The translations under genes were made by a program, and so were the position numbers. The notes below the pieces were generated by a model. The model did not search any database. It had not been told where the DNA came from and was given only the letters and a program-made list of their open reading frames with translations. Shown here in pieces: positions 1 through 57,675 of a stretch of DNA of 57,675 nucleotides (positions within the stretch are counted from its first letter, which is position 1; each line of letters opens with the position of its first letter). The stretch covers positions 1 to 57,675 of the forward strand of contig CBEUCJ010000006.1 in the NCBI GenBank assembly GCA_965541615.1. Reading direction: 5' to 3'. Source of the stretch: an uncultured bacterium (lineage in GTDB: Bacteria > Omnitrophota > Gorgyraeia > Duberdicusellales > CBEUCJ01).

Positions 1-1
1 A

Positions 2-808
2 GCAGGTTTAAACCCTAATAGACCTCCAAAAGATTTTAAAGAATTTATTAAGTATGCAAAGATTTTGAAAGAAAAGCTTAGAGTAAATGGATTTGTATGT
101 GGTTGGGGAGAAGTTTGGCTTATTTATTGTTTAGTTACCGAATTTGCAATTAATATAATGGGTAAAGATAAATTTTTTGATACTTTGAGAGGAAAAGTTC
201 CTTATACTGATCCTGAATGGATAAAAGTATTTTCTTTATTTAAAGAAATGAGAGATGCTCAGATTTTAGCACCTAACATAGTTACTATGATAAACAAAGA
301 AGCAGAAGAATCTTTTGCTTTAGGAAAAGCTGGTTTTTCTTTTAATGGTTCTTGGTGCATAAATGTTTATAAAAAATTAAATCCAGATTTAGAATATGGA
401 GTCTTTCCATTGCCTACAGTTTCTGATAAAAAAAGTGTAAAAATCTGGGGAGGAGCAGGTTCTTCTTTTGTGGTAAATGCTAACTCTAAAAATAAAACAG
501 AAGCTATTAAATTTTTAAAATGGCTAACTGAACCTGAGCAACAAAAGTTCTTAATGGAAAAGACTTTAAACCTTCCAGCAGTTAAGATTCCTTTAGAAGA
601 AGTTTCACCTATTTTAAAAGAATTTTTAGATGATACAGGAAATTTAACTCATCCTAATGTTTGGCCTCTTCAAGAAGATTCTAGAGTAGTCGAAGTAATA
701 AACAGAGGTGTTCAGCAAATAATTATGGGGTTAAAGACCCCTGAACAAGTAGCTTTAGAAGTTCAAAAAGCAAAGGAGAGAGTCCTATTAACAAAGAGAT
801 CTCAATAA
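2..808 (+). CDS. ABC transporter extracellular solute-binding protein (sugar/CUT1-type), 5' partial
   Basis: The reading frame is open from base 2 with no stop before the listed ORF start at 65, so the gene runs off the left edge. The C-terminal half resembles family-1 sugar-binding proteins (KIWGGAGSSFVVNANSKNKTEAIKFLKWLTEPEQQ). Two cognate permease genes follow. Confidence 0.8.
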   Translation, partial: AGLNPNRPPKDFKEFIKYAKILKEKLRVNGFVCGWGEVWLIYCLVTEFAINIMGKDKFFDTLRGKVPYTDPEWIKVFSLFKEMRDAQILAPNIVTMINKEAEESFALGKAGFSFNGSWCINVYKKLNPDLEYGVFPLPTVSDKKSVKIWGGAGSSFVVNANSKNKTEAIKFLKWLTEPEQQKFLMEKTLNLPAVKIPLEEVSPILKEFLDDTGNLTHPNVWPLQEDSRVVEVINRGVQQIIMGLKTPEQVALEVQKAKERVLLTKRSQ

Positions 809-837
809 GAGAAAAATTTTATAACTTTTCATTTGTA

Positions 838-1674
838 TTGCCAGCCTTTTTAATATTTTCTGTATTTTACATTTATCCCTTCTTTTATACTCTCTTTCTA
901 AGTTTTTTTAAAGGAGATGCGATCAGTTACTTAGAATTTGTAGGTTTTAATAATTTTAAAGAAATTCTACTTTATGATAAAGCCTGGTGGCGTTCTATGT
1001 ATAATGCTGGTTTTATAACTTTTTGGGCTTTAACTTTTCAAAATATCTTAGCATTCTTATTAGCTTTAGGAGTAGATAAAGCTGTAAGAACTCAAAAATT
1101 TTATAGAGTGGTATTTTTTCTACTGCCTATTTTGTCAGAAATAATAATAGGATTATTGATGAGGATATTCTTGTTATCAGATCCTGGAGTTTTAAATCAC
1201 TTGTTAGAAAGGTTACATTTAGATTTTTTAAAAAGAGATTGGCTAGCTCCTCAAAGTGCATTGTTATCTTGTGCGTTAGTCCACTGTTGGAAAGGTTTTG
1301 GTTGGGCTTTTGTGATTATTTTAGCAGGTTTACAGAGTATTCCTGAGGAATTATATGAGGCAGCACGTGTAGATGGAGCAAATGCTTTCCAAAGTTTTTT
1401 AAAAATAACTTTGCCTTTAATGATCCCAGTGTTTACCTTGGTAGTTATTCTTACAATCTTGGGTACTATGCAAGCTTTTGCTATGATCTTAGCTTTGACG
1501 AGAGGAACAGGTGGTTTAACAGAAGTCCCTGTAATGAGGATCTATAACCATTTAAGGACAGGTCAAACATGCTATGCATGTAGTGAAGGTGTAGTTTTAG
1601 GGTTAATTTTAGTGATAGTAGCTTTTGGTATGCTCAAATTTTCTAAATTTGCCAGACAAAAGTATGGTTTATAA
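838..1674 (+). CDS. ABC sugar transporter permease (MalF/UgpA-type)
   Basis: Multi-pass membrane protein with the EAA loop LYEAARVDGANAFQSFLKITLPL. TTG at 838 is the first canonical start in a frame that is open from 745, so the start is uncertain. Confidence 0.88.
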   Translation: MPAFLIFSVFYIYPFFYTLFLSFFKGDAISYLEFVGFNNFKEILLYDKAWWRSMYNAGFITFWALTFQNILAFLLALGVDKAVRTQKFYRVVFFLLPILSEIIIGLLMRIFLLSDPGVLNHLLERLHLDFLKRDWLAPQSALLSCALVHCWKGFGWAFVIILAGLQSIPEELYEAARVDGANAFQSFLKITLPLMIPVFTLVVILTILGTMQAFAMILALTRGTGGLTEVPVMRIYNHLRTGQTCYACSEGVVLGLILVIVAFGMLKFSKFARQKYGL

Positions 1675-2500
1675 AGTTAAAAAATTAGTTTTATTAATAA
1701 TAGTTCACACTTTCCTGATGAGTGTAGCTTTAAGTTGTATCTTTCCTCTTTTGTGGATGGTAAATGTTTCATTTAAAAATAATTATGAGTTTAAAAAAGA
1801 CTATGGTTTACAATTGCCCAAAAGATTTGATTTTAAGAATTATGTAAGAGTCTTTAAGGAAGCAAAGATAGGAGTATATTTTTTAAACAGTGTATTTTAT
1901 ACTTTTGTTACTGTTTTAAGTATAGTTTTTATTTCTTCATTAGCTGCTTATGGATTTTCAAGATTAGAATTTAAAGGTAAAAATTTAATTTTTTATATGT
2001 TTTTAGCAGCTATGATGATCCCTTTACCAGCAGGATTCGTTCCAGTATATATTCTCTTAACCAAATTAAAATTGGTAAATAGGATAGGTTATATTTTGGC
2101 TATGACGAATATGGGTTTATCTTTGAGTATATATTTATTAAAAACTTTTTTTGATCAGTTACCTAGAGACTTAGAAGATGCAGCCAAAATCGATGGTTGT
2201 AGTAAACTTGGTATCTGGTGGAATGTAGCTTTACCTTTAGTCAAACCTGCTTTAGGGGTAGTTGTAATATTTAATTCTTTAAATGTATGGAATGAATTCG
2301 TTTTAGCTTCCTTAATGTTTACAGATGAGAATCTGATGCCTTTGCAAGTAGGATTAATGGAAATTTATAATAAAAATGTTATAGATTATACTTTGATAAT
2401 GAGTGGCTTGACTTTAGCATGCATTCCTATTATTCTAATTTATTTAAGAACTCAAAAATATATAATTAAAGGAATTACAGCAGGTGCATTGGTAGGATGA
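1664..2500 (+). CDS. ABC sugar transporter permease (MalG/UgpE-type)
   Basis: The ORF is open from TTG 1625. ATG 1664 (MVYKVKK...) is the more plausible start and overlaps the end of the preceding permease gene. EAA loop LEDAAKIDGCSKLGIWWNVALPLVKP. Confidence 0.88.
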   Translation: MVYKVKKLVLLIIVHTFLMSVALSCIFPLLWMVNVSFKNNYEFKKDYGLQLPKRFDFKNYVRVFKEAKIGVYFLNSVFYTFVTVLSIVFISSLAAYGFSRLEFKGKNLIFYMFLAAMMIPLPAGFVPVYILLTKLKLVNRIGYILAMTNMGLSLSIYLLKTFFDQLPRDLEDAAKIDGCSKLGIWWNVALPLVKPALGVVVIFNSLNVWNEFVLASLMFTDENLMPLQVGLMEIYNKNVIDYTLIMSGLTLACIPIILIYLRTQKYIIKGITAGALVG

Positions 2501-4770
2501 GAAAGATTTTTTTTATATCAAGTTTTTTAATTCTTTTTTTAAGCATAAATTTATATTCTCAAAAAACTTCAACAGAATTTGTAAAAGAATGCTGGCAAGC
2601 TTTAAGTAAAAGAAAATTTAATAAAGTTTATGAATTAGTAGATGAATGTATAAAATTATATGGAAAAAAAGCTTTGGAAATCTCTAAATCTTTAAAAGAT
2701 TTCCCTCCTAAAGGAGAAGAATCTTTATATAACATAATGAATGATGTAGCTACCTGTCTTTTTATTAAAGGAGAAGCTTTAATGAGAGAGGGGAGAAATC
2801 AAGAAGCAAAAGAAGTCTTTAAGAAATTAATTAAGGATTTTCCTTATGCTCAAAGCTGGGATCCTCGTGGTTGGTGGTGGAAGATAGCTGAGAAATCAAA
2901 ATTGAGTTTAGATAAATTAGAAAAGGGAATCTTAGAAGAAGAGTTAAAAAAGCCTACAGCCCGTACAAAAGTAATTTTATTTAATCCAGGAAAAGACCTT
3001 GTAGATTATGAAAAATACGGCGAATTTCTAAATGAAGGGACTCAACACTATAAATACAAAATTAAAGATTTAGCAGGTTTAATAAAAGCTGTAGGAGAAG
3101 GAGTCTGGCCTAATACTCGTTCTTTCATGAAGAATCCTAGATTTAAAATTGTTAAAAATAAAAAAGCATTTAAAAAACTTAATCACTGGCAGATTTTAAA
3201 TACTCAGGATTTAGAAACAGCTTTCTTTAAATGGTGCATAGCTCCTGAATCTGAAGCTGTAAAACAATTCTTTAGAGCTCAAATATTAGAAAGATCAGGT
3301 CTAATTAAGCAAGCTATAAAAGGATATTATGCAATCTTGGTGCATTTTCCTAAGAGTTATGGATGGACTTACTGGCATACACCATGGTACTTAGCAAAAG
3401 TTTGCGCTACAAGAATAAAGTATTTAATATCTAAACATCCAGAGTTAAATATGAAATTTGAAGGTTGCAAGATAAAGATAATAAATGGTTTTGATAATGA
3501 TGTTTCAAATGACATTTTTATTATAAGTCCAGGAAGAATAAAAAGAGTAGATTCATCAGAGAAAGTGGAAAAAGAGAAAAAAAGAGAATTGGGTAAAATA
3601 ATAGAAGAAAGAACTAAAGGGAAGATTAGATTGGTAAAATATGAATCAGGAGATTGGCAATTGCTGGTAGATGGAAAACCCTTTTTAATAAAAGCAGTTA
3701 CTTACTCTCCTACCCGAGTAGGAGAATCGCCTGATGAAGGCACTTTAAGAAACTGGACAAAATACGATTACAACAATAACAGAATAATAGATTGCTTTGA
3801 AGTTTTTGTAGATAAAAATAAGAATAATAAAAAAGACCCAGATGAAGAAGTTACCTCAGACTTCGCTTTAATGAAAGAAATGGGAGTAAATGCTATAAGG
3901 ATTTATCATCAGCCATTTAAACTTAACAAAAAAGTTTTAAGAGAGATGTACCAAAAATACAAAATATATGTTCTCATGGGTGATTTCTTAGGTAAGTATG
4001 CTTTGGGATCAGGAGCAGATTGGTTTGAAGGCACAGACTATGACAACCCTGAACATCAAAAAAACATGATAGAATCTGTCAAAAAAATGGTTTTAGAATT
4101 TAAAGACGAACCTTACATATTAGCTTGGATTTTAGGGAATGAAAATAATTATGGAATAGCTTGCAATGCTGATAAAAAGCCTGAGAGTTTCTATAAGTTT
4201 GCAAACCGAGTTGCAGGGATTATCAAAGAAATAGACCCTTACCACCCTGTTATTCTGTGTAATGGTGATACACTTTATTTGGATATTTTTGCTAAATACT
4301 GTGATAATATAGATATCTTTGGGACCAATGCTTATAGAGGTAAGTATGGTTTTGGATTTTTATGGCAAGATGTAAAAGATTTATGCGATAAACCAGTTTT
4401 AATCACTGAATATGGAGCACCAGCTTTTGGAGAAGGTTACACTTTAGAAGAAGCTGAAGCCTATCAAGCTGAATACCATAAATCTTGTTGGCAAGATATT
4501 TTAAGAAACTCTGCAGGTTCAGGTTGTGGAAATGCTTTAGGAGGTGTGGTTTTTGAATGGGTAGATGAATGGTGGAAAGCATACGAACCTTCTTATCATG
4601 ATAAGAAAGGAGTATTTAGCGGTCCTTTTTTAGATGGATACATGCATGAAGAGTGGTTAGGAATATGTAGTCAAGGAGATGGCAAAAATTCTCCTTTTTT
4701 AAGACAGTTAAGAAAAGTTTATTATGTTTTAAAGGAACTCTGGAAAGAAAAGGGAGGTGAGGTAAAGTGA
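2497..4770 (+). CDS. Secreted glycoside hydrolase: N-terminal helical/TPR-like region plus GH2-type (clan GH-A) TIM barrel
   Basis: Signal peptide MRKIFFISSFLILFLSINLYS. Acid/base-like motif WILGNENNYG and nucleophile-like motif LITEYGAP are 89 residues apart, a spacing like that of GH2 beta-glucuronidase. FEWVDEWWK motif is shared with the 5943 paralog. ATGA overlap with the upstream permease gene. Confidence 0.6.
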   Translation: MRKIFFISSFLILFLSINLYSQKTSTEFVKECWQALSKRKFNKVYELVDECIKLYGKKALEISKSLKDFPPKGEESLYNIMNDVATCLFIKGEALMREGRNQEAKEVFKKLIKDFPYAQSWDPRGWWWKIAEKSKLSLDKLEKGILEEELKKPTARTKVILFNPGKDLVDYEKYGEFLNEGTQHYKYKIKDLAGLIKAVGEGVWPNTRSFMKNPRFKIVKNKKAFKKLNHWQILNTQDLETAFFKWCIAPESEAVKQFFRAQILERSGLIKQAIKGYYAILVHFPKSYGWTYWHTPWYLAKVCATRIKYLISKHPELNMKFEGCKIKIINGFDNDVSNDIFIISPGRIKRVDSSEKVEKEKKRELGKIIEERTKGKIRLVKYESGDWQLLVDGKPFLIKAVTYSPTRVGESPDEGTLRNWTKYDYNNNRIIDCFEVFVDKNKNNKKDPDEEVTSDFALMKEMGVNAIRIYHQPFKLNKKVLREMYQKYKIYVLMGDFLGKYALGSGADWFEGTDYDNPEHQKNMIESVKKMVLEFKDEPYILAWILGNENNYGIACNADKKPESFYKFANRVAGIIKEIDPYHPVILCNGDTLYLDIFAKYCDNIDIFGTNAYRGKYGFGFLWQDVKDLCDKPVLITEYGAPAFGEGYTLEEAEAYQAEYHKSCWQDILRNSAGSGCGNALGGVVFEWVDEWWKAYEPSYHDKKGVFSGPFLDGYMHEEWLGICSQGDGKNSPFLRQLRKVYYVLKELWKEKGGEVK

Positions 4771-5903
4771 AAAGGTTAAGTTATTTTTTAATTTTGATTG
4801 TAAGTTTATATTTACTTCCAGCTTTTTGCCAGGAGAAATCATTTGATATTTATACTGACAAGACATCTCCTAAAAATCATTATGCTCCTTCTGGTTGGAT
4901 GGGAGACTATGGAGATCTTGAGTTAAATGATGAATGCAAAGTAGATCCTTTTGAAGGTACGACTTGTATTAAGATAGTTTATTCTGCTAAAAAATCTCAA
5001 GGAAAAGGATGGGCAGGCATTTACTGGCAGAATCCACCTAATAACTGGGGAGAAAGAAAAGGAGGTTATGATTTAACAGGATTTAACAAACTTGTATTCT
5101 GGGCAAAAGGAGAAAAGGGCACAGAGATTATAAATAAAGTAAAGATAGGAGGAATAAAAGGAGCTTATCCTGATTCAACAGAAGTAGAAATAGGTCCTAT
5201 TCAATTGACTAAAGAATGGAAAGAATACAGCATTAATTTAGTAGGCAAAGACTTATCTTACATAAGTGGTGGTTTCTGTATTATCTTTACTGCAGATCAG
5301 AATCCTGAAGGTTGCACGATTTATTTAGATAATATAAAGTATGTATATGAACCAGGCTTAGAACCAGAAGCAAAAAAGGTGACGTTCCCTTTTTACATAT
5401 ATGCAGATGCAAAAAGTTTAGATAATCATTATATTCCTTCAGGCTATATGGGAGATTGGGGAGATTTAAAAGTAGATCAAAGTTGCACAGAAAACCCCTA
5501 TTCAGGTCAAACCTGTATAAAGATAACTTATACTGGTAAGTGTTCTCAAGGTGCAAGATGGGCAGGCATTTACTGGCAGAATCCAGCTAATAACTGGGGA
5601 ACAGCTGATGGTGGTTATGATTTGACAGGTGCTACAAGACTTACTTTTTGGGCAAGAGGTCAAAAAGGCGGTGAGAGAATAGAAGAATTTAAAGTTGGTG
5701 GAATTATGGGGGAATATTCAGATTCAGATTCAGCTTCTATTGGGCCTGTGATTTTAACAAAAGAATGGAGGAAATACACAATTGATTTAAGAGGTAAAGA
5801 TTTATCTTACATAATAGGAGGATTCTGTTTTTCTTTAAATGTAGATAATAATCCTCAAGGATGCACTTTTTATTTAGATGAAATAAAATTTGAAAAAGAT
5901 TAG
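4767..5903 (+). CDS. Secreted protein built from two tandem ~185-aa modules (possible carbohydrate-binding modules, family unassigned)
   Basis: Signal peptide. The two halves (about nt 4836-5366 and 5379-5900) share HY(A/I)PSG(W/Y)MGD(Y/W)GDL, TCIKI.Y, WAGIYWQNP.NNWG, GGYDLTG, LTKEW..Y.I.L.GKDLSYI.GGFC and NP.GCT.YLD.IK. GTGA overlap with the upstream hydrolase gene. Confidence 0.55.
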   Translation: MKRLSYFLILIVSLYLLPAFCQEKSFDIYTDKTSPKNHYAPSGWMGDYGDLELNDECKVDPFEGTTCIKIVYSAKKSQGKGWAGIYWQNPPNNWGERKGGYDLTGFNKLVFWAKGEKGTEIINKVKIGGIKGAYPDSTEVEIGPIQLTKEWKEYSINLVGKDLSYISGGFCIIFTADQNPEGCTIYLDNIKYVYEPGLEPEAKKVTFPFYIYADAKSLDNHYIPSGYMGDWGDLKVDQSCTENPYSGQTCIKITYTGKCSQGARWAGIYWQNPANNWGTADGGYDLTGATRLTFWARGQKGGERIEEFKVGGIMGEYSDSDSASIGPVILTKEWRKYTIDLRGKDLSYIIGGFCFSLNVDNNPQGCTFYLDEIKFEKD

Positions 5904-5942
5904 TTAAATAGTAACTTATAATTAGTTTGTTTTTAAATTTTA

Positions 5943-7217
5943 ATGAGAAAAAGCACTACTATATTTTTCTTAACATTATTGTTAACCTTATATAGTGGGA
6001 AAGATACACATTGCTCAAAAAATAGACCAACTAAAGTAAAAATAAAAAGGTATCGGAAAGGATTTAGATTATTGGTAAATAGAAAACCTTTCATAATCAG
6101 AGGAGTCTGTTATAATCCTGTTCCTATAGGTAAAGGACCTACTTATAATTTCTTTAATTCTGAATCTGAACCTTGGAAAGTAGATGCACCATTGATGAAA
6201 GAGATGGGGATAAACACGATAAGAATTTATAATATTCCTCTTGAAAGTTTAGAATCTGCCAAAAAAGTTATAAGATTCTTTTATGAAAAATACAGAATCT
6301 ATACAATTGTAGGAGACTGGTTAGGTTTTTGGAATTATCCTGCACCTTTTTATGGAGATAAAGAATTTAGAAAAAAAGTTAAAGAGAAAGTTCTAAAAGT
6401 AGTAAAAGAACTGAAAGATGAAAAAGGAATCTTATGTTGGATATTGGGAAATGAGAATAATTATTCTTTTGATGGAAGAGTTCAAAATTGGACTACACAA
6501 GAAATTGAGAAGATTTCAGATCCTATTGAGAAACGAAAAAAGAAAGCAGAGATCTATTATTCTTTGGTAGAGGAAATTGCAAAAGAAATTAAGAAGATAG
6601 ACAAATATCATCCTGTAGGCTTGGGTAATGGTGAGTTAACAGGTTTAGAAATAGCTTCTAAGATTTGCAGACACATAGATTTTTTAGCTTTAGTAGTTTA
6701 TAGAGGAAAGACATTTGGAAACATTTATAAATCAGTAAAGTTCACTTTCAATAAGCCAATACTTTTTAGTGAAATGGGAGCAGATAGTTACAATGCATAT
6801 TTGAAGAAAGAAGATCAAGAAATGCAAGCCTTTTTCCTCAAATCTCAATGGATAGAAATTTATAAAAATATCTATCCAAGAGGTGAAGGAAATGTTTTAG
6901 GAGGAGTTATTTTTGAATGGATAGATGAGTGGTGGAAGCATAATCCAGAAAATGTTTATGATTGGAAGGTGCATAACACAGAAGCTGGTTGGTCAAACCC
7001 TTCTTATTATTTTGACATAAAAACAGATAAAAATTTAAATATGAATGAAGAATGGTTTGGGATAGTAAAACAATTAGAGGTGTTAGAAAACGGAGTTCAT
7101 AAAAGAGAACCCCGCAAAGCATTCTATGTCCTTAAAGCTTTCTGGAAAGATCCAGAAAAGTTTCTTCAAAAAGCCTCTAAAAGAAAAAAGTCTTTGAATG
7201 TAAAATATGAGCAGTAA
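5943..7217 (+). CDS. Secreted GH2-type (clan GH-A) TIM-barrel glycoside hydrolase, paralog of 2497..4770
   Basis: Signal peptide. Motifs WILGNENNYS, LFSEMGADS and FEWIDEWWKHN line up with the catalytic region of the 757-aa paralog. Confidence 0.6.
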   Translation: MRKSTTIFFLTLLLTLYSGKDTHCSKNRPTKVKIKRYRKGFRLLVNRKPFIIRGVCYNPVPIGKGPTYNFFNSESEPWKVDAPLMKEMGINTIRIYNIPLESLESAKKVIRFFYEKYRIYTIVGDWLGFWNYPAPFYGDKEFRKKVKEKVLKVVKELKDEKGILCWILGNENNYSFDGRVQNWTTQEIEKISDPIEKRKKKAEIYYSLVEEIAKEIKKIDKYHPVGLGNGELTGLEIASKICRHIDFLALVVYRGKTFGNIYKSVKFTFNKPILFSEMGADSYNAYLKKEDQEMQAFFLKSQWIEIYKNIYPRGEGNVLGGVIFEWIDEWWKHNPENVYDWKVHNTEAGWSNPSYYFDIKTDKNLNMNEEWFGIVKQLEVLENGVHKREPRKAFYVLKAFWKDPEKFLQKASKRKKSLNVKYEQ

Positions 7218-8662
7218 AGGTACATGGTATACACTTTTATAATCACTACTTTCCATCTTTTCTGCTAACCATTCTAATCTAATAGGAAGCAAATTCAAGA
7301 TTTTATCACATAAATTAGGTTCTTTTTCTTTAAGGAGTTGATAAGGAGATTATTAAAGAATAAAAAGATAAGCATAACTTTTAATAAAGAAATCATCTTG
7401 ATCATCAAATCTTTCACATTCATAGAATTCATCTTCAATTATCTTATGAAAAGCCTCAATATCAGAATTAAATGTAGGACTTCTTGTGGGTATTCTTTGA
7501 TGTTCTATGTTATTGTTTCCTAAAACCTTCTCAAAAAATGATCTCTTTTTAAAGTTCTTCTTTACACTTCCTATAAACTCACTTCCATTATCTGTCTGAA
7601 AGATAATTTTCATGGTTTGAGGAGAGATATTGTATTTTTTAAGGTGTGCTATCACATACAATGCAAATAATCCTGCATAAAAAGAGTTATTTTCATTACT
7701 GTAAGCATAAAAACTTAATCCTGTAGATAATTCTCTAAAAGTATATTGATAACGAGGAAGATTCAGTCTTTTCATGTAAACCCAGTATTGAGGAATGTCA
7801 GATAAATCTTTTACATCAATCTGGTTATATTCAAAAACTTTATATTTTCTTTTAATTTCCTGTAATTCTTTCTTCTTTATATGCTTTCTTTTCTTTTTCT
7901 TTATCCTTCCATTTTGTCTTAACACTCTATTTATTGCTGTATGGGAATATTTTAGTTTATATCTTAATTTTAGTCTTTTTGCTCCCCAAGAAGGATGTTT
8001 ATCTCTTAAAGAAAGTATAATATTCTTCATCTTCCTTTGGCATTTTATGAGGTATTCTTTTAGGTTTTTTGGGTTTATTTTTTAGTCCTTCTAAGCCTTC
8101 TTCTCTGTATCTTCTTAAATACTTATAAACAGTCTTCCTTGTTGTCTTAAATTCTCTACTTGCCTTTGATACTCCAAATTCCAAAGCATATCTTACCATT
8201 TTAAGCCTATAATCAAAAAAGTTCATTATTCCTGAATATATGCTATAATAAGTCATAGCCCGACCCTCCTTTTTGGAGAGTGTTAAAAGAAAAAGAAGAT
8301 AATATTTTACTATAAACCCTCCAATCTGATAGGGGGTCGGGCTCAATGAATGTATTGTTCCTAATAAATTCTTTAAATCTTTGCCATTTTTTGTTTTCTT
8401 TTCCTAAAAATATCAGTTTGGTGTTTATTATATTAGTAGGCTGGTAAATTGAATGGTTTGTTTGGGAATTATTTAAATTTCCTTTTTTTCTTAATTTTTT
8501 CCTCAAAGATAGATTTACTTTAGAGGAAGAAGGAATCTTCTTTATTTTCTTGTTAGAAAAAACCTTTAATCTTGATGCGTGCTTTTTTAACCTTTTAAAT
8601 AGCTTCTTATCAAAAAATGATAGGGGTTTTAGGTGTATACCATGTGGATTTACTTTTCTTTT
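7212..8662 (-). mobile_element. IS481-like insertion sequence (about 1.45 kb)
   Basis: Perfect 13-bp terminal inverted repeat: ACATGGTATACAC at 7222-7234 and GTGTATACCATGT at 8633-8645. Encodes an HTH plus rve (DDE) transposase on the minus strand. Both ends recur at 53657-54228. Confidence 0.8.
7353..8256 (-). pseudogene. IS481-family DDE transposase, split by a +1 frameshift into an HTH part (7999..8256) and an rve part (7353..8030)
   Basis: N-terminal part: MTYYSIYSG...VSKASREFKTTRKTVYKYLRRYREEGLEGLKNKPKKPKRIPHK, with AGGAGGG 8 nt before ATG 8256. C-terminal part carries IDVKDL, FQTDNGSEF and DIEAFHKIIEDEF (D, D, E). The expected continuous reading ...KEDEE/IILSLRDKHPSWGAKRL needs a 1-nt correction near 8010-8030. 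Confidence 0.75.
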
Positions 8663-8733
8663 GAATGTAAAATAAATCTTTACATCCAAAGAAAATTCCG
8701 ATATAATTTTTTGCAAGTAATTTTTTGATAAAG

Positions 8734-9927
8734 ATGGAAGAAGAGGTAAGAGAAAGAGCTTTTAAGAATATACTTATCTTAGAAGCAATAAGAAGAAAAG
8801 GCCCTTTAAGCAAAACAGACATATCCAAACTCACAGGAATAAATCCTGTAACGATTTCCAATTACATAGAAAGATTTTTAGAAAGGAATTTAGTTTTGAA
8901 AAAAGAGTTAGATATCTCAAGAGGAGGAAGAAGACCTTTACTATTAGATTTAAATCCTCAGGCAGGATATGCTATAGGAGTAGGAATTAATCTTTTTGGC
9001 GTAGTGGGAGTAGTTACTGATTTAGAAGGTAAGATAGTTTATAGTACAAAATTTGAAGCTGAAAGAGTTTCTTTTAAAGATGTAGAAAATTTCATAGAAA
9101 AAATAATTGAAAAGATTATTGAAGATAATTTTCAAATAAAAGAAAAAATAAAAGGCATTGGCATAGGCATAGGAGGAGTTATAGATAAAGAGCAAGGTTT
9201 AATTAAATGGCCGGAAAAGAAAAATCAAGAATATGTTTATGTTCCTGTGCCAATCTCTTTAAAATCTATGGAAAGAAAATGGAACTTGCCTGTACTTATT
9301 GAGAATGATGCTACTGCTGCTTGCTTTGCTGAATACTGGTTAGGGTTACCTTTTGGCATAAAGAATGTTATTTATATGTTTTCAGGTGTCGGAGTAGGTT
9401 TTATATTAAATGGAGAGTTATATACAGGAACTACAGGTTGTGCAGGAGAAGTCTCTGTTTATAACTCTTTAGAAGATAATTTATTTAACTGCGAGTTTGC
9501 AAACAATTGTTTTATAAAAAGATGGGAAAAAGATTTAGGGATTTTAGAAGAAGTAAAAAAAAGATGCTACAAAAAGAGAATAAAGTATTTAGGAGAGAAA
9601 AAGGTAGAAGATTTAACTTTGAGAGAAGTCTTTGAATTAGCTAAAGAAGAAAGCTTAATACAGGAAGTTTTAGAGGAAGCAGGTAAAAGATTAGGAATAA
9701 AAATAGCTTTTTTAGTTAATTTATTGAATCCAGAGATAGTAGTAATTGGTGGAGGGATTGAGTATGCAGGTGAAATATTTATTAATTCTGTAAGGACTAC
9801 TGTAAAAGCTTGGACATTTGAAGAAATTAACAGACCTCTTAAGATAGTCCCCTCTTTTTTAGGAGAAGAGTCAGTAGCTTTAGGTGGAGCTTCGTTAGTT
9901 GTGAGGAAAGTATTTTCTAAACTATAA
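8734..9927 (+). CDS. ROK-family transcriptional regulator (NagC/XylR-like)
   Basis: N-terminal winged HTH (ILEAIRRKGPLSKTDISKLTGINPVTISNYIERFLERNLV) followed by a ROK sugar-kinase-like fold (ENDATAACFAEYW, GCAGE). The ORF is open from TTG 8725; ATG 8734 is preferred. Confidence 0.85.
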   Translation: MEEEVRERAFKNILILEAIRRKGPLSKTDISKLTGINPVTISNYIERFLERNLVLKKELDISRGGRRPLLLDLNPQAGYAIGVGINLFGVVGVVTDLEGKIVYSTKFEAERVSFKDVENFIEKIIEKIIEDNFQIKEKIKGIGIGIGGVIDKEQGLIKWPEKKNQEYVYVPVPISLKSMERKWNLPVLIENDATAACFAEYWLGLPFGIKNVIYMFSGVGVGFILNGELYTGTTGCAGEVSVYNSLEDNLFNCEFANNCFIKRWEKDLGILEEVKKRCYKKRIKYLGEKKVEDLTLREVFELAKEESLIQEVLEEAGKRLGIKIAFLVNLLNPEIVVIGGGIEYAGEIFINSVRTTVKAWTFEEINRPLKIVPSFLGEESVALGGASLVVRKVFSKL

Positions 9928-9950
9928 ACTATTTTAGGAGGAGGTAAGAT

Positions 9951-11108
9951 ATGGATGATAAAGGAAAAATATTAATTATAATTTTGTGTTTACTTTTAAT
10001 TGGAAGTGGATACTTGTCTTATTACTTTTACTCTGAGTTTAAAAAAATCTCCTTAGATTTTGAAATAGCTAAAAAAGAATGGAAGAAAGAAAAACAGGAA
10101 TATGTAAGAGAACTTTCTTCTTACAGAGAAAAGGAAAAAAATTACAGATTAAGATTATCAGCTATGGAAGAGGAGTTAGAAAAGATAAAGCAAGAGAAAA
10201 AAGAGTTAGAATACAAGTATGAGACAGTTTCAAGGGAAAAAGAGATTCTTTTAGAAAAGTTGAAAGAACTGAGAATAAAATTGAGGACAAAACCTTCTGT
10301 TAAAGAAGCAAAACCTAAAGAACCTATACCTAAAGATGTTTTTTGGGCAAAGGTTTTAAAAGAAAGAGCTACGTTTAAAGCAAAAGTAGAAGATTTAGAA
10401 GAAAAGATAAAGGAATTAAGGAAAGTTAAAGAGAAAATGGAAGAAGAGAAAAAGGCTTTAGAGTTTGAATTAAAAAATAAACAAAATAAGATAGCAGAGT
10501 TGCAAAGTAAAATAAAGTTCAACGAAAGGACGATAGAAATTTTATCTCAAGAATTATATAAAGAAAAAGAAGATAAAAGAAATTTAACTGAGCAAATAGA
10601 AAAGTTTAGAAAAGATAACTTGCAGTTAATGAGAGAGGTTAAAAGATTAGAGGGTGAAAAAGAAAGGTTAGAAGAATCTTTGAATTCTCTAAAAAAAGAA
10701 AATGCAGAACTTTCAAAGAGAATAGAGAAAATGCAGAGAGCAATTAAAGAGAAAACTGCCCAGTTGATGGAGTTAATAGAAAAGATAGAAGGAAAAAAAC
10801 CAAAAGCCCAAAAAAATGAAACAAAAGAAGTTCAACTTCCCCCAATAATTATTACTCCACAAACAGAAGCTTTAGCACAAAAAGGATTGGAGGCCAAAAT
10901 AATTGCAGTGAATACAGAAAATAATTTTGTAATAATAGATGCAGGTGAAAAACAAGGATTAACTGCAGGTATGAGGTTAGGAGTTTACCGAGAAGGTGTA
11001 AAGATTGCAGATTTAGAGGTGATAGAAACAAGAGCTGAAATTGCAGCCTGTGATATTTTGCAAGTAAAACCAGGTCTGGAGTTAAATGTTGGTGATGTAG
11101 TAAGGTGA
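9951..11108 (+). CDS. Membrane-anchored coiled-coil protein with a small C-terminal beta-rich domain (function unknown)
   Basis: One N-terminal TM segment (ILIIILCLLLIGSGYLSYYFY), about 270 aa of K/E-rich heptad-like sequence, and a C-terminal ~75-aa domain (AKIIAVNTENNFVIIDAGEKQGLTAGMRLGVY...GDVV). RBS GGAGG lies upstream of ATG 9951. Confidence 0.6.
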   Translation: MDDKGKILIIILCLLLIGSGYLSYYFYSEFKKISLDFEIAKKEWKKEKQEYVRELSSYREKEKNYRLRLSAMEEELEKIKQEKKELEYKYETVSREKEILLEKLKELRIKLRTKPSVKEAKPKEPIPKDVFWAKVLKERATFKAKVEDLEEKIKELRKVKEKMEEEKKALEFELKNKQNKIAELQSKIKFNERTIEILSQELYKEKEDKRNLTEQIEKFRKDNLQLMREVKRLEGEKERLEESLNSLKKENAELSKRIEKMQRAIKEKTAQLMELIEKIEGKKPKAQKNETKEVQLPPIIITPQTEALAQKGLEAKIIAVNTENNFVIIDAGEKQGLTAGMRLGVYREGVKIADLEVIETRAEIAACDILQVKPGLELNVGDVVR

Positions 11109-12106
11109 AAAGAATTACGATCACCGATGTTGCTAAGGAAGCAGGTGTCTCAATAGCTACAGTATCAAGAGTCTTAAATGATTCTCCTTATGTAAGAGAA
11201 GAGGTTAGAAAAAGAGTTTTAGATGCAATTAAAAAATTAAATTATCAGCCCTCCTTATTTGCTCGTAGTTTAGCAGGGAAAAAAGTAAAAGCTATAGGAT
11301 TGGTAATTCCTGCATATGAAGGTCTTTTTTACTCTTATTATGGAAATGAGATCATAAAAAATGTAGGTACTATCTGCACTGAGTTAGGATTTGATCTTTT
11401 TTTACACATAGCTTCACCTAAAAAAAGTATAAATTTTTCTCTTTTGCAAGGAGTTATATTTGCAGATATAATTGAGAATGAATACCAGTTAAAAGAATGC
11501 TTAGAAAGAGAGATTCCTTGTGTAGTAATAAACCATTCTTTTAAAGATTTAGATGTAAATTTTATTGCTATTGAAAATCAAAAAGCTTCATTTGAAGCAG
11601 TCTCTTATTTAATAAGTTTAGGGCATAAAAGGATAGCTCATATTGCAGGAGATTTAAGAACCCAATGTGCTCAGGAAAGATTAGAGGGTTATAAGAAGGC
11701 TTTAGAAAAAGCAAAAATAAAGATAGATGAAGATTTGATAAAAATAGGTAATTTTTCTAAGATTTTAGCCAGGCGCGCTACAGAAGAACTTTTAAGACTT
11801 AAAAACAGACCCACAGCTATTTTCTGTGCTTCTGATGAGATGGCTCAAGAATGTATGTATGTAATCCTTGAACATAGATTAAAGATTCCAGAAGATATTT
11901 CATTAATAGGATTTGATGATAATCCTTTATGTTTGATGACTCCAGTAGCACTTTCTACTGTAAGACAACCTTTGAGTGAGATGGCAAGAAAGAGTGTAGA
12001 GATTTTAAGTTCTATAATTTATGAAGAAAAGAAATCTCAATCAAAAAAGAAAATATATCTTCCTGCTAAGCTGATTATAAGAGATTCTTGCGATTTTGTT
12101 TCTTAG
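11105..12106 (+). CDS. LacI-family transcriptional regulator
   Basis: Canonical LacI/PurR HTH (ITITDVAKEAGVSIATVSRVLNDSPYVREEVRKRVLDAIKKLNYQPSLFARSL) plus a periplasmic-binding-protein-like core. GTGA overlap with the upstream gene. Confidence 0.9.
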   Translation: MKRITITDVAKEAGVSIATVSRVLNDSPYVREEVRKRVLDAIKKLNYQPSLFARSLAGKKVKAIGLVIPAYEGLFYSYYGNEIIKNVGTICTELGFDLFLHIASPKKSINFSLLQGVIFADIIENEYQLKECLEREIPCVVINHSFKDLDVNFIAIENQKASFEAVSYLISLGHKRIAHIAGDLRTQCAQERLEGYKKALEKAKIKIDEDLIKIGNFSKILARRATEELLRLKNRPTAIFCASDEMAQECMYVILEHRLKIPEDISLIGFDDNPLCLMTPVALSTVRQPLSEMARKSVEILSSIIYEEKKSQSKKKIYLPAKLIIRDSCDFVS

Positions 12107-12129
12107 AATTTACTTTCTTTTTGCATACC

Positions 12130-12158
12130 TTGACTTTAAAAATTATGTAGTATACAAT
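12130..12158 (+). promoter_or_regulatory. Putative sigma70-type promoter for the GGDEF / pilus-ATPase operon
   Basis: TTGACT (12130-12135), a 17-nt spacer, then TACAAT (12153-12158), ending 14 nt before ATG 12172. Confidence 0.4.
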
Positions 12159-12171
12159 TTAAGAAATAAAA

Positions 12172-15100
12172 ATGGAAGAAAAAGAAAATTTAAAAGAAAG
12201 TATTATTACTATAGACCCTCTTACTAAACTCTACACACGTTATTTTATTTATCATAATTTCCCAAAAATTCTTGAAGAAGCAAAGAATTTTGAAAAAAAG
12301 ATAGCAGTAGTTATGTTAGATATAGATAATTTTAAAAGTGTAAATGACACTTATGGTCATCTAAAAGGAGATGAAGTATTAAAAAAAGTAGCTGAAGTAT
12401 TAAAAAGGTCTGTAAGAGAAAAAGATATTTTAGTAAGATATGCAGGAGATGAATTTTTGGTGATTCTTAATGATGTAGATGAGAGAATAAGTAAAAATGT
12501 GGCTCAAAGAATAATAAAAGAGATAAGTAAAATCTCTATTGAAAAGATAAAAATCACTGTAAGTGCAGGTTTAGCTATATATCCTCAAGATGGTCAAACT
12601 CTTCAAGATTTACTCGATAAAGCAGATAAGGCTTTGTATCTTTCTAAAGAAAAAGGTAAAAACAGATTATCTTTAGCTCAAGAAGTCATCCAAGAGGCAA
12701 TAAGTATACAGGAAGCTTTAAAACTATTTCCTACTAAAAGATTTATAAATAGAACCCAACAATTAGAGTTTCTTAAAAAAAGACTCTCTGATACTTTGGG
12801 TGAAAAAATGTCTTTAGTTATAATTAAAGGAAAAGTTGGTATAGGAAAGACAAGACTTCTTAATGAATTTGAAAGATATGCTAAAGATTTACAGATAATA
12901 TCTTTAAAAAACATAGCTCAAGAAAGAAAAATGCTTCAGCCTTATTATACTCTTTCACAAGGATTAGAAGAATTTTTGCAAAACAATGAAGTTTTTTTAT
13001 CTGCATTAACTGCATCTTTACCACCAAAAGAAGTGCAAGCATTAGCTAAGTTATTACCTTCTTTTAAAAAACTCATAAAAGAAAGCCTTCAAGAAGAAAC
13101 AGAGGAAACCAGATTAAATATTTTTAAAGGCTTTAGAGATATATTCGTTCAATTCTCACAGTTTCAAGGACTTTTATTGTGTTTTGATGATGTTCAGTGG
13201 TTAGATGAAGCAACTCTTAGATTATTGAGTTATTTTATCGATAATGAATTTATTAGAAAGATAATGGTATGTTGCACTCTATCAGAAGAGGAACTAAAAG
13301 AGCATGCTCCTTTTAAAAAGTTTTTGAAATCACCTAAAAAGAATATAAATTTTGACATAATAGAATTACCACCTTTTGGATTAGAAGAGACCAAAGAAAT
13401 GATTTGCTCCATTTTTCCACAGATAACTGCTTCTGAAGAATTTTACAATTCTATATTTGAAATTACAGGAGGAAACCCTCTGTTTATAGAAGAGATGCTT
13501 AAATATCTAATAGAGAGTGGAGTAATTTTTTATAAAGATAAAAGATGGCAGATTCACAAGATTTCAAAAGAAGAAATTCCCTCTTCTTTAGAAGAAGTTT
13601 TAAAAAGAAGATTTAGGAAATTAGATCCTGAGACAAAGGAATTTTTAGCACAAGCAGTAGTTATTGGAAAAGATTTCCAGTTAGATTTTTTAAGGCACAT
13701 GGTAAAAAAAGATTTAGGTTTTCTTTTTGAATTAATAGATAGAGCTAAGAGAAGAGGTTTTATTGAGGCAAAAAAATTAAATACTTTTGATTTCTTAAAT
13801 CCTTTTTTACAAAAAGTTATTTATGAAGAGCTGAGCCCTTCTGAAAAGATATCTTTGCATAAGAAAATAACCCAAGCTATAGAAGAAGTCTATAAAAAAG
13901 AACCTCCTCCTCAAGACTTTTTGCAAGAGTTAACTTATCATTATGAAAAAATAGGAGATACTTCTAAATTGCACAAATATAAAACTCAGATAGAAAAGGA
14001 GATTTCAAAAATATTTGATCCAACTGAGATAACTTCTTATCTAGAAGAAATGACGACTGAAATTTCTACTGAAGAGACACCAGCTGAAGTGAAGATAAGA
14101 AAAATAGAAAAGAAAATAAAAGAAGAAGACTTTGAAAAGATAGCAGAATTCTTAAGATGGGTTTCAGCTGCTTTAAGAAATATTATTCTATATCCTGAAG
14201 GAAATCAGATTAGAGAATATTCTATCAAAAGAGCACATTCTGGCTTGATAGATATCTTTAATATTAATAAAGAGATTTCAAGTTTAACTTTTAATGAGGT
14301 AGAAGGAATACTTATCGTAAATGGTCATAGATTGCCTTCTCATTATGAAAAAGCTTTTTTTATTCAAAACTTTATTTCAACTTTGATAGAAAAAGAGATA
14401 AAAGGAGTCCAGTTTTTACCTGAATTAGAAGAAAAAGAATTAAGCGCATTTTTAGTTTTACTTTCTCAAAAAAGAGAAGATTTGAAAAAGAAAGGAGGTA
14501 TAGGTCAAATTTTGAAAGAAAAAGGAATAAAGAATATAAAAGTAGATACAGCTCGTTATGAGAGAGTGGCTACTCAACAGAGATTCCAGCCATTAGAAGA
14601 AAATATTATGAAATTTGCTCTTTTAGATATTCTTTCAGGAGAAAAAAAACAAAAGAGCGCAGAGACTTTAATTACATGGTTAAGTAAGTCTCCTCAAATC
14701 TTAGCTCAAAAACTTACTGAAATAGCAAGAGATTTTGTTCTAAAAAAATCAGGTAAAGTTGATTTTATTGAAGAGGCAAAGGTTGTTAGTGATTTTATTC
14801 AAAAGGTAGAAAAAATAGTTTCTGAAAGAGCTCCTCATTTTAAGGAAAGTTTAGTTAAGATGGTCTCTCATTTAGATAGTACTCTAAAAAGTTATTTAAT
14901 TTCTCAAAAAAGCTCTCCTTTACAAAAAGAAAAAGAAATGTTAGAGAAAATAGTAAATAACCTTTCAAATGAAGAGATAGTAGAGATGATAATCAATGCT
15001 TCAAGAGCAGGGAAAGATTCTCTTTTGCATATGCGAGAACTTTTTGAAAAGTTTACTTCATTAAAAGGAAGAAGAGAAGAGATAGCTTCTCTTTTGAAAA

Positions 15101-16173
15101 AGAGATTAAGTAAAATAGGATTAAGTGAAGGTGAAATTTCTTTTGTTATTCAAAAAGATTATAGCACATTAAGTTTAAAAGAAAAGGTAGATACCCTTTT
15201 AAAACTTCCACCTTCAGGATACTCTTCTTTGGGAATAGAAAATATAAGAGAACTTTTAAATAATTTGATAAAGAGTTCTCAAAAAGAAGCTTTAGAAAAA
15301 ATTATAGATAAATTCTTGTTTTATTTAAAACAAAGTGAATCTTCAGAAAAAGAAACTGTTTTCACAGTCTTAAACAACTTTTTAGAATCTACACCTTTAG
15401 AAGAGACACAAATAGACCCATATATAGCCAAAATAATCTCATCTTTAAAAGATGAAATATTAAATTTGGAATCTCCTTTTTATGAACACACACTTAAAAT
15501 TTTAGATTTAGTTATAAAATGGTGTTATAAAAGTGCTGTTACTTCTTTAAGCAAGGAAAGATACATAATCCATTTAAGATTTTCTTATCTTAATGAGTTA
15601 GTTGAATGTATTCACAAAGCTTTAAATAAAGAAAGCACTAATTTTAAAGTAGAAAGAAATAAAGAAAAATTAAGATTATTTGTTTTTAAACTTTTAGATA
15701 GTGATTTAGTAGAGACATTAATCTTTGAATTAGCCGATCCCTCTTTAGAACATACAGAAATAATTGAAAATATATTAGTTAAGCTTGGAGAACCTGCATT
15801 GAAAAAAATAATCTCTGTTATTGTATCTAAAACTGACTTTACTTTTGAAGGTTACATTTATCGTAAAAAAATAAGTTATGTTTTAAAAAAGATGGGAAAA
15901 AAAGCAGCTCAGGAACTAAAAAGAGCTTTGCTTTCTGAAAAAGAAATTCCTAAATTAATTCGTTTAATCGAGATAGTAGGTTTCTTACAAGACAAAGATT
16001 TTGTAGATGTCTTAGCTGAATTTAGCAAACACCCTGATTATGAAGTCAAAAAAACAGTTATTTCAGCTTTAGCAGAAATAGGAGGTTCTGAAGCTGAGAA
16101 GATTCTTTCTGAAATGAGCAGAAGTTCTGATGTGAGAATTAGTAGGTTAGCTGCAGAAAAGATTAAAAAGTGA
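12172..16173 (+). CDS. Multidomain signalling protein: GGDEF (AGDEF variant) diguanylate cyclase domain, AAA_16/STAND-type ATPase, long helical region, C-terminal HEAT repeats
   Basis: GGDEF domain in aa ~15-170, with the active-site motif RYAGDEF at nt 12442-12456 and the I-site-like REKD five residues upstream. Walker A GKVGIGKT (nt 12829-12852). Walker B-like LLLCFDDVQWLDEATLRLL. C-terminal HEAT-like repeats (PDYEVKKTVISALAEIGG..., SSDVRISRLAAEKI). Confidence 0.8.
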   Translation: MEEKENLKESIITIDPLTKLYTRYFIYHNFPKILEEAKNFEKKIAVVMLDIDNFKSVNDTYGHLKGDEVLKKVAEVLKRSVREKDILVRYAGDEFLVILNDVDERISKNVAQRIIKEISKISIEKIKITVSAGLAIYPQDGQTLQDLLDKADKALYLSKEKGKNRLSLAQEVIQEAISIQEALKLFPTKRFINRTQQLEFLKKRLSDTLGEKMSLVIIKGKVGIGKTRLLNEFERYAKDLQIISLKNIAQERKMLQPYYTLSQGLEEFLQNNEVFLSALTASLPPKEVQALAKLLPSFKKLIKESLQEETEETRLNIFKGFRDIFVQFSQFQGLLLCFDDVQWLDEATLRLLSYFIDNEFIRKIMVCCTLSEEELKEHAPFKKFLKSPKKNINFDIIELPPFGLEETKEMICSIFPQITASEEFYNSIFEITGGNPLFIEEMLKYLIESGVIFYKDKRWQIHKISKEEIPSSLEEVLKRRFRKLDPETKEFLAQAVVIGKDFQLDFLRHMVKKDLGFLFELIDRAKRRGFIEAKKLNTFDFLNPFLQKVIYEELSPSEKISLHKKITQAIEEVYKKEPPPQDFLQELTYHYEKIGDTSKLHKYKTQIEKEISKIFDPTEITSYLEEMTTEISTEETPAEVKIRKIEKKIKEEDFEKIAEFLRWVSAALRNIILYPEGNQIREYSIKRAHSGLIDIFNINKEISSLTFNEVEGILIVNGHRLPSHYEKAFFIQNFISTLIEKEIKGVQFLPELEEKELSAFLVLLSQKREDLKKKGGIGQILKEKGIKNIKVDTARYERVATQQRFQPLEENIMKFALLDILSGEKKQKSAETLITWLSKSPQILAQKLTEIARDFVLKKSGKVDFIEEAKVVSDFIQKVEKIVSERAPHFKESLVKMVSHLDSTLKSYLISQKSSPLQKEKEMLEKIVNNLSNEEIVEMIINASRAGKDSLLHMRELFEKFTSLKGRREEIASLLKKRLSKIGLSEGEISFVIQKDYSTLSLKEKVDTLLKLPPSGYSSLGIENIRELLNNLIKSSQKEALEKIIDKFLFYLKQSESSEKETVFTVLNNFLESTPLEETQIDPYIAKIISSLKDEILNLESPFYEHTLKILDLVIKWCYKSAVTSLSKERYIIHLRFSYLNELVECIHKALNKESTNFKVERNKEKLRLFVFKLLDSDLVETLIFELADPSLEHTEIIENILVKLGEPALKKIISVIVSKTDFTFEGYIYRKKISYVLKKMGKKAAQELKRALLSEKEIPKLIRLIEIVGFLQDKDFVDVLAEFSKHPDYEVKKTVISALAEIGGSEAEKILSEMSRSSDVRISRLAAEKIKK

Positions 16174-16598
16174 GAAAAAAATTAAAATTAGGTGAGATTT
16201 TGTTGGAAGCAACTTCTTTAACCAAAGATCAATTAAAAGAAGCTCTCTATCTTCAAGCAAAAGAAAATATCTCTAAACCTTTAGGTGAGATTTTGGTAGA
16301 AAAAGGATATGTAAGTAAAGAAGATGTGGAGTTAGCTTTAGGAATTCAAGAAGGATACCCTTTTATTTCGGTAAAAAATTATAATTTAATTCCAGATGTA
16401 GTTAAAAAGGTTCCCAAAGAAGTAGCTTTAAGATATTTTATTTTGCCTTTGGATTTAATAGATAATATAATGACAGTAGCTGTACCTTCTATTTCTGAAG
16501 AGATTTTAAATAAAATTGAGGAGTTAGGTTTTAAAGTTAGAATTTTTTTAGGTAGGAAAGAAGAAATAAAAGAAGCTTTAAAAAAGTACTTTGACTGA
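16170..16598 (+). CDS. Stand-alone T2SSE_N / MshEN-type domain protein (predicted c-di-GMP receptor)
   Basis: Residues 6-29 (KLGEILLEATSLTKDQLKEALYLQ) and 37-60 (PLGEILVEKGYVSKEDVELALGIQ) match the tandem 24-residue MshEN motif. The remainder resembles the GspE/PilB N1 domain. GTGA overlap with the GGDEF gene. Confidence 0.75.
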   Translation: MRKKLKLGEILLEATSLTKDQLKEALYLQAKENISKPLGEILVEKGYVSKEDVELALGIQEGYPFISVKNYNLIPDVVKKVPKEVALRYFILPLDLIDNIMTVAVPSISEEILNKIEELGFKVRIFLGRKEEIKEALKKYFD

Positions 16599-17784
16599 AA
16601 GATTTAAACAAACTTCAATAGTAGATCTTACTCACCATCTTCTTGTTGAAGGAGTCAATAAAAGAGCAAGTGATATTTTAATTGAACCTTTAGATGATGA
16701 GTTACAAATAAGGTTTCGTATAGATGGTGTGCTTTCTAAATTTGCATCTTTGCCTTCTGAAATGCATTCAAAAATAATTACCAGAATAAAAGTAATGGCA
16801 GGTTTAGATATTTCTGAAAAAAGATTACCTCAAGATGGTAGTTTTAAAATGAAATTTCCAGGAAAAGAAGTAGATTTCAGAGTCTCAGTAGTTCCTTCAA
16901 GATTAGGAGAAAGAGTGGTCTTAAGAGTCTTGGATAAAGGAAGGCTTATTTTAGATATTAATAAATTAGGTTTAGATCCTTATTCTTTAACTTCTCTTAA
17001 AGAGAGTTTATTAAGACCTTATGGAATAATTTTAATATGTGGTCCTACAGGTTCTGGGAAGACTACAACTTTATATGCTTCCATAAAATATATTGATTCT
17101 GTAGAAAAAAATATTGTAACAGTAGAAGACCCTGTAGAATACCAACTCTATGGTATAAATCAGGTTCAGATAAATGAAGAGATAGGCTTAACTTTTCCTG
17201 CAGTTTTACGTTCTATTTTAAGACAAGACCCAGATGTAATCCTGGTAGGTGAAATTAGAGATTCTGAAACTGCTGAAATTGCTGTAAGAGCTGCTTTAAC
17301 AGGACATTTGGTTTTAAGCACTCTTCATACGACTACAGCCACAGGTGGAGTTATCAGACTGATAAATATGGGAATAGAACCTTATTTAATAAGTTCATCT
17401 TGCCTTTTAATAGCTTCGCAAAATTTAGTCAGATTATTATGTCCAGATTGTAAAAAGCCTCAACCTCTTCCAAAAGTAATTTCAGTTCAATTAGAGCAAT
17501 ATGGATACAAAAAAGAAGAGATCCCAGAAATAATTTACACAGCTAAAGGTTGCGAGAAATGTAATAATACTGGTTACTTTGGTAGAAGAGCTATTATGGA
17601 AGCTCTGATGTTATCTCCTGAAATTAGAGAATTAATAGAAAAAAATGCTCCTGAAAGAGAAATCAGAAAGAAAGCAAGGATGCAAGGAATGAGGAGCTTG
17701 AGAGAAAGAGGATATGAACTCTTAATGAAAGGTTTGACTTCTTTAGAGGAGGTAATAAGAGTAACTTCTGCTCAAGAAGTTTAA
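16591..17784 (+). CDS. PilB/GspE-family secretion ATPase lacking the N-terminal (N1/MshEN) domain
   Basis: Walker A GPTGSGKTT, Asp box, Walker B (DPDVILVGEIRD), His box (TGHLVLSTLHT) and the tetracysteine motif CPDC...GCEKC, which is typical of PilB/GspE and not of PilT. TTG start overlaps the stop of the MshEN ORF by 8 nt. Confidence 0.85.
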   Translation: MTERFKQTSIVDLTHHLLVEGVNKRASDILIEPLDDELQIRFRIDGVLSKFASLPSEMHSKIITRIKVMAGLDISEKRLPQDGSFKMKFPGKEVDFRVSVVPSRLGERVVLRVLDKGRLILDINKLGLDPYSLTSLKESLLRPYGIILICGPTGSGKTTTLYASIKYIDSVEKNIVTVEDPVEYQLYGINQVQINEEIGLTFPAVLRSILRQDPDVILVGEIRDSETAEIAVRAALTGHLVLSTLHTTTATGGVIRLINMGIEPYLISSSCLLIASQNLVRLLCPDCKKPQPLPKVISVQLEQYGYKKEEIPEIIYTAKGCEKCNNTGYFGRRAIMEALMLSPEIRELIEKNAPEREIRKKARMQGMRSLRERGYELLMKGLTSLEEVIRVTSAQEV

Positions 17785-17797
17785 AATAGTTTTTAAG

Positions 17798-19390
17798 ATG
17801 GAAAAGCATTTTTCTAAAAAAGATGAACTAAATTATATGCTTGAGATTTCAGAGAAGCTAAATATTCCTTTTATAAGAATCTCTCAATATCAAATCCCCA
17901 AAGAATTACTCAATCTCATTCCAGAAAAAATAGCCCGCAATTATAAAGTTATTCCTGTAGCTAAATTCGGTCCAGTACTCACTTTAGCTATGGTAAATCC
18001 TCTCAACTTAATGATTTTAGATGAGTTGCGTTATTTAATAGGATTAGAGATAACCCCTGTAGTAAGCACTTCTTCAGAAATCTTGGAAGCAATAGAAATT
18101 TATTATAAGCCTTCTTTTGAGATGAGTATAGAGAAGTTAAAAGAAGAAAGGACAAAAGAAATAACCATTGAGAAGACAACAGCTGAAGAAGAAGAGTTAG
18201 ATATCTATAAACTTACAGAGATGAGTTCACAAGAAAAGGTAGTAAACACCCTCAATAATATTATCTTGGAAGCTTTGAAATCTAAAGCGAGTGACATTCA
18301 TATAGAACCCTATCAAGAACATATCAGAATCCGTTACAGAATAGATGGTGTTTTGACAGAAAAAATGACTCTTCCAAAAGATATGCAAGATGCACTTTTA
18401 GCCAGGATAAAAATAATGTCTAAATTAGATATTACTCAAAGGAAAATTCCCCAAGATGGCAGATTTACTATAAATTTTGAAGACAGAAACATAGATTTTA
18501 GAGTTTCAATTTTACCTACATACTTTGGAGAAAAAGGAGTCTTAAGGATTTTAGATAAAGGAAGAATGAAGTTAGATTTAAGAAGTTTAGGTTTTTCTGA
18601 GCGTGCTTTTGAAATATACAAAGAAGCTATCTTTTCTCCTTTTGGTATCATATTAATCACAGGTCCTACAGGTTCTGGAAAATCAACTACTCTGTACTCT
18701 ATGCTAAATGAGTTAAATACACCTGAAAAAAACATAGTTACAATTGAAGATCCAATAGAATACCATCTGAAAGGTATTGCTCAAATCCAGATAAAGCCAG
18801 AAATCGGTTTAGACTTTGCTCAATGTTTAAGGAGTGTTTTAAGACAATCTCCAGATGTGATTATGGTAGGTGAGATAAGAGACTTTGAGACAGCAGACAT
18901 TGCTATGAAATCTGCTCTAACAGGACATTTGGTTCTAACTACCCTTCACACAAATGATGCTCCATCAGCTATAACCAGATTGTTAGATATGGGAATAGAG
19001 CCTTTTTTGATAGCAGGTGCTTTAAGAATGGTTTCAGCTCAAAGATTGGTAAGAAAGTTATGTGATTACTGTAAAGAGAGTTATATCATAGATAAAAGGA
19101 GTTTAGAAAAATTTGGTATCTTTGTTGATAAAGAAGAAGTCGTTTTATACAGAGCTACTGGTTGTAATGAGTGTGATAGAGTAGGTTATAAAGGAAGAGA
19201 AGCTATAGTAGAAGCGTTTTTAGTAGATGATACTTTAAGAGAGATGATAATTCAGAGAGCCCCTCTCTTAGATATTAAAAAGTATCTGAAATCAACAGGA
19301 ATGCATACTTTACGTGAAGATGGTTTTCTGAAAGCTTTAAAAGGAGCTACTTCCTTAGAAGAAGTAATAAGAGTAACTGCCCAATTTTGA
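17798..19390 (+). CDS. pilB: Full-length PilB/GspE-family type IV pilus / type II secretion ATPase
   Basis: T2SSE_N-like N-domain without the MshEN 24-mer motifs. Walker A GPTGSGKST, DPDVIMVGEIRD, TGHLVLTTLHT, and CDYC...GCNEC. A GspE (T2SS) assignment cannot be excluded. Confidence 0.85.
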   Translation: MEKHFSKKDELNYMLEISEKLNIPFIRISQYQIPKELLNLIPEKIARNYKVIPVAKFGPVLTLAMVNPLNLMILDELRYLIGLEITPVVSTSSEILEAIEIYYKPSFEMSIEKLKEERTKEITIEKTTAEEEELDIYKLTEMSSQEKVVNTLNNIILEALKSKASDIHIEPYQEHIRIRYRIDGVLTEKMTLPKDMQDALLARIKIMSKLDITQRKIPQDGRFTINFEDRNIDFRVSILPTYFGEKGVLRILDKGRMKLDLRSLGFSERAFEIYKEAIFSPFGIILITGPTGSGKSTTLYSMLNELNTPEKNIVTIEDPIEYHLKGIAQIQIKPEIGLDFAQCLRSVLRQSPDVIMVGEIRDFETADIAMKSALTGHLVLTTLHTNDAPSAITRLLDMGIEPFLIAGALRMVSAQRLVRKLCDYCKESYIIDKRSLEKFGIFVDKEEVVLYRATGCNECDRVGYKGREAIVEAFLVDDTLREMIIQRAPLLDIKKYLKSTGMHTLREDGFLKALKGATSLEEVIRVTAQF

Positions 19391-19446
19391 ACCCCTTTCT
19401 TTTTATAGATTTTCTTTTTTTAAATATGGTATAATTTAAAGGAGGT

Positions 19447-21342
19447 ATGAAACATAAATATCTTTTTTTTATTTTTTTATTCTTCTTTTTGAAATATGGA
19501 TTCTCTCAAGATCCAATATCTCCTAAAATTAGAGTAGAAGGTGATACTCAAATAAAGTTTGGAACTTTAAGATTAAAACCTGTAAAAGACACCCCTCCTG
19601 CTTCTCCTCAATTAGGAGATTTGTATTTTGATGGGACTTATCTTTATACTTGGGATGGCTCAAATTGGGTGCAAGTTTCAGAAGAAGGTTCACTTTTCTT
19701 TAATGATGCAGATAATTCCTTATATTTTTATGATGGAGCTCAGTGGCAAAAATTAGGAGAAGGTGAAGGTCCTAAAAAAATAGCTACAAGGATAGTAGCA
19801 GCATCTGACTCTCCAGATAAAAGCAGAGCAGACTATATCTGTGATGGAACAGATGACCAAGAAGAAATAAATCAAGCAATAATAGATGTGTATTTTAATC
19901 AAAATAATCCAGGTTTGGGAGGTTCAGTTTATTTATTAGCTGGAACTTACAATATAAGTGATAATACATCTATTACTTACACAAAACCAGATGGCACTAC
20001 TTTAACTTATTCAACTCCAGGCATCGTTTTATACTCTAATATCTCCTTAATAGGTGAAGGAGCAGGCACAGTTTTAAAAGCAGTTTCTGGCACAGCTTAC
20101 GATATAATAAATGTAATTGGCTCTTCTACAGAGTTTCTCAAAGGTGCTTTTATTTCCCAATTAAGAGTAGATGGAAATAAAGCTAATGTGTCAGGTACAC
20201 ACAATGGAATTTATTTTAAGTATGCTCAGAATTCAAAAATTACAAAAGTATGGATTGAAAATTGTTCAGGTTCTGCAATAAAATTGGAAAACTCTTCTTA
20301 TAATATTTTCTCTAAAAGTTTTCTATTAAATTGCTCAAAAGGAATTTACTTTGATTCAAGTTCTAATAACATCATTGCAAAAAATATAATTGAAAATATA
20401 CCTGAAGGAGCTATATACTTTGCTTCAACTTCAGATAGCAATTATAACATAATAGAAAGCAATATTATTTACAATTTAACAGGAACAGTTACTACAGGAG
20501 CTATAAGATTACATGGTGATTACAATATTTTTTTGGCAAACCATATTACAAGTTCTAAAATAGGAGGCGTTTTAATAGAAGGTGATTACAATCTTTTATA
20601 TTCAAATCTATTAAGTGGTTTAGAAAATTTCGGAGTCAATTTATCTGGTTCTACTTACAATCTTTTATCTTCAAACCACATTCATTTAGGTTCTTCTAAT
20701 TCAGCTTATGGGATAAAAATAGAGTCGAGTTCAGATTCTAATCTTTTAGTGGGAAATTATATTTGGGACCAAGAAGATGATTTTGCTTCACTTTCAATCC
20801 TTGATTCAGATAAACTCCTCATAGCTTCCAATTACATACTTTATCCTGGAATCCCTGATTATGGGATTGAAATAGATAGTCTTTCAAAAGATAACTATAT
20901 TGTAGGAAATCAAATAATAGATAGCAGCACAAATTCTCCAGGAAATATAAAGGACAATGGCACAAATACTCAGTATACTCAAAAAGAAAAAATGACAATA
21001 GAAAAGTATACTTTTCCTTATCCATCTATTTCTTCTCCTTATAAATTAGATACTTTTGTCAATGTACGGGCTCACAGTTATATAGCTTTTAATATTAACA
21101 GAGCAGGCACTTATACTGTTTATTTAACGACAGGCAAATCTCCAGGTGACATACTTATCTTAGAGAACAAGACCAATAATAAAAATAACTTTATTAGAGT
21201 CTATGATTATACTGATCCTGGTTCTCCTTCAGGAAATGCAATAAATTTAAGTGTTTCTTACATAGATTTAGGCAAAAATGATGTTTTAAAACTGATCTGG
21301 AATGGAACTCACTGGATTGAATTAGAACATATTGATAACTAA
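19447..21342 (+). CDS. Secreted right-handed parallel beta-helix (PbH1/NosD-like) repeat protein, paralog 1 of 4
   Basis: Signal peptide ending GFS/QD. N-terminal motif duplicated (GDLYFDGTYLYTWDGSNWVQV and NSLYFYDGAQWQKL). DYICDGTDDQEEINQAI and GGSVYLLAGTYN. Many N.I..N-type beta-helix turns. Conserved ~130-aa C-terminal module ending LKLIWNGTHWIELEHIDN. Confidence 0.75.
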   Translation: MKHKYLFFIFLFFFLKYGFSQDPISPKIRVEGDTQIKFGTLRLKPVKDTPPASPQLGDLYFDGTYLYTWDGSNWVQVSEEGSLFFNDADNSLYFYDGAQWQKLGEGEGPKKIATRIVAASDSPDKSRADYICDGTDDQEEINQAIIDVYFNQNNPGLGGSVYLLAGTYNISDNTSITYTKPDGTTLTYSTPGIVLYSNISLIGEGAGTVLKAVSGTAYDIINVIGSSTEFLKGAFISQLRVDGNKANVSGTHNGIYFKYAQNSKITKVWIENCSGSAIKLENSSYNIFSKSFLLNCSKGIYFDSSSNNIIAKNIIENIPEGAIYFASTSDSNYNIIESNIIYNLTGTVTTGAIRLHGDYNIFLANHITSSKIGGVLIEGDYNLLYSNLLSGLENFGVNLSGSTYNLLSSNHIHLGSSNSAYGIKIESSSDSNLLVGNYIWDQEDDFASLSILDSDKLLIASNYILYPGIPDYGIEIDSLSKDNYIVGNQIIDSSTNSPGNIKDNGTNTQYTQKEKMTIEKYTFPYPSISSPYKLDTFVNVRAHSYIAFNINRAGTYTVYLTTGKSPGDILILENKTNNKNNFIRVYDYTDPGSPSGNAINLSVSYIDLGKNDVLKLIWNGTHWIELEHIDN

Positions 21343-21344
21343 AA

Positions 21345-21854
21345 ATGATTTATGAAGAGGTTTTTAAAGAGTTAAATAAAAGAAAAGTTAAATATGTAGT
21401 AGTAGGAGGCATAGCTCTGGTCTTATATGGTATATTACGCTTTACTGCAGATTTGGATTTAGTAATTCATTTAGAAGAAAAAAATATAGATAGATTCTTC
21501 AAAGCGATCAAAAATTTAGGTTTTAAACCAAAAGTTCCTGTTACAGAAGAAGAATTTAAAGATAAGAAAAAGAGAGCTGAATGGATAAAAAAGAAAAATA
21601 TGATAGTATTCTCTTTTTATCATCCAAAAGACCCCCTTAAAATAATAGATGTCTTTATAAAAGAGCCAATAAAATTTGAATCTCTTTATAAACAGGCAAA
21701 AAAAATAAAAGTAAAAAAGATTACCATTCCTTTAGCTTCTCTCAAGCATCTAAGACAACTTAAAAAAAGAGCAAAAAGAGAAAAGGATTTTATAGATTTA
21801 ATTAAGCTTAAAGATTTTGAAAAAATAGAAAAAGATGAAAAGAAAAAAATTTAA
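21345..21854 (+). CDS. Small nucleotidyltransferase-fold protein (DUF-type, toxin-antitoxin-like)
   Basis: VKYVVVGGIALVLYGILRFTADLDLVI matches the GG...D.D minimal nucleotidyltransferase signature. C-terminal KREKDFIDLIKL. Confidence 0.55.
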   Translation: MIYEEVFKELNKRKVKYVVVGGIALVLYGILRFTADLDLVIHLEEKNIDRFFKAIKNLGFKPKVPVTEEEFKDKKKRAEWIKKKNMIVFSFYHPKDPLKIIDVFIKEPIKFESLYKQAKKIKVKKITIPLASLKHLRQLKKRAKREKDFIDLIKLKDFEKIEKDEKKKI

Positions 21855-21939
21855 AGAAGATCATTTAGATTTATATTTAAAGTCTACTTATCTGCAAAGA
21901 TTAAACTGGTTAGAAAAAGCTCATGAATTTGTTAAAAAG

Positions 21940-23637
21940 ATGATAAAACTGAGTAAAAAAATTAAAGACCTTAAAAAGTTACTTTTCATTTTATTATTTA
22001 TTTTTCTTTTTATCTCTTACTCTTTTTCTGCAAAACTCAATATACCTGACAGCTTAATCATAGAAAGAACTCTTTATTTGGTCCCTCAATCAACACCACC
22101 TACTTGTGATGCAGATTCAGAAGGAAAGATATACTATGATGCAAATGATAAGACTATAAAATACTGTGATGGTTCTGGTTGGAAAGATTTAAGAGGAAAA
22201 GAAAGATCAGTAGCTACAGTAATAGTTGCAGCTAAAGACTCCTTAGATACAGTATGTGATGCTTCAGGTTGTACAAATGAAAGAGCAGATTTTACTTGCG
22301 ATGGAATAAGTGACCAAGTAGAGATAAATCAGGCAATTAATTCTTTGCCTCCTGAAGGAGGGGCAGTCTATTTATTAGAAGGAACATATAATTTAACTGG
22401 TAGTATACATATTAACAAAGATAATGTTTCTTTAATTGGACAGGGAAGAGGAACAATACTGAAAATAAATGGTATAGTTATAAATGCAAGTGGAACTTCT
22501 AGTGATCCTTTAACAGGTATTTTGATTTCTAAATTGAAAATAGAAGGTGAGCTTAGGTTTAATTGTATAGAAAAATCTGCAATTAATAGTCTATGGATTA
22601 AAACTCTACATGATGTTCACTGCTCTAATTATAAACACAATATTTTCTCAGAAAATTTCTTAAAAACTTCTATGGGGAGTTTATGGGTAAATTCTTCTTC
22701 TTCAAATATTTTTGCAAATAATATATTTGAAGGTTTAGAGTTATGGCTTACAGCTAATAGTAATAATAACATAGTAGAAAGTAATATAATTTATAATGTG
22801 CCATTTTATATGGGAGTTGGAATTATATATCTTCAAGATAAAGGAAATATTATTATGGGAAATAGTATACATAATTGTCCAGCAGAACCGACCGGAATAG
22901 GAGTTCGGTTTAATGCAAGTAACAATGTTATCTGCGCTAATAGTATATTTGATGTTAAATTATATGGAATACTTCTTAGCTCATCCCCAGAAGAAAACCT
23001 TGTATCTTCAAATCTAATTCATCTCCTCTCTTCAAATAATGCAAAAGGAATTGATTTAGCTTTTGACAAAAATCTTGTTACAGCAAATCTTATAAAAGAA
23101 GAAGCAAGTTGTAATGCTTTACACTTAAACTCTTTATCTAATGAAAATCTTATTACTTTCAATTATATAGATTCTTCTTATACTTCAGGATATGCAGTTG
23201 ATAATGATGGTTCAGATAACTATTTTGTAGGAAATCAGATAGTTGCACCTAATGCTTTAAAATTTTCTGATGATGGCACAAATACTCAACACATTCAAAA
23301 AGAAAAAATAACACTTGAACGCCAGACTGTAACTTTATCTTCTTCACCTGCAACTTTAGAAGTAGCTACTACTCCTCGTGGGTATGTAGTTTTTGATACA
23401 GGAGGTTCAAACATTCAATTAGGAGACCCAGCAAACAATATTAATGCAATAAATGATGGAAAAGCTCAAGGAGATTTACTCATCTTAGAAGGACCTTCAT
23501 CAGGTTCAGTCACAATTAAAAATGGAGCAAATGTTAAGTTAAAAGGAGGTTTAGATAGAACTTTACAATCTGAAGATACTCTGACTCTAATCTGGAATGG
23601 TTCTGATTGGATTGAAATAGCTTACAGCGATAATTGA
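21940..23637 (+). CDS. Secreted beta-helix repeat protein, paralog 2 of 4
   Basis: The ORF is open from ATG 21835, but a typical signal peptide (MIKLSKKIKDLKKLLFILLFIFLFISYSFS/AK) begins at ATG 21940. Family motifs: GKIYYDANDKTIKYCDGSGW, FTCDGISDQVEINQAI, GGAVYLLEGTYN, and the C-terminal GDLLILEG...LTLIWNGSDWIEIAYSDN. Confidence 0.75.
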   Translation: MIKLSKKIKDLKKLLFILLFIFLFISYSFSAKLNIPDSLIIERTLYLVPQSTPPTCDADSEGKIYYDANDKTIKYCDGSGWKDLRGKERSVATVIVAAKDSLDTVCDASGCTNERADFTCDGISDQVEINQAINSLPPEGGAVYLLEGTYNLTGSIHINKDNVSLIGQGRGTILKINGIVINASGTSSDPLTGILISKLKIEGELRFNCIEKSAINSLWIKTLHDVHCSNYKHNIFSENFLKTSMGSLWVNSSSSNIFANNIFEGLELWLTANSNNNIVESNIIYNVPFYMGVGIIYLQDKGNIIMGNSIHNCPAEPTGIGVRFNASNNVICANSIFDVKLYGILLSSSPEENLVSSNLIHLLSSNNAKGIDLAFDKNLVTANLIKEEASCNALHLNSLSNENLITFNYIDSSYTSGYAVDNDGSDNYFVGNQIVAPNALKFSDDGTNTQHIQKEKITLERQTVTLSSSPATLEVATTPRGYVVFDTGGSNIQLGDPANNINAINDGKAQGDLLILEGPSSGSVTIKNGANVKLKGGLDRTLQSEDTLTLIWNGSDWIEIAYSDN

Positions 23638-23647
23638 AAATAAAACC

Positions 23648-23805
23648 TTGGACACATCCGGAGTGTCCAAAGAACAAAGGTTGAGATGGGTGCCCAAAGA
23701 ACAAGATTGAGATTTGAGGAAATAAAGAAAGTTGTAAGTGAGAAACAAAAAAGGACAGTCCTTAAATGTTACACTTCTGGGGTGTCCAAAAAAACAAGGT
23801 TGAAA
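23648..23805. promoter_or_regulatory. Intergenic palindrome plus direct-repeat cluster upstream of, or overlapping, the start of paralog 3
   Basis: An 8-bp-stem palindrome TTGGACAC-atccgga-GTGTCCAA at 23648-23670. Three copies of GTG(T/C)CCAAA(G/A)AACAAG(G/A)TTGA(G/A)A at 23663-23686, 23690-23712 and 23782-23805. A further palindrome AAGGACAGTCCTT near 23749-23761. Confidence 0.4.
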
Positions 23806-25485
23806 AAAACGATCTTTAAAAAAATTAATTTATTCTTTCTTTTATTTTATTTTCTGCTTTCTCTTTCTTTCTCCCAACAAGACAACCTCTGTATAAAAGG
23901 CACCCTTCAAACTCAAACTCTAACTATAAAAGGTTCAGATACTCTGCCTGCTTCTCCTACAAAAGGTGAAATCTACTACAAAACAGATGAAGATACAATC
24001 TACTTTTATGATGGCTCACAATGGCAGAAAATAGGAGAAGGTCAAGACAAAACAGTAGCTTCTCAAATAGTAAGAACCCAAAACTCAAGATATGATGCAG
24101 ACAAAACCTGTGATGGAACAGATGATCAACAAGAAATTCAACAGGCAATAAATGATTTGGGAAATGATAAAGGTGCAGTTTATTTATTAGAGGGAGAGTA
24201 TAATCTTTCAGCTCTTGTCAGATTAGATTCACAAAATAGTCCTAATTATGATGGAATAAGTGATTTTAATAAGTCTATAATTGGAACAGGTGCAGGGAGT
24301 TTATTAAAAACAGATAGCCAAACGAACATAATTGAACTTTATTATAGTTGGGGAACTAAAAGAAGAAACCTTCTTTCTCAATTTAGAATGGATGGAAATA
24401 AAGTAGGATACGAGGGAATATATGCAATGTATCTTGCTCACAGTTTAATAGACAATGTTTGGGCAAGTAAGTTTTACTGTATAGGAATTAATTTAGGGAA
24501 TGCAAAAAAAAGTATACTTACTTCCTCTTTTGCTGAACAATGTAATTCTCGTTGGTTTTCTTCTGGAATGGGAGCTTATCCATGGGCAGGTTTTAGCTCT
24601 TCAATTCTTGCTAACAATATTAGTATAAGAAATTCACATGGAATTTGTACAGCAAAAGGGATATACAGTAGTATTATTTCTTTTAATATTGCTGGATATA
24701 TTTCTCATATACACAGTGCTAGTATGTATAATAATATCTTTATAGGAAATATTTTTTCTTTAAGCCATCAACAACCTGGGCATTGTATAGTGGTAGGAAA
24801 TAAGGGAGGAAATATAGGGCTTTTTATTGCATCCTTTAATATGGTTTCTTCCTGCAATGTAGCATCTATTGGTTTTGGCTGGTGGTGGTTGGATGATCAT
24901 TTTAATATAATATGGGGAAATATAGCTTCAAGAGACACGGGAACTTTAATTGGAATGAAAAGACATAAATATGGGTTAATTTCTTCTAATTTATGTTTTT
25001 GTACATCAGCTACTATTGGAAGTTGGCGTTGGTGTTGGCGTGGAATTGCTATTACAAACGCATATGGAGGTATTAGTACAGGTGTATATTTTGTAGGTAA
25101 TCTCATTGAAGGGGGCCCATTTTCTCAACAAATTAAAGTCGAAGATCAGGGTACTTCCACCTTCTACACAGACAAACTCAAACTCACTCTTGAAGGAAAA
25201 CCCCTTGATATCTCTAATTCAACTTATACTCTGGATATGACCACAAACCCAAGAACTTACTTTCAATTAAACCCTCAAGTTGATACTACTCTTTCTCTAC
25301 AAGATGGAAAATCACCTGGAGACCTACTCATCTTAGAAAATACAAGTTCTTCTTATACTATTACTATCTCTGAATCAAGAAATATAGAATTAGAAAAAAA
25401 CACTTTAACTTTAGGAGAAAATGACACCTTAATGCTCTTATGGGATGGAACAAAATGGATACAAACAGCTTATGCTGATAATTGA
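23686..25485 (+). CDS. Secreted beta-helix-family protein, paralog 3 of 4 (mosaic partner of paralog 4)
   Basis: ATG 23686 has AAGG 5 nt upstream but gives a 48-aa basic N-region. TTG 23800 would give a canonical signal peptide (MKKTIFKKINLFFLLFYFLLSLSFS/QQ). The N-terminal ~118 codons and C-terminal ~111 codons match paralog 4 with a single synonymous difference. The core is divergent and Trp/Cys-rich (GWWWLDD, SWRWCWRG). Confidence 0.7.
   Translation: MGAQRTRLRFEEIKKVVSEKQKRTVLKCYTSGVSKKTRLKKTIFKKINLFFLLFYFLLSLSFSQQDNLCIKGTLQTQTLTIKGSDTLPASPTKGEIYYKTDEDTIYFYDGSQWQKIGEGQDKTVASQIVRTQNSRYDADKTCDGTDDQQEIQQAINDLGNDKGAVYLLEGEYNLSALVRLDSQNSPNYDGISDFNKSIIGTGAGSLLKTDSQTNIIELYYSWGTKRRNLLSQFRMDGNKVGYEGIYAMYLAHSLIDNVWASKFYCIGINLGNAKKSILTSSFAEQCNSRWFSSGMGAYPWAGFSSSILANNISIRNSHGICTAKGIYSSIISFNIAGYISHIHSASMYNNIFIGNIFSLSHQQPGHCIVVGNKGGNIGLFIASFNMVSSCNVASIGFGWWWLDDHFNIIWGNIASRDTGTLIGMKRHKYGLISSNLCFCTSATIGSWRWCWRGIAITNAYGGISTGVYFVGNLIEGGPFSQQIKVEDQGTSTFYTDKLKLTLEGKPLDISNSTYTLDMTTNPRTYFQLNPQVDTTLSLQDGKSPGDLLILENTSSSYTITISESRNIELEKNTLTLGENDTLMLLWDGTKWIQTAYADN
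23848..24201 (+). repeat. Repeat block A, copy 1 (5' end of paralog 3)
   Basis: 354 bp matching 25641-25994 at a constant offset of 1793. By eye there is one mismatch (24180 T versus 25973 G, synonymous Val). Confidence 0.9.
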
Positions 25486-25492
25486 TTATTAT
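25154..25492 (+). repeat. Repeat block B, copy 1 (3' end of paralog 3 plus 7 nt past the stop)
   Basis: 339 bp matching 26989-27327 at a constant offset of 1835. No mismatch seen by eye, and the encoded 111 aa are identical. Confidence 0.9.
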
Positions 25493-25522
25493 TTAAAATA
25501 AAATTTTTTATCCCAAACCATG

Positions 25523-25556
25523 TGGACACCTCCGGAGTGTCCAAGGATGTTGAAAG
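25523..25556. promoter_or_regulatory. Second copy of the GGACAC/GTGTCC palindrome element, between paralogs 3 and 4
   Basis: TGGACAC-ctccgga-GTGTCCA at 25523-25543, followed by a shortened version of the CCAAGG..GTTGAAAG motif (25537-25556). Confidence 0.4.
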
Positions 25557-25580
25557 TTTTTAAAACTGAGAAGAAGAATA

Positions 25581-27320
25581 ATGATTACAAAAATAAAGAA
25601 AAATAAACTGAAAATAGGAAATATTTTATTCATTATTTTTATTTTCTGTCCCTCTCTTTCTTTCTCCCAACAAGACAACCTCTGTATAAAAGGCACCCTT
25701 CAAACTCAAACTCTAACTATAAAAGGTTCAGATACTCTGCCTGCTTCTCCTACAAAAGGTGAAATCTACTACAAAACAGATGAAGATACAATCTACTTTT
25801 ATGATGGCTCACAATGGCAGAAAATAGGAGAAGGTCAAGACAAAACAGTAGCTTCTCAAATAGTAAGAACCCAAAACTCAAGATATGATGCAGACAAAAC
25901 CTGTGATGGAACAGATGATCAACAAGAAATTCAACAGGCAATAAATGATTTGGGAAATGATAAAGGTGCAGTGTATTTATTAGAGGGAGAGTATTTGGTG
26001 AGTAATGCGATACAGTTAGAATACGGAGCTGGTTTTACTTTTACCCCTGATAGAATAGGAGATAGTTATAAGTCTATAATAGGCACAGGAGCTGGGAGTA
26101 TCTTAAAAGTAAATGCAGATGCAGATTTTTGTGTTTTTAAACTTTATTACGGAAGAAAAGGATGCGCTCTTATGAGTAATTTTCAAATCGATGGAAATAA
26201 AGCTTCAGTAACAGGTAAGAACTGTGGAATTAGTCTTGGGGGTTGGTATCAAGTTGGGTTTAAATACTCTATAGTTGATAATGTATGGATAAAAGATCTC
26301 ACCTCTTGGGGGATTACTCTTGTCAATAGGTTAAGTATTTATACTGATAATTATATTTTATCTGGAATTGATTGTAAAGATGCCCTTAGATTTGGCTCGG
26401 GTAGTAAAGGATTGAGTATATTTTCCAACAATTTTATTACCCCTCAGATTCATTTCTATGGATATGGAGGAGGTAGTATGCAGTGTGATATAATTTCTTT
26501 AAATATTTTTCCTTCTGGCAATATTGATCTTTATGGTTATTGTGCATATTGTAGTCGTCACATTCTTTTAGGAAATATTGTACCTGGAGGTAATATTGTA
26601 ACTAGAGGTATTAATCCTCGTTGCAATCATTTAGTTGTGTGTAGCAATCTCCTTAGTGGAGGAGGAGGAGGAATTAATTACTCAGGTGGGAAAAGCATGA
26701 TTTCAAATAATTTAATCAAAGAAAGTAGTTTCCCTGCTATTAACTATAATGGAGCTGAGTTAGTTTTTAGTAACATGATTTCTGAAAGTGCTACAGGCGG
26801 CTTTTGGGCAGACTGCGGAATATACGTAACAGCTCCGTCTCTTATTTCCTCAAATTATATTTATGATTCTGTTTGTAATGGTGGTTATTACTATGGGATT
26901 ATTATCTGGCATCCATTTTTAAAAAATATTTATATTGTAGGTAATTATATTCAAGGAAATTATACACATCCTATTTATGATAGACCTTCTTCCACCTTCT
27001 ACACAGACAAACTCAAACTCACTCTTGAAGGAAAACCCCTTGATATCTCTAATTCAACTTATACTCTGGATATGACCACAAACCCAAGAACTTACTTTCA
27101 ATTAAACCCTCAAGTTGATACTACTCTTTCTCTACAAGATGGAAAATCACCTGGAGACCTACTCATCTTAGAAAATACAAGTTCTTCTTATACTATTACT
27201 ATCTCTGAATCAAGAAATATAGAATTAGAAAAAAACACTTTAACTTTAGGAGAAAATGACACCTTAATGCTCTTATGGGATGGAACAAAATGGATACAAA
27301 CAGCTTATGCTGATAATTGA
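25581..27320 (+). CDS. Secreted beta-helix repeat protein, paralog 4 of 4 (mosaic partner of paralog 3)
   Basis: Signal peptide (...FCPSLSFS/QQDN). Ends match paralog 3 apart from one synonymous base. The core is divergent, with PbH1-like turns and a GGGGGINYSGG stretch. C-terminus ...LMLLWDGTKWIQTAYADN. Confidence 0.75.
   Translation: MITKIKKNKLKIGNILFIIFIFCPSLSFSQQDNLCIKGTLQTQTLTIKGSDTLPASPTKGEIYYKTDEDTIYFYDGSQWQKIGEGQDKTVASQIVRTQNSRYDADKTCDGTDDQQEIQQAINDLGNDKGAVYLLEGEYLVSNAIQLEYGAGFTFTPDRIGDSYKSIIGTGAGSILKVNADADFCVFKLYYGRKGCALMSNFQIDGNKASVTGKNCGISLGGWYQVGFKYSIVDNVWIKDLTSWGITLVNRLSIYTDNYILSGIDCKDALRFGSGSKGLSIFSNNFITPQIHFYGYGGGSMQCDIISLNIFPSGNIDLYGYCAYCSRHILLGNIVPGGNIVTRGINPRCNHLVVCSNLLSGGGGGINYSGGKSMISNNLIKESSFPAINYNGAELVFSNMISESATGGFWADCGIYVTAPSLISSNYIYDSVCNGGYYYGIIIWHPFLKNIYIVGNYIQGNYTHPIYDRPSSTFYTDKLKLTLEGKPLDISNSTYTLDMTTNPRTYFQLNPQVDTTLSLQDGKSPGDLLILENTSSSYTITISESRNIELEKNTLTLGENDTLMLLWDGTKWIQTAYADN
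25641..25994 (+). repeat. Repeat block A, copy 2 (5' end of paralog 4)
   Basis: See copy 1. Identity stops abruptly after GAGGGAGAGTAT. Confidence 0.9.
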
Positions 27321-27327
27321 TTACCAT
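26989..27327 (+). repeat. Repeat block B, copy 2 (3' end of paralog 4)
   Basis: See copy 1. Identity starts at CTTCCACCTTCTACACAGAC. Confidence 0.9.
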
Positions 27328-27379
27328 TGTTTAAAATAAAAATAACTGATAGAATAGGTTAACTAACTAAAAATTTAAA

Positions 27380-27757
27380 ATGCAAGCTGATTTTTTAAAA
27401 GAAAGAGCAGAAAAATTCCTTAAGAACGCAAAAGATTTGTTTAATAAAGAAGAGTATGATTTATCTGCTTTTAATTTAGAACAAGCCTGCCAACTTTTTT
27501 TAAAATACTATATCTTTCTTAAAATAGGTGATTTCCCTAAAACTCATTATTTAAAAAGATTAATAAGAGAAGTAGGTAAAGTCTATGAAAAAGAAGAAGA
27601 TGTAGAAAAATTAATTGAAGAAAATATAAGTGTGGTCTCTAACCTTGAAGACGCTTACATTGGAGCAAGGTATCTACCTTATATTTTTGAGAAAAAACAG
27701 GTAGAAAATATGATGGTATTTGTAGATAAGTTATTAAATTTTCTTAAAAAACTATGA
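27380..27757 (+). CDS. HEPN domain protein (PF05168-like)
   Basis: YDLSAFNLEQACQLFLKYYI..., PKTHYLKRLIREV and EDAYIGARY match the classic small HEPN signature. ATGA overlap with the downstream nucleotidyltransferase gene. Confidence 0.75.
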   Translation: MQADFLKERAEKFLKNAKDLFNKEEYDLSAFNLEQACQLFLKYYIFLKIGDFPKTHYLKRLIREVGKVYEKEEDVEKLIEENISVVSNLEDAYIGARYLPYIFEKKQVENMMVFVDKLLNFLKKL

Positions 27758-28101
27758 AGACTCTTACAGATATCTTATTAGAAGAAGCAAAAGAAAATAA
27801 AAAGTATTTCTGTGATTATTTAAAATATTTAAAAATCGTTAAAGAAGAGGTAAATAAGATTTTAAAAGGAGCCAAAGTATATGTTTTTGGTTCAGTAGTA
27901 AAAGGTAATTTCAATTTTGCAAGTGATATAGATGTGTTGATCGTATGTGAGAATTTAGATCCTTCAAAAAGAACTTTGATTAAAACTCTCATCTATAAAA
28001 AAATAGGTTTCTTTTCTCCTTTTGAAATCCATGTAATCACAAAAGAAGAGTATCTTTGTTGGTATAAAAATTTCATAAAAGAAGATGTAAAAGAGATTTA
28101 A
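27754..28101 (+). CDS. Minimal nucleotidyltransferase (MNT, NTP_transf_2), partner of the HEPN protein
   Basis: VYVFGSVVKGNFNFASDIDVLIV matches the GS-x(n)-SD.D Pol-beta-type nucleotidyltransferase motif. Confidence 0.8.
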   Translation: MKTLTDILLEEAKENKKYFCDYLKYLKIVKEEVNKILKGAKVYVFGSVVKGNFNFASDIDVLIVCENLDPSKRTLIKTLIYKKIGFFSPFEIHVITKEEYLCWYKNFIKEDVKEI

Positions 28102-28138
28102 TACACTAAAATCATTTCTAATTCTCCCAAAAATAATA

Positions 28139-28147
28139 TGGTATAAT
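28139..28147 (+). promoter_or_regulatory. Extended -10 promoter element (TGGTATAAT) upstream of pilC
   Basis: TGnTATAAT at 28139-28147, followed by RBS AAGGAG (28156-28161) and ATG 28167. The same 16-mer ATATGGTATAATTTAA also occurs at 19424-19439. Confidence 0.4.
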
Positions 28148-28166
28148 TTAATGAGAAGGAGAAAAG

Positions 28167-29366
28167 ATGCCAGTATTTGTTTATAAAGCAAAAGATTCTG
28201 AAGGAAAGACCACCAAATCTATAATCGAAGCTCCAAGTTATCAGGAAGCTCTATCAAAGTTAAGAGAAGAATTTTCTGCAGTTTTACTTTTAAAAGAGAC
28301 AAAAAGAAAATTTGCAAAGAGAATAAAGAAAGTAAGTTTAGATAGTTTAGCTCAATTCTCAAGAGAGTTAGCTACAATGGTAGGAGCAGGCACTCCTTTA
28401 GTAAAAAGTTTAACGATATTAGGAAATCAATTTAAAGAAAAGACTTTATCAGAAATTGCCCATGATTTAGCAAAATATATTGAAGCAGGAAACAGTTTTG
28501 CAGATGGGTTAAAAAAATACCCCAAAGTTTTCTCTCCTCTCTATATAAATACTGTAGTAGCTGGTGAAACCAGTGGAACTTTAAAAGATGTCTTAGAAAG
28601 ATTAGCTAATTATTTGGAGAATACATCTATTCTTTTAAGAAAAATAAAGACTGCCATGATCTATCCAACAGCAGTAGTTATCGTAGCAATAATTATTACT
28701 TCTTTTTTAGTCTTTAAAATCATACCTGGATTCAAAGAAATATTTGAGAATTTAGGAGGAGAGTTACCTTTACCTACAAGAATAGTTATAAAAGTAAGTG
28801 ATACTTTTAAGAAATATTTCTTTTTCATTGCAGGATTTTTTATTATAAGTTTTTTAATCTTTATTAGACTTATTAACACTTCTCGGGGCAGATTTTTATT
28901 CGATAAATTTAAATTAAAAATCCCTGTATTAGGTCCTCTTTTTCAAAAAGTGGCCATCTCGCGTTTTAGTAGAACTTTAGGGATACTTTTAAGGAGTGGT
29001 GTGCCTATTTTAGAAGCATTAAAAATTGTAAGTAAAGCTGTGGGAAACAAAGTATTAGAAGAATCTATTTTAAAGACTTTAGAAGAGGTAAGAAGAGGAA
29101 AGACTTTAGCTCCTAATTTAGAGAAAAGTAAAATATTTCCTCCAATGGTAATAGAGATGATAAGTGTAGGTGAAGAGAGTGGAGAGTTAGAGAATATGTT
29201 AGAGAATATAGCTGATAGCTATGATACTCAAGTAGATATAGCCACAAACAATCTGGTCTCTCTTATAGAGCCTTTTATCATCATTTTCTTAGGAGTCGTA
29301 ATTGGAGGAATAGTAGTTAGTATGTTTTTACCTATCTTAAAGATCACTCAACTCTTAGGAAGATGA
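28167..29366 (+). CDS. pilC: PilC/GspF-family inner-membrane platform protein
   Basis: 399 aa with two T2SSF-type repeats (SRELATMVGAGTPLVKSL... and SRTLGILLRSGVPILEAL...) and three TM regions. GspF cannot be excluded. Confidence 0.88.
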   Translation: MPVFVYKAKDSEGKTTKSIIEAPSYQEALSKLREEFSAVLLLKETKRKFAKRIKKVSLDSLAQFSRELATMVGAGTPLVKSLTILGNQFKEKTLSEIAHDLAKYIEAGNSFADGLKKYPKVFSPLYINTVVAGETSGTLKDVLERLANYLENTSILLRKIKTAMIYPTAVVIVAIIITSFLVFKIIPGFKEIFENLGGELPLPTRIVIKVSDTFKKYFFFIAGFFIISFLIFIRLINTSRGRFLFDKFKLKIPVLGPLFQKVAISRFSRTLGILLRSGVPILEALKIVSKAVGNKVLEESILKTLEEVRRGKTLAPNLEKSKIFPPMVIEMISVGEESGELENMLENIADSYDTQVDIATNNLVSLIEPFIIIFLGVVIGGIVVSMFLPILKITQLLGR

Positions 29367-30712
29367 AAATTTTAATAAAAAAAATAAAGAGTTTTACTTT
29401 AATGGAACTGTTAATAGCAAGCACAATTTTGATCTTAATATTAACAGCATTCTTAGGGACTTTTAATTCTCTTTTAAACACAGCTCAGCAAGCTAAATAC
29501 ATCTCTTTAGCATTAAACAGATGTCTGCAAGAAGCTTCAGAAATGCAAAAAAAAGGATTTTTAGAGAGTTTGTTTTCTAATTGTTCTTTAGGAGGAAGTT
29601 TTGATATCTATGATGAAGCAAACAATCTTATTGGAAAAGGAAATTTTACTCTTAAAGATAGATACGACCTTTATAGAGTAGAGAATGCTACTAATACTTC
29701 AGCTTTTCCTACTGGGCGTGAAAGAATTTCTTGTGTAGTCTTTGATAACAAAATATGGGTAATAGGAGGTTTTGATGGGACTTACTTAGATGATGTATGT
29801 TATTCTGAAGATGGAGTAAACTGGAACTGCACTTACTCTTTGCCATCTCCCAGAGCTTCACATACTTCAGTAGTCTTTGATAACAAAATATGGGTAATAG
29901 GAGGTTATGATGGAACAAATTACTTAAAAGAAGTCTGTTACTCTTCAAATGGTGCTAATTGGACATGCAAAGATTCTTTACCATCTGGTAGAATCTTACA
30001 CACATCTGTGGTCTTTAATAACAAAATCTGGGTAATAGGAGGTTATGATGGAACAAATTACTTAGATGATGTATGTTATTCTGAAGACGGAGTAAACTGG
30101 AACTGCACTTACTCTTTGCCATCTCCTAGGGCTTTGCATACATCTGTAGTCTTTGATGATAAAATATGGGTAATAGCTGGTTTTAATGGAACGAGCTACT
30201 CAGATGATGTTATCTATTCTACAGATGGTTCTAGTTGGAATACAGCTACCACTAATGCTACAGGTATTCAGAGAGGTTGCCATGTAAGTGTGGTTTATGA
30301 TGGTAAGATGTGGATTTTAGGAGGAAGAGATAAATATGGCACCCCTTATAATGATGTCTGGCATTCAAAGAATGGTAATTGCTGGATAAAAGCAACAGAT
30401 AATGCAAATTGGTCTAAAAGATATCTTCATGCAGGAACAGTCTTTAAAGATAGAATTTGGATACTGGGTGGTTATGGTAATGGTTATAAAAAAGATGTCT
30501 GGTCTTCTACAGGTTATGGAAGATTATTTGAAGCCAAAATCACAGCTTCTTTTAAATTACCAAACGGAAGGATAATAGGAGAAGATAAAAATCTAAATGG
30601 AATTTTAGATGCAGGTGAAGATTTAAACGGAAATGGAGAATTAGATTCTCCAGTTTTTTTAAGGAGCTTTATTTCAAAGAAAAAAAGAGGCTTATATTTA
30701 GGAGAGCAATAG
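29363..30712 (+). CDS. Pseudopilin-like protein fused to a six-bladed Kelch/Asp-box-like beta-propeller and a C-terminal Asp/Asn-rich (Ca-binding-like) segment
   Basis: N-terminal class III signal KS/FTLMELLIASTILILILTAF. Six ~46-aa blades of the form VVFDNKIWVIGG.DGT...DV.YS.DG.NW. Asp/Asn-rich DKNLNGILDAGEDLNGNGELD at nt 30584-30647. ATGA overlap with pilC. Confidence 0.75.
   Translation: MKILIKKIKSFTLMELLIASTILILILTAFLGTFNSLLNTAQQAKYISLALNRCLQEASEMQKKGFLESLFSNCSLGGSFDIYDEANNLIGKGNFTLKDRYDLYRVENATNTSAFPTGRERISCVVFDNKIWVIGGFDGTYLDDVCYSEDGVNWNCTYSLPSPRASHTSVVFDNKIWVIGGYDGTNYLKEVCYSSNGANWTCKDSLPSGRILHTSVVFNNKIWVIGGYDGTNYLDDVCYSEDGVNWNCTYSLPSPRALHTSVVFDDKIWVIAGFNGTSYSDDVIYSTDGSSWNTATTNATGIQRGCHVSVVYDGKMWILGGRDKYGTPYNDVWHSKNGNCWIKATDNANWSKRYLHAGTVFKDRIWILGGYGNGYKKDVWSSTGYGRLFEAKITASFKLPNGRIIGEDKNLNGILDAGEDLNGNGELDSPVFLRSFISKKKRGLYLGEQ
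29782..29850 (+). repeat. Intragenic DNA repeat in the propeller gene, copy 1
   Basis: 69 bp matching 30058-30126 (offset 276 nt, equal to two blades) with one mismatch (29812 T versus 30088 C). Confidence 0.85.
30058..30126 (+). repeat. Intragenic DNA repeat in the propeller gene, copy 2
   Basis: See copy 1. Confidence 0.85.
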
Positions 30713-30752
30713 TCTTGAATATTTTAGATTAATAGATTATTTTTAAAGTGAG

Positions 30753-31286
30753 ATGAAAAATAGAAAATCTTTTACTTTAATGGAGATGATGGTGGTTCTA
30801 AGTGTGTTTGCAGTAATTTCAGGTATAACTTTTACTGCCTTAAAACTTAATGATACTTATAGAGATACAGTATTAACTCAGCTTGAGTTATACAGAAAAG
30901 CTAAAAAAATCCATGATACCATTACAAAAGAACTTTCTCTTTCTCAAATCAATAGAATAAACATTACAGATTCTAATCCAGATGTCCTTACTTTTCAGAT
31001 ACCTCTTTTAAGTCAAATAGACGATAACTATACTATTCCTTGGGGAGCAGAAGAAAATGAAGGATATTATATAAGATACCAATTAATAGGAGATGAATTA
31101 AAAAGAGAAATCTTAGATTCTACATATTCACTTGTCTCTCAACAGACAGTTACTAAAGGTGTAGCTGACTTACAATTTTCTTCAGATTCAGAGAGCATAA
31201 CCATTAATTTTACACTTTCTAGGACTAATATTGAAGGAAGGGTTATAAATTTTACTTCTCAATTTAAAGTTTACTTAGCAAATTGA
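30753..31286 (+). CDS. Minor pseudopilin (prepilin-type N-terminal cleavage/methylation domain protein)
   Basis: MKNRKS/FTLMEMMVVLSVFAVISG class III signal with Glu at +5. Small beta-rich body, GspJ/PilW-like in size. Confidence 0.75.
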   Translation: MKNRKSFTLMEMMVVLSVFAVISGITFTALKLNDTYRDTVLTQLELYRKAKKIHDTITKELSLSQINRINITDSNPDVLTFQIPLLSQIDDNYTIPWGAEENEGYYIRYQLIGDELKREILDSTYSLVSQQTVTKGVADLQFSSDSESITINFTLSRTNIEGRVINFTSQFKVYLAN

Positions 31287-32038
31287 TTATGAAAGTTAAA
31301 GATAAAAAAGGAATAGTAATGTTAAGTGTACTTTTGGTAGTGACTATGGTTTCAGTTTATTTAACAGGTTATGTTATCTGGACTATTTATGATCAAAGAC
31401 ATTTACTTATAGAAAGGAAAATAGCTCTTGCTAAAAGAATAGCAAGAGCAGGTTTAGAAAGAGCAAAAGCTGAATTGTATTTAGATTCAAATTGGATAGA
31501 TGGAGAAGTAAACGGAAAAAATTTAACCGATAATTTAGGAAATCCTATTACAGGACCAGATCCTAACGATCCTGATGAATGGTATTTTTTATATAAAAAT
31601 GTTTCTTTAGGTGAAGGAAATTACACTGTAATGATAGATTACCTTCAAAAACCACGGAGTTGCACTTCAGGATGTAGTTTTTATAAACGCAGATTACATT
31701 TACGTTCTATAGGTAGAGTAGAAAATTTTGTAAAGACTTTAGAAGAATTTATCTGGGAAGAACCTATTAAAAACTTAAATCAAAATACTTATTATGAAGA
31801 GCTCCAAACAGCTATAAATGAAGCTCAGGATAATAATACCCTTGCTATTACAGATGCAGTCTTAAATGAATTATCTATAAATACAAACTCTACTTTAGCT
31901 CAAAATTTTTCTATAAAAGGCTGTTATGATCCTTCATTCCAAACAAGGAATTGTCAAAATTATCTTTCCTATATAGAAGGGAATGTGACTATTTCAGGTA
32001 ATGTTCAAGTAGAGATCGGAGGAATAACTGTAAGATAG
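31283..32038 (+). CDS. PilX/GspK-like minor pseudopilin candidate
   Basis: N-terminal KKG/IVMLSVLLVVTMVSVYLTGYVIW hydrophobic helix without Glu5, as seen in PilX/GspK-type proteins. TTGA overlap with the upstream pseudopilin gene. The assignment rests on position and N-terminus only. Confidence 0.5.
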   Translation: MIMKVKDKKGIVMLSVLLVVTMVSVYLTGYVIWTIYDQRHLLIERKIALAKRIARAGLERAKAELYLDSNWIDGEVNGKNLTDNLGNPITGPDPNDPDEWYFLYKNVSLGEGNYTVMIDYLQKPRSCTSGCSFYKRRLHLRSIGRVENFVKTLEEFIWEEPIKNLNQNTYYEELQTAINEAQDNNTLAITDAVLNELSINTNSTLAQNFSIKGCYDPSFQTRNCQNYLSYIEGNVTISGNVQVEIGGITVR

Positions 32039-32110
32039 CTTCTCCTTTTTTAAGACCCCAATTTAAAAATATTTAAAATACTTTTTAAAAACAATTTTTA
32101 AATTTTTTTA

Positions 32111-32139
32111 TTGACAAATATTTGAAGTAATTTTATATT
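32111..32139 (+). promoter_or_regulatory. Putative Pmra-type promoter of the dcw cluster
   Basis: TTGACA (32111-32116), a 17-nt spacer, then TATATT (32134-32139), preceded by an AT-rich tract. Confidence 0.5.
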
Positions 32140-32141
32140 AC

Positions 32142-32171
32142 AAAGTGGGATAAAGTGGGATAAAGTGGGAT
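32142..32171 (+). promoter_or_regulatory. Three tandem MraZ-box direct repeats (AAAGTGGGAT x3)
   Basis: Perfect 10-bp period. GTGGG at 32145-49, 32155-59 and 32165-69. The last repeat abuts and overlaps the mraZ ATG (32170). Confidence 0.7.
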
Positions 32172-32604
32172 GTTCTATGGAGAGTATATCCACACTTTAG
32201 ATAATAAAGATAGATTCATTTTACCTTCAAAGTTCAGAAGCATCTTAAAAGAAAAAAAGATTAAAAAATTATATCTAACAAGAGGATTAGATAACTGTCT
32301 GTTTTTATTTCCTGATTTTGAATGGAAAAGAATAGAAGATTCTTTAAAAACACTTCCTTTAACTAAACAGAATGCAAGAATATTTAACAGAATATTTTTT
32401 TCAGGAGCAGTCGAAATAGTTTTAGATTCTGTAGGTAGACTCACTATTCCTCAATATCTAAAAGAATTCGCTCACATAAACAAAGAGATAGTTCTTATAG
32501 GAGTAGCTTTTAGAATAGAAATTTGGGCAAAAGAATTATGGGTAGAATTCTACAAGAAACACAAAGAGCTTTTCGACAAGATCTCAGAGGATTTAATAAT
32601 TTAA
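32170..32604 (+). CDS. mraZ: Transcriptional regulator MraZ
   Basis: MFYGEYIHTLDNKDRFILPSKFR plus a second SpoVT/AbrB-like half (VLDSVGRLTIPQYL). First gene of the dcw cluster. Confidence 0.92.
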   Translation: MFYGEYIHTLDNKDRFILPSKFRSILKEKKIKKLYLTRGLDNCLFLFPDFEWKRIEDSLKTLPLTKQNARIFNRIFFSGAVEIVLDSVGRLTIPQYLKEFAHINKEIVLIGVAFRIEIWAKELWVEFYKKHKELFDKISEDLII

Positions 32605-33497
32605 TGCCATACACTTTGCATAAACCTGTAATGTTAAAAGAAGTAATAGAATTTTTTAATTTAAAAGAAAAAGATATTGTTTTAGATTGCACAATCGGTG
32701 TAGGAGGACACGCTTCTCAAATATTAAAAAAGATAAAAAAAGGATTACTAATCGGTATAGATAAAGATGCAGAGTCTTTAAAGATAGCTGAAGAGAATTT
32801 AAAAAAAATAGGAAGTAATTTTATATTATTTCATCAAGATTTTAGAAACTTAGATTTAGTTTTAAAAAAAGCAAAGGTAAAAAAAGTAGATAAAGTTTTA
32901 TTTGACTTAGGAATTTCAAGTTTTCAATTAGATAACCCTGAAAGAGGATTTAGTTTTTCAAAAGAAGGTCCTTTAGATATGAGAATGGATAGGACTTCTT
33001 TTGTTTGTGCAGCAGACCTTATAAATAACTTAACTTTTTTAGAACTCTTTAAAATAATAAAAGAGTTTGGAGAAGAAAAGTTCGCTAAAAAAATAGCTCA
33101 CCAGATAGTTCAAGAAAGAAGAAAGACACCTTTTAAAACTACATCTCAATTGAGAGAAGTAATAGAAAGAGCAGTCCCTTTTAATAGAAGGCAAAGAATC
33201 CATCCAGCTACTCGCACATTCCAAGCTTTGAGAATAGCTGTAAACAGAGAATTGGAATCTTTAGAATCTGCTTTAGATAAGATATTTTATTTTTTAAATC
33301 CTAAAGGAGTATGCATTGTGATTTCCTTCCATTCTTTAGAAGACAGGATAGTTAAGAAAAAATTTAAAGAATTTTATACAAAAGGAATGATAGAGATATT
33401 GACAAAGAAACCTTTAGTTCCTTCAAAACAAGAAATTGAGCAAAACTTTAGAGCAAGGTCTGCAAAGTTGAGAGCTGCTCAAAAAAATGAAGATTAA
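32604..33497 (+). CDS. rsmH: 16S rRNA (cytosine1402-N4)-methyltransferase RsmH (MraW)
   Basis: HKPVMLKEVIEFF, DCTIGVGGHA, FDLGISSFQLD and SFHSLEDRIVK. The ORF is open from 32523, but ATG 32604 (TAATG overlap with the mraZ stop) gives the canonical N-terminus. Confidence 0.92.
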   Translation: MPYTLHKPVMLKEVIEFFNLKEKDIVLDCTIGVGGHASQILKKIKKGLLIGIDKDAESLKIAEENLKKIGSNFILFHQDFRNLDLVLKKAKVKKVDKVLFDLGISSFQLDNPERGFSFSKEGPLDMRMDRTSFVCAADLINNLTFLELFKIIKEFGEEKFAKKIAHQIVQERRKTPFKTTSQLREVIERAVPFNRRQRIHPATRTFQALRIAVNRELESLESALDKIFYFLNPKGVCIVISFHSLEDRIVKKKFKEFYTKGMIEILTKKPLVPSKQEIEQNFRARSAKLRAAQKNED

Positions 33498-33810
33498 AAT
33501 TTTCTTTTATTTAAATTTAATCCTATTTTTATTAGCTTCTGTTTTTGTAAAAATACAGACTGAAATCACTAAATCTCTTTATAATATCAGCCAGAAAAGA
33601 AAGATAATTAAAGAGCTCTCAGAAGTTAAAAATATTTTATCTTATAATTTGACAGTTAAATCTTCTTTAGATGAAGAAGAATTAGATTTTAAAGATTTTA
33701 AATTTGCTAAGAACAAAGATGTTTTCGCTATAATTCCTAATAGAACAAGAAAGAAGCCTCAAGAGCTAAAGTTTTTTAATGTCATAGCTTCCGCTCAAGA
33801 AAAAAGATAA
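33487..33810 (+). CDS. ftsL: FtsL-like cell division protein
   Basis: 107 aa with a single N-terminal TM helix followed by a coiled-coil-like segment. Lies in the conserved position between rsmH and ftsI. Confidence 0.6.
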   Translation: MKIKIFFYLNLILFLLASVFVKIQTEITKSLYNISQKRKIIKELSEVKNILSYNLTVKSSLDEEELDFKDFKFAKNKDVFAIIPNRTRKKPQELKFFNVIASAQEKR

Positions 33811-33826
33811 ATTTTTTAATTCTTAA

Positions 33827-35491
33827 GTGAAAAAGAGAATCTCAAAAAATAGAGAAAAAATTTTAATAGTTTTTATATTTAGCAGTTTTTTAATTCTTTT
33901 TTTAAAATTAATTAAAATTCAACTAATAGAATCTGAACATTTTCTAAACCTCTCTTCAAAACAAAGTATAATTATCTTAAGGAGTAGAGGAAAAAGAGGA
34001 GATATTTTAGATACTCATCTTAAAGTATTAGCTACAGATATTTATGCATTTTCAGTATATATAGATCCTTTTTTAGTAAAAGATAAAGAAAAGACAGCTT
34101 TAATACTTTCAAAAAAACTTAATCTTCCTTATGAGAGTATATTAAAAAAAATAAAGTCAAAAAAAAGATTTGTATGGATAAAAAGAAAGATCCCTTTAGA
34201 AAAAAAAGAAGAGTTAGAAAAATTAAATATTAAAGGGTTAGGTTTTATAAAAGAGTATAAAAGAGTTTATCCTCAAAAAAAATTAGCTTCCCACATTGTA
34301 GGTTTTGTAAATATAGATGGAAAAGGTTTAGAAGGATTAGAACTTTTATATGATGATGTTTTAAAAGGAGAAGAAGGTGTATTTGAAATAATAAAGGATG
34401 CAAAAGGTAGATTCTTAGAGGTTAAAGAGAGGATAAAGAGAAGAAAAGGTAACACTTTAATCCTCAATATAGATTCTTTTATCCAAAAAGTAGTAGAAGA
34501 AGAACTCCATAAAACAGTAGAAAAATTCAAAGCAAAATCTGCAAGTTGTGTAGTAATAGAACCTTTTAGTGGCAGGATTTTAGCTTTAGCAAATGTTCCA
34601 GATTATGATCCTAATTTTCCTTCTAAATTTCCAAAAGAAAATTTAAGAAATAGATGTATTACTGATTTTTATGAACCAGGTTCTGTATTTAAAATAGTGA
34701 CAGCATCTTTAGCTTTAGAAAAAAATATATTTAAAGAAGATGATAAGATATTTTGCGAAAATGGAAGGTACAGAATATTTAATCATATCCTCCATGACCA
34801 TACACCCCATAATATTTTGAGTTTTGAAGGAGTAATAATTCAATCTTCAAATATAGGTGTTACAAAGATAGCTCAGAAAATAGGTCTAAAAGAAATTATA
34901 AGATTTGCTAAAAAATTTGGATTCGGAAAAAAAACAGGAATAGACCTTCCAGGAGAGACCACAGGTATTATTAAACCTATTAATAAGTATTCTAAAATAT
35001 CGATAGCTAGTTTTCCTATAGGACAAGAAGTATGTGTAACATGTCTTCAGATGGCAACTGCTTTCTGTGCTGTTGTGAATGGAGGTTTTTTGGTAAAGCC
35101 TTTTGTAGTTAAAAAAATTGTCTCTCCAGAAGGCGTAATAATAAAAGAGTTTAAACCCAAGATAATTAGAAGAGTTATATCTAAAAGTACTTCAGAAAGA
35201 ATGAAAAAGATACTGTATAAAGTAGTAAATGAAGGTACCGGCAAATTAGCAAAGATTTGTGGTTTAAAGATAGGAGGAAAGACAGGTACTGCTCAAAAGA
35301 TAGAGAACGGAAGATACTCTCACCGACTTTTTAGAGCTTCTTTTGTGGGATTTTTTCCATTAGAAAGACCAAAAGTAGTAATAAGTTTGGTATTCGATGA
35401 ACCAAAACTCTCTCACTATGGAGGCGTGGTAGCAGCTCCAACTTTTAAAAATATATTATTAAGAATAAAAGATTATCTTTTAAAGAGTTGA
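33827..35491 (+). CDS. ftsI: Penicillin-binding protein 3 / FtsI-type peptidoglycan D,D-transpeptidase
   Basis: TM anchor, PBP dimerisation region, and the SXXK (GSVFKIV), SXN (QSSNIG) and KTG (GGKTGTAQ) motifs. Confidence 0.9.
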   Translation: MKKRISKNREKILIVFIFSSFLILFLKLIKIQLIESEHFLNLSSKQSIIILRSRGKRGDILDTHLKVLATDIYAFSVYIDPFLVKDKEKTALILSKKLNLPYESILKKIKSKKRFVWIKRKIPLEKKEELEKLNIKGLGFIKEYKRVYPQKKLASHIVGFVNIDGKGLEGLELLYDDVLKGEEGVFEIIKDAKGRFLEVKERIKRRKGNTLILNIDSFIQKVVEEELHKTVEKFKAKSASCVVIEPFSGRILALANVPDYDPNFPSKFPKENLRNRCITDFYEPGSVFKIVTASLALEKNIFKEDDKIFCENGRYRIFNHILHDHTPHNILSFEGVIIQSSNIGVTKIAQKIGLKEIIRFAKKFGFGKKTGIDLPGETTGIIKPINKYSKISIASFPIGQEVCVTCLQMATAFCAVVNGGFLVKPFVVKKIVSPEGVIIKEFKPKIIRRVISKSTSERMKKILYKVVNEGTGKLAKICGLKIGGKTGTAQKIENGRYSHRLFRASFVGFFPLERPKVVISLVFDEPKLSHYGGVVAAPTFKNILLRIKDYLLKS

Positions 35492-36978
35492 GAGTAAAAG
35501 AATTAATAAAAAATTTAAAAAATTTAAAAATAAGTTGGGGAGGAAATTTAGATTTAAATTTTAAAAGAATAATTTTTAATTCCAAAAAAGTGCAAGAAGG
35601 TGATTTATTCTTTGCTTTAAAAGGTCTAAAGACAGATGGCCATAGATTTATAAAAGAAGCTTTTTTAAAAGGAGCCAAAATCTTTGTCTTAGAAGATAAG
35701 AAGTTTAAAAAATATATGAATTTTTTTGAAAAAAATAAAGAAAAAATATTCTGGATAACTACACCCGATACTCTTAAACTTTTTTCTTATGTAAATCTAT
35801 ATTTTTACAAAGTGGATCTCAAGAAATTTAAATTTATAGGGGTTACAGGTACTAATGGTAAGACTACAGTCTGTTTCTTAACAGAAAAAATATTAAAAGA
35901 AAACAGATTAAAAACATCAAGAATTAGTACTATCAATTGCAGCCTAAATTCAAAGATTTTAAAAAATTCTCTTACTACACCTTTAGCTTCAGAGCTATTT
36001 AAGATTTTAAAAAAATGTGAAAAAGAAAGTATAGAGTATGTAATTTTAGAAGCTTCATCTCAAGGATTAGAAGAAAAAAGATTAGAACCCTTAGAATTTA
36101 AAATAGCTGTTTTTACAAATCTATCTCAAGACCATTTAGATTATCACTTCACTTTAGAAAATTATTTTAAAGCAAAAAAAAGATTATTTGAGAAATTATC
36201 TTTAGAAGGCACAGCTTGTATAAATTTAGATGATTCTTATGGAAAAAGATTGTATAAAGCATTGAAAACAAAAAAGATAGGTTTTGGGATAAAGACAAAA
36301 AAAGATATCTATCTTAAAGAAAGGATTCTAAAGAGATTCTCCCAAGAGCTTAAGATCAAAATCCTAAAAGATACCTTCACCATAAAGACCAAACTTTTAG
36401 GTATCTATAATATTTATAATATTATGGCTTCATTGGGAGTAGCAGTTTCTTTAGGTTTGAGTTTAAAAAGGACTATAAAAGCCTTAAAAGAATTTTTGCC
36501 TCCTCCAGGAAGATTAGAATTTATAAATACTAAAAGAGTAAGCTTTGTTATAGACTATGCACACACACCATCAGCTTTAAAAGAAGTCTTGAATACTTTG
36601 AGAGAGTTAAAATTTAATAGAATAATTACTGTTTTTGGATGTGGAGGAGAAAGAGACGTATCTAAAAGACCTTTAATGGGAAAAATAGCTTCAAGTCTTT
36701 CAGATATAGTTATAATTACAGATGATAACCCACGCTCAGAATCGCCTCAAAAGATAATAAGAGATATATTAAAAGGAATAAAAAAATCTAATTTTAAAAT
36801 AATTAGGGATAGAAAAAAGGCGATTAAATATGCTATAGAGATTGCTGAACCCAGAGATTGTGTTTTAATCGCAGGTAAAGGTCATGAAAGTTATCAGATA
36901 TTTAAAGATAAAAAAATTTGGTTCAAAGATTCTTTTTATGTTAAAAAATTTTTAAATGTTAAAGATAAAAGTATCTGA
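35488..36978 (+). CDS. murE: UDP-N-acetylmuramoyl-L-alanyl-D-glutamate--2,6-diaminopimelate ligase
   Basis: GVTGTNGKTT P-loop. DDNPRSE (the DNPR motif associated with meso-DAP specificity). dcw position. Confidence 0.9.
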   Translation: MRVKELIKNLKNLKISWGGNLDLNFKRIIFNSKKVQEGDLFFALKGLKTDGHRFIKEAFLKGAKIFVLEDKKFKKYMNFFEKNKEKIFWITTPDTLKLFSYVNLYFYKVDLKKFKFIGVTGTNGKTTVCFLTEKILKENRLKTSRISTINCSLNSKILKNSLTTPLASELFKILKKCEKESIEYVILEASSQGLEEKRLEPLEFKIAVFTNLSQDHLDYHFTLENYFKAKKRLFEKLSLEGTACINLDDSYGKRLYKALKTKKIGFGIKTKKDIYLKERILKRFSQELKIKILKDTFTIKTKLLGIYNIYNIMASLGVAVSLGLSLKRTIKALKEFLPPPGRLEFINTKRVSFVIDYAHTPSALKEVLNTLRELKFNRIITVFGCGGERDVSKRPLMGKIASSLSDIVIITDDNPRSESPQKIIRDILKGIKKSNFKIIRDRKKAIKYAIEIAEPRDCVLIAGKGHESYQIFKDKKIWFKDSFYVKKFLNVKDKSI

Positions 36979-38302
36979 GATTCCTCAAAATATTTATAAA
37001 AAAATCTTTTTTAGAAAAGATTTTTATATAAAGAGTATCAGTATTGATTCAAGGACGATAAAAAAAGGAGAAGTCTTTGTAGCCTTAAAGGGAGAAAGAT
37101 TTGATGGGCACCATTTTATAAAAGAAGCTTTAAAAAAAGGAGCTTCTTTAATCGTCTGTGAAGAGGATTTTTATAAAAAAAATAAAGAGAGTTTTAAAGA
37201 TTTTAATTACCTAATCTGTAAATCTACATTAAAATTTTTAACAGATTTTGCTCATTTTATAAGGAAAAAGCATGATAAAGTAAAAGTGATAGGTATAACA
37301 GGGAGTTGTGGCAAAACTACTACAAAAGAGATTATAGGAACTATCTTGAGTAAAAAGTTTAATACAGTATTTAGTAAAGATAGTTATAATAATTTTATTG
37401 GATTGCCTTTAACTGTGTTTAGACTTACTCCTTTTACAGAGTATTTGGTATTGGAAATCGGCACAAATAAAAAAGGTGAAGTTTATAAACTTAGTAAACT
37501 AGCTCTGCCAGATTTTTCTTTAATTACTAATATCGGTCCTTCGCACTTAGAATTTTTTAAGACTATAAAAAATGTTTATTTGGAGAAGATAAAAATTTTA
37601 AGATTTACCAAAGAAAAAGTTTTTTTAAATAATGATGATAAGTTTTTAAGAAACGTAAATTTTAAAAAAAAGACTACATTTGCTTTAAAAAACAAAGCTG
37701 ATTTTGAAGCTATCATTAAAGAAAAGACAGATCATTATATAAAATTTTATGTGCCTCAATTAAAAGAGACCTTTACAATAAAATCAGCATTTTTGCATAA
37801 TGTGTATAATAGTTTAGCAGGTATAAGTTTGTTGGTAAGTTTAGGTTTAGAAGTGGGTTTTATTAAAAAGAAATTAAAAGAATTTACTTTTCCTAAAATG
37901 AGAGTTGAGTTAATAAATAAAAATGGGATTTTGATTATAAATGATGCTTACAATTCAAATCCTTTGTCTTTAAGTTCAGTTTTAAAGGATTTAGATTCTT
38001 TCAAAAACAAAAGAAAAATATTAGTGTTAGCAGATATGTTAGAGTTAGGTAAAAAAGCTAAATACTATCACTATAAAATAGCTGAATTATTAAAAAAATG
38101 TGATTTTGAATATTTATTATGTTGGGGAAGATACTCAAAATTTCTTTTTGACAGGATAAAAGATTTTAAAAAAAATTGCGAATACTTTGAAGAAAAATCT
38201 AAAATGATTAAAAAATTAAAGAAAATATTAAGAAAAGGAGATTTATTACTCATAAAAGGTTCAAGAAGAACAAGATTAGAAGAAATTTTAGAAAAAATTT
38301 AA
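36956..38302 (+). CDS. murF: UDP-N-acetylmuramoyl-tripeptide--D-alanyl-D-alanine ligase
   Basis: IDSRTIKKGEVFVALKGERFDGHHF, GITGSCGKTTTKE, and dcw position. Confidence 0.88.
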   Translation: MLKIKVSEIPQNIYKKIFFRKDFYIKSISIDSRTIKKGEVFVALKGERFDGHHFIKEALKKGASLIVCEEDFYKKNKESFKDFNYLICKSTLKFLTDFAHFIRKKHDKVKVIGITGSCGKTTTKEIIGTILSKKFNTVFSKDSYNNFIGLPLTVFRLTPFTEYLVLEIGTNKKGEVYKLSKLALPDFSLITNIGPSHLEFFKTIKNVYLEKIKILRFTKEKVFLNNDDKFLRNVNFKKKTTFALKNKADFEAIIKEKTDHYIKFYVPQLKETFTIKSAFLHNVYNSLAGISLLVSLGLEVGFIKKKLKEFTFPKMRVELINKNGILIINDAYNSNPLSLSSVLKDLDSFKNKRKILVLADMLELGKKAKYYHYKIAELLKKCDFEYLLCWGRYSKFLFDRIKDFKKNCEYFEEKSKMIKKLKKILRKGDLLLIKGSRRTRLEEILEKI

Positions 38303-38303
38303 A

Positions 38304-39392
38304 ATGTTTTATCATCTTTTATACCCTTTAAAAAATATTTTTTTTGGATTCAATCTCTTTAAATACATTACTTTTAGGAGTGCAGGGAGTGCTTTAACAT
38401 CCTTTTTAATAGTTATTCTATTCGGTAATTACTTTATAAAAAAATTAGAATCTTTAAGATTCACTGAGAAGATAAAATTTAAAGATGCTCCTATTTTAGA
38501 GAATCTACACTCTCAAAAAGAAGGGACACCTACAGCAGGTGGAATTTTAGTTATTTTTGCTGTACTTTTTTCTGTAATTCTGTGGGCAAGATTAGATAAT
38601 GTATTTATTTGGCTTACTCTTTTTGTAATGGTAAGTTTGGGTTTGGTAGGTTTAAAAGATGATATTGTAAAGATAAGAAAGACTCAAAGAAGAGGGATCA
38701 GTAAAAGTGAGAAATTGATTCTGCAAGGATTAGTTGGTTTAATAATAGGAATATACATTTACTTTTCAAAAAATTTAGATACTTATTTAGATATTCCATT
38801 TATTAAGCATAAGATCGTTGACTTAGGGATCTTTTATATCTTTTTCTCTATACTGGTAATTACAGCTAGTTCCAATGCTGTTAATCTCACAGATGGCTTA
38901 GATGGTTTAGCTTGTGGAAGTTTAATATTCGTTACTCTTACATATGCTATTTTGAGTTATCTTGCAGGTCATTTTGTATTCGCTAAATATCTTTTCATTC
39001 CTTTTATAAAAGGAGCAGGAGAGTTAACTGTTTTTTGTGCGAGTTTGGGAGGAGCTTTATTGGGTTTTCTGTGGTTTAATTGTTTTCCTGCTCAGGTTTT
39101 CTTGGGGGATACAGGTTCCTTGAGTATAGGAGGAAGTTTGGGGTGTGTGAGTTTGTTTATAAAAAAAGAATTGCTTTTAATAATAGCAGGAGGCATTTTT
39201 GTTATTGAGACCTTATCTGTAATACTGCAGATATTTTCTTTTAAAATATTTAAGAAACGCATATTTAAGATAGCACCTTTACACCATCATTTTCAAGCTT
39301 TAGGATATCCTGAAGCAAAGATTACAATTAGATTTTGGATAGTCTCAGTGATTTTAATGATTTTAGCTCTTTCTACTTTGAAGATAAGATGA
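38304..39392 (+). CDS. mraY: Phospho-N-acetylmuramoyl-pentapeptide transferase
   Basis: Ten-TM-type protein with NAVNLTDGLDGLA, FLGDTGSLSIGG and APLHHHF motifs. Confidence 0.93.
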   Translation: MFYHLLYPLKNIFFGFNLFKYITFRSAGSALTSFLIVILFGNYFIKKLESLRFTEKIKFKDAPILENLHSQKEGTPTAGGILVIFAVLFSVILWARLDNVFIWLTLFVMVSLGLVGLKDDIVKIRKTQRRGISKSEKLILQGLVGLIIGIYIYFSKNLDTYLDIPFIKHKIVDLGIFYIFFSILVITASSNAVNLTDGLDGLACGSLIFVTLTYAILSYLAGHFVFAKYLFIPFIKGAGELTVFCASLGGALLGFLWFNCFPAQVFLGDTGSLSIGGSLGCVSLFIKKELLLIIAGGIFVIETLSVILQIFSFKIFKKRIFKIAPLHHHFQALGYPEAKITIRFWIVSVILMILALSTLKIR

Positions 39393-40648
39393 GACTTAAA
39401 TTTAAAAAAGTGACAGTCGTTGGAAGTAAAGTAAGTGCAGAAGGAGCAGTTAGACTCCTTAAAAGAATAGGAGCAAAAATAAAACTTACTACTCTTTCAG
39501 ATTTAGAAAAATCTCCTCCAGAATTCTTAAAACTGGTAGATGAGTATGAATGTAAAACTCATTCAGAAGAGTTTATAAAAGGTCAAGACTTAATAGTAAC
39601 TTCACCAGGTGTTCCTAAAAGTTCTCCTGTATTTAAATGGGCAAAAAAATACAATGTAAGAGTAATCAGTGAGATAGAATTAGCTTACAATTTTTGTGAT
39701 TCATTTATAATAGGTGTTACAGGTACAAATGGAAAGACCACGACTACTTATCTTTTAGAAAAGGTTCTAAGAAAGTTTGGTTTTAAAGCTGTAAGTTGTG
39801 GAAATATCGGTAGGAGTTTTTCTTCAGTAGTAATAGATGAAAAACCTCAAATAATATGTTTAGAACTTAGTTCTTTTCAATTGGAAAACATAATAAATTT
39901 TAGACCAAATATAGGAGTAATACTTAATATTACTCCTGACCATTTAGACAGATACAAAAGTTTTAAAGAATATGTAAAAGCAAAATTTAATATTTTTAAA
40001 AATCAAAAGAAAACAGACTTTTCTCTTTTAAATTTTGATTATGAGTTTTTAATAAAAAAATCCAAAAGTTTAAAATCTAGAGTAATCTTTTTTAAAGCTT
40101 CAGATAAAATCAATGAAGATTTTGTAGCTATTTTAAGTATCTGTTTTATTTTAGGTATAGATGAAAAAAAAGCCTTAGATTATTTAAAGACCCTTAAATT
40201 ACCTCCTCATAGAACCGAATTTGTAAAAAGAATACAAGGCATAGATTTTTATAATGATTCTAAAGCTACAAATATTCATTCTACTCTTTTTTCTTTAAAG
40301 AATTTAAGAAGGAAAGTAATATTGTTAGCAGGCGGAGAAGATAAAAATCAAGATTTTAATATTTTGAAAGATAATGAAATTTTTAAGGAATATGTAAAAA
40401 AGATAGTAGTCTTTGGTAAAGCTAAATCAAAACTCAAAGATTGCTTAAAAGGATTTAAAGATATTTTTTGTGCACAAGATCTAAAAGAAGCAGTTTTAGT
40501 AGCCTTTGAAATAGCTAAAAAAAATAAGATTAATTGTGTGTTGTTATCTCCTATGTGTGCATCTTTTGATAGTTTTAAGAATTTTGAGGAAAGAGGTGAT
40601 TTCTTTAAAAAAATAGTAAAGGATTTAGAATGCAAAAAAAAGTTTTGA
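39389..40648 (+). CDS. murD: UDP-N-acetylmuramoylalanine--D-glutamate ligase
   Basis: The ORF is open from 39335. ATG 39389 (ATGA overlap with the mraY stop) is preferred. GVTGTNGKTTTT P-loop, NITPDHLDR, and dcw position. Confidence 0.88.
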   Translation: MRLKFKKVTVVGSKVSAEGAVRLLKRIGAKIKLTTLSDLEKSPPEFLKLVDEYECKTHSEEFIKGQDLIVTSPGVPKSSPVFKWAKKYNVRVISEIELAYNFCDSFIIGVTGTNGKTTTTYLLEKVLRKFGFKAVSCGNIGRSFSSVVIDEKPQIICLELSSFQLENIINFRPNIGVILNITPDHLDRYKSFKEYVKAKFNIFKNQKKTDFSLLNFDYEFLIKKSKSLKSRVIFFKASDKINEDFVAILSICFILGIDEKKALDYLKTLKLPPHRTEFVKRIQGIDFYNDSKATNIHSTLFSLKNLRRKVILLAGGEDKNQDFNILKDNEIFKEYVKKIVVFGKAKSKLKDCLKGFKDIFCAQDLKEAVLVAFEIAKKNKINCVLLSPMCASFDSFKNFEERGDFFKKIVKDLECKKKF

Positions 40649-41715
40649 GAGTAAAAATAATCTTAATAGCTTTTACCCTCATACTTTTAGGGATAATTAT
40701 GGTTTATAGTACTACTTCTATAAGCAGTTGGCAGATAAAAGGTGATAGTGAGTTTTATTTTAAAAGACAACTATTATATTTTTTTATAGGATTTATATTA
40801 TCTGGTTTTGCACTTTTATTGGATTTAGATTTTTTAAGAAGATATAGCAAAGTTCTTATTTTAATAGGATTAGTTAGTCTAATCTGTGTATTTTTGCCTC
40901 ATATAGGCAGACAAGCAGGAGGAGCTAAAAGATGGTTAAGTCTTAAAGGATTTAACATTCAACCTTCTGAATTCTGTAAATTATTTCTTATTCTATATTA
41001 TGCAGATTATCTTTGCAGGAAAAAAAATAAAATCAAAGATTTTAAAGAAGGAATATTAGCTCCTCTTTTAATTACAGCTCTATATTCTTTTTTAATAATC
41101 TTAGAACCTGATTTTGGTCAGGCTATCTTTGTATTTTTAATTTTTTTATTTATGTTCTATATAGGAAGAGCAAAGTTTAAGCATTTATTGTTTATAGTCT
41201 TGGTAGGATTAATATTTTTTCTAATCTTTAGCTTTTCTTCACAATACAGAGCAAAAAGATTGTTAGTTTTTTTAAATCCTTGGAAAGACCCTAAAGGTGC
41301 AGGCTACCAACTTGTGCAAGCACATTTGGCTTTAGGAAGAGGAGGTTTATTAGGAAAAGGTTTGGGTAAAAGCATTCATAAGTTGTATTATCTGCCAGCA
41401 GCTCACACAGATTTTATATTTGCTATCATAGGAGAAGAATTAGGATTCTTAGGGTGTTTTTCTGTGATTTTTTTATACTTACTTTTTTTCTTTTATTCTT
41501 TAAAATTGATTAAATTTATCAAAGATGAATTTTCTTATTATTTAGCATGGGGATGTGTTTTAAATTTAATCCTGCAAGCTCAAATAAATATGGGAGTAGT
41601 TTTAGGGGTTTTACCTACAAAGGGTTTGCCTTTACCTTTTGTAAGTTATGGAGGGTCTTCTTTAATCTGTAGTATGCTAAGTTTAGGTTTATTTCTAAAT
41701 GCCTCAAAAAATTAA
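40630..41715 (+). CDS. ftsW: SEDS-family peptidoglycan glycosyltransferase FtsW
   Basis: Multi-TM FtsW/RodA family (QPSEFCKL, LEPDFGQA, AHTDFIFAIIGEELGF, LPFVSYGGSS). dcw position. Confidence 0.9.
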   Translation: MQKKVLRVKIILIAFTLILLGIIMVYSTTSISSWQIKGDSEFYFKRQLLYFFIGFILSGFALLLDLDFLRRYSKVLILIGLVSLICVFLPHIGRQAGGAKRWLSLKGFNIQPSEFCKLFLILYYADYLCRKKNKIKDFKEGILAPLLITALYSFLIILEPDFGQAIFVFLIFLFMFYIGRAKFKHLLFIVLVGLIFFLIFSFSSQYRAKRLLVFLNPWKDPKGAGYQLVQAHLALGRGGLLGKGLGKSIHKLYYLPAAHTDFIFAIIGEELGFLGCFSVIFLYLLFFFYSLKLIKFIKDEFSYYLAWGCVLNLILQAQINMGVVLGVLPTKGLPLPFVSYGGSSLICSMLSLGLFLNASKN

Positions 41716-42739
41716 AAAAATTGTATTCTGTGCAGCAGGCACAGGCGGACATTTTTTCCCTGCCTTTAATTATGCAAACTTGCTTAAAAAAAAATATTCT
41801 GTTGTATTCATAATTAACAGAGAGGAATTTAAGAAAATTTTAATAAAAGAGGGCATTAAATTTTATACTATAAAAATTAAATATTTCAGATTATTCCCAC
41901 TAAAAGATTTTCTAAAAACATTGTTATTATTTTTGTTTAATTTCTGGGAGTCTTTAATAATACTTTTAAAAGAAAGACCAAGTTTTGTATTCTGCTTTGG
42001 AAATTTTTCTTCTTTTTGGATAGGGATCTTAAGTAAAGTTTTTTTAAAAAGATTAATAATCCATGAGCAAAATGTTAACTATGGAAAGGTAAATAAAATT
42101 TTAGGTTTTTTTGCAGATAAAATTTGTGTTCAAAAATGGACTAAGAGTATCTTTAAAAATAAAGAGGTTTTTTTACCTTTAATTTTAAGAAAGTCTCCTA
42201 AAGATTTATATAAAAAAGAATTTGTAGTCCTCTTTTTTGGAGGCTCACAAGGTTCCAGAATTATAAACAATTTATTCTTAAAAATCTATAAAGATTTATT
42301 AAAATTTAATATGAAATTGATTTTAATAACTGGTAAGGATAATTTTGAGATGGTCTCTAAAAAAATAGAGCTTTGTGATAATTTAGAGATATATGATTTT
42401 TTTGAAGAGATGCATAAGATTTATTCTAAAACCAAAGTCTGTGTGATGAGAGCAGGTATAATGAGTATATTTGAGGTATTAAGTTTTAAAATATATCCTC
42501 TGCTTTTACCTCATTATTTAGCTCAACTTCACCAAGTTAAAAATGCTTTATACTTTCATAAGATAGGATTGGCTTATCTTTGTAAAGAAGACCCTACAGA
42601 AATTAAAAAAAGAATACTCTCTATTTATAAGGATAAGACATCTTTAGAAAAGTTTAGAAAGAAGGTAGATGATTTTTTAAGTGAATACAACAAAGAAGTC
42701 TTTCTAAAAAATTTTGAATTAATTACTAAAGAATGTTGA
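41699..42739 (+). CDS. murG: Undecaprenyldiphospho-muramoylpentapeptide beta-N-acetylglucosaminyltransferase
   Basis: N-terminal AAGTGGHFFPA G-loop, GGSQGS, and dcw position. Otherwise rather divergent. Confidence 0.78.
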   Translation: MPQKIKKIVFCAAGTGGHFFPAFNYANLLKKKYSVVFIINREEFKKILIKEGIKFYTIKIKYFRLFPLKDFLKTLLLFLFNFWESLIILLKERPSFVFCFGNFSSFWIGILSKVFLKRLIIHEQNVNYGKVNKILGFFADKICVQKWTKSIFKNKEVFLPLILRKSPKDLYKKEFVVLFFGGSQGSRIINNLFLKIYKDLLKFNMKLILITGKDNFEMVSKKIELCDNLEIYDFFEEMHKIYSKTKVCVMRAGIMSIFEVLSFKIYPLLLPHYLAQLHQVKNALYFHKIGLAYLCKEDPTEIKKRILSIYKDKTSLEKFRKKVDDFLSEYNKEVFLKNFELITKEC

Positions 42740-44115
42740 TTAAAGAGATACTTTCTAAATCAAAAAGGTTACATTTAGTAGGGATTGGAGGAATAGGAAT
42801 GAGTGGGTTAGCTATTTTGTTAAAAGAATCTGGATTTTGTGTACAAGGTTCAGATATTAAAGAATCAGAAAATACTAAGATTTTAAAAGAAAAGGGCATC
42901 AAAGTATTTATAGGACATTCTTCTGAGAATATTACTTCTCAAGAAGTTTTAATCCTATCCTCAGCTATTAAGTCAGATAACCCTGAAGTTTTAGAGGCAA
43001 AGAAAAGAGGTATTCCGTTGTTGAGGAGGAGTCAAGTCTTAAATTATTTAGTTGAAGATAAAAAAACTATATGTGTTTGTGGAGCTCATGGGAAGACGAC
43101 TGTTTCAGGGATGTGTTCTTTTCTGCTTAAAAATGTTTTGAAAAGAGTCTCTTGGTTTGTAGGAGGCAGATTCAGAAACTCTCTTTTACATGCAAGAAAA
43201 GAAGATTTTGAGTATTTCATCGTAGAGACAGATGAGAGTGATGGTTCGTTTTTAGATTTTCATCCTTACATAACTATCTGTACGAACATAGATAAAGAGC
43301 ATTTAAATTTTTATGGGAGTTTTGATAATTTAAAGAAAAAATTTTTAGAGTTTTTTTCAAGGACCAAGTATAAAAATATTATATGTTTAGATAACAGGTA
43401 TTTAAGAGAGAGTCTCTCTCAGATACCTAAAAAACTCACCTATGGATTTAGTAAAGATGCTGATTTAAGAGCAGATGTTGTAGATTTAAACACTTCACGG
43501 TTTAAAGTATTCTTGAACAGAAAGTATATAGAAGAATTTAAGATAAAATTATTTGGTCTTCACAATATTTTGAATTCCTTAGCATGTATTTGTGTAGGTG
43601 TAATTTTGGGTTTGGATTCAAAGGAGATTAAAAAAGTGCTCAGCAAATTCGAAGGGATAAAAAGGAGGTTAGAATTAAAGTATAATTTAAAAGATATACT
43701 TTTTTTTGATGATTACGCTCACCATCCTCAGGAAATAAAAGAAAGTTTAAAAGCTTTAAAACTTTTTTCTCCTAATAGATTGATCTGCGTATTTCAACCT
43801 CATAGGTATTCTAGGTTCAGTATTTTATTTAAAGAATTTTTAGATTCTTTTGATGGAGTAGATTTTTTGATAATCACAGATATTTATCCTGCTCAGGAAC
43901 AAAATATTTATCAGATAGATATTTTAGATTTTTATAAAGAGATGAGAAAAAGATTAAAAAATAGAGTTAAATACTTGCATTTAGAAGATATACCCAAATT
44001 CTTAAAGGATTTTTTAAAGCCAAAAGATTTACTCGTAAGTTTAGGAGCAGGTAATGTCAATAAGGTATTAGAAGAAACTTACTCCCTTTTAAATGAAAAT
44101 AATAAAAAACTTTGA
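42733..44115 (+). CDS. murC: UDP-N-acetylmuramate--L-alanine ligase
   Basis: HLVGIGGIGMSGLA, CGAHGKTTVS, DDYAHHP, and dcw position. Confidence 0.9.
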   Translation: MLIKEILSKSKRLHLVGIGGIGMSGLAILLKESGFCVQGSDIKESENTKILKEKGIKVFIGHSSENITSQEVLILSSAIKSDNPEVLEAKKRGIPLLRRSQVLNYLVEDKKTICVCGAHGKTTVSGMCSFLLKNVLKRVSWFVGGRFRNSLLHARKEDFEYFIVETDESDGSFLDFHPYITICTNIDKEHLNFYGSFDNLKKKFLEFFSRTKYKNIICLDNRYLRESLSQIPKKLTYGFSKDADLRADVVDLNTSRFKVFLNRKYIEEFKIKLFGLHNILNSLACICVGVILGLDSKEIKKVLSKFEGIKRRLELKYNLKDILFFDDYAHHPQEIKESLKALKLFSPNRLICVFQPHRYSRFSILFKEFLDSFDGVDFLIITDIYPAQEQNIYQIDILDFYKEMRKRLKNRVKYLHLEDIPKFLKDFLKPKDLLVSLGAGNVNKVLEETYSLLNENNKKL

Positions 44116-44941
44116 TTTAAAAAAAATCCTCAATTTAAATATTGGAGGAAAAGCTCTGTTTTATGCTAAAGTTCAAAATTTGCCTGAGTTAGAAGAGATT
44201 TTGAGATGGAGGAAAACCAAAGGAGTAAACTTAAAGATTTTAGGCAAAGGCACTAACATCTTAATGCAGGAAGGTCTTTTTGAAGAACTTTTTTTGCAGG
44301 TAAACATAGATTACATTTTTCCTCAAGATCAAATCTTAAGAGTAGGAGCAGGCACTCATCTAAATAGATTGATCAAATTCTGTGTAAAAAATAAATTAAA
44401 AGGTTTAGAGACTCTATGGGGTATACCAGCGAGTGTAGGAGGAGCTATTGTAAAGAATGCTTCTACTAAATGGGGTGAGATTTCAGAGAGGCTTTCAAAT
44501 ATCAAGGTATTAGATTTAAAAGGGAAAAAATTCACAATACCTAAAAAAATGATCCCTTTTTCTTATAGGTATTCAGGAATAAAGGATTTGGTAATTTATG
44601 AGGCTGAGTTTAAATTAGAGAAGACAAAAGAGAGTTTAGATGAAAAGATAAAAAATTTCTTTGAATATAGAAGATCTACTCAACCCTTAGAATATAAAAA
44701 TTCAGGTTGTGTATTTAAGAATTCTTTGGAGTTTTCAGCAGGAGAGTTAATAGAAAATGTAGGTTTAAAAGGATACAGTATTGGAAAGGTAAGTGTGAGT
44801 CTAAAACATGCTAATTTTTTTATAGTTAAAGAAGGTGCAAGATTCTCAGATTTTTATAATCTTATGGAATTTGTAAAAAATAAAGTTAAAGAAAAAACAG
44901 GTATAGAATTAGAACCAGATTTAATCATATGGAAAATATAA
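44093..44941 (+). CDS. murB: UDP-N-acetylenolpyruvoylglucosamine reductase
   Basis: FAD-binding type (LGKGTNIL, IPASVGGA) and RRSTQPLEYKNSGCVFKN. dcw position. Confidence 0.88.
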   Translation: MKIIKNFDLKKILNLNIGGKALFYAKVQNLPELEEILRWRKTKGVNLKILGKGTNILMQEGLFEELFLQVNIDYIFPQDQILRVGAGTHLNRLIKFCVKNKLKGLETLWGIPASVGGAIVKNASTKWGEISERLSNIKVLDLKGKKFTIPKKMIPFSYRYSGIKDLVIYEAEFKLEKTKESLDEKIKNFFEYRRSTQPLEYKNSGCVFKNSLEFSAGELIENVGLKGYSIGKVSVSLKHANFFIVKEGARFSDFYNLMEFVKNKVKEKTGIELEPDLIIWKI

Positions 44942-45894
44942 ATGACTTAAAGATAGGAATCTTTATGGGAGGAAATTCTTTAGAAAGAGAGATTTCTCTT
45001 ATTACAGGAGAGAATGTTTTGAAAGCTCTTAAAAAAAGAGGATTAAATGTTGTGGGAATAGACTTAAGAACAGAATCAAAACACGAAATAAAAAACATAA
45101 TAACTCAATATAAAATAGATTTAGTTTTTATTGCTATGCATGGAAGATTTGGAGAAGATGGCACTTTGCAGAGTATTTTAGAAGATTTAGGTGTCCCTTA
45201 TACAGGTTCAGATAGCAGAGCTAGTAAAAACGCTATGGATAAGACTTTGACCAGAAAACTTCAAATACTACATAATATTCCTCATCCTAAATTTAAAGTA
45301 GTAAAGAAGAAAGATGAGATAGATTTAGAGAGTTTATTAAAAGAGTTTAAAAATGGTAAGATAGTCATAAAACCTGCAAATCAAGGTTCAAGTATAGGTT
45401 TGCATATAATAAAAAAAGAAAAGTTTGAGTTAAATAAAGCCTTAAAAGAGGCATTTAAGATAGATGAGACTCTTTTAATAGAGGAATTTATAGAAGGAGC
45501 AGAATTAACAGTAGGGATCTTAGAAGAAAGAGTTCTGCCTCCAATTCGTATAATTCCTAAAGAGGTATGTTTTGATTTTAAATGTAAGTATACTCAGGGT
45601 TTTACTTTCTATGAAGTGCCAGCAAAGATTCCAAAGGAATTAGAAGAAAAGGTAAAAGATTTAGCTTTAAAAACTCACAGAGCTTTAGGTTTAAGAGATT
45701 TTTCAAGAATAGATATGAGAATTTCTTTGGAAGGAGAGCCTTTTGTATTAGAAGCAAATTCTATTCCGGGATTGACTCCAACTAGTCTATTACCCAAAGC
45801 TGCAAAATTAGTAGGTTTTGATTTTGAGTCTCTTTGCATTAAGATGATAGAGTTGGCTTTGAAAAGATGTACAAAAAAAGAAGGGTCTTTATAA
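44929..45894 (+). CDS. ddl: D-alanine--D-alanine ligase
   Basis: ATP-grasp fold. HGRFGEDGTLQSILEDLGVPYTGS, KPANQGSSIG and EANSIPGLTPTSLLPKAA. Confidence 0.92.
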   Translation: MENINDLKIGIFMGGNSLEREISLITGENVLKALKKRGLNVVGIDLRTESKHEIKNIITQYKIDLVFIAMHGRFGEDGTLQSILEDLGVPYTGSDSRASKNAMDKTLTRKLQILHNIPHPKFKVVKKKDEIDLESLLKEFKNGKIVIKPANQGSSIGLHIIKKEKFELNKALKEAFKIDETLLIEEFIEGAELTVGILEERVLPPIRIIPKEVCFDFKCKYTQGFTFYEVPAKIPKELEEKVKDLALKTHRALGLRDFSRIDMRISLEGEPFVLEANSIPGLTPTSLLPKAAKLVGFDFESLCIKMIELALKRCTKKEGSL

Positions 45895-46559
45895 TTTGCA
45901 TTTTTTCTTTTATAATCATAGCTTCTTTGTATTTTTTAACTTTATTTATTTTAAATAGTTTTTTATTTAAAATAGAGAAGATAATAACTGAACCTTTTAA
46001 TTATAATCTTTCTAAATACCTTGAAGAAAAAATTATAGGTAAGAATATCTTTAAATTAGATATAAAAAAGTTAAAAAAACAGACTTTAAAAGACTTTTAC
46101 AAAGATTTAGAAGAAATAGAGTTTCTCAAAATACTACCTAATTCAATAAAGGTCAGATTTAAACCTAGAAAATTTATATTTCAAGTTTTTTATAGAGGAA
46201 AGTGGTATATGTTAGATAAGAATCTCAAGGCAGTTAAAAGATTAAAATATGCCCCCCATCCTCAACTTATAGAAATTCGTGGTTTGGAATTCAAAGACAA
46301 AGATAAGATTCAGGTTTTAAGAGTGCTCTCTCAGGGGTTAGAAGAACAAGGATTTTTAAAGGAGATAAAGTTCATTGAGATATATACATTAGTAAATTTA
46401 AGATTTAAAATGAAATCAAATTTAAAAATCATAATAGGTTATAAAGATATTAAAAACCGTTTATCTAGTTTAAAGGAAATATTAAAAAGAATAAAAAAAG
46501 AAGATTTAGAATATGTAGATTTGAGATTTGAAAAACCAGTAATAAGATTTAAAAGATGA
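45867..46559 (+). CDS. ftsQ: FtsQ-like cell division protein (TM plus POTRA)
   Basis: N-terminal TM helix and a POTRA-like region. Lies in the conserved position between ddl and ftsA. Sequence is divergent. Confidence 0.65.
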   Translation: MYKKRRVFIICIFSFIIIASLYFLTLFILNSFLFKIEKIITEPFNYNLSKYLEEKIIGKNIFKLDIKKLKKQTLKDFYKDLEEIEFLKILPNSIKVRFKPRKFIFQVFYRGKWYMLDKNLKAVKRLKYAPHPQLIEIRGLEFKDKDKIQVLRVLSQGLEEQGFLKEIKFIEIYTLVNLRFKMKSNLKIIIGYKDIKNRLSSLKEILKRIKKEDLEYVDLRFEKPVIRFKR

Positions 46560-47722
46560 TAAGCTGGGGTTTGGATTTAGGTTCTTCTAAGATAAGTTTG
46601 GTAGGAATAAGAAAAGTAAAGCCCCTTGAAATAGTATTTTCTAAATTTTGGGAGACAGATTTTATAGAATCTGGTTACATTAAAGATTTTTATGGGATGG
46701 TAGAATTTTTAGATAAGATATTCAAAAAAACTGAAATTGAAACAGGATTCAAAATAGATGACTTGAATGTGAATATTTCAGGTAGTTTTTTAAACACCAA
46801 ATTCTCAGATTTTTCTTTTGTAATCACAGAAGAAAAGGAAAAATTAATTACCAAAAGAGATACAGATTACATTATAAAGCAAGCCCAACTCTTAGCCTTA
46901 AATTGGACAGAAAAACTTTTACATACATTTCCTCAAGAATTTATAATAGATGATACAGAGATAGTCAAAAATCCTGTTGGACTTTGGGGTAGAAAATTAA
47001 AGGGTAATATTTTTATAATAAGCACGCCTCTCACTATCTATGAGAATATTAAAAAATTATTTGAGTTTTTAGATAAAAACTTAAAGAATCTTATTTTTAG
47101 TGGAATAGCTCAAAGTCAAATATTCTTAGATTCAGATCTTAAAAATCAAGGATGTGTATTGGTAGATGTAGGAGATACTCTCACAGAAGTTTTAAGCTTT
47201 GAAGCAGGTATCCTTAAGTCTGTGAAAATTATTAATCAAGGTTTGAGAAATATTACAAGAAAGATCTCAGAGGATTTTGAGATCTCTTTGGAATTAGCCA
47301 AAAAAGTTAAAGAAGAATTTGTTAATTTAGAAAGTCCTTCAGATGAGGAGATAATGGTAAGGTTAGGTTCAGATTATAAAAAAATAGAAGTTTCAAAAGT
47401 TAAAGAGATAATGGTAAATCAAATAAAAAATATATTTGAAGAGATAAAAGATATTTTAAAAAAAGAAAATTTATTCATGTTAGCTGAGAAAAATTTAGTG
47501 GTATGTGGAGGTATAGTCCAAATAAAAGGTTTCTGTAAGATAATAGAAGAATCTTTTGGTAAGAGTCCTTTGGTGCCTCAAATAGAAGGTTTAGATACAA
47601 AGAGAAATTCTTTAGCTTTGGGATTGGCTATTATGGGATTTGAATCCAGAAAGAAAAGAGTGTTTAATAAATTTTTGAAGTTGATCAATACTTTAAAAGA
47701 GATATACTCTGAATATTTTTAA
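46556..47722 (+). CDS. ftsA: Cell division protein FtsA (actin-like ATPase)
   Basis: LDLGSSKISLVG phosphate-1 motif, VLVDVGDTLTEV, VCGGIVQIKG, and a C-terminal amphipathic tail (FNKFLKLINTLKEIYSEYF). ATGA overlap with ftsQ. Confidence 0.85.
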   Translation: MISWGLDLGSSKISLVGIRKVKPLEIVFSKFWETDFIESGYIKDFYGMVEFLDKIFKKTEIETGFKIDDLNVNISGSFLNTKFSDFSFVITEEKEKLITKRDTDYIIKQAQLLALNWTEKLLHTFPQEFIIDDTEIVKNPVGLWGRKLKGNIFIISTPLTIYENIKKLFEFLDKNLKNLIFSGIAQSQIFLDSDLKNQGCVLVDVGDTLTEVLSFEAGILKSVKIINQGLRNITRKISEDFEISLELAKKVKEEFVNLESPSDEEIMVRLGSDYKKIEVSKVKEIMVNQIKNIFEEIKDILKKENLFMLAEKNLVVCGGIVQIKGFCKIIEESFGKSPLVPQIEGLDTKRNSLALGLAIMGFESRKKRVFNKFLKLINTLKEIYSEYF

Positions 47723-47724
47723 AA

Positions 47725-50700
47725 ATGGTATTTCCTCATCTTTATATTCTGAATGCTTCAGCAGGAACAGGTAAAACCCGTCAACTCTCTTTAAGGTATA
47801 TTAAATTTCTTCTTTCTCAAAGACCAAATTCAGATATTAAAAATATTTTGGCTATAACTTTTACAAATAAAGCAGCCAATGAGATGAGAGAGAGGATCTT
47901 AGATATGTTGAAAAACATAGCTTTAAAGACCTCTTATTCTCAAAGTATCTTAAAAGAGTTGGGGATAAAAGATCTTGAAAAAGCTTCAAAGATAGCTTGC
48001 AGAAAGATAGAGGAGATAATTTTAAACTATTCAGATTTTTATGTTAAGACAATAGATAGTTTTGTGAACTCTTTGCTTTTAGCTTCAGCTTTTTATTTAA
48101 AGCTCCCTCCTTACGCAGAGATACTCCAAGATTCTCAAGAATTTTTAGAATTTATTTTAGATGAACTATTAGAAACCCTAAATAGAGATCAAAATGTCTT
48201 TAAGCTTTTTAAAGAGTTTTTGAGATTCTATTTAGAAGTAGAGGATAAACCCAGCTGGTACCCTAAGAAAGATATGTTAAACATTTTTATTCAATTTCAT
48301 AATCAAGAAAATATAAGAGCAAAAGATATAAAGACTTTGTTCTTAGAAAAAGATTTCCTGAGTTTAGAAAAGGAAATTAAAGAAAAAATAAAAGAAATTC
48401 TATCTTACATTTATGAAAAGAATATTTTTGTAGAGAAAAAGATAATTAAACTTTTTGAAGAAGCGTTATCTTTTTCTTTTAAAGAATTCTTAAAATCTTT
48501 AAAGAAGATTTTTGATAGGTTATCTACAATTAATTTACCTCAAGAGTTAGAAAAAAAGATTAAGGAATTAAAAAGACTTTGTTCTGAGTATGTAGATAAC
48601 TTTTGTCTACAGAGATTTAATCCTTACATAAATATTTATAAAAAATTTTGCGAGCATTTAGAAGAATTTAAATTTAAGAAGAAGATTATATTTTTAGAAG
48701 AGCTGAACAAAAAAGCTAATCAATTTTTGAAAGGAGATCCAGCCTTTATTCCTGAGATATATTATAGGTTATCTGCTGTCTTTTATCATTTTTTAATAGA
48801 TGAATTTCAAGATACAAGCATCTTACAATGGATGAATATATTTCCTTTAATAGATGAAGCTATATCTAAAGGAGGTTCTTTATTTTATGTAGGTGATAGA
48901 AAACAAGCTATATACAGATTTAGGGGTGGTCAAGCAGAATTATTTGAAGAGGTTAAAGATTATTTTAAAAACAGAGTTGAAAAAATCATTTCAAAGTCTT
49001 TAACAAAAAATTTTAGGAGCAAAGAGAACATAGTTAAATTTAATAATTCAATCTTTAATGTTAAGAACCTTAAAACATTTTTAGATAATTTAGAATTAGA
49101 ACAAACCTATAAAAATAAATTATTAGAGTTTTATAGTGATTCTGAACAAGAAGTTTTAGATACGCAAGATAAAAAAGGTGGGTATGTATATTTAGAACAG
49201 ATCTCTGCCAAAGATTTTCAAGAATACAAAGATTTAGTAAAAGAAAAACTTAAAGAGTTAATAGAGGAGTTAGAGAAAAGATATCTCTATTCTGAGATAG
49301 GAATCCTTTTAAGAAAGAATGAGGATGTGAGAGAAATAACAGAGTTTCTGTTAGAACTTAAAAAACCTGTAAGTTCAGAACAGACCCTTAACATAAAAGA
49401 GAATTATTTGATAAGAGAGATAATAAGTTTTTTAAATTTTCTATTAAATAATTCAGATGATCTTTCTTTTGCTAATTTCATCTTAGGAGATATTTTTCTA
49501 AAAGAATCTAAATTAGAATTTAGTGAACTTAAAAGATGGTTGTATAAAAGAGAAAGATCTGTGCCTCTCTATAAGAATTTTAGTAAAGATTTTCCTTCTA
49601 TATGGAAGAAATATATAGAAGAATTTTTAATAAATTATAAAATTTTGCCTCTCTATGACCTTTTAGATCTATTTTTTAAAAAATTTAAATTGTTAGAAAA
49701 CTTCCCCACTCAAGAAGCCTTTTTTATGCATTTTTTAGAATTGGCAAAGAATAAGGAGGATAAAATAAATAATTTAAGAGATTTTTTAGAAGAATGGGAA
49801 AAAATACCCCTTGAAGAGCTTTTATTGAAAATCTCTGAAAATCTTAAAGGGATAAGAGTAATGACTATACATAAAGCAAAAGGATTAGAATTCAAAGTAG
49901 TTATTTTACCTCAGGTAACAATAGATACTCAATTTTATAGAAAAACACAAAATAGAATATTTAAGGAAACTGAAAGTAGTTTACATCTCATAAGTATCTC
50001 TAAAAATTTTAGTGAACTCTCTTCTAATATAAAAAAAGAATATCAAAAAGAATATTTTTATAATATTTTAGATGAGTTAAATACTCTTTATGTAGCTTTT
50101 ACAAGAGCTTCTGATGAGCTCTATGCTTTTTTTCCTAAAAATATAGGTAGGACTAAGAATGTTGGAATTGAGTTATTTTTTAAAGGAAAAGAAAAGATAG
50201 AGTTAGGAGAAAAATCTAAGAGGAGACCTGTAGAAAAAGAAGCTCCTCAAGAATTCATACCAAAAATTTCAGATAAACCCAAAATTTTTTCTGTTAATCA
50301 AATAAGACTTAAAGATCAGCTTAAATCCCCTCAAGAAGTAATTAAAGAAATAAATAACGAGAATAAATTAAGAGGAGAGATTTTTCATTACATTTTAGCT
50401 CATATCAAGCAGATTCCTTCTGACTATCAAAAATTTTTAGAAGATTTAGTCTCTCAAGTTTGCAGAATTTTTAGTTATTCAGATTCTAAAGGAATTTTAT
50501 CTGTGCTTTTGAAGAATTTTGAGAATCAAAGGTTTAAAGATTTTTTTACGATGAGAGCGAAAATATTTACTGAAAAAGAAATTACAGATAAAAAAGGAAA
50601 TTTAAAAAGAGTAGATAGGTTAATGATTACTCCTAAAAAAATTATCCTTATAGATTTTAAATCTGGAGAGAACTTTTCTCCTGAACACCTAACTCAGATA

Positions 50701-50802
50701 AAGGAGTATGTAGATATTTTAAAAGAAATTTATCCTCAGCAAAAAATAACTCCTTACCTTATATATTTAGAGACTGCAACTGTAAAAGAAGTTTTAATAT
50801 GA
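47725..50802 (+). CDS. UvrD/Rep-type helicase with C-terminal PD-(D/E)XK nuclease (AddA/RecB-like)
   Basis: Walker A NASAGTGKT, DEFQDTS, YRFRGG, VMTIHKAKGLEF and LYVAFTRA. C-terminal nuclease motifs GEIFHYIL and VDRLMITPKKIILIDFKSGE. Confidence 0.82.
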   Translation: MVFPHLYILNASAGTGKTRQLSLRYIKFLLSQRPNSDIKNILAITFTNKAANEMRERILDMLKNIALKTSYSQSILKELGIKDLEKASKIACRKIEEIILNYSDFYVKTIDSFVNSLLLASAFYLKLPPYAEILQDSQEFLEFILDELLETLNRDQNVFKLFKEFLRFYLEVEDKPSWYPKKDMLNIFIQFHNQENIRAKDIKTLFLEKDFLSLEKEIKEKIKEILSYIYEKNIFVEKKIIKLFEEALSFSFKEFLKSLKKIFDRLSTINLPQELEKKIKELKRLCSEYVDNFCLQRFNPYINIYKKFCEHLEEFKFKKKIIFLEELNKKANQFLKGDPAFIPEIYYRLSAVFYHFLIDEFQDTSILQWMNIFPLIDEAISKGGSLFYVGDRKQAIYRFRGGQAELFEEVKDYFKNRVEKIISKSLTKNFRSKENIVKFNNSIFNVKNLKTFLDNLELEQTYKNKLLEFYSDSEQEVLDTQDKKGGYVYLEQISAKDFQEYKDLVKEKLKELIEELEKRYLYSEIGILLRKNEDVREITEFLLELKKPVSSEQTLNIKENYLIREIISFLNFLLNNSDDLSFANFILGDIFLKESKLEFSELKRWLYKRERSVPLYKNFSKDFPSIWKKYIEEFLINYKILPLYDLLDLFFKKFKLLENFPTQEAFFMHFLELAKNKEDKINNLRDFLEEWEKIPLEELLLKISENLKGIRVMTIHKAKGLEFKVVILPQVTIDTQFYRKTQNRIFKETESSLHLISISKNFSELSSNIKKEYQKEYFYNILDELNTLYVAFTRASDELYAFFPKNIGRTKNVGIELFFKGKEKIELGEKSKRRPVEKEAPQEFIPKISDKPKIFSVNQIRLKDQLKSPQEVIKEINNENKLRGEIFHYILAHIKQIPSDYQKFLEDLVSQVCRIFSYSDSKGILSVLLKNFENQRFKDFFTMRAKIFTEKEITDKKGNLKRVDRLMITPKKIILIDFKSGENFSPEHLTQIKEYVDILKEIYPQQKITPYLIYLETATVKEVLI

Positions 50803-53639
50803 AACTATATTCAGTTCCTTTTCATGTAAATCTTATAGAATTCTTAGCAGAATTATTGTTGAAAGAAGCAGATTTCAAAAAAGATTTATCTGAGATTTGT
50901 GTTGTTTTCCCATCTAGAAGACCTAAGTTATTTTTAAATAAACTTCTTTCTCAAAAAATAGGCTCATCTTTTATAAGTCCACAAATTTTTTCTATAATAG
51001 AGTTTATAGATTATTTAGTTAAAAAGACTTCACCTTTTTTAAAAGAACTCTCTTTGCAGGAAAGTAGTTGGGTTATTTTTAATATCTTAAAAAAATCAGA
51101 TTTTTTGAGTTTTAAAGACTACAAAGATACAGAGTTTTGTGAATTTTTTTTATGGGCAAAGAAAATATATGAATTTTTAGAAGATTTAGATAAAGATGAT
51201 ATCTCTAATGAAGAGTTAAAGAGTATAGAAAAGAATGCAGAAATAGGTTATCAAGTTCCTGAAAGGATAAATATTTTACTCAAGAATCTGAAAAAAATAA
51301 GAGAAGAATTTAAGGAGTTTTTAAAGGAAAATAATTTCACTACTTTAGGAAATAATTATCAAATAGCTTTAAAAAACTCTCAAGAAGTAAATTTAGAGGA
51401 ATTCAGATGTATTTACTTTGTAGGTTTTTTTGCTTTAAGAAATGCAGAAAAAAAGATTATAAAAAATATTTTGAATAGAAAAGGAGGAGTATTCTTAGTT
51501 CAAAAAGAAGATACTTGGGAAGTTTTCAAAGAATTAGAGGATTTCTTTAAATCTAAATTTATTGAGATTCCTTTTGAAAGAAAAGAAAAGCCTAAAATAG
51601 AAATATTTGAATGTTTTGATACTCATTCTCAAATAAAGCAAGTAAAAGAAATTTTAAATTCTCTACCTCCTACAGAGATAGAAAATACTTGCATTATGCT
51701 ACCTGAGGCTTCAGCTCTTTTACCTTTATTACTACAAGCAATTTCTTATTTTGATTTTGATTATAATGTCTCTTTGGGATACCCTTTAAAAAGGACCCAT
51801 CTTTTTTCTTTCTTGGATTTATTGGTAAAAGCCCAGGAAAGAAAGAAGAATAATCTCTATTATACTAAAGATTATTTAAAAATAATCACTCATCCTTTCA
51901 TAAAAAATATGAATTTGCCTTCGGTTACTTCAGATAAAATAAGTCTTCTTATAGAAAGGATAGAAAAATCTATTTTAGGAGAAGAAAAGAAAAGTTATTC
52001 TCAAAAACTTTTTATTGATTTGAGAGAAGTAGAAGAAGATCGATCTCTGTTTATAGAAGATGAAAGATTAAAGGAATTTTTAAGAAAGATTCATTTTTTA
52101 TTTTTTGATAAGTTTTCAGAAATGAAGACACCTTTAGAATTCGCCCAACACTTAGAAGAATTATTTTTATTTATTTTAAAATATACTGATACTTTTTTAT
52201 ATATATTTTCAGGAGAGATATTTAAAAAATTTTTTGATCTGCTTAAAGAAATGAAATCTTCTCTTTTTAAAAATGAGAATTTTAAAGACATAAATTCTCT
52301 ATTTGAGTTTTTCAGATTCAATCTTTTAGATCAGAATATTCCTTTTTCTGGCTCTCCTTTGAAAGGTTTACAGATTTTGGGAGCTTTAGAGACGAGAAAT
52401 TTAAATTTCAAAAACGTTATTATTTTAGATGTAAATGAAGGAATTTTACCTAAAACTCCAGAATATGAGAGCCTTATTCCAGAACTCGTAAAACACCAAT
52501 TAGGACTCCCTTCTTATAAAAAAAGAGATGAGATTTATAGATACCACTTTAAAAGACTAATAGGAGGAGCTGAGCGCATTTGGCTTTTTTATAAAAACCT
52601 TCCTCAAGAAGGAGTAACAAGAAGCAGATTTATAGAAGAGATTATCTGGAGAGAAGAAAAAAAGTCTTTAAAATTAGGAGCCCTCCCTGTTAAAAAAATC
52701 TCCTTTAATATAGAAGTTTTAAAAAAAGAGATGAAAATAGAAAAGGATTCAGAAGTATTAAAAAGAATAAGAAATTTAAAGATAACACCCTCAGCTTTAG
52801 ATACTTATTTAGAATGTCCTTTGAAATTTTATTTTCGATATATAATGAATTTAGAAGAGTATCAAGATTTAGAAGAAAACATTGAACCCAAAACCATAGG
52901 AAATTTTTTTCACGAAGTTTTAAAATCTGCATATTTTCAATTTTTAGATAGAGAAATAATTTTGGATGAAAATTTTGAAAAAAGTCTTTTCAAAATAGCA
53001 GAGCAAAAATTTAAGGAATATTTTAAATTAGAGACACCAGAATCTTTTCTTTTAAAAGAAATACTCTTCTACAGATTAAAAAGATTTTTAGAAAAAGAGA
53101 AAGAGAAAAAAGAGAAAATAAAGATCTTATATATAGAGAGAGAATTCCCTATTAAGAATGATTTTATTATATCTTCAGAAAGAGGAAATTTTTCCTTAAA
53201 AGGAATATTAGATAGAGTAGAAGAAAGATATAAAGACGAAGATAAGAACGCAAAAGTAGTAATATTAGATTATAAGACATCTTCTCCTAAAAATTTCAAA
53301 TTCAAATTAGATAAAGTGAATACAAAAGATATAGAGACCATCAAAGAGAATATCTCTTCTTTACAACTTCCTTTTTATTTGCTCTTAGTTCAAAAAGACT
53401 TTCCACAAAAAGATTTAGATGCAGGTTTTTATTTCCTAAAAACTAGCCAGGAAAAATTCTTCTTTAAAGATTATCTTAAATGTAAAAGTTTAAAAGAAAA
53501 AAGAGAAGTTCTTTTATTTTTTGAAGAGATTATAAAAGAAATCTTAGAGAAACTTTCAGATCCTAAAATTCCTTTTGTGAGAACTACATTTAAAGAAAGT
53601 TGCAGATACTGTCCTTATTCGACTTTATGTAAGATATAG
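50799..53639 (+). CDS. AddB-like PD-(D/E)XK nuclease subunit with a Cas4/AddB-type Cys cluster
   Basis: ATGA overlap with the helicase gene. Nuclease core (GILDRVEE..., VVILDYKTSS). Cys pattern C-x(n)-CxxCxxxxxC (YLECPLKF ... CRYCPYSTLC), typical of the AddB Fe-S nuclease domain. Degenerate helicase-like N-terminus. Confidence 0.75.
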   Translation: MKLYSVPFHVNLIEFLAELLLKEADFKKDLSEICVVFPSRRPKLFLNKLLSQKIGSSFISPQIFSIIEFIDYLVKKTSPFLKELSLQESSWVIFNILKKSDFLSFKDYKDTEFCEFFLWAKKIYEFLEDLDKDDISNEELKSIEKNAEIGYQVPERINILLKNLKKIREEFKEFLKENNFTTLGNNYQIALKNSQEVNLEEFRCIYFVGFFALRNAEKKIIKNILNRKGGVFLVQKEDTWEVFKELEDFFKSKFIEIPFERKEKPKIEIFECFDTHSQIKQVKEILNSLPPTEIENTCIMLPEASALLPLLLQAISYFDFDYNVSLGYPLKRTHLFSFLDLLVKAQERKKNNLYYTKDYLKIITHPFIKNMNLPSVTSDKISLLIERIEKSILGEEKKSYSQKLFIDLREVEEDRSLFIEDERLKEFLRKIHFLFFDKFSEMKTPLEFAQHLEELFLFILKYTDTFLYIFSGEIFKKFFDLLKEMKSSLFKNENFKDINSLFEFFRFNLLDQNIPFSGSPLKGLQILGALETRNLNFKNVIILDVNEGILPKTPEYESLIPELVKHQLGLPSYKKRDEIYRYHFKRLIGGAERIWLFYKNLPQEGVTRSRFIEEIIWREEKKSLKLGALPVKKISFNIEVLKKEMKIEKDSEVLKRIRNLKITPSALDTYLECPLKFYFRYIMNLEEYQDLEENIEPKTIGNFFHEVLKSAYFQFLDREIILDENFEKSLFKIAEQKFKEYFKLETPESFLLKEILFYRLKRFLEKEKEKKEKIKILYIEREFPIKNDFIISSERGNFSLKGILDRVEERYKDEDKNAKVVILDYKTSSPKNFKFKLDKVNTKDIETIKENISSLQLPFYLLLVQKDFPQKDLDAGFYFLKTSQEKFFFKDYLKCKSLKEKREVLLFFEEIIKEILEKLSDPKIPFVRTTFKESCRYCPYSTLCKI

Positions 53640-53656
53640 AACCTATGTTTACTGGC

Positions 53657-54228
53657 CAGCAAAGGTACATTAGTATACACTTTTATAATCACTACTTTTC
53701 ATACTTCCAGCTAACCATCCTAATTAACTGATGGCAAATTCAAGATTTTATCACATAAATTAGGTTCTTTTTCTTTAAGGAGTTGATAAGGAGATTATTA
53801 AAGAATAAAAAGATAAGCATAACTTTTAATAAAGAAATCATCTTGATCATCAAATCTTTCACATTCATAGAATTCATCTTCAATTATCTTATGAAAACCT
53901 CAATATCAGAGTTAAATGTAGGATTCCTTGTAAAGTATTCTTTGATGTTCTATATTGTTTTCTTTATCTTAAAAATATCAGTTTGGTGTTTATTATATTA
54001 GTAGGCTGGTAAATTGAATGGTTTGTTTGGGAATTATTTAAATTTCCTTTTTTTCTTAATTTTTTCCTCAAAGATAGATTTACTTTAGAGGAAGAAGGAA
54101 TCTTCTTTATTTTCTTGTTAGAAAAAACCTTTAATCTTGATGCGTGCTTTTTTAACCTTTTAAATAGCTTCTTATCAAAAAATGATAGGGGTTTTAGGTG
54201 TATAATCAGGTGCCTTTACTTTTCTTTT
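53657..54228 (-). mobile_element. Internally deleted (non-autonomous, MITE-like) copy of the IS481-like element
   Basis: 53657-53960 aligns with 7212-7520, and 53965-54228 aligns with 8395-8662. The ~0.88-kb transposase core is missing. Terminal repeats are degenerate (ACATTAGTATACAC at 53667-53680 and GTGTATAATCAGGT at 54198-54211). Confidence 0.8.
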
Positions 54229-54244
54229 CTACTTTATTTTCTTC

Positions 54245-54274
54245 TTGACAAAGTAAATTTTTTTTAAATAATAT
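54245..54274 (+). promoter_or_regulatory. Putative sigma70-type promoter upstream of the gltB-like gene leader
   Basis: TTGACA (54245-54250), an 18-nt spacer, then TAATAT (54269-54274). Confidence 0.35.
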
Positions 54275-54306
54275 TAGAAAACTACAACGAGGTAGTTAAA
54301 GCAAAG

Positions 54307-54360
54307 AAGCTCAGGGAGCAAAGGAGCTCAAAAAATAGCACCCTGAGCTTTTTTATTTTT
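54307..54360 (+). terminator. Rho-independent-terminator-like hairpin inside the 5' leader (attenuator, or the displaced terminator of the upstream operon)
   Basis: AAGCTCAGGG (54307-54316) pairs with CCCTGAGCTT (54341-54350), giving a 10-bp stem. It is followed by TTTTTTATTTTT, ending 30 nt before the RBS/ATG of 54390. Confidence 0.5.
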
Positions 54361-54389
54361 ATGAGTATTTTATAAAAGGAGGTGGAAAA

Positions 54390-55979
54390 ATGCCTAATTT
54401 AAGAAGGCCTAATGCTAATGATGCTACACTAACTTTTAATCGCTCAAGAAATCCTGTTCCTTTTTCAGGTCTTTGTTCAAAATGTGTCGATGGATGCACA
54501 GGAGGATGTGAAGTTTGGCTTGCATCATTTAGAGGAAGAGAAGTCTTATACCCTCAACCATTTGGAGAGATAACTGCAGGAGCAGATAAGAACTATCCTG
54601 TAGATTACTCTCATCTAAATATTCAAGGATATGCAAGAGGAGCAAAAGGATTACCTGAAGGTGCAGGTCCTGATGAAGCTATATTTTCAAATGTTGATAC
54701 TACTACAGAATATGGATGGGAGAAAAAGGTAAAAATGAAACTGCCTATCTTTACAGGAGCTTTAGGTTCTACAGAAATTGCTCGTAAAAACTGGGAACAT
54801 TTTGCAGTAGGTGCAGCAATCTCAGGGATTACAATTGTGTGTGGTGAAAATGTATGTGGGATGGATCCTCAACTTGAGCTTACTTCTGATAAAAAAGTTA
54901 AAAAGTCTCCAGAGATGGATAGAAGAATAGAGATTTATAAAAGGTTTCATGAAGGTTGGGGAGAGATTCTTGTTCAGGTAAATGTTGAAGATACAAGATT
55001 AGGAGTTCCTGAGTACCTTATAGATAAACATAAATTAGAAACGATTGAAATTAAATGGGGACAGGGTGCAAAATCTATAGGTGGAGAGGTAAAATTGAAA
55101 ACAATAGAAAGAGCTTTAGAACTTAAAAAAAGAGGATACATAGTTTTACCTGATCCTGAAGACCCTGCAGTTAAAGAAGCCTATAAAAAAGGAGCAATCA
55201 GAGAGTTTGAAAGACATTCAAGATTGGGATTTGTAGATAAAGAATCTTTTTTAAAAGAAATAGAGAGATTAAGAAAATTAGGTTTTAAAAGAATTACATT
55301 AAAAACTGGTGCCTATTCTGCAGTAGATTTAGCAATAGCTTTAAGATTAGGAGCAGAAGCAAAACTCGATTTAATTACAATAGATGGTGCTGGTGGAGGA
55401 ACAGGAATGAGTCCTTGGCCTATGATGAATGAATGGGGGATTCCTACATTTTACCTTGAGTGTTTAGCATACCAATTTGCAAAGAAATTAGAGAATTCTG
55501 GATTTAAAGTCCCTGATATTGCAATTGCTGGAGGTTTTTCTACTGAAGATGGAATATTTAAAGCAATAGCTTTAGGCGCTCCTTTTGTTAAAGCAGTATG
55601 TATGGGAAGAGCATTGATGATTCCAGGAATGGTAGGAAAAAACATTGATAAGTGGCTTAAAGAAGGCAATTTGCCAAAAACTGTTTCTAAATATGGAAAT
55701 AGTGTTGAGGAAATATTTATCTGTTATGAAGAGTTAAAAGAAAAATATGGAACAAGAATCAAAGAGATTCCTTTAGGAGCAATAGCTATGTATACATTCT
55801 CTCAAAAGATAAAAATAGGTTTACAACAATTGATGGCAGGAAGCAGAAACTTCAAACTTTCAACTATATCTCGCTCTGATTTAATAGCTTTAACTGAAGA
55901 AGCAGCAAAAATTTCTGGGATTCCCTATGTAATGGATGCTTACAGAGAAGAAGCAGAAAAGATTTTAGAAGAAAAATAG
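54390..55979 (+). CDS. FMN-binding glutamate synthase family protein (GltB domain-2-like) with an N-terminal Cys cluster
   Basis: CSKCVDGCTGGCEV, IDGAGGGTGMSPW, and IAGGFSTEDGIFKAIALGAPFV...GRA. Strong RBS AAGGAGGTGG. Confidence 0.8.
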   Translation: MPNLRRPNANDATLTFNRSRNPVPFSGLCSKCVDGCTGGCEVWLASFRGREVLYPQPFGEITAGADKNYPVDYSHLNIQGYARGAKGLPEGAGPDEAIFSNVDTTTEYGWEKKVKMKLPIFTGALGSTEIARKNWEHFAVGAAISGITIVCGENVCGMDPQLELTSDKKVKKSPEMDRRIEIYKRFHEGWGEILVQVNVEDTRLGVPEYLIDKHKLETIEIKWGQGAKSIGGEVKLKTIERALELKKRGYIVLPDPEDPAVKEAYKKGAIREFERHSRLGFVDKESFLKEIERLRKLGFKRITLKTGAYSAVDLAIALRLGAEAKLDLITIDGAGGGTGMSPWPMMNEWGIPTFYLECLAYQFAKKLENSGFKVPDIAIAGGFSTEDGIFKAIALGAPFVKAVCMGRALMIPGMVGKNIDKWLKEGNLPKTVSKYGNSVEEIFICYEELKEKYGTRIKEIPLGAIAMYTFSQKIKIGLQQLMAGSRNFKLSTISRSDLIALTEEAAKISGIPYVMDAYREEAEKILEEK

Positions 55980-56008
55980 TATTTTAATTTTAAGAGCAAA
56001 GAGCATTT

Positions 56009-57112
56009 GTGGCGAAGACTGCTTTATTATATCATGAAGATTTAAAAGGATATAGTTTTGGAGAAAATCATCCTTTCCAAGGGAACAGATTTTTAATATT
56101 CTGGGATTTTTTTCAAAAGGCTTTTTCTCCTTTTAAAGATAAATTTGAAATTATAAAACCTGAACCAGCTCAAGATGATCTTTTAAAATTAGTCCACACC
56201 CAAGATTACATTGAAGCAGTAAAATATGCATCTTCAGGGTTATATATTTCAAACATCTTTAATTACTTTAGTTCAGATAACCTTAACCCTTTAACCTACC
56301 AGCTTCCTGAAGGAATAGATAAACCTGCAAGATTAATTGTTGGAGCTTCTGTAAAAGCAGCCAGTTTAGTAGCAGAAGGTAAATTTAAAAAAGCAATTAG
56401 TATTGGAGGAGGACTTCACCATGCAAAGCCTGATTTTGGAGAAGGTTTCTGTATTTATAATGATGTGGCTGTTGCTGTTAAATATCTTAAAGAAAAGTTT
56501 GGTTTCAAAAAAATTTTAGTCTTAGATACAGATGCTCATGCAGGAAATGGAACAAAAGAAATTTTTTATACAGATAATGAAGTTTTATTTATCGATATCC
56601 ATCAAGACCCCAAAACTATCTATCCTGGTTCAGGATTTATCTATGAGATTGGAGAAAACAAAGGTAAAGGCTTTACAGTTAATATTCCTTTGCCTCAGAG
56701 AACTTCTAATTTAGCCTATAAAACTGTTTTTGAGAAGATAATCATTCCTTTAGCAGAAGAGTTTAACCCTCAAATAATCATAAGATATGGAGGCTCAGAC
56801 CCCCATTATTTAGATGAGTTGACAGATTTAGGATTAACTTTAGATGGTTTTAAAATGATAGGTGATTATGTAAGAAAAATAGCAGAAAAAATTTGTCAAG
56901 GAAAAGTAGTCGATTTAATAACTTCTGGATATAATCTAAAAATCTTACCCTTTGCCTGGACTTCTTTAATTTGTGGATTATTAGATTTAGATATGGATTT
57001 TAATTTAGAAGAAAAGGGAGCTCCTCCCCCTGACACAGGACTTAAAGAAACAGAGATTATAATTGAAGAATTAAAAAATCTTCTTAAAAAATTCTGGAAG
57101 TGTTTTTCTTAA
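56009..57112 (+). CDS. Histone deacetylase-family protein (AcuC / acetylpolyamine amidohydrolase-like)
   Basis: GGGLHHAKPDFGEGFCIYNDVAVA and LDTDAHAGNGT zinc and active-site motifs. GTG start. Confidence 0.85.
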   Translation: MAKTALLYHEDLKGYSFGENHPFQGNRFLIFWDFFQKAFSPFKDKFEIIKPEPAQDDLLKLVHTQDYIEAVKYASSGLYISNIFNYFSSDNLNPLTYQLPEGIDKPARLIVGASVKAASLVAEGKFKKAISIGGGLHHAKPDFGEGFCIYNDVAVAVKYLKEKFGFKKILVLDTDAHAGNGTKEIFYTDNEVLFIDIHQDPKTIYPGSGFIYEIGENKGKGFTVNIPLPQRTSNLAYKTVFEKIIIPLAEEFNPQIIIRYGGSDPHYLDELTDLGLTLDGFKMIGDYVRKIAEKICQGKVVDLITSGYNLKILPFAWTSLICGLLDLDMDFNLEEKGAPPPDTGLKETEIIIEELKNLLKKFWKCFS

Positions 57113-57273
57113 AGATTTAATAAAATTTTATTTTTAGCTTTGGAAGGTAAAAGTATTGAATTTAATCCTGTATTTTCTGAGAAAAATTTTGAGGTTAAGA
57201 TACCTGCAGATTGGGTAAAAGTAAAAAAACAGTATCTTGATTGTGAGTTTTTAGATACAAAATTCTAAGGATA

Positions 57274-57675
57274 ATGAGAAAAAATAAAATTCTCTTTATA
57301 ATTAGTAGCTTAGGAATATTATTTATCTCTTCTTTTCTAATAAGCTGGAGTCCTCAAAATAATTCTAAAAAAGAGATAATTTCTGCAACAGGAACTATAA
57401 AATATATCCCTTTAGAAGGCGGATTTTACGGAATTATAACAGATAAAGGAGAAAAATATTTGCCATTGAATTTACCAGATGAATTTAAAAAAGACAGATT
57501 AAAAGTTTGGTTTAAAGCAAGACCAAAAAAGATTGTCACAATTCAAATGTGGGGAGAGCCAGTTGAGATTTTGGAGATTAAGCTTATCGAGAAAATACAA
57601 AATCTTTCTCAAATAAAAGTTGCAATCCTTTATGAAAGAATAACAGATGGTATTTATCATCCCTCAAAAATAAGA
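57274..57675 (+). CDS. Hypothetical secreted protein, 3' partial
   Basis: ATG 57274 is preceded by AAGGA. Signal-peptide-like N-terminus (MRKNKILFIISSLGILFISSFLISW). 134 codons with no stop up to the right edge of the window. Not in the supplied ORF track because it has no stop. Confidence 0.55.
   Translation, partial: MRKNKILFIISSLGILFISSFLISWSPQNNSKKEIISATGTIKYIPLEGGFYGIITDKGEKYLPLNLPDEFKKDRLKVWFKARPKKIVTIQMWGEPVEILEIKLIEKIQNLSQIKVAILYERITDGIYHPSKIR

What the first reader, a model, noticed from the sequence alone, without database searches (positions are those of the whole stretch)
19447..27320. Array of four paralogous secreted beta-helix proteins with conserved N- and C-terminal modules, inserted between pilB and pilC
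**Features shared by all four proteins (631, ~565, ~600 and 579 aa):**
- a Sec signal peptide ending FS/(Q or A);
- an N-terminal P..(A/T)(S/C)P..G.(I/L)Y(Y/F).....(I/L)Y.(W/Y/C)DGS.W motif, which is duplicated in paralog 1;
- CDG(T/I)(D/S)DQ.EI.QAI followed by GG(A/S)VYLL(A/E)G(T/E)YN;
- a variable PbH1-like repeat core;
- a ~130-aa C-terminal module (GT(N/S)T.(Y/H/F).(Q/D)K(E/L)K.T(I/L)E ... G(K/.)(S/A).GD(I/L)LILE(N/G) ... D(V/T)L.L(I/L)W(N/D)G..WI(E/Q)) that always ends in Asp-Asn at the stop.

**Interpretation:** conserved ends around a variable centre suggest a common export, anchoring or assembly signal carrying diversified binding or enzymatic surfaces. I cannot assign the end modules to named families.
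Basis: partly seen in the sequence, partly recalled or inferred. Interest (0 to 1): 0.7.

Follow-up and report, generated by a model that had tools for sequence, protein, structure and literature searches.

The report
Tailspike-like protein array in pilus operon
Four neighbouring genes in an uncultured Omnitrophota bacterium encode secreted proteins built like the sugar-cutting tail spikes of bacteriophages, and relatives of these genes sit inside the type IV pilus gene cluster in every related genome examined, which suggests that these tiny bacteria use them with the pilus to reach or digest the sugar coat of a host, prey or particle.

Summary
Four same-strand paralogues (631, 565/600, 561/599 and 579 aa) lie between pilB and pilC and share signal-peptide-like N-termini and the reported motifs, though the strict N-motif regex fails.

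The end modules can be named:
- The C-terminal module is Pfam PF25692, the phage depolymerase C-terminal beta-sandwich.
- The CDGxDDQ...GGxVYLLxGxY block is the N-cap of a pectate-lyase-type beta-helix.
- The N-terminal G.IYY...Y.YDG..W motif gives only sub-threshold tail-fibre-type hits.

AlphaFold models of P1 and P4 are beta-helices. Their nearest structures are alginate epimerases/lyases and phage tailspikes.

The family is essentially confined to Omnitrophota. In 16 distinct loci, arrays (usually three copies) lie inside the pilus/secretion cluster, although their position in it varies. That argues for functional coupling.

P3 and P4 are 98.6-100% identical in DNA at both ends but cannot be aligned in the centre. 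A 94%-identical strain carries a third centre.

My reading: these are Sec-exported glycan-targeting spikes, exported or displayed by the pilus machine, and their conserved ends double as recombination handles. Enzymatic activity, trimer state and pilus dependence were not tested. I file it as a new variant of a known kind.

The parts
19447..21342 (+). P1, 631 aa. Signal-peptide-like N-terminus (aa 1-20), duplicated N-motif (aa 57-74 and 81-100), helix cap (aa 111-170), beta-helix (aa ~159-505), C-terminal beta-sandwich (aa 501-631).
   Evidence: ORF. Pfam Beta_helix 4.8e-19 and NosD 2.2e-18. AlphaFold pLDDT 82.7. Foldseek hits to AlgE4 and phage tailspikes. Motifs.
21940..23637 (+). P2, 565 aa from ATG 21940 (the ORF is open from 21835). 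Same architecture as P1. C-module is aa 440-565 (nt 23257-23634).
   Evidence: Pfam Phage_depo_C 1.3e-14 and Beta_helix 4.1e-9.
23800..25485 (+). P3, 561 aa from TTG 23800 (the ORF is open from ATG 23686). Trp/Cys-rich divergent centre. C-module is nt 25132-25482.
   Evidence: Pfam Phage_depo_C 2e-10, with no Beta_helix hit. Family profile 2e-167.
25581..27320 (+). P4, 579 aa. Its ends are identical to those of P3. Its centre (nt 25998-26990) has no relative other than itself in 5.8 billion proteins. C-module is nt 26967-27317.
   Evidence: Pfam Phage_depo_C 1.3e-10. AlphaFold beta-helix, pLDDT 75, C-module pLDDT 91-97. Foldseek AlgE6/AlgE4/Sf6 tailspike.
23842..24201 (+). 5' recombination handle of P3, 98.6% identical in DNA to 25633-25994 in P4.
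   Evidence: blastn. Repeat family D2.
25633..25994 (+). 5' recombination handle of P4, the partner of 23842-24201.
25154..25503 (+). 3' handle of P3. It is 100% identical to P4 over the last 332 nt of the gene, and the identity runs about 20 nt past the stop.
26989..27341 (+). 3' handle of P4, the partner of 25154-25503.
21345..21854 (+). 169-aa nucleotidyltransferase-like ORF inserted between P1 and P2. It is absent from a 93%-identical strain.
   Evidence: Weak Pfam hits to DUF6036, AbiEii and DUF2204. Indel relative to L088.
27380..28101 (+). HEPN (27380-27757) plus nucleotidyltransferase (27754-28101) pair between the array and pilC. Probably a toxin-antitoxin-type insert.
   Evidence: Pfam HEPN 6.8e-27 and NTP_transf_2 3.7e-12.
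17798..19390 (+). PilB-type assembly ATPase (MshEN + T2SSE), immediately upstream of P1 with a 56-nt gap.
   Evidence: Pfam.
16170..17784 (+). Second PilB/GspE-type ATPase, split into an MshEN-only ORF (16170-16598) and a 397-aa catalytic ORF with a CxxC...CxxC motif (16591-17784).
   Evidence: Pfam. Sequence. Syntenic in other loci.
12172..16173 (+). 1333-aa GGDEF-AAA_16-HEAT protein at the head of the cluster. Presumed c-di-GMP input to the MshEN domains.
   Evidence: Pfam. Synteny.
28167..29366 (+). PilC/GspF platform protein, downstream of the array.
   Evidence: Pfam T2SSF 1e-62.
29363..32038 (+). Pilin genes: Kelch-propeller pilin (29363-30712), 177-aa pilin (30753-31286) and a 251-aa pilin-like ORF (31283-32038).
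   Evidence: Pfam Kelch and N_methyl. Always co-clustered with the arrays.

Best explanation
**What it is.** The four genes encode Sec-exported proteins with the architecture of a phage tailspike or depolymerase. Each has a short N-terminal beta-hairpin motif, a capped right-handed beta-helix of the pectate-lyase type, and a C-terminal Phage_depo_C beta-sandwich. They are conserved accessory genes of the Omnitrophota type IV pilus / type II secretion-like machine.

**Proposed mechanism.**
1. They are co-transcribed with pilB and pilC.
2. They cross the inner membrane by Sec, and the FS|Q signal peptide is cleaved.
3. They fold in the periplasm.
4. The growing pilus or pseudopilus carries them out through the secretin. 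They then either stay on the filament or cell surface or are released.
5. Each paralogue's beta-helix surface binds, and probably cleaves, a different polysaccharide of a host or prey envelope or of environmental glycan.

**Role of the ends.** The conserved ends are the folding, assembly or docking modules common to all copies. Because they are kept near-identical, they also act as homologous-recombination handles. Centres are swapped, duplicated or lost through them.

**Shown here:** fold, domain identities, conserved gene neighbourhood, mosaic recombination pattern, chromosomal (non-phage) context.

**Inferred:** export route, oligomeric state, glycan cleavage, target.
For: **Fold and domains**
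- Pfam finds Beta_helix/NosD and Phage_depo_C.
- The AlphaFold models have pLDDT 82.7 (P1) and 75 (P4).
- Foldseek best matches are AlgE4/AlgE6, an alginate epimerase/lyase, the CBA120 TSP3, Sf6, HK620 and Det7 tailspikes, RbmB, GH87, and phage tail-fibre or depolymerase models.

**Signal-peptide-like N-termini** occur in all four proteins and across the family.

**Neighbourhood**
- Arrays of 2-4 full-length members lie inside the pilus cluster in these loci: the window, L001, L003/L018, L005/6, L007/8/15, L009, L010, L011, L012, L013, L017, L019, L021, L170, L173 and L174.
- They take at least four different positions there: pilB-[array]-pilC, pilC-[array]-Kelch pilin, pilins-[array]-secretin, and divergent next to pilins or secretin.
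- In L005 the genes are packed with gaps from -4 to +23 nt between pilB and pilC.
- No complete cluster without an array was seen when loci were seeded from the Kelch pilin instead.

**Mosaic pattern**
- P3, P4 and P0031 share ~100% identical ends and centres of 30% identity or less.
- A 94%-identical strain has one gene with a third centre where the window has P3 + P4.

**Context**
- The surrounding genes are housekeeping genes (the mraZ-ftsA division/cell-wall cluster, AddAB-like helicase-nuclease), not phage genes.

**Precedent**
- TcpF and CofJ are Sec-exported proteins encoded in type IVb pilus operons. They dock by an N-terminal segment on the tip minor pilin and are secreted by the pilus (PMC6048534, PMC9565799, PMC10120004).
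Against: - No catalytic residues could be identified. The only invariant core residues are an Asn ladder, one Ser, one Trp and one Asp. The AlgE YG(F/I)DPH(D/E) motif is absent.
- Nothing tested here shows secretion through the pilus machine. Trimerisation could not be modelled.
- The window's own cluster lacks pilM/N/O and a secretin nearby.
- The N-module is no better conserved than the core at family level, 33% against 33%. That weakens the idea of a conserved N-terminal docking signal.
- One Omnitrophota locus (L016) shows an array next to glycoside-hydrolase-like genes with no pilus gene in the available flank. A non-Omnitrophota relative (L014) sits among housekeeping genes.
Confidence: 0.5

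Rival explanations
1. They are non-catalytic beta-helix adhesins or lectins. The proteins bind host or substrate glycans but do not cleave them, and the array provides alternative adhesion specificities displayed with the pilus.
For: - No conserved acidic catalytic pair or triad occurs across the family.
- The P3 and P4 centres are Trp/Cys/Gly-rich and very divergent.
- The C-module also ends collagen- and YadA-type fibres, which are adhesive.
- Beta-helix adhesins exist (titles found: PMC3718772, PMC8746771).
Against: - The closest structures are overwhelmingly glycan-processing enzymes and enzymatic tailspikes.
- Catalytic residues are not conserved between tailspike families either, so their absence from a family-wide alignment is weak evidence.
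Confidence: 0.2
2. They remodel the cell's own exopolysaccharide, in the manner of WceF, RbmB or AlgE. The enzymes trim or modify the cell's own c-di-GMP-controlled matrix so that pili can extend or cells can disperse.
For: - The best PDB matches are the alginate epimerases AlgE4/6 and an epimerase/lyase. RbmB, a Vibrio biofilm lyase, also matches.
- The cluster is headed by a GGDEF protein, and both ATPases carry MshEN c-di-GMP-binding domains.
- A chromosomal tailspike-like EPS enzyme has precedent in Pantoea WceF (PMC7949094, title and abstract).
Against: - No polysaccharide-synthesis genes lie in the clusters.
- Strain-level replacement of centres and an orphan centre fit diverse or changing external targets better than one self-polymer.
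- The epimerase motif is absent.
Confidence: 0.15
3. There is no functional link to the pilus. The array is a variable island that repeatedly lands in a permissive spot of a long operon. It encodes free polysaccharide-foraging enzymes exported by another route.
For: - The array is an insertion hot spot. It holds the HEPN/nucleotidyltransferase pair, a nucleotidyltransferase indel, a Y1 transposase in L086 and 23S_rRNA_IVP genes in L001.
- Sugar ABC transporter, GH2-like, GH72-like, ROK and LacI genes lie upstream in the window.
- In L016 the array abuts homologous GH-like genes.
Against: - Co-location persists across deep divergence (30-35% identity between members) and across rearrangements of gene order.
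- The copies are positional orthologues.
- The genes are tightly packed and partly overlapping in L005.
Confidence: 0.1
4. They are remnants of a prophage or tailocin whose tailspike genes were left in the chromosome.
For: - The architecture is tailspike-like, with a Phage_depo_C domain.
- There are weak PHROG tail-fibre hits.
- BFVD matches are to tail fibres and tailspikes.
Against: - No other phage gene occurs in 57.7 kb.
- tblastn against 50,697 phage genomes finds only the helix cap and nothing for the C-module.
- None of 80 IMG/VR loci has the C-module.
- Sec signal peptides are not a feature of virion tailspikes (own knowledge).
- GC content matches the flanks.
Confidence: 0.03

Closest known systems
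Phage tailspike / capsule depolymerases (e.g. CBA120 TSP1-4, Sf6, HK620, Det7; Klebsiella and Acinetobacter phage depolymerases)
   Same: - A right-handed beta-helix flanked by a small N-terminal module and a C-terminal beta-sandwich (PF25692).
- Several divergent paralogues side by side, as in multi-tailspike phages.
- Conserved termini with exchanged receptor-binding centres.
   Different: - Sec signal peptides.
- Chromosomal location in a pilus operon with no virion genes.
- Full-length relatives found only in Omnitrophota genomes, not in phage collections.
- Trimer state and activity untested.
TcpF (Vibrio cholerae TCP) and CofJ (ETEC CFA/III): type IVb-pilus-operon-encoded secreted proteins
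   Same: - Sec-exported soluble proteins encoded inside the pilus operon.
- The published mechanism is docking of an N-terminal segment on the tip minor pilin, followed by export by pilus growth (PMC6048534, PMC9565799, PMC10120004).
- Here too there is an operon-encoded Sec-type protein, whose mature N-terminus is modelled as disordered (P1 aa 21-42, pLDDT < 50).
   Different: - No sequence or fold relation.
- The machine here is PilM/PilO/secretin type with a Kelch-propeller pilin, not a type IVb pilus.
- There are several large beta-helix paralogues rather than one small protein.
- Docking was not tested.
Type II secretion substrates such as the Dickeya/Pectobacterium Out-secreted pectate lyases (own knowledge)
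   Same: Sec-dependent beta-helix polysaccharide-degrading enzymes expelled through a secretin by a pseudopilus driven by a GspE/GspF pair.
   Different: - Out substrates are scattered in the genome and share no conserved terminal modules.
- The cluster here has PilM/PilO-type rather than GspL/M/C components.
Pantoea stewartii WceF (PMC7949094)
   Same: A chromosomally encoded bacterial protein with a phage-tailspike-like fold that acts on a polysaccharide.
   Different: - WceF is a single gene described as modifying the cell's own biofilm glycan.
- It is not an array, is not pilus-linked, and has no cassette-like centres.
Bdellovibrio bacteriovorus mosaic adhesive trimer (MAT) fibre proteins (PMC10769870)
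   Same: - A predatory bacterium uses a family of chimeric fibre proteins to recognise and invade diverse bacterial hosts (title).
- Omnitrophota are proposed predators or parasites with type IVa pili (PMC10066038).
   Different: - No homology to those fibres was shown here.
- This family is built on a capped beta-helix.
- No pilus-operon location for the Bdellovibrio fibres was seen in the material I read (title and first lines of the abstract only).
AlgE4/AlgE6 mannuronan C5-epimerase A-modules (2pyg, 5lw3)
   Same: - Best sequence-profile and structural match for the cap plus helix: hmmsearch 5.4e-7 and Foldseek 6e-12.
- Shared GDGxxDD...AI...GGxVYLPxGxY cap.
   Different: - The catalytic YG(F/I)DPH(D/E) motif is absent.
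- There are no RTX R-modules.
- The proteins have Sec signal peptides rather than type I secretion.

Membership tests
Pfam PF25692 Phage_depo_C (phage depolymerase C-terminal beta-sandwich) | Whole-protein score at or above the curated cut-off of 25 bits | tested here: met
   P2 scores 54.8, P3 41.4 and P4 42.1 bits. P1 alone is below the cut-off at 17.8 bits. P1 aligns column for column with the others and matches the family C-module profile at 8e-36.
Right-handed parallel beta-helix / pectate-lyase superfamily (PF13229, PF05048, PF12708) | Pfam match above the cut-off, or a beta-helix fold | tested here: met
   P1 (69 bits) and P2 (36.7 bits) pass PF13229. P3 and P4 do not. The P4 model is a beta-helix with Foldseek E 3.5e-8 to AlgE6. 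P3 was not modelled. It is only 25-29% identical to P1 and P4 in the core.
Phage tailspike / virion-borne depolymerase | Encoded in a phage genome next to tail or baseplate genes, with an N-terminal virion-anchor domain | tested here: not met
   The window carries housekeeping and pilus genes only. There are no full-length relatives in INPHARED or IMG/VR.
Phage tailspike / virion-borne depolymerase | Homotrimer with inter-subunit or intra-subunit glycanase site | not testable with these tools
   Only single-chain AlphaFold2 was available. The only hint is faint precomputed hits to PF26696 'PTL_trimer'.
AlgE-type mannuronan C5-epimerase | Catalytic YG(F/I)DPH(D/E) motif in the helix | tested here: not met
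   No DPH occurs in any paralogue. The aligned segment is unrelated.
Pilus- or T2SS-dependent exoprotein (works like TcpF/CofJ or Out substrates) | Sec-type signal peptide and no prepilin leader | tested here: met
   The pattern is a Lys-rich n-region, a hydrophobic core and FS|Q/A in 4/4 proteins. No N_methyl hit was found. This is inspection only; no predictor was run.
Pilus- or T2SS-dependent exoprotein (works like TcpF/CofJ or Out substrates) | Conserved location inside the pilus/secretion gene cluster | tested here: met
   16 distinct loci and four arrangements.
Pilus- or T2SS-dependent exoprotein (works like TcpF/CofJ or Out substrates) | Export requires the pilus ATPase, platform or secretin | not testable with these tools
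   This needs genetics or reconstitution.
Type IV pilin / pseudopilin | Class III signal peptide with the N-terminal methylation motif (PF07963) | tested here: not met
   Absent from P1-P4. Present in the neighbouring ORFs 29363-30712 and 30753-31286.
Type IX secretion C-terminal sorting domain | Match to a curated family model for that sorting domain at the C-terminus | tested here: not met
   The NCBIfam scan of P1-P4 returned no C-terminal sorting-domain model. Pfam assigns the C-terminus to PF25692 instead.

The most novel reading that the evidence does not exclude
The pilus is armed like a phage tail. The three (here four) paralogous spikes dock through their shared terminal modules on the tip complex formed by the Kelch-propeller pilin and minor pilins. 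They may do so as homo- or heterotrimers. Pilus extension would then present a set of glycan-cutting spikes that recognise and drill through the envelope or capsule of the host or prey cell. Recombination at the conserved handles would retarget the device. This would be a cellular, pilus-borne analogue of the multi-tailspike phage adsorption apparatus in ultra-small episymbiotic or predatory bacteria.
Probability: 0.17. Interest if true: 0.85.

Novelty: new variant of a known kind. Interest (0 to 1): 0.6.

Why it matters
Omnitrophota are widespread, uncultured, ultra-small bacteria thought to live as predators or parasites. Their type IVa pili are proposed attachment devices (PMC10066038), and secretion/pilus loci have been tied to cell-wall attack (bioRxiv 10.1101/2023.11.21.568195).

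How they recognise and breach a partner's surface is unknown. A conserved, rapidly diversifying set of tailspike-like proteins wired into the pilus operon gives that question a concrete molecular handle:
- The proteins are small enough to express.
- Their glycan targets could reveal host range.
- The identical-ends, swapped-centre pattern offers a natural example of cassette retargeting outside phages.

The papers I searched did not describe this gene family or its pilus linkage.

Tried and rejected
**Searches that led nowhere**
1. The word-indexed protein search with the C-module profile returned only two fragments. The exhaustive search was needed instead.
2. A PDB sequence search with the C-module profile gave only antibody noise at E 0.2-0.6.
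3. A PDB search with the N-module profile hit designed PQQ-like propellers. Each repeat scored only ~5.8 bits, and significance came from summing nine identical repeats. I treat this as a shared beta-meander pattern, not homology.
4. The N-motif hits to DUF2793 (E 0.003, 17.9 bits against a cut-off of 27) and to PHROG tail-fibre families (E 1e-3 to 5e-6 over 30-60 residues) are sub-threshold leads only.
5. PF26696 'PTL_trimer' appears only as 'faint' precomputed hits. It is absent from the local Pfam copy and from the paper library, so I do not rely on it.
6. The search with the P4 centre found only itself.
7. The promoter/terminator scan found fewer promoter-like sites than the shuffles and no clear terminators on the + strand between the genes. 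It was uninformative.

**Mechanisms considered and rejected**
- A diversity-generating retroelement or invertible-cassette mechanism. No reverse transcriptase was found among the ORFs scanned, and the array has only two weak inverted repeats.
- Lipoprotein. No lipobox Cys follows the hydrophobic core.
- Pilin, type IX sorting domain, AlgE-type epimerase and prophage remnant. See the membership table.

Full report
**1. What is in the sequence**

The interval 19447-27320 holds four + strand ORFs of 631, 600, 599 and 579 aa. They are mutually 35-39% identical overall, and each matches a profile of the wider family at E 1e-165 or better.

For P2 and P3 the longest ORFs carry about 35 hydrophilic residues in front of an otherwise typical signal peptide. 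An ATG at 21940 gives a 565-aa P2 and a TTG at 23800 gives a 561-aa P3, both with normal n-regions. All four then read Lys-rich n-region, hydrophobic core, then (G/S)FS followed by Q or A.

- The cap motif, the three C-terminal motifs and the terminal Asp-Asn are present in 3-4 of 4 copies.
- The N-motif exactly as written fits none. A relaxed form fits all four, and fits P1 twice.

- a 169-aa nucleotidyltransferase-like ORF (21345-21854);
- a HEPN/nucleotidyltransferase pair (27380-28101).

The flanking genes are a PilB-type ATPase (MshEN + T2SSE) and a PilC/GspF platform protein.

**2. Naming the modules**

- **C-terminal module.** The last ~120 residues are Pfam PF25692, 'phage depolymerase C-terminal beta-sandwich'. 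P2-P4 score above the curated cut-off. P1 is below it but is clearly homologous by alignment.
- **Cap block.** The CDGxDDQxEIxQAI...GGxVYLLxGxY block aligns to the N-cap of the AlgE4 helix, GDGVSDDRASIQAAIDAAYAAGGGTVYLPAGEY. It is the only part with tblastn matches in cultured phages, namely actinophage tailspikes and minor tail proteins.
- **N-terminal motif.** The G.IYY...Y.YDG..W motif has only sub-threshold similarity to DUF2793 and to PHROG tail-fibre families.
- **Models.** AlphaFold2 models of P1 (pLDDT 82.7) and P4 (75.1) show a disordered mature N-terminus, two or one small beta-meanders, a capping helix, a long right-handed beta-helix and a confident C-terminal sandwich.
- **Structural neighbours.** Foldseek places both models nearest to AlgE4/AlgE6, an alginate epimerase/lyase, the CBA120 TSP3, Sf6, HK620 and Det7 tailspikes, RbmB, GH87 and inulin fructotransferases. 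In BFVD the nearest are tail-fibre, tailspike and depolymerase models.
- **Catalytic motif.** The AlgE catalytic motif is absent.

**3. Who has it**

Word-indexed and pattern-based searches find full-length relatives almost only in Omnitrophota metagenome-assembled genomes. Several of these carry automatic 'Planctomycetia' or 'Elusimicrobia' labels.

Partial matches (cap + helix, sometimes the N-motif) occur in very large proteins of Patescibacteria and in DPANN archaea and Chloroflexota.

An exhaustive profile search with the C-module alone finds 2674 representative clusters.
- The top ~100 are 550-660-aa proteins with the module at the very C-terminus.
- Weaker hits carry the sandwich after collagen repeats or YadA-head repeats, or as tandem copies.

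The sandwich is therefore a general terminal domain of fibrous, probably trimeric, surface or virion proteins. None of 80 IMG/VR loci selected through the cap carries it.

**4. Genomic context**

The window is chromosomal. Sugar-uptake and GH-like genes, ROK and LacI regulators lie upstream. The mraZ-ftsA division/cell-wall cluster, an AddAB-like helicase-nuclease and other housekeeping genes lie downstream. GC content is uniform at about 0.26-0.34.

I screened every fetched locus with profiles of the family and with the window's pilus proteins. Arrays of 2-4 full-length members lie inside the same cluster in these loci: the window, L001, L003/L018, L005/6, L007/8/15, L009, L010, L011, L012, L013, L017, L019, L021, L170, L173 and L174.

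The cluster reads: GGDEF protein, MshEN ORF, 397-aa ATPase, PilB, PilC, Kelch-propeller pilin, two pilin-like genes, PilO-like, secretin, PilM.

The array's position differs between lineages:
- pilB-[array]-pilC;
- pilC-[array]-Kelch pilin;
- pilins-[array]-secretin;
- divergent, next to pilins or secretin.

Linkage has therefore survived rearrangement. In L005 the three genes are packed between pilB and pilC with gaps of -4 to +23 nt.

Loci seeded independently from the Kelch pilin gave four more clusters with arrays. Four others are truncated exactly where an array would be expected. No complete cluster without an array was seen.

There are two exceptions. L016 has an array beside GH-like genes, with its upstream side cut by the contig end. 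L014 is a membrane-anchored relative in a non-Omnitrophota genome.

Three copies is the usual number. A neighbour-joining tree groups copies by position across related genomes. The triplet is therefore old, and the window's fourth copy is recent.

**5. The mosaic**

- P3 and P4 are 98.6% identical over 362 nt at the 5' end and 100% identical over the last 332 nt. The identity runs past the stop codon.
- The ~950-nt centres do not align, and the encoded centres are about 29% identical.
- P0031 comes from a 94%-identical strain (L086). It has the same ends and a third centre. It stands as a single gene, followed by a Y1 transposase, where the window has P3 + P4.
- The P4 centre has no relative other than itself among 5.8 billion proteins at word-index sensitivity.
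- A 93%-identical strain (L088) lacks the nucleotidyltransferase gene. A 77%-identical relative (L001) has three copies, the remnants of a fourth and two 23S_rRNA_IVP genes.

The array is therefore a strain-variable hot spot, and recombination at near-identical terminal segments is the simplest source of new combinations.

**6. Interpretation**

*Shown:* fold, domain identity, Sec-type N-termini (by inspection), conserved operonic linkage to the pilus/secretion machine, and the recombination pattern.

*Inferred:* the proteins leave the cell with the help of that machine and act on polysaccharides.

The inference rests on three points:
- guilt by association across deep divergence;
- the known ability of type II secretion systems and some type IV pili to export Sec-dependent periplasmic proteins. 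TcpF and CofJ are operon-encoded examples that dock on the tip minor pilin (PMC6048534, PMC9565799, PMC10120004);
- the glycan-processing nature of nearly all structural neighbours.

Both ATPases carry the CxxC...CxxC motif typical of assembly ATPases (PilB/GspE type, own knowledge). No PilT-type retraction ATPase lies in the cluster. A pseudopilus-like, secretion-oriented mode is therefore as plausible as a retractile pilus.

Omnitrophota are thought to be predators or parasites that use type IVa pili for attachment (PMC10066038). Pilus-coupled spikes with several specificities would fit that lifestyle. Foraging on environmental polysaccharide, supported by the sugar-uptake genes upstream, cannot be separated from it with these data.

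The conserved ends look like ordinary tailspike assembly modules rather than a dedicated sorting signal. At family level the N-module is no better conserved than the core.

**7. Novelty and verdict**

The components are known: the beta-helix, the PF25692 domain, pilus-dependent exoproteins, and modular exchange in tailspikes. What I did not find described in the papers searched is their combination:
- a phylum-restricted family of Sec-exported tailspike-like proteins;
- kept as a small array inside the type IV pilus/T2SS-like operon;
- with centres exchanged between identical handles.

I rate it a new variant of a known kind, with interest 0.6. The most novel reading that my evidence does not exclude, a pilus tip armed with phage-like spikes, has a probability of about 0.17.

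Noticed in passing
window 12172-17784: The cluster starts with a 1333-aa GGDEF-AAA_16-HEAT protein. It is followed by a PilB/GspE-type ATPase split into an MshEN-only ORF (16170-16598) that overlaps a 397-aa tetracysteine catalytic ORF (16591-17784). The trio is syntenic in L001, L009, L012, L019, L021, L172 and L202. This suggests c-di-GMP control through two MshEN domains. No PilT-type ATPase lies in the cluster.
   Followed up: partly
window 29363-30712: This is a pilin with an N-terminal methylation motif fused to a 5-6-blade Kelch propeller and an Asp-rich C-terminal motif (GEDxNLNGxLDxGEDxNxNGxLDSP). It is present in every cluster that holds an array and is a candidate tip adhesin or docking partner.
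   Followed up: partly
window 21345-21854 and 27380-28101; L086 2833-3684; L001 14032-14922: Small defence- or mobile-type genes interrupt the array. They are a nucleotidyltransferase-like ORF (absent from the 93%-identical strain L088), a HEPN/nucleotidyltransferase pair, a Y1 (IS200/IS605-type) transposase at the equivalent site in L086, and two 23S_rRNA_IVP genes in L001.
   Followed up: partly
window 23649-23669 and 25523-25543: The hairpin TGGACACNTCCGGAGTGTCCA occurs exactly twice in the window (0 expected by chance), once in each intergenic gap upstream of P3 and P4. Folding energies are -13.2 and -13.1 kcal/mol, and only the first stands out from shuffles (z -3.1). It is not followed by a T-run on the + strand, and its role is unknown. 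It seems to be part of the duplicated unit.
   Followed up: partly
window 65-12106; L016 3906-8396: Upstream of the pilus cluster lie a sugar ABC transporter, a TPR + GH2-like protein (2497-4770), a GH72-like protein (5943-7217), and ROK and LacI regulators. In L016 an array abuts ORFs whose N-terminal sequences resemble those GH-like proteins. This was judged by eye and not aligned.
   Followed up: no
L022 1970-22813; L023 1-8889; L024; L042; L045: The N-motif plus the capped beta-helix also occur inside very large ORFs of Patescibacteria (about 6,900 aa in L022) and in DPANN archaea (Woesearchaeota, Aenigmatarchaeota). These are other ultra-small, host-dependent lineages.
   Followed up: no
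L011 and L013 (both from MAG JAKLQT01): One Omnitrophota bin carries two separate three-copy arrays, each next to its own pilC. The copies pair up across the two loci in the tree. This is either two pilus clusters in one genome or two strains in one bin.
   Followed up: no
window 25998-26990: The central 331 aa of P4 has no detectable relative other than itself among 5.8 billion clustered proteins at word-index sensitivity. The P3 centre is unusually rich in Trp (14 in the ORF) and Cys (11).
   Followed up: partly

Follow-up and report, generated by a model that had tools for sequence, protein, structure and literature searches.

Two neighbouring genes, P3 and P4, are almost identical at both ends and share little in between, which raises the question of how such a mosaic arose. 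They are two of four tandem paralogs (P1–P4) in a 57.7-kb window, the whole stretch of DNA that was analysed, from an uncultivated bacterium that probably belongs to the Omnitrophota. A sequence-only reading had proposed that the conserved ends act in recombination. Here, we follow up this proposal by comparison with related contigs, divergence tests and structure prediction.

Two tandem genes with shared ends and deeply diverged cores

19447–21342, forward strand: P1, older paralog
21835–23637, forward strand: P2, older paralog
23686–25485, forward strand: P3, longest open reading frame, 599 aa
23860–24201, forward strand: block A, copy 1 (in P3), 342 nt, equal to 25653–25994 with one synonymous mismatch
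24202–25153, forward strand: core 3, 952 bp, β-helix body of P3
25154–25488, forward strand: block B, copy 1 (in P3), 335 nt, no mismatch to 26989–27323
25581–27320, forward strand: P4, 579 aa
25653–25994, forward strand: block A, copy 2 (in P4)
25995–26988, forward strand: core 4, 994 bp, β-helix body of P4
26989–27323, forward strand: block B, copy 2 (in P4)

Block A had been placed at 23848–24201 and 25641–25994 with a single synonymous mismatch. That range holds nine mismatches, eight of them within its first 12 nt, and near-identity begins only at 23860/25653; over the 342 nt that remain, the single mismatch stands, at 24180 (GTT versus GTG, both valine, at the third codon position). Block B, read as identical over 25154–25492 and 26989–27327, is identical for 335 nt and ends 3 nt past the stop codon, with two mismatches in the longer range, at 25489–25490. 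The core sizes were correct as first given, and so was the distant relationship of the cores: 97 of 290 aligned residues are identical (33%), with 68 gap columns, and an alignment score of z = 11 against shuffles indicates that the two are homologous but deeply diverged. At the DNA level, their sole match is one 61-nt island at 80%. Identity was also said to drop within a few bases at all four edges, which holds for the 3′ edge of block A and both edges of block B. The 5′ edge of block A is softer: in-register comparison of the 66 nt before it gives only about 55% identity between the P3 and P4 leaders, and in a gapped alignment identity climbs from about 30% to 100% across roughly 200 nt. One difference in 677 nt beside about 1 kb of saturated divergence cannot have originated by chance. 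The tandem arrangement and the near-perfect end identity are known from one assembly.

Predicted β-helix proteins within a pilus-like cluster

In each paralog, a Sec signal peptide precedes the N-cap, right-handed β-helix and Phage_depo_C sandwich. Block A codes for the region of signal-peptide cleavage, a small N-terminal β domain, the N-cap helix of the β-helix and its first rung (ending ...VYLLEGEY), and block B runs from the last helix turn through a linker and the Phage_depo_C β-sandwich to just past the stop codon. The C-terminal domain matches Pfam PF25692 (Phage_depo_C) at 41–43 bits, above the cut-off of 25. P3 probably starts at the GTG at 23782, which yields a canonical signal peptide; P4 has a separate leader and a separate signal peptide, which both differ from the P3 ones.

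AlphaFold2 modelled P3 as a β-helix, and the P4 model reached a pLDDT of 78.8. Foldseek put both proteins beside the Sf6, HK620 and CBA120 tailspikes, with AlgE4 and RbmB also among the matches; for core 4, the best matches were the AlgE4 A-module and phage tailspikes. The family profile matched AlgE4/AlgE6 in the PDB at 1e-20. The profile shows no conservation of the AlgE catalytic motif YGFDPHE, so enzymatic activity is uncertain. P3 and P4 are thus predicted to be Sec-secreted right-handed β-helix proteins, tailspike- or depolymerase-like. Their family is small, with relatives chiefly in Omnitrophota-type MAGs, and as a setting for the recombination described below it is new. From fold and gene context, the cores are predicted to set ligand specificity (the ligand is probably a glycan), and the conserved ends would serve secretion, folding or docking common to all copies.

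16591–19390, forward strand: two tandem PilB/GspE-family ATPases, upstream of the array
27380–28101, forward strand: HEPN/nucleotidyltransferase (MNT) pair, inserted between P4 and pilC
28167–32038, forward strand: rest of the pilus-like cluster (pilC/GspF, Kelch protein, pilin, 251-aa ORF)

A type IV pilus-like cluster surrounds the array, with pilB before it and pilC after it. In this cluster, the first ATPase lacks the N-terminal domain, the Kelch β-propeller protein has a prepilin-type N-terminus and the 251-aa ORF has a hydrophobic one. The genes are chromosomal, the cluster adjoining the dcw cell-division operon, and not part of a phage. At least eight loci in Omnitrophota-type MAGs (L008, L009, L012, L014, L015, L016, L019 and L020) have the same order: GGDEF protein, two PilB-type ATPases, two to four paralogs, pilC, Kelch-pilin and pilin. 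The HEPN/MNT pair is missing from L003. AddAB recombination genes lie at 47725–53639 of the window.

The same ends enclose unrelated cores in related contigs

The strain comparison covers five related metagenome contigs, all short and none spanning two complete units. They show the same ends around four unrelated core types, as expected from the core swapping that the sequence-only reading had suggested looking for. Block A is 90–99% identical to the window copy in L001, L002, L003 and L005. Two proteins (P0002 and P0003) are 94–97% identical to P3 in the N block and 93–95% in the C block, with cores only 26–30% identical to both P3 and P4, and a third (P0005) has a P4-type core (77%). Core 4 has orthologs in L003 (77% aa) and L005, and two more unrelated cores sit within the same ends in L001 and L002. 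Core 3 has no detectable relative elsewhere, a search of 1.84 billion representative proteins giving no match at E ≤ 1e-3. Across the family, cores of the P3/P4 group are 27–31% identical to each other and 30–33% identical to paralogs of other species, that is, equally distant.

Hybrids and the loss or gain of units had been predicted, and both are seen. L005 joins the P3 leader and block A to a P4-type core, and in L002 just one unit separates P2 from the HEPN gene. In L001, a second unit begins downstream, after a transposase.

Synonymous divergence and recombination tests

Synonymous divergence between P3 and P4 is strongly uneven: dS is 0.014 in the N block, 0 in the C block, about 1 in the core and saturated in the leader. 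In the orthologous pair P4/L003, dS is uniform at 0.21–0.31 and equals that of the flanking pilC (0.23) and Kelch (0.28) genes. Uniform dS, which the sequence-only reading had set against its own proposal, was found in this pair only, where vertical descent predicts it, and not in paralogous or allelic pairs. L006, the most closely related contig, shows 1.08% divergence from the window over 3.5 kb of flanking DNA; at that rate about 7.3 differences would be expected in the P3/P4 ends, in which one of 677 nt differs (P = 0.006). The ends are thus younger than the nearest strain split, and the view that recombination through them, rather than duplication and drift, made the mosaic is borne out.

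Block B of L006 differs from that of the window at 22 of 335 nt (6.6%, P = 5e-11), and the next 1 kb has just four differences. The four-gamete test fails for 124 of the 190 informative pairs of sites in block B. Breakpoints scatter over 40–80 nt among allele pairs. Together, these results argue for homologous rather than site-specific recombination; that recombination takes place is shown directly by the hybrids and the four-gamete failures.

The older paralogs were compared as well. P1 has a position-matched ortholog in another MAG (L015), with an N block 75% identical, and its core and C block find their best matches at other loci. Between P2 and its L015 ortholog, identity is roughly even across the three regions (59/57/74%). 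Between strains, the P2 core diverges faster than the ends, at 56–85% versus 94–100% nucleotide identity.

Weighing the explanations

We consider it likely that homologous recombination (gene conversion, unequal crossover and allelic replacement) acts on complete tandem genes of this new family. On this reading, blocks A (342 nt, 5′) and B (335 nt, 3′) serve as homology tracts for ordinary homologous recombination, and gene conversion between tandem P3 and P4, in either direction and in one or more events, has recently rendered both ends identical. The same tracts permit unequal crossover, by which a 1.8-kb unit is lost or gained and hybrids are made, and allelic replacement between strains, so that one genomic slot has at least four unrelated β-helix cores in the sampled population. 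Core diversity may be maintained by selection on the surfaces or host cells that the bacterium can bind or degrade. The phenomenon is real and mechanistically ordinary, with nothing pointing to a dedicated recombinase or a programmed switch: a familiar mode of surface-protein variation, here in a new protein family.

Under programmed antigenic or adhesin variation, as in pilE/pilS, vls or tprK, silent cores elsewhere in the genome would instead be copied often into one or two expression sites via blocks A and B. Conserved ends around a variable middle are the fitting anatomy, four core types occupy one slot across the population, and contigs of independent assemblies break at block boundaries, L006 starting about 20 nt before block B and L001 ending inside a repeated leader. 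Nevertheless, both copies are complete open reading frames, each with its own leader, the 57.7-kb window holds neither silent cassettes (truncated or promoterless pieces of block A, block B or core) nor a G4 motif, and the P4/L003 core evolves at the background synonymous rate with a dN/dS of 0.36, which argues for stable inheritance. We therefore regard this explanation as unlikely and the resemblance to antigenic-variation systems as an analogy only; nothing in these data indicates high-frequency switching. Invertible repeats were not found in the window. A diversity-generating retroelement had been discounted at the outset, in agreement with the absence of a reverse transcriptase among the 40 window ORFs scanned against Pfam and of a second copy of core 3 or core 4 within the window. 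It is quite unlikely that strain alleles A-core3-B and A-core4-B of one slot were falsely joined in tandem, or that polishing homogenised similar ends, even though the window looks like a metagenome-type contig, the repeats, at about 340 nt, are longer than short-read k-mers and relatives with single-unit arrangements exist (L002; L005 with L006). Block B of P3 and block A of P4 are separated by 164 nt of unique sequence (25489–25652) that include a separate palindrome copy and a leader unlike the P3 one, and allelic variants cannot produce such a junction. Moreover, polymorphic site 24180 still tells the copies apart, assemblies made independently from other samples have different cores between these ends, and in L001 a second unit begins downstream.

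Movement of whole units by a mobile element has to be considered because of the following features:

23650–23668, unstranded: palindrome GGACAC-N7-GTGTCC, copy 1, 13 nt past the P2 stop codon
23744–23776, forward strand: 33-nt relic matching the 3′ end (..KKDSP stop) of a RAYT-like Y1 transposase plus its terminal palindrome
25524–25542, unstranded: palindrome GGACAC-N7-GTGTCC, copy 2, 39 nt past the P3 stop codon, upstream of P4

The window has exactly two copies of the palindrome (0.01 expected by chance), the one at 23650 marking the upstream edge of the P3 unit, and it also precedes the corresponding units in L001 (twice) and L005. The 33-nt relic lies upstream of P3 and recurs in L001, L002 and L005. 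In L001 and L002, a RAYT-like Y1 (HUH) transposase of 283–292 aa, 98% identical between the two and with long palindromes on both sides, lies directly downstream of the novel-core genes, which leaves room for a contribution. Such an element would mobilise or duplicate units whose ends are alike because they are recent copies. We find this very unlikely: the window has no transposase, P4 lacks the relic, the strongly diverged leaders show that the units are not recent whole copies, breakpoints lie inside coding sequence where homology ends and not at the palindromes, and the best NCBIfam match of the transposase, REP-associated tyrosine transposase, scores 56 bits, below the family cut-off of 80. 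Hardly any credence is due to tandem duplication followed by very fast core divergence under positive selection, with purifying selection on the ends and no recombination. Between strains, dN/dS of P2 is 0.82 in the core versus 0.08–0.45 in the ends, and dN of P4/L003 is 0.11 in the core versus 0.03–0.07 in the ends, but this 1.5- to 3.5-fold excess among orthologs is far too small to account for 33% versus 100% identity. Purifying selection on the protein cannot erase synonymous differences, so an end dS of 0–0.014 beside a saturated core and leader already contradicts this reading, as do the hybrids and four-gamete failures.

Comparison with known systems

P3 and P4, and their probable mode of variation, have parallels in several known systems. 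Related phage genomes have unrelated β-helix bodies behind the same conserved N-terminal part of the tailspike. Like the tailspikes and depolymerases of P22, Sf6 and HK620 and the multi-spike CBA120, P3 and P4 have a right-handed β-helix body between conserved attachment or assembly modules, and their C-terminal domain is Pfam Phage_depo_C. Unlike these, they are chromosomal, encoded in a pilus-like cluster by the dcw operon, bear Sec signal peptides and are conserved at both ends rather than at the N-terminus alone. Viral contigs contain only distant relatives (25–52% identity, mostly confined to the N-cap region), and PHROG matches are weak.

The silent-cassette systems of Neisseria (pilE/pilS), Borrelia (vlsE) and Treponema (tprK) likewise swap variable segments via conserved flanks by non-reciprocal homologous recombination, whereas the window has no silent, truncated cassettes, no G4 initiator and no division into an expression site and an archive, and both copies are intact. 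In the babA/babB/babC genes of Helicobacter pylori, intragenomic gene conversion yields chimeras and alters the pairing of gene and locus (PMC4552749). Here too, the paralogs are full-length, their ends have been homogenised and the population contains chimeric alleles. P3 and P4 differ in being secreted β-helix proteins rather than outer-membrane β-barrel adhesins, in being tandem rather than dispersed, in showing no slipped-strand phase-variation repeat and in having far more diverged middles (33% aa), with at least four types per slot.

The tapirins of Caldicellulosiruptor are β-helix substrate-binding proteins encoded beside a type IV pilus locus (10.1101/359786). Compared by description rather than sequence, they share with P3 and P4 the β-helix and the neighbouring type IV pilus or pilus-like genes; mosaic tandem paralogs were not reported there (10.1101/359786), and organism and substrate context differ. 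The mosaic adhesive trimer (MAT) proteins of Bdellovibrio are phage-like surface fibres whose ligand-binding parts are chimeric and diversified; one of them specifically recognises glycans of a particular prey (PMC10769870). MAT proteins are fibres with variable tips and are not encoded in a pilus cluster, whereas P3 and P4 are predicted β-helix spikes with two conserved ends. P3 and P4 are predicted to resemble the MAT proteins in being phage-like and surface-displayed with diversified ligand-binding parts. Bdellovibrio attacks other cells, and the probable phylum of the source organism suggests that it may lead a host-dependent life (PMC10066038).

Results

P3 and P4 share near-identical ends around deeply diverged cores

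The window is a segment of bacterial chromosome with a G+C content of ~30% and carries four tandem paralogs, P1 to P4. Two of them, P3 and P4, form a mosaic pair with a near-identical 5′ segment (block A; the N block in comparisons), a near-identical 3′ segment (block B; the C block), and a divergent middle, the core.

19447–21342, plus strand: P1
21835–23637, plus strand: P2
23686–25485, plus strand: P3 (longest ORF)
25581–27320, plus strand: P4
23860–24201 and 25653–25994, plus strand: block A of P3 and P4, 342 nt, mismatched only at 24180 in a base-by-base comparison
25154–25488 and 26989–27323, plus strand: block B of P3 and P4, 335 nt with no mismatches, ending 3 bases past the stop codon

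The sequence-only reading had described both blocks; they are real, but their extents were drawn slightly too long. Its version of block A (23848–24201 against 25641–25994) contains nine mismatches, eight of them within the first 12 nt, which trims the block to 342 nt. The one mismatch left, GTT versus GTG at 24180, falls in a third codon position and encodes valine in both copies, so that it is synonymous, as had been stated. The cores measure 952 bp (P3) and 994 bp (P4), and at the DNA level a single 61-nt island at 80% identity is their only match. At the protein level, 33% of 290 aligned positions are identical (z = 11 against shuffles), indicating that the cores are homologous though deeply diverged. 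Identity had been said to drop sharply at all four boundaries; this holds for three, but at its 5′ edge block A fades more gently: the leaders of P3 and P4 are only ~55% identical in register across the 66 nt upstream of the block, and identity climbs gradually in a gapped alignment. The anatomy of the pair is bab-like: both paralogs are full length and lie in a single genome, their 5′ and 3′ ends nearly match, and their middles diverge.

The shared ends postdate the split from related strains

Synonymous divergence (dS) was calculated by the Nei-Gojobori method. Between P3 and P4 it was uneven, as the sequence-only reading had anticipated: 0.014 in the N block and 0 in the C block, against ~1 in the core and saturation in the leaders. 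By comparison, dS between P4 and its ortholog on the related contig L003 was uniform at 0.21 to 0.31 and equal to that of the flanking pilC (0.23) and Kelch (0.28) genes, which indicates that orthologs inherit their cores in the normal way. The P3 and P4 ends have therefore become near-identical recently, and selection on the protein cannot account for it. Within the genome, dS of the ends was 0 to 0.014, versus 0.05 to 0.31 in flanking or orthologous genes of related contigs; their near-identity is thus more recent than the split from related strains, the pattern of concerted evolution.

Over the 3.5 kb that follow P4, the closest related contig, L006, differs from the window by 1.08%. At this rate, blocks A and B should show 7.3 differences between P3 and P4, while 1 in 677 nt was observed (P = 0.006). 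Block B of L006 differs from block B of the window at 22 of 335 nt (P = 5e-11), compared to only 4 differences in the next 1 kb, so block B has been overwritten in one of the two lineages since they split. Among five block B alleles, 124 of the 190 pairs of informative sites failed the four-gamete test.

Related strains carry different cores within the same ends

The related contigs L001 to L006 derive from ENA ERZ27248082, JGI 3300014887, JGI 3300017593, and the Ga0190309 sample. P0002 and P0003, the proteins encoded on L001 and L002, have N blocks 94 to 97% and C blocks 93 to 95% identical to those of P3, while their cores are only 26 to 30% identical to those of P3, P4, and one another. P0005, encoded on L003, has a P4-type core (77% identical). 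Contigs L001, L002, and L005 are syntenic with the P2–P3 junction, and in all three the P3 leader and block A are present at ~93 to 99% nucleotide identity. Given the shared junction and ends and the differing cores in these related contigs, one slot holds four unrelated cores across strains. The core swapping between strains envisaged from the window alone is borne out by the new cores that L001 and L002 hold within the same ends, and the hybrids and changes in unit number that it had predicted were found as well. L005 is a hybrid in which the P3 leader and block A are joined to a P4-type core, with G, the P4 variant, at the site equivalent to 24180; it is the product expected of an A-by-A crossover. 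Between P2 and the HEPN gene, L002 carries a single unit, and in L001 a second unit begins after a transposase gene. Both chimeric alleles and differences in locus occupancy are thus present among L005, L002, and L001. The 3′ breakpoints of block A are shifted by 40 to 80 nt among allele pairs, which indicates homologous rather than site-specific recombination.

P2 is also mosaic between strains, in a milder form of the tendency seen in P3 and P4. When window positions 21835–23637 are aligned with L005 258–2090, the ends are 94 to 100% and the core 56 to 85% identical, and the core has a dN/dS of 0.82 and a threefold higher dS. Against its ortholog in the distant MAG locus L015, P2 shows roughly even identity over all three regions; the best match of the P1 N block is the position-matched L015 gene. 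In a family-wide comparison, the cores of the P3/P4 group were as distant from one another as from paralogs of other species. MAG C19 (L010, L011, and L013) also shows domain-level chimerism: its N blocks match one another at 88% identity, while in two of the three genes the C block has its nearest relative in another genome. Apparent tandem paralogs at a Saccharibacteria locus (L023) were considered as a parallel case and rejected, as the repeats lie inside giant ORFs.

Palindromes and a transposase relic lie upstream of the units

23650–23668 and 25524–25542: palindrome GGACAC-N7-GTGTCC, just after the P2 and P3 stop codons, upstream of P3 and P4
23744–23776: 33-nt relic upstream of P3, a copy of the 3′ end of a RAYT-like Y1 transposase gene (..KKDSP stop) plus its terminal palindrome
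L001 3170–4149 and L002 2700–3695: RAYT-like Y1 transposase (283 to 292 aa), directly downstream of the variable gene

The GGACAC-N7-GTGTCC palindrome has only two copies in the window, against 0.01 expected by chance; L001 (twice) and L005 have it at equivalent sites. Candidate roles for it are those of a terminator-like hairpin, an operator, or a REP-like element. Long perfect palindromes (GCAATAAAAAAGGAC-A-GTCCTTTTTTATTGC) border the transposase genes of L001 and L002, and no transposase is present in the window. The longest ORF of P3 starts 96 nt 5′ of a GTG codon at 23782, and a start at this GTG would yield a canonical signal peptide. The extension (23686–23781), which overlaps the repeat and relic region, is probably not translated; the P2 ORF has a long N-terminal extension that is likewise probably untranslated.

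P1 to P4 share a tailspike-like β-helix architecture

All four paralogs have a signal peptide, a small N-terminal β domain, an N-cap motif (ADxxCDGxxDQxEIxxAI), a β-helix, and a C-terminal Phage_depo_C sandwich. PF25692 was detected in P2 (54.8 bits), P3 (41.4), and P4 (42.1), above the gathering cut-off of 25, and the Pfam scan did not detect it in P1. AlphaFold2 models of P4 (pLDDT 78.8) and P3 (76.8) show stacked short strands forming a right-handed parallel β-helix. Block A stops after the first helix rung and is therefore not a domain linker; block B spans from the last helix turn through the whole C-terminal sandwich. The P3 core (24202–25153) has an unusually high content of Trp, Cys, and Gly (e.g., GFGWWWLDD and SWRWCWRG).

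Foldseek matched the P3 and P4 models best to the A-modules of AlgE4 and AlgE6, the lyase RbmB, and the Sf6, HK620, and CBA120 tailspikes (E down to 8e-9), and the family profile matched AlgE6 and AlgE4 at ~2e-20. The AlgE catalytic segment YGFDPHE aligns with non-conserved positions of the family profile, and an AlgE-type epimerase function was therefore rejected; the proteins may have a binding role or belong to some other enzyme class.

The family is small, with 33 proteins found here, its few named members annotated as Candidatus Omnitrophica. An exact look-up found no identical sequence on record for P4. A profile of the close-family alignment found no relative in the genome contigs, and a wider alignment found only relatives at 24 to 35% identity, indicating a species without a representative genome in the contigs searched. 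Protein searches with a word index that is patchy for such queries returned two weak matches for the concatenated N and C blocks, missing known relatives, and only the self-match for the P4 core. An exhaustive HMMER search of 1.84 billion representative proteins gave no match to the P3 core at E ≤ 1e-3 and thus points to no donor lineage. Viral contigs gave only distant matches, mostly in the N-cap region, and PHROGs only weak ones, which lends no support to the cores having come recently from phages.

The array lies in or beside a pilus-like gene cluster

In order, the window carries sugar-uptake and glycosidase genes, a GGDEF protein gene, two PilB/GspE-type ATPase genes, P1, a nucleotidyltransferase gene, and P2 to P4. 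After P4 follow a HEPN/MNT pair, pilC/gspF, a Kelch propeller gene, a pilin gene, the dcw cell-division cluster, and addAB.

12172–16173: GGDEF, AAA ATPase, and HEAT-repeat protein (1333 aa), directly 5′ of the ATPases
16591–17784: ATPase upstream of pilB, lacking the N-terminal domain
21345–21854: AbiEii/DUF6036-like nucleotidyltransferase (169 aa) between P1 and P2, overlapping the longest P2 ORF
27380–28101: toxin-antitoxin-like HEPN/minimal nucleotidyltransferase pair between P4 and pilC
29363–30712: Kelch β-propeller protein with a prepilin-type start, KSFTLMEL (MKILIKKIKSFTLMELL...), adjoining pilC in most related loci

The ATPases, an array of two to four paralogs, pilC, the Kelch-pilin, and the pilin recur as a layout in at least eight MAG loci; the array lies inside or beside the pilus cluster, at varying positions, in L008, L009, L012, L014, L015, L016, L019, and L020. 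Across genomes the array is thus co-located with pilB/gspE, pilC/gspF, and pilin genes, as an accessory of a type IV pilus or type II secretion-like system would be. The GGDEF protein keeps its position in L015, L016, L019, and L020, which suggests control of the cluster by c-di-GMP. Identity of the 16591–17784 ATPase with PilT was rejected, as PilB/GspE-type models score higher (522 and 509 bits versus 184 for the PilT family); the cluster thus has a tandem pair of assembly-type ATPases, with no evident ATPase for retraction. A homolog 71% identical to the nucleotidyltransferase occupies the same between-paralog position in a distant MAG (L015 11208–11660). In the syntenic contig L003 the HEPN/MNT pair is absent, and the P4-type gene runs straight into pilC. 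The Kelch gene contains 138-nt tandem Kelch repeats (29730–30240), and the product is probably a propeller fused to a pilin, which makes it a candidate adhesin of the pilus-tip or minor-pilin kind. When L003 5003–5479 is compared with window positions 30754–31390, the 3′ part of the pilin gene and the start of the next ORF are inverted in L003. The inverted piece sits at the contig end, with a copy of the 5′ end of the pilin gene on either side, both in direct orientation, and may reflect either true rearrangement at the pilin locus or a fold-back in the assembly. Promoter-like sites were fewer than in shuffled sequence, so the promoter and terminator scan was uninformative on separate expression.

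Discussion

The best-supported explanation of the mosaic is ordinary homologous recombination on two conserved tracts of ~340 nt that flank the β-helix body. On this reading, gene conversion between tandem copies makes the ends identical, unequal crossover alters unit number and creates hybrids, and allelic replacement between strains places several core types in one slot.

Four other explanations rank lower. Rapid divergence of the cores without recombination is contradicted by the synonymous-site data. An assembly chimera is set against related contigs from independent assemblies, which carry the same ends with other cores. Transposase-driven movement of cassettes would fit the relic and the transposase genes beside the variable genes of L001 and L002, set against homologous-type breakpoints. 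A programmed silent-cassette system would likewise join conserved ends to exchangeable cores; tblastn and blastn searches of the 57.7-kb window with both blocks and both cores returned the four complete paralogs only. Neither strand of the window has a G-quadruplex motif (G3+N1-7 x4), so a G4 initiator was rejected; within the window, neither of these two features of pilE/pilS-type systems is present. Site-specific inversion of the shufflon type (R64 pilV) was also rejected: a scan of 19.3–32.1 kb found only low-complexity inverted repeats and the two GGACAC-N7-GTGTCC palindromes, and a Pfam search of 40 window ORFs found no site-specific recombinase domain. The same 40 ORFs have no reverse transcriptase domain and the window has no second copy (template repeat) of either core, so a diversity-generating retroelement was rejected too, in line with the reading from the window alone.

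Together with homologous recombination at the ends, we propose that the core would determine the target specificity of a secreted glycan-binding or glycan-cleaving spike working with a pilus-like apparatus. From the fold, the signal peptide, and the conserved gene context we infer that P3/P4-type proteins are such pilus-linked spikes, with specificity set by the core. In a bolder version, which we regard as improbable, the cell is a nanobacterium that depends on a host, and the array is a dedicated module for its target range, the cellular equivalent of tailspike swapping in phages. Its secreted, pilus-associated β-helix spikes would choose which host or prey envelope glycans to bind or cut, and the conserved ends, the GGACAC-N7-GTGTCC palindromes, and the RAYT-like Y1 transposase would act as a cassette-exchange system moving specificity cores between copies and strains.

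Omnitrophota are uncultivated and mostly ultra-small; their genomes suggest that many rely on other cells, and a role in attachment has been proposed for their type IV pili (PMC10066038). The Omnitrophota literature that we searched discusses type IV pili and giant proteins and not these arrays. A pilus-linked array of secreted, tailspike-like proteins, whose cores are recombined and vary even among closely related strains, is a concrete, testable candidate for a determinant of partner specificity in Omnitrophota, and the locus is a clean natural case of concerted evolution limited to gene ends. Related contigs break exactly at the block repeats, a warning for assemblers and annotators. The mechanism is unsurprising; the finding is real and cleanly demonstrated. 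The pilus gene context of the array recalls the tapirins (10.1101/359786), and its possible biology recalls the MAT fibres of Bdellovibrio (PMC10769870). The protein modules of P3 and P4 resemble those exchanged among phage tailspikes, and in both anatomy and mechanism the closest match is the bab paralogs of H. pylori (PMC4552749).

What the first reader, a model, noticed from the sequence alone, without database searches (positions are those of the whole stretch)
29363..30712. Pseudopilin fused to a six-bladed Kelch/Asp-box-like beta-propeller with recently duplicated blades
- **Pilin-type N-terminus:** a class III signal and hydrophobic helix (KS/FTLMELLIASTILILILTAF).
- **Propeller:** six ~46-aa blades follow. 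Each combines a Kelch-like (V/I)W(V/I)(I/L)GG core with an Asp-box-like YS.(D/N)G.(N/S)W.
- **C-terminal segment:** an Asp/Asn-rich stretch, DKNLNGILDAGEDLNGNGELD, resembling Ca-binding loops.
- **Size:** a 400-aa globular propeller on a pilin stalk is far larger than typical minor pilins. It suggests a tip-located adhesin or lectin.
- **Recent duplication:** blades 1-2 and 3-4 share a 69-bp near-identical DNA segment (29782-29850 and 30058-30126, one mismatch) plus other 30-35-bp identities. This indicates recent intragenic duplication or conversion and a potential for blade-number variation.
Basis: partly seen in the sequence, partly recalled or inferred. Interest (0 to 1): 0.65.

Follow-up and report, generated by a model that had tools for sequence, protein, structure and literature searches.

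The report
Minor pilin with inserted Kelch propeller
This gene encodes a small pilus subunit of an uncultivated (probably Omnitrophota) bacterium that has a six-bladed Kelch propeller spliced into one of its loops, most likely a binding head shown at the tip of a type IV pilus-like fibre; it is a new variant of the known "modular pilin" idea, not a new kind of system.

Summary
ORF 29363-30712 (+, 449 aa) has a prepilin-type N-terminus, six Kelch blades, a C-terminal Asp/Asn-rich stretch and a 138-nt tandem DNA repeat with a 69-nt near-identical pair.

The interpretation needs three corrections.
- The propeller (aa 106-382, about 277 aa, not 400) is inserted into a beta-hairpin of a roughly 155-aa minor pilin family common in Omnitrophota. 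It is not appended to a stalk.
- The Asp/Asn-rich segment belongs to that pilin scaffold, where it is the most conserved part. It is not part of the propeller.
- The "Asp-box" is the ordinary S-x-D-G-x-x-W turn of bacterial Kelch blades.

The AlphaFold2 model is confident (pLDDT 92) and its propeller matches six-bladed Kelch domains. The gene follows pilC and heads a conserved three-gene set that resembles GspI-J-K / PilV-W-X. It sits in a conserved cluster with two PilB/GspE ATPases, MshEN domains and a GGDEF protein, and often with beta-helix depolymerase-like proteins.

Two lineages show whole-blade differences between near-identical strains (6 vs 4 blades; 6 vs 5 vs 5), and the 69-nt segment evolves in concert. 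Assembly collapse is not excluded.

Best reading: a ligand-binding module displayed at the fibre tip. This is a new variant of a known kind, of moderate interest.

The parts
29363..30712 (+). Whole gene: Kelch-inserted minor prepilin, 449 aa plus stop
   Evidence: ORF list and sequence. Pfam Kelch families above threshold. AF2 model pLDDT 92.2, pTM 0.79.
29363..29392 (+). Class III-type leader peptide MKILIKKIKS (aa 1-10); predicted cleavage after Ser10
   Evidence: Direct reading. Orthologues have G, A or S at -1 followed by F-T-L-x-E. Cleavage was not tested.
29393..29548 (+). Pilin alpha1 helix (aa 11-62) with Phe+1, Glu+5 and a hydrophobic N-half
   Evidence: AF2 helix 13-62. A PDB profile search with the insert-free family hits only the alpha1N of type IV pilins, best E 1.3e-4.
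29549..29677 (+). N-terminal part of the pilin head (aa 63-105): short helix 66-73, strands 77-83 and 89-101
   Evidence: AF2 secondary structure. Aligns with insert-free pilins up to the 'GKG..Y.D' strand.
29678..30508 (+). Inserted six-bladed Kelch beta-propeller (aa 106-382). Strand 106-108 is inferred to close blade 6.
   Evidence: Pfam. Foldseek against PDB: LZTR1 Kelch 4.6e-22, also KLHL12, KEAP1 and designed six-blade SAKe6 proteins. A blade HMM finds 6 units.
29734..30210 (+). 138-nt tandem DNA repeat covering blades 1-4. Includes the 69-nt near-identical pair 29782-29850 / 30058-30126.
   Evidence: TRF score 597; repeat families. Concerted evolution of the 69-nt segment compared with L008. 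The L001 deletion breakpoints fall inside it.
30509..30709 (+). C-terminal part of the pilin head (aa 383-449): strand 388-398, Asp/Asn loops, strands 431-440 and 443-447. The last ~12 aa form an extension found only in the Kelch-bearing members.
   Evidence: AF2. Alignment with insert-free pilins. The tail '..R..(Y/F)(L/M)G..' is present in every Kelch-pilin examined and absent from the insert-free pilins aligned.
30578..30649 (+). Two tandem D-x-N-x-N-G-x-x-D loops (GEDKNLNGILDAGEDLNGNGELDS, aa 406-429); putative Ca2+ sites of the pilin scaffold
   Evidence: Invariant or near-invariant columns in Kelch-bearing and insert-free members. No Ca-binding Pfam family matches; only DUF7151 below threshold.
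28167..29366 (+). Platform protein PilC/GspF; its stop overlaps the start of the pilin gene
   Evidence: Pfam T2SSF 1e-62. NCBIfam PilC 384.6 and GspF 379.4 bits, both below the equivalog cut-offs.
30753..31286 (+). Second minor prepilin, 177 aa (KS|FTLMEMM), at the GspJ/PilW position
   Evidence: Pfam N_methyl 29.9 bits. Homologues follow both Kelch-bearing and insert-free pilins in other loci.
31283..32038 (+). Third pilin-like protein, 251 aa. Hydrophobic N-terminus without Glu5, as in GspK/PilX.
   Evidence: Direct reading. Conserved in L002, L006 and L007. No Pfam or NCBIfam match.
16170..19390 (+). Stand-alone MshEN domain protein, an N-less PilB/GspE ATPase, and a full MshEN-PilB/GspE ATPase
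   Evidence: Pfam and NCBIfam. The same split arrangement occurs in L002 and L007.
12172..16173 (+). GGDEF-AAA_16(STAND)-HEAT protein, 1333 aa, at the head of the cluster
   Evidence: Pfam. Same position in L002 and L007.
19447..27320 (+). Four paralogous beta-helix / phage-depolymerase-C proteins with N-terminal hydrophobic segments, interleaved with a nucleotidyltransferase (21345-21854); a HEPN/nucleotidyltransferase pair follows at 27380-28101. Possible functional partners.
   Evidence: Pfam. Paralogue identities 36-61%. Co-located with Kelch-pilins in L002, L003, L006, L007 and L008.

Best explanation
**What it is.** The gene encodes a minor prepilin of a type IV filament system that resembles T4aP or MSHA pili. 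The organism is AT-rich (29% G+C), uncultivated and probably belongs to Omnitrophota.

**Scaffold.** The scaffold is a roughly 155-aa pilin family with this layout:
- leader, then the alpha1 helix;
- a small beta-sheet;
- two EF-hand-like Asp/Asn loops;
- a final strand.

In related genomes this small pilin is the first gene of a three-gene set: small pilin, a 175-220-aa pilin, then a larger pilin-like protein lacking Glu5. The set resembles GspI-GspJ-GspK or PilV-PilW-PilX, the complexes that prime filament assembly and stay at the tip.

**Insertion.** In this lineage a complete six-bladed Kelch propeller sits in the turn between the two long strands of the pilin head. A propeller's N- and C-termini meet in one blade, so it fits into a hairpin without disturbing the host fold.

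**Inferred mechanism.**
1. A prepilin peptidase cleaves after Ser10.
2. The subunit joins its two partner pilins on the PilC platform and nucleates the fibre.
3. A PilB-type ATPase extends the fibre under c-di-GMP control (MshEN domains, neighbouring GGDEF protein).
4. The propeller is carried out on the tip, where it binds a ligand: a glycan or protein on a host or prey cell, on a particle, or on one of the co-encoded beta-helix enzymes.
5. The Asp/Asn loops bind Ca2+ and stiffen the pilin head.
6. Recombination between the near-identical blade segments homogenises blades and may add or remove them.

**Status of the claims.**
- Shown here: domain architecture, insertion site, predicted fold, family membership, synteny and concerted evolution.
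- Inferred: processing, tip location, ligand binding, Ca binding and c-di-GMP control.
For: **Architecture**
- Kelch families score far above threshold.
- The AF2 model has pLDDT 92.2 and pTM 0.79. The pilin strands 89-101 and 388-398 flank the propeller at 106-382.
- Foldseek matches the propeller to six-bladed Kelch domains at about 1e-21, with TM-scores of 0.76-0.82 normalised to the target.

**Insertion rather than fusion**
- A scaffold-only profile recovers 278 proteins. The top 120 are almost all 138-193 aa, and those carrying a source label are labelled Omnitrophota. They cover 86-95% of the scaffold.
- The alignment places the whole propeller in one gap between 'GKG.xYVD' and 'LLExxIxVSW'.
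- hhalign gives probability 100%, E 5e-54.
- An AF2 model of an insert-free member has the same secondary-structure order.

**Pilin identity**
- Orthologues carry G, A or S at -1 followed by F-T-L-x-E.
- Insert-free members pass Pfam N_methyl and TIGR02532.
- A PDB profile search hits the alpha1N of type IV pilins.

**Machinery and synteny**
- The gene order is GGDEF-STAND / MshEN / T2SSE / MshEN-T2SSE / T2SSF / Kelch-pilin / ~180-aa pilin / 250-310-aa protein.
- The full order is seen in the window and L002, and rearranged (the pilin genes on the opposite strand) in L007. L001, L003, L006 and L008 show parts of it.
- In L009 and L010 the triple is followed by PilO, a T2SSB-like protein and a secretin.
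- Insert-free pilins head the same kind of triple. In L005 it precedes pilM, pilO and a secretin gene.

**Repeat dynamics**
- The 69-nt copies differ by 1 nt within the window and by 1 nt within L008, but by 3 nt between orthologous copies.
- L001 has a 276-nt in-frame deletion with breakpoints inside that repeat.
- Whole-blade indels separate P0019, P0033 and P0039.

**Precedent**
- Modular pilins are widespread and thought to be tip-exposed. GspK has a domain inserted into the pilin sheet (PMC8179133).
- Thermus ComZ has a beta-solenoid inserted into the pilin fold and is argued to fit only at the tip (PMC6561018).
Against: - **Non-canonical cleavage site.** The -1 residue is Ser and Pfam N_methyl is below threshold at 15.4 against 21.2 bits. 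No prepilin peptidase gene lies in the window, so processing is unproven.
- **Missing machinery in the window.** It holds no major pilin, PilM/N/O or secretin.
- **Weak GspI/PilV assignment.** It rests on gene order, size and sub-threshold N-terminal HMM hits: gspI 21.2 bits against a cut-off of 44.35, PilV 19.3 against 52.2. Foldseek with the insert-free pilin model found no significant PDB match; best E 0.75.
- **Ca binding unproven.** No Ca-binding family matches the Asp/Asn loops.
- **No expression data.** No RNA run holds the locus.
- **Blade-number variants unverified.** All come from short-read metagenome assemblies and could be repeat collapse. Logan unitigs break at the repeats and cannot decide.
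Confidence: 0.6

Rival explanations
1. It is the tip subunit of a T2SS-like pseudopilus. The filament stays periplasmic and acts as a piston. The propeller recognises or pushes the co-encoded secreted beta-helix, depolymerase-like enzymes through a secretin.
For: - ATPases and platform score as well against GspE/GspF as against PilB/PilC.
- No PilT-type retraction ATPase is in the cluster.
- The triple resembles GspI-J-K.
- Four paralogous beta-helix proteins with N-terminal hydrophobic segments sit inside the cluster here. Similar proteins sit in L002, L003, L006, L007 and L008.
- Secretins in L009 and L010 carry a GspD-like N0 domain.
Against: - Where accessory genes are adjacent they are PilM/PilO-type, not GspC/L/M.
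- MshEN domains are typical of MSHA and T4P ATPases.
- A propeller roughly as wide as the fibre itself would be an odd piston head inside a secretin vestibule (inference).
- No beta-helix genes were seen in the available flanks of L009 and L011.
Confidence: 0.2
2. It is not a filament subunit. The Ser at -1 prevents cleavage, and the protein is a bitopic inner-membrane protein whose periplasmic Kelch domain acts as an enzyme or sensor, for example a sugar mutarotase or oxidase.
For: - N_methyl is below threshold and the -1 residue is non-canonical.
- There are weak hits to NanM/YjhT mutarotase models: 3.3e-11, but 42.9 bits against a cut-off of 256.
- Sugar-related genes lie upstream in the window.
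Against: - The neighbouring bona fide prepilin also has Ser at -1 and passes N_methyl.
- Orthologues have Gly or Ala at -1.
- Glu+5 and the whole pilin head are conserved with a family that passes the pilin models.
- The gene is translationally coupled to pilC and heads the minor-pilin triple in every locus where the order could be read.
- The mutarotase hits cover a single blade only.
Confidence: 0.08
3. The six-blade form, or the blade-number differences, are artefacts of assembling a tandem repeat from short reads. There is no biological blade variation.
For: - L001, P0019, P0033 and P0039 are metagenome contigs.
- The differences are exact repeat units with breakpoints in identical sequence. 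Repeat collapse produces the same pattern.
- Four- and five-bladed Kelch propellers are not known from solved structures (own knowledge).
Against: - The six-blade form is found independently in a JGI assembly, L008, 93% nt identity.
- Blade-2-specific sequence (29897-30050) is present at flank-like depth in four metagenome runs.
- The repeat is only 69 nt, shorter than typical reads, so collapse is less likely (the contig name k141_... suggests a large final k-mer; assembler identity is my inference).
- Concerted evolution shows that recombination between blades does occur.
Confidence: 0.45

Closest known systems
Thermus thermophilus ComZ (competence minor pilin with inserted beta-solenoid; PMC6561018)
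   Same: A large all-beta domain is inserted through two short linkers into the beta-sheet of a pseudopilin-like fold. It is encoded next to a partner minor pilin and is argued on steric grounds to sit at the fibre tip as a receptor.
   Different: - The insert is a ~380-aa beta-solenoid that binds DNA, not a Kelch propeller.
- It lies between the penultimate and last strands, not in the first long hairpin.
- The host pilin resembles GspK and lacks the classical motif, whereas this one is the small first pilin of the triple.
GspK (T2SS tip pseudopilin)
   Same: A domain is inserted into the pilin beta-sheet, and the protein belongs to a three-pilin tip complex (GspI-J-K). Ca-binding sites in T2SS pseudopilins are from my own knowledge.
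   Different: The GspK insert is an alpha-helical domain of unclear function. GspK lacks Glu5 and is the third member of the trio. Here the insert is in the first member, which has Glu5.
Streptococcus sanguinis modular pilins PilB (vWA) and PilC (lectin) and the InterPro catalogue of modular pilins (PMC8179133)
   Same: A minor pilin carries a recognisable ligand-binding module for display on the fibre. The catalogue (1,200 proteins, 264 architectures) lists one protein with IPR012902 plus IPR006652 (Kelch), so the combination had been seen once.
   Different: Those modules are grafted onto the C-terminus through a linker. Here the module is nested inside the pilin fold. The Kelch case was never described or analysed. 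The organisms are monoderm pathogens rather than an environmental diderm.
PilY1 / PilC tip adhesins of T4aP
   Same: A beta-propeller combined with EF-hand-like Ca loops is presented at the pilus tip by the minor-pilin priming complex (PMC7541494, PMC8833165 and own knowledge). The functional parallel is close.
   Different: PilY1 is not a pilin. Its propeller is a distinct family (IPR008707). No PilY1 domain appeared among the Pfam hits listed for this protein. Here propeller and Ca loops are built into a pilin itself.
Eukaryotic and bacterial six-bladed Kelch domains (LZTR1, KLHL12, KEAP1; NanM)
   Same: Same fold and repeat motif: Foldseek about 1e-21, about 22% identity.
   Different: Those are soluble adaptor or enzyme domains. 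None is nested in a pilin.

Membership tests
Type IV pilin / pseudopilin superfamily (class III signal peptide) | Short basic leader, small residue at -1, Phe/Met at +1, Glu at +5, about 20 hydrophobic residues | tested here: met
   MKILIKKIKS|FTLMELLIASTILILILTAF. Deviation: Ser at -1. Pfam N_methyl scores 15.4 against 21.2 bits. Orthologues have G or A at -1.
Type IV pilin / pseudopilin superfamily (class III signal peptide) | Long alpha1 helix packed against an antiparallel beta-sheet head | tested here: met
   AF2 models of this protein and of insert-free P0171, pLDDT 92. These are predictions, not experiment. Foldseek with the short model found no significant PDB pilin.
Type IV pilin / pseudopilin superfamily (class III signal peptide) | Homology to proteins that pass curated pilin models | tested here: met
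   hhalign of the scaffold against the insert-free family: probability 100%, E 5e-54. Members pass PF07963 and TIGR02532.
Type IV pilin / pseudopilin superfamily (class III signal peptide) | Cleavage and N-methylation by prepilin peptidase; incorporation into a filament | not testable with these tools
   No peptidase gene in the window and no experimental data.
Type IV pilin / pseudopilin superfamily (class III signal peptide) | Encoded with type IV filament machinery | tested here: met
   T2SSF lies immediately upstream with overlapping stop and start. Two T2SSE ATPases are present. Secretin and PilO are adjacent in L009 and L010.
Kelch beta-propeller | Kelch repeat models above curated thresholds | tested here: met
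   PF24681 157.6 bits (cut-off 50); PF01344 123.6 bits (cut-off 20.1).
Kelch beta-propeller | Six four-stranded blades closing into a ring | tested here: met
   AF2 shows 24 strands between aa 106 and 382. Foldseek matches six-blade Kelch domains with TM 0.76-0.82 normalised to the target.
Modular pilins sensu Raynaud et al. 2021 | [quoted passage not shown] | tested here: met
   Pilin scaffold plus Kelch.
Modular pilins sensu Raynaud et al. 2021 | [quoted passage not shown] | tested here: not met
   66 scaffold residues follow the propeller and align with the C-terminal half of insert-free pilins. The module is an insertion, as in GspK and ComZ.
GspI / PilV minor pilins | Match to the equivalog models | tested here: not met
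   Insert-free P0171 scores gspI 21.2 bits (cut-off 44.35) and PilV 19.3 bits (cut-off 52.2), over the N-terminal helix only. Neither model is listed for the window protein.
GspI / PilV minor pilins | Small first member of a three-pilin set whose third member lacks Glu5 | tested here: met
   Gene order in the window, L002, L004, L005, L006, L009 and L010.
Asp-box / BNR repeat | S-x-D-x-G-x-T-W hairpin motif and a match to the BNR model | tested here: not met
   The blades have S-x-(D/N)-G-x-x-W, one residue shorter. No BNR family was listed at E <= 0.1.
PilY1 / PilC tip adhesins | C-terminal PilY1-type propeller domain; not a pilin | tested here: not met
   No PilY1 family among the Pfam hits. 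The protein has a pilin N-terminus. The resemblance is functional only.
EF-hand-like (DxDxDG) calcium loops | D-x-[DN]-x-[DN]-G-x-x-D loop that coordinates Ca2+ | tested here: inconclusive
   Two such loops (aa 408-416 and 420-428) are invariant across the family. No Ca-binding Pfam model matches. Metal binding cannot be tested here.

The most novel reading that the evidence does not exclude
The propeller-bearing tip pilin is the host or prey recognition device of ultra-small Omnitrophota, and it works together with the co-encoded set of beta-helix, phage-depolymerase-like proteins. Either the Kelch face docks these interchangeable enzymes on the fibre tip, like tailspikes on a phage, or it binds the same surface polysaccharide that they digest. 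The whole apparatus would be switched by c-di-GMP. Recombination between blades would change blade sequence and number to vary specificity, as a built-in diversification mechanism.
Probability: 0.12. Interest if true: 0.78.

Novelty: new variant of a known kind. Interest (0 to 1): 0.5.

Why it matters
**How fibres gain functions.** Type IV filaments acquire new functions by decorating their minor pilins. The known cases are C-terminal grafts (S. sanguinis PilB and PilC) and two insertions (GspK, ComZ). This protein shows a third solution: a complete, recognisable ligand-binding propeller nested in the smallest pilin of the priming complex. That merges into one subunit what Proteobacteria achieve with minor pilins plus the separate propeller protein PilY1.

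**Why the lineage is of interest.** The protein occurs in a small lineage of uncultivated bacteria, apparently Omnitrophota. Members of that phylum are thought to live attached to, or preying on, other microbes (PMC10066038). The propeller is therefore a concrete candidate for partner recognition. It could be expressed and screened without cultivating the organism.

**The blade repeats.** They give a small natural example of concerted evolution, and possibly of copy-number change, inside a propeller.

Tried and rejected
- **Foldseek with the insert-free pilin model against PDB.** No significant match, best E 0.75. The pilin head could not be assigned to a solved minor-pilin fold.
- **PDB sequence-profile search.** Only the alpha1N helix of major pilins matched.
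- **Profile search of 1.84 billion representatives with full-length Kelch-pilins.** The list was swamped by giant multi-Kelch proteins. Among the 150 listed, only P0103, P0109 and P0353 matched end to end as a single stretch; P0033 matched in two stretches. No real census was obtained.
  - Three clear full-length Kelch-pilins were found: L009 (Omnitrophota), and L010 and L011 (labelled Planctomycetia).
  - L024 turned out not to be a pilin.
  - The window's own species was not found.
- **Cluster look-up for organism names.** None was returned. The Omnitrophota assignment rests only on the labels of homologues and on synteny.
- **Read-level blade count.** Only Logan unitigs are available and they break at the repeats, so the 4-blade form cannot be tested. 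They do confirm blade-2-specific sequence.
- **RNA runs.** None found.
- **Single origin of the insertion.** The neighbour-joining tree of scaffolds was inconclusive (monophyly in 16 of 50 bootstraps). The shared insertion site and the shared C-terminal extension still favour one origin.
- **Asp-box reading.** Rejected on spacing and the lack of a family match.
- **Ca-binding family search on the C-terminal peptide.** Only a sub-threshold DUF7151 hit.
- **Propeller orientation relative to alpha1.** Not measured, because model coordinates are not exposed.

Full report
**1. What is in the sequence**

The ORF 29363..30712 (+) encodes 449 aa. Its ATG overlaps the stop codon of the upstream gene (ATGA), which is a PilC/GspF platform protein.

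The N-terminus MKILIKKIKS|FTLMELLIASTILILILTAF has the layout of a class III (prepilin) signal:
- a basic leader;
- Phe at +1 and Glu at +5;
- a hydrophobic stretch.

Two caveats apply. The -1 residue is Ser, and Pfam N_methyl reaches only 15.4 bits against a 21.2-bit cut-off. The next gene (30753..31286) also has KS|FTLMEMM and does pass N_methyl. Ser at -1 is therefore a habit of this organism and not a defect of this gene.

Kelch models score far above threshold: PF24681 at 3.9e-46 and Kelch_1 at 1.9e-36. A blade HMM built from the protein finds six units.

The same motif recurs in the Kelch homologues whose sequences were examined.

**2. The DNA repeat**

- Tandem Repeats Finder reports a 138-nt period, 3.5 copies, at 29734-30210, score 597.
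- The 69-nt pair 29782-29850 / 30058-30126 differs at one position.
- Blades 1-4 are 69-85% identical in DNA to each other, and 59-68% identical to blades 5-6.

**3. The propeller is inserted, not appended**

Homologues with full-length coverage share three parts:
- the pilin N-terminus;
- a block 'F.I.D..G..GKG.I...D' before the blades;
- a conserved block after the blades: 'GY.RL.E..IT.SW....GRIIGED.NLNG.LD.GED.N.NG.LDSP', plus a short tail.

These homologues include P0001 (95% identical), P0033, P0034, P0056, P0065, P0080, P0103 and P0109.

I joined the pre-blade and post-blade parts of eight members into a scaffold-only alignment and searched with it. It retrieved 278 proteins. The top 120 are almost all 138-193 aa and carry no Kelch domain. 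Those with a source label are labelled Omnitrophota. They cover 86-95% of the scaffold.

In a joint alignment the entire propeller falls into a single gap. The gap lies between the strand 'GKGvxYVD' and the strand 'LLExxIxVSW' of the short pilins. Profile-profile comparison of the scaffold with 69 short pilins gives probability 100%, E 5e-54.

**4. Predicted structure**

AlphaFold2 on a 95-sequence alignment gives pLDDT 92.2 and pTM 0.79. The elements in order are:
- helix 13-62 and a short helix 66-73;
- strands 77-83 and 89-101;
- 24 strands of propeller between aa 106 and 382;
- strand 388-398;
- an ordered loop region 399-430;
- strands 431-440 and 443-447.

Strand 106-108 precedes blade 1, and the last blade has only three strands of its own. 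I infer that this strand closes the ring. That would also explain why a propeller, whose two ends meet, fits into a hairpin.

Foldseek matches the propeller to six-bladed Kelch domains at about 1e-21 (LZTR1, KLHL12, KEAP1 and designed SAKe6 proteins).

An insert-free member (P0171) folds with the same order of elements, pLDDT 92.4. That model has no significant PDB neighbour. By sequence profile only its alpha1N helix matches solved type IV pilins.

Curated GspI, PilV and ComGE models give only sub-threshold hits over the N-terminal helix.

**5. Genomic context**

The gene order in the window is:

| Gene or block | Coordinates |
|---|---|
| GGDEF-STAND-HEAT | 12172-16173 |
| Stand-alone MshEN | 16170-16598 |
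| N-less PilB/GspE ATPase | 16591-17784 |
| MshEN-PilB/GspE ATPase | 17798-19390 |
| Four beta-helix / phage-depolymerase-C paralogues, plus a nucleotidyltransferase and a HEPN/nucleotidyltransferase pair | 19447-28101 |
| PilC | 28167-29366 |
| Kelch-pilin | 29363-30712 |
| 177-aa prepilin | 30753-31286 |
| 251-aa protein with a GspK/PilX-like N-terminus lacking Glu5 | 31283-32038 |
| mraZ and the cell-division cluster | from 32170 |

The same cluster recurs around Kelch-pilins that are only 37-44% identical:
- L002, an Omnitrophota MAG;
- L003, labelled Elusimicrobia;
- L006, L007 and L008.

In L009 and L010 the pilin triple is followed by PilO, a T2SSB-like protein and a secretin.

Insert-free pilins head the same kind of triple. 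In L005 it lies directly upstream of pilM, pilO and a secretin gene. The second gene of the triple is homologous across both kinds of locus.

The Kelch-pilin therefore occupies the position of the small first pilin of a set resembling GspI-J-K or PilV-W-X. By established knowledge those sets prime assembly and cap the fibre. The accessory genes are PilM/O-type, not GspC/L/M-type. For that reason I call the system T4P-like, while keeping a T2SS-like reading as a rival.

**6. Blade dynamics**

L001 is a syntenic locus about 98% identical in DNA, from another assembly. It has a 276-nt in-frame deletion that removes two blades. Both breakpoints lie inside the 69-nt repeat.

L008 is 93% identical in DNA and keeps six blades. 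Its two copies of the 69-nt segment differ from each other by 1 nt, as in the window. Orthologous copies differ by 3 nt, and two substitutions are shared by both copies within each genome. This is the signature of gene conversion, although it rests on few sites.

A second lineage shows 6, 5 and 5 blades (P0019, P0033, P0039), with whole-blade gaps at different places.

Blade-2-specific sequence is present at flank-like depth in four vent and sediment metagenomes, so the six-blade form is real. The shorter forms could be real or could be assembly collapse. Unitigs break at the repeats and cannot decide.

**7. Comparison with what is known**

- **Modular pilins.** This is an established class of 1,200 proteins in 264 architectures. 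The catalogue lists one Kelch-containing entry, which was never described (PMC8179133).
- **Insertions into the pilin sheet.** These are known for GspK and for Thermus ComZ. ComZ is argued to fit only at the tip (PMC6561018).
- **PilY1.** It combines a propeller with Ca loops at the T4aP tip, but it is not a pilin.

The present protein fails the "C-terminal graft" feature of modular pilins, the equivalog thresholds of GspI and PilV, and the Asp-box definition. It meets the pilin and Kelch definitions. It is best described as a new variant: a Kelch propeller nested in the first minor pilin of a priming set, in a small lineage apparently within Omnitrophota.

The number of such proteins is small. 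About a dozen distinct sequences were seen in 5.8 billion proteins, and three clear cases among 185,579 species genomes, although both searches were capped.

**8. Function**

None of the functional claims was tested. Tip display follows from three lines:
- gene position;
- the ComZ and GspK precedents;
- the steric argument that a propeller of this size cannot sit in the fibre body (my inference).

Ligand binding follows from what Kelch propellers generally do. Ca binding follows from two invariant D-x-N-x-N-G-x-x-D loops, with no family match. c-di-GMP control follows from the MshEN domains and the GGDEF neighbour.

Beta-helix depolymerase-like genes were found next to the Kelch-pilin in six loci and were not found in the flanks available for L009 and L011. 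This suggests, but does not show, a joint role.

Noticed in passing
window 19447-28101; also L006 3616-11575, L007 182-7875: Four paralogous beta-helix proteins (NosD/Beta_helix plus Phage_depo_C domains; N-terminal hydrophobic segments consistent with signal peptides; 36-61% identical). The last 40 aa of the third and fourth are identical. A nucleotidyltransferase gene (21345-21854) is interleaved among them in the window and a HEPN/nucleotidyltransferase pair follows them (27380-28101). The same interleaving recurs in distant loci, so the toxin-antitoxin-like pairs seem to travel with the depolymerase-like genes.
   Followed up: partly
window 12172-19390; L002 1291-8656; L007 12058-19109: A 1,270-1,350-aa GGDEF-AAA_16(STAND)-HEAT protein heads the pilus cluster. 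It is followed by a stand-alone MshEN (c-di-GMP-binding) protein and a PilB/GspE ATPase that lacks its N-domain. This split is conserved, so it is not a frameshift. A second, complete MshEN-ATPase comes next.
   Followed up: partly
window 31283-32038; L002 11973-12878; L006 2557-3495; L007 8516-9235: The third gene of the pilin triple has a GspK/PilX-like N-terminus without Glu5. Its conserved C-terminal block 'NLTIxGGYDxDF...VTISG...GGIRVE' looks like the first turns of a right-handed beta-helix. It has no Pfam or NCBIfam match.
   Followed up: no
window 29390 and 30768; L009 238-2435: Both prepilins in the window have Ser at the -1 position of the cleavage site. A relative (L009) has Ala in both of its prepilins, and other relatives have Gly. 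The cognate prepilin peptidase may have relaxed specificity.
   Followed up: no
window 30677-30709 and all Kelch-pilin orthologues: An extra C-terminal tail of about 12 aa ('..R..(Y/F)(L/M)G..') is predicted to form an added strand (aa 443-447). It is present in every Kelch-bearing member examined and absent from the insert-free pilins aligned. It may brace the inserted domain.
   Followed up: partly
L001 479-622: In the near-identical locus L001, the nucleotidyltransferase partner of the HEPN gene upstream of pilC is called as only 47 aa, against 115 aa in the window. It may be truncated.
   Followed up: no
window 47725-53639: A UvrD-type helicase (1025 aa) followed by a PD-(D/E)XK nuclease protein (946 aa), an AddAB-like pair, lies downstream of the cell-division cluster.
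   Followed up: no
window 32039-32169: The intergenic region before mraZ contains three direct copies of AAAGTGGGAT (reading 'AAAGTGGGATAAAGTGGGATAAAGTGGGAT'), immediately upstream of the mraZ start. They may be MraZ operator repeats.
   Followed up: no
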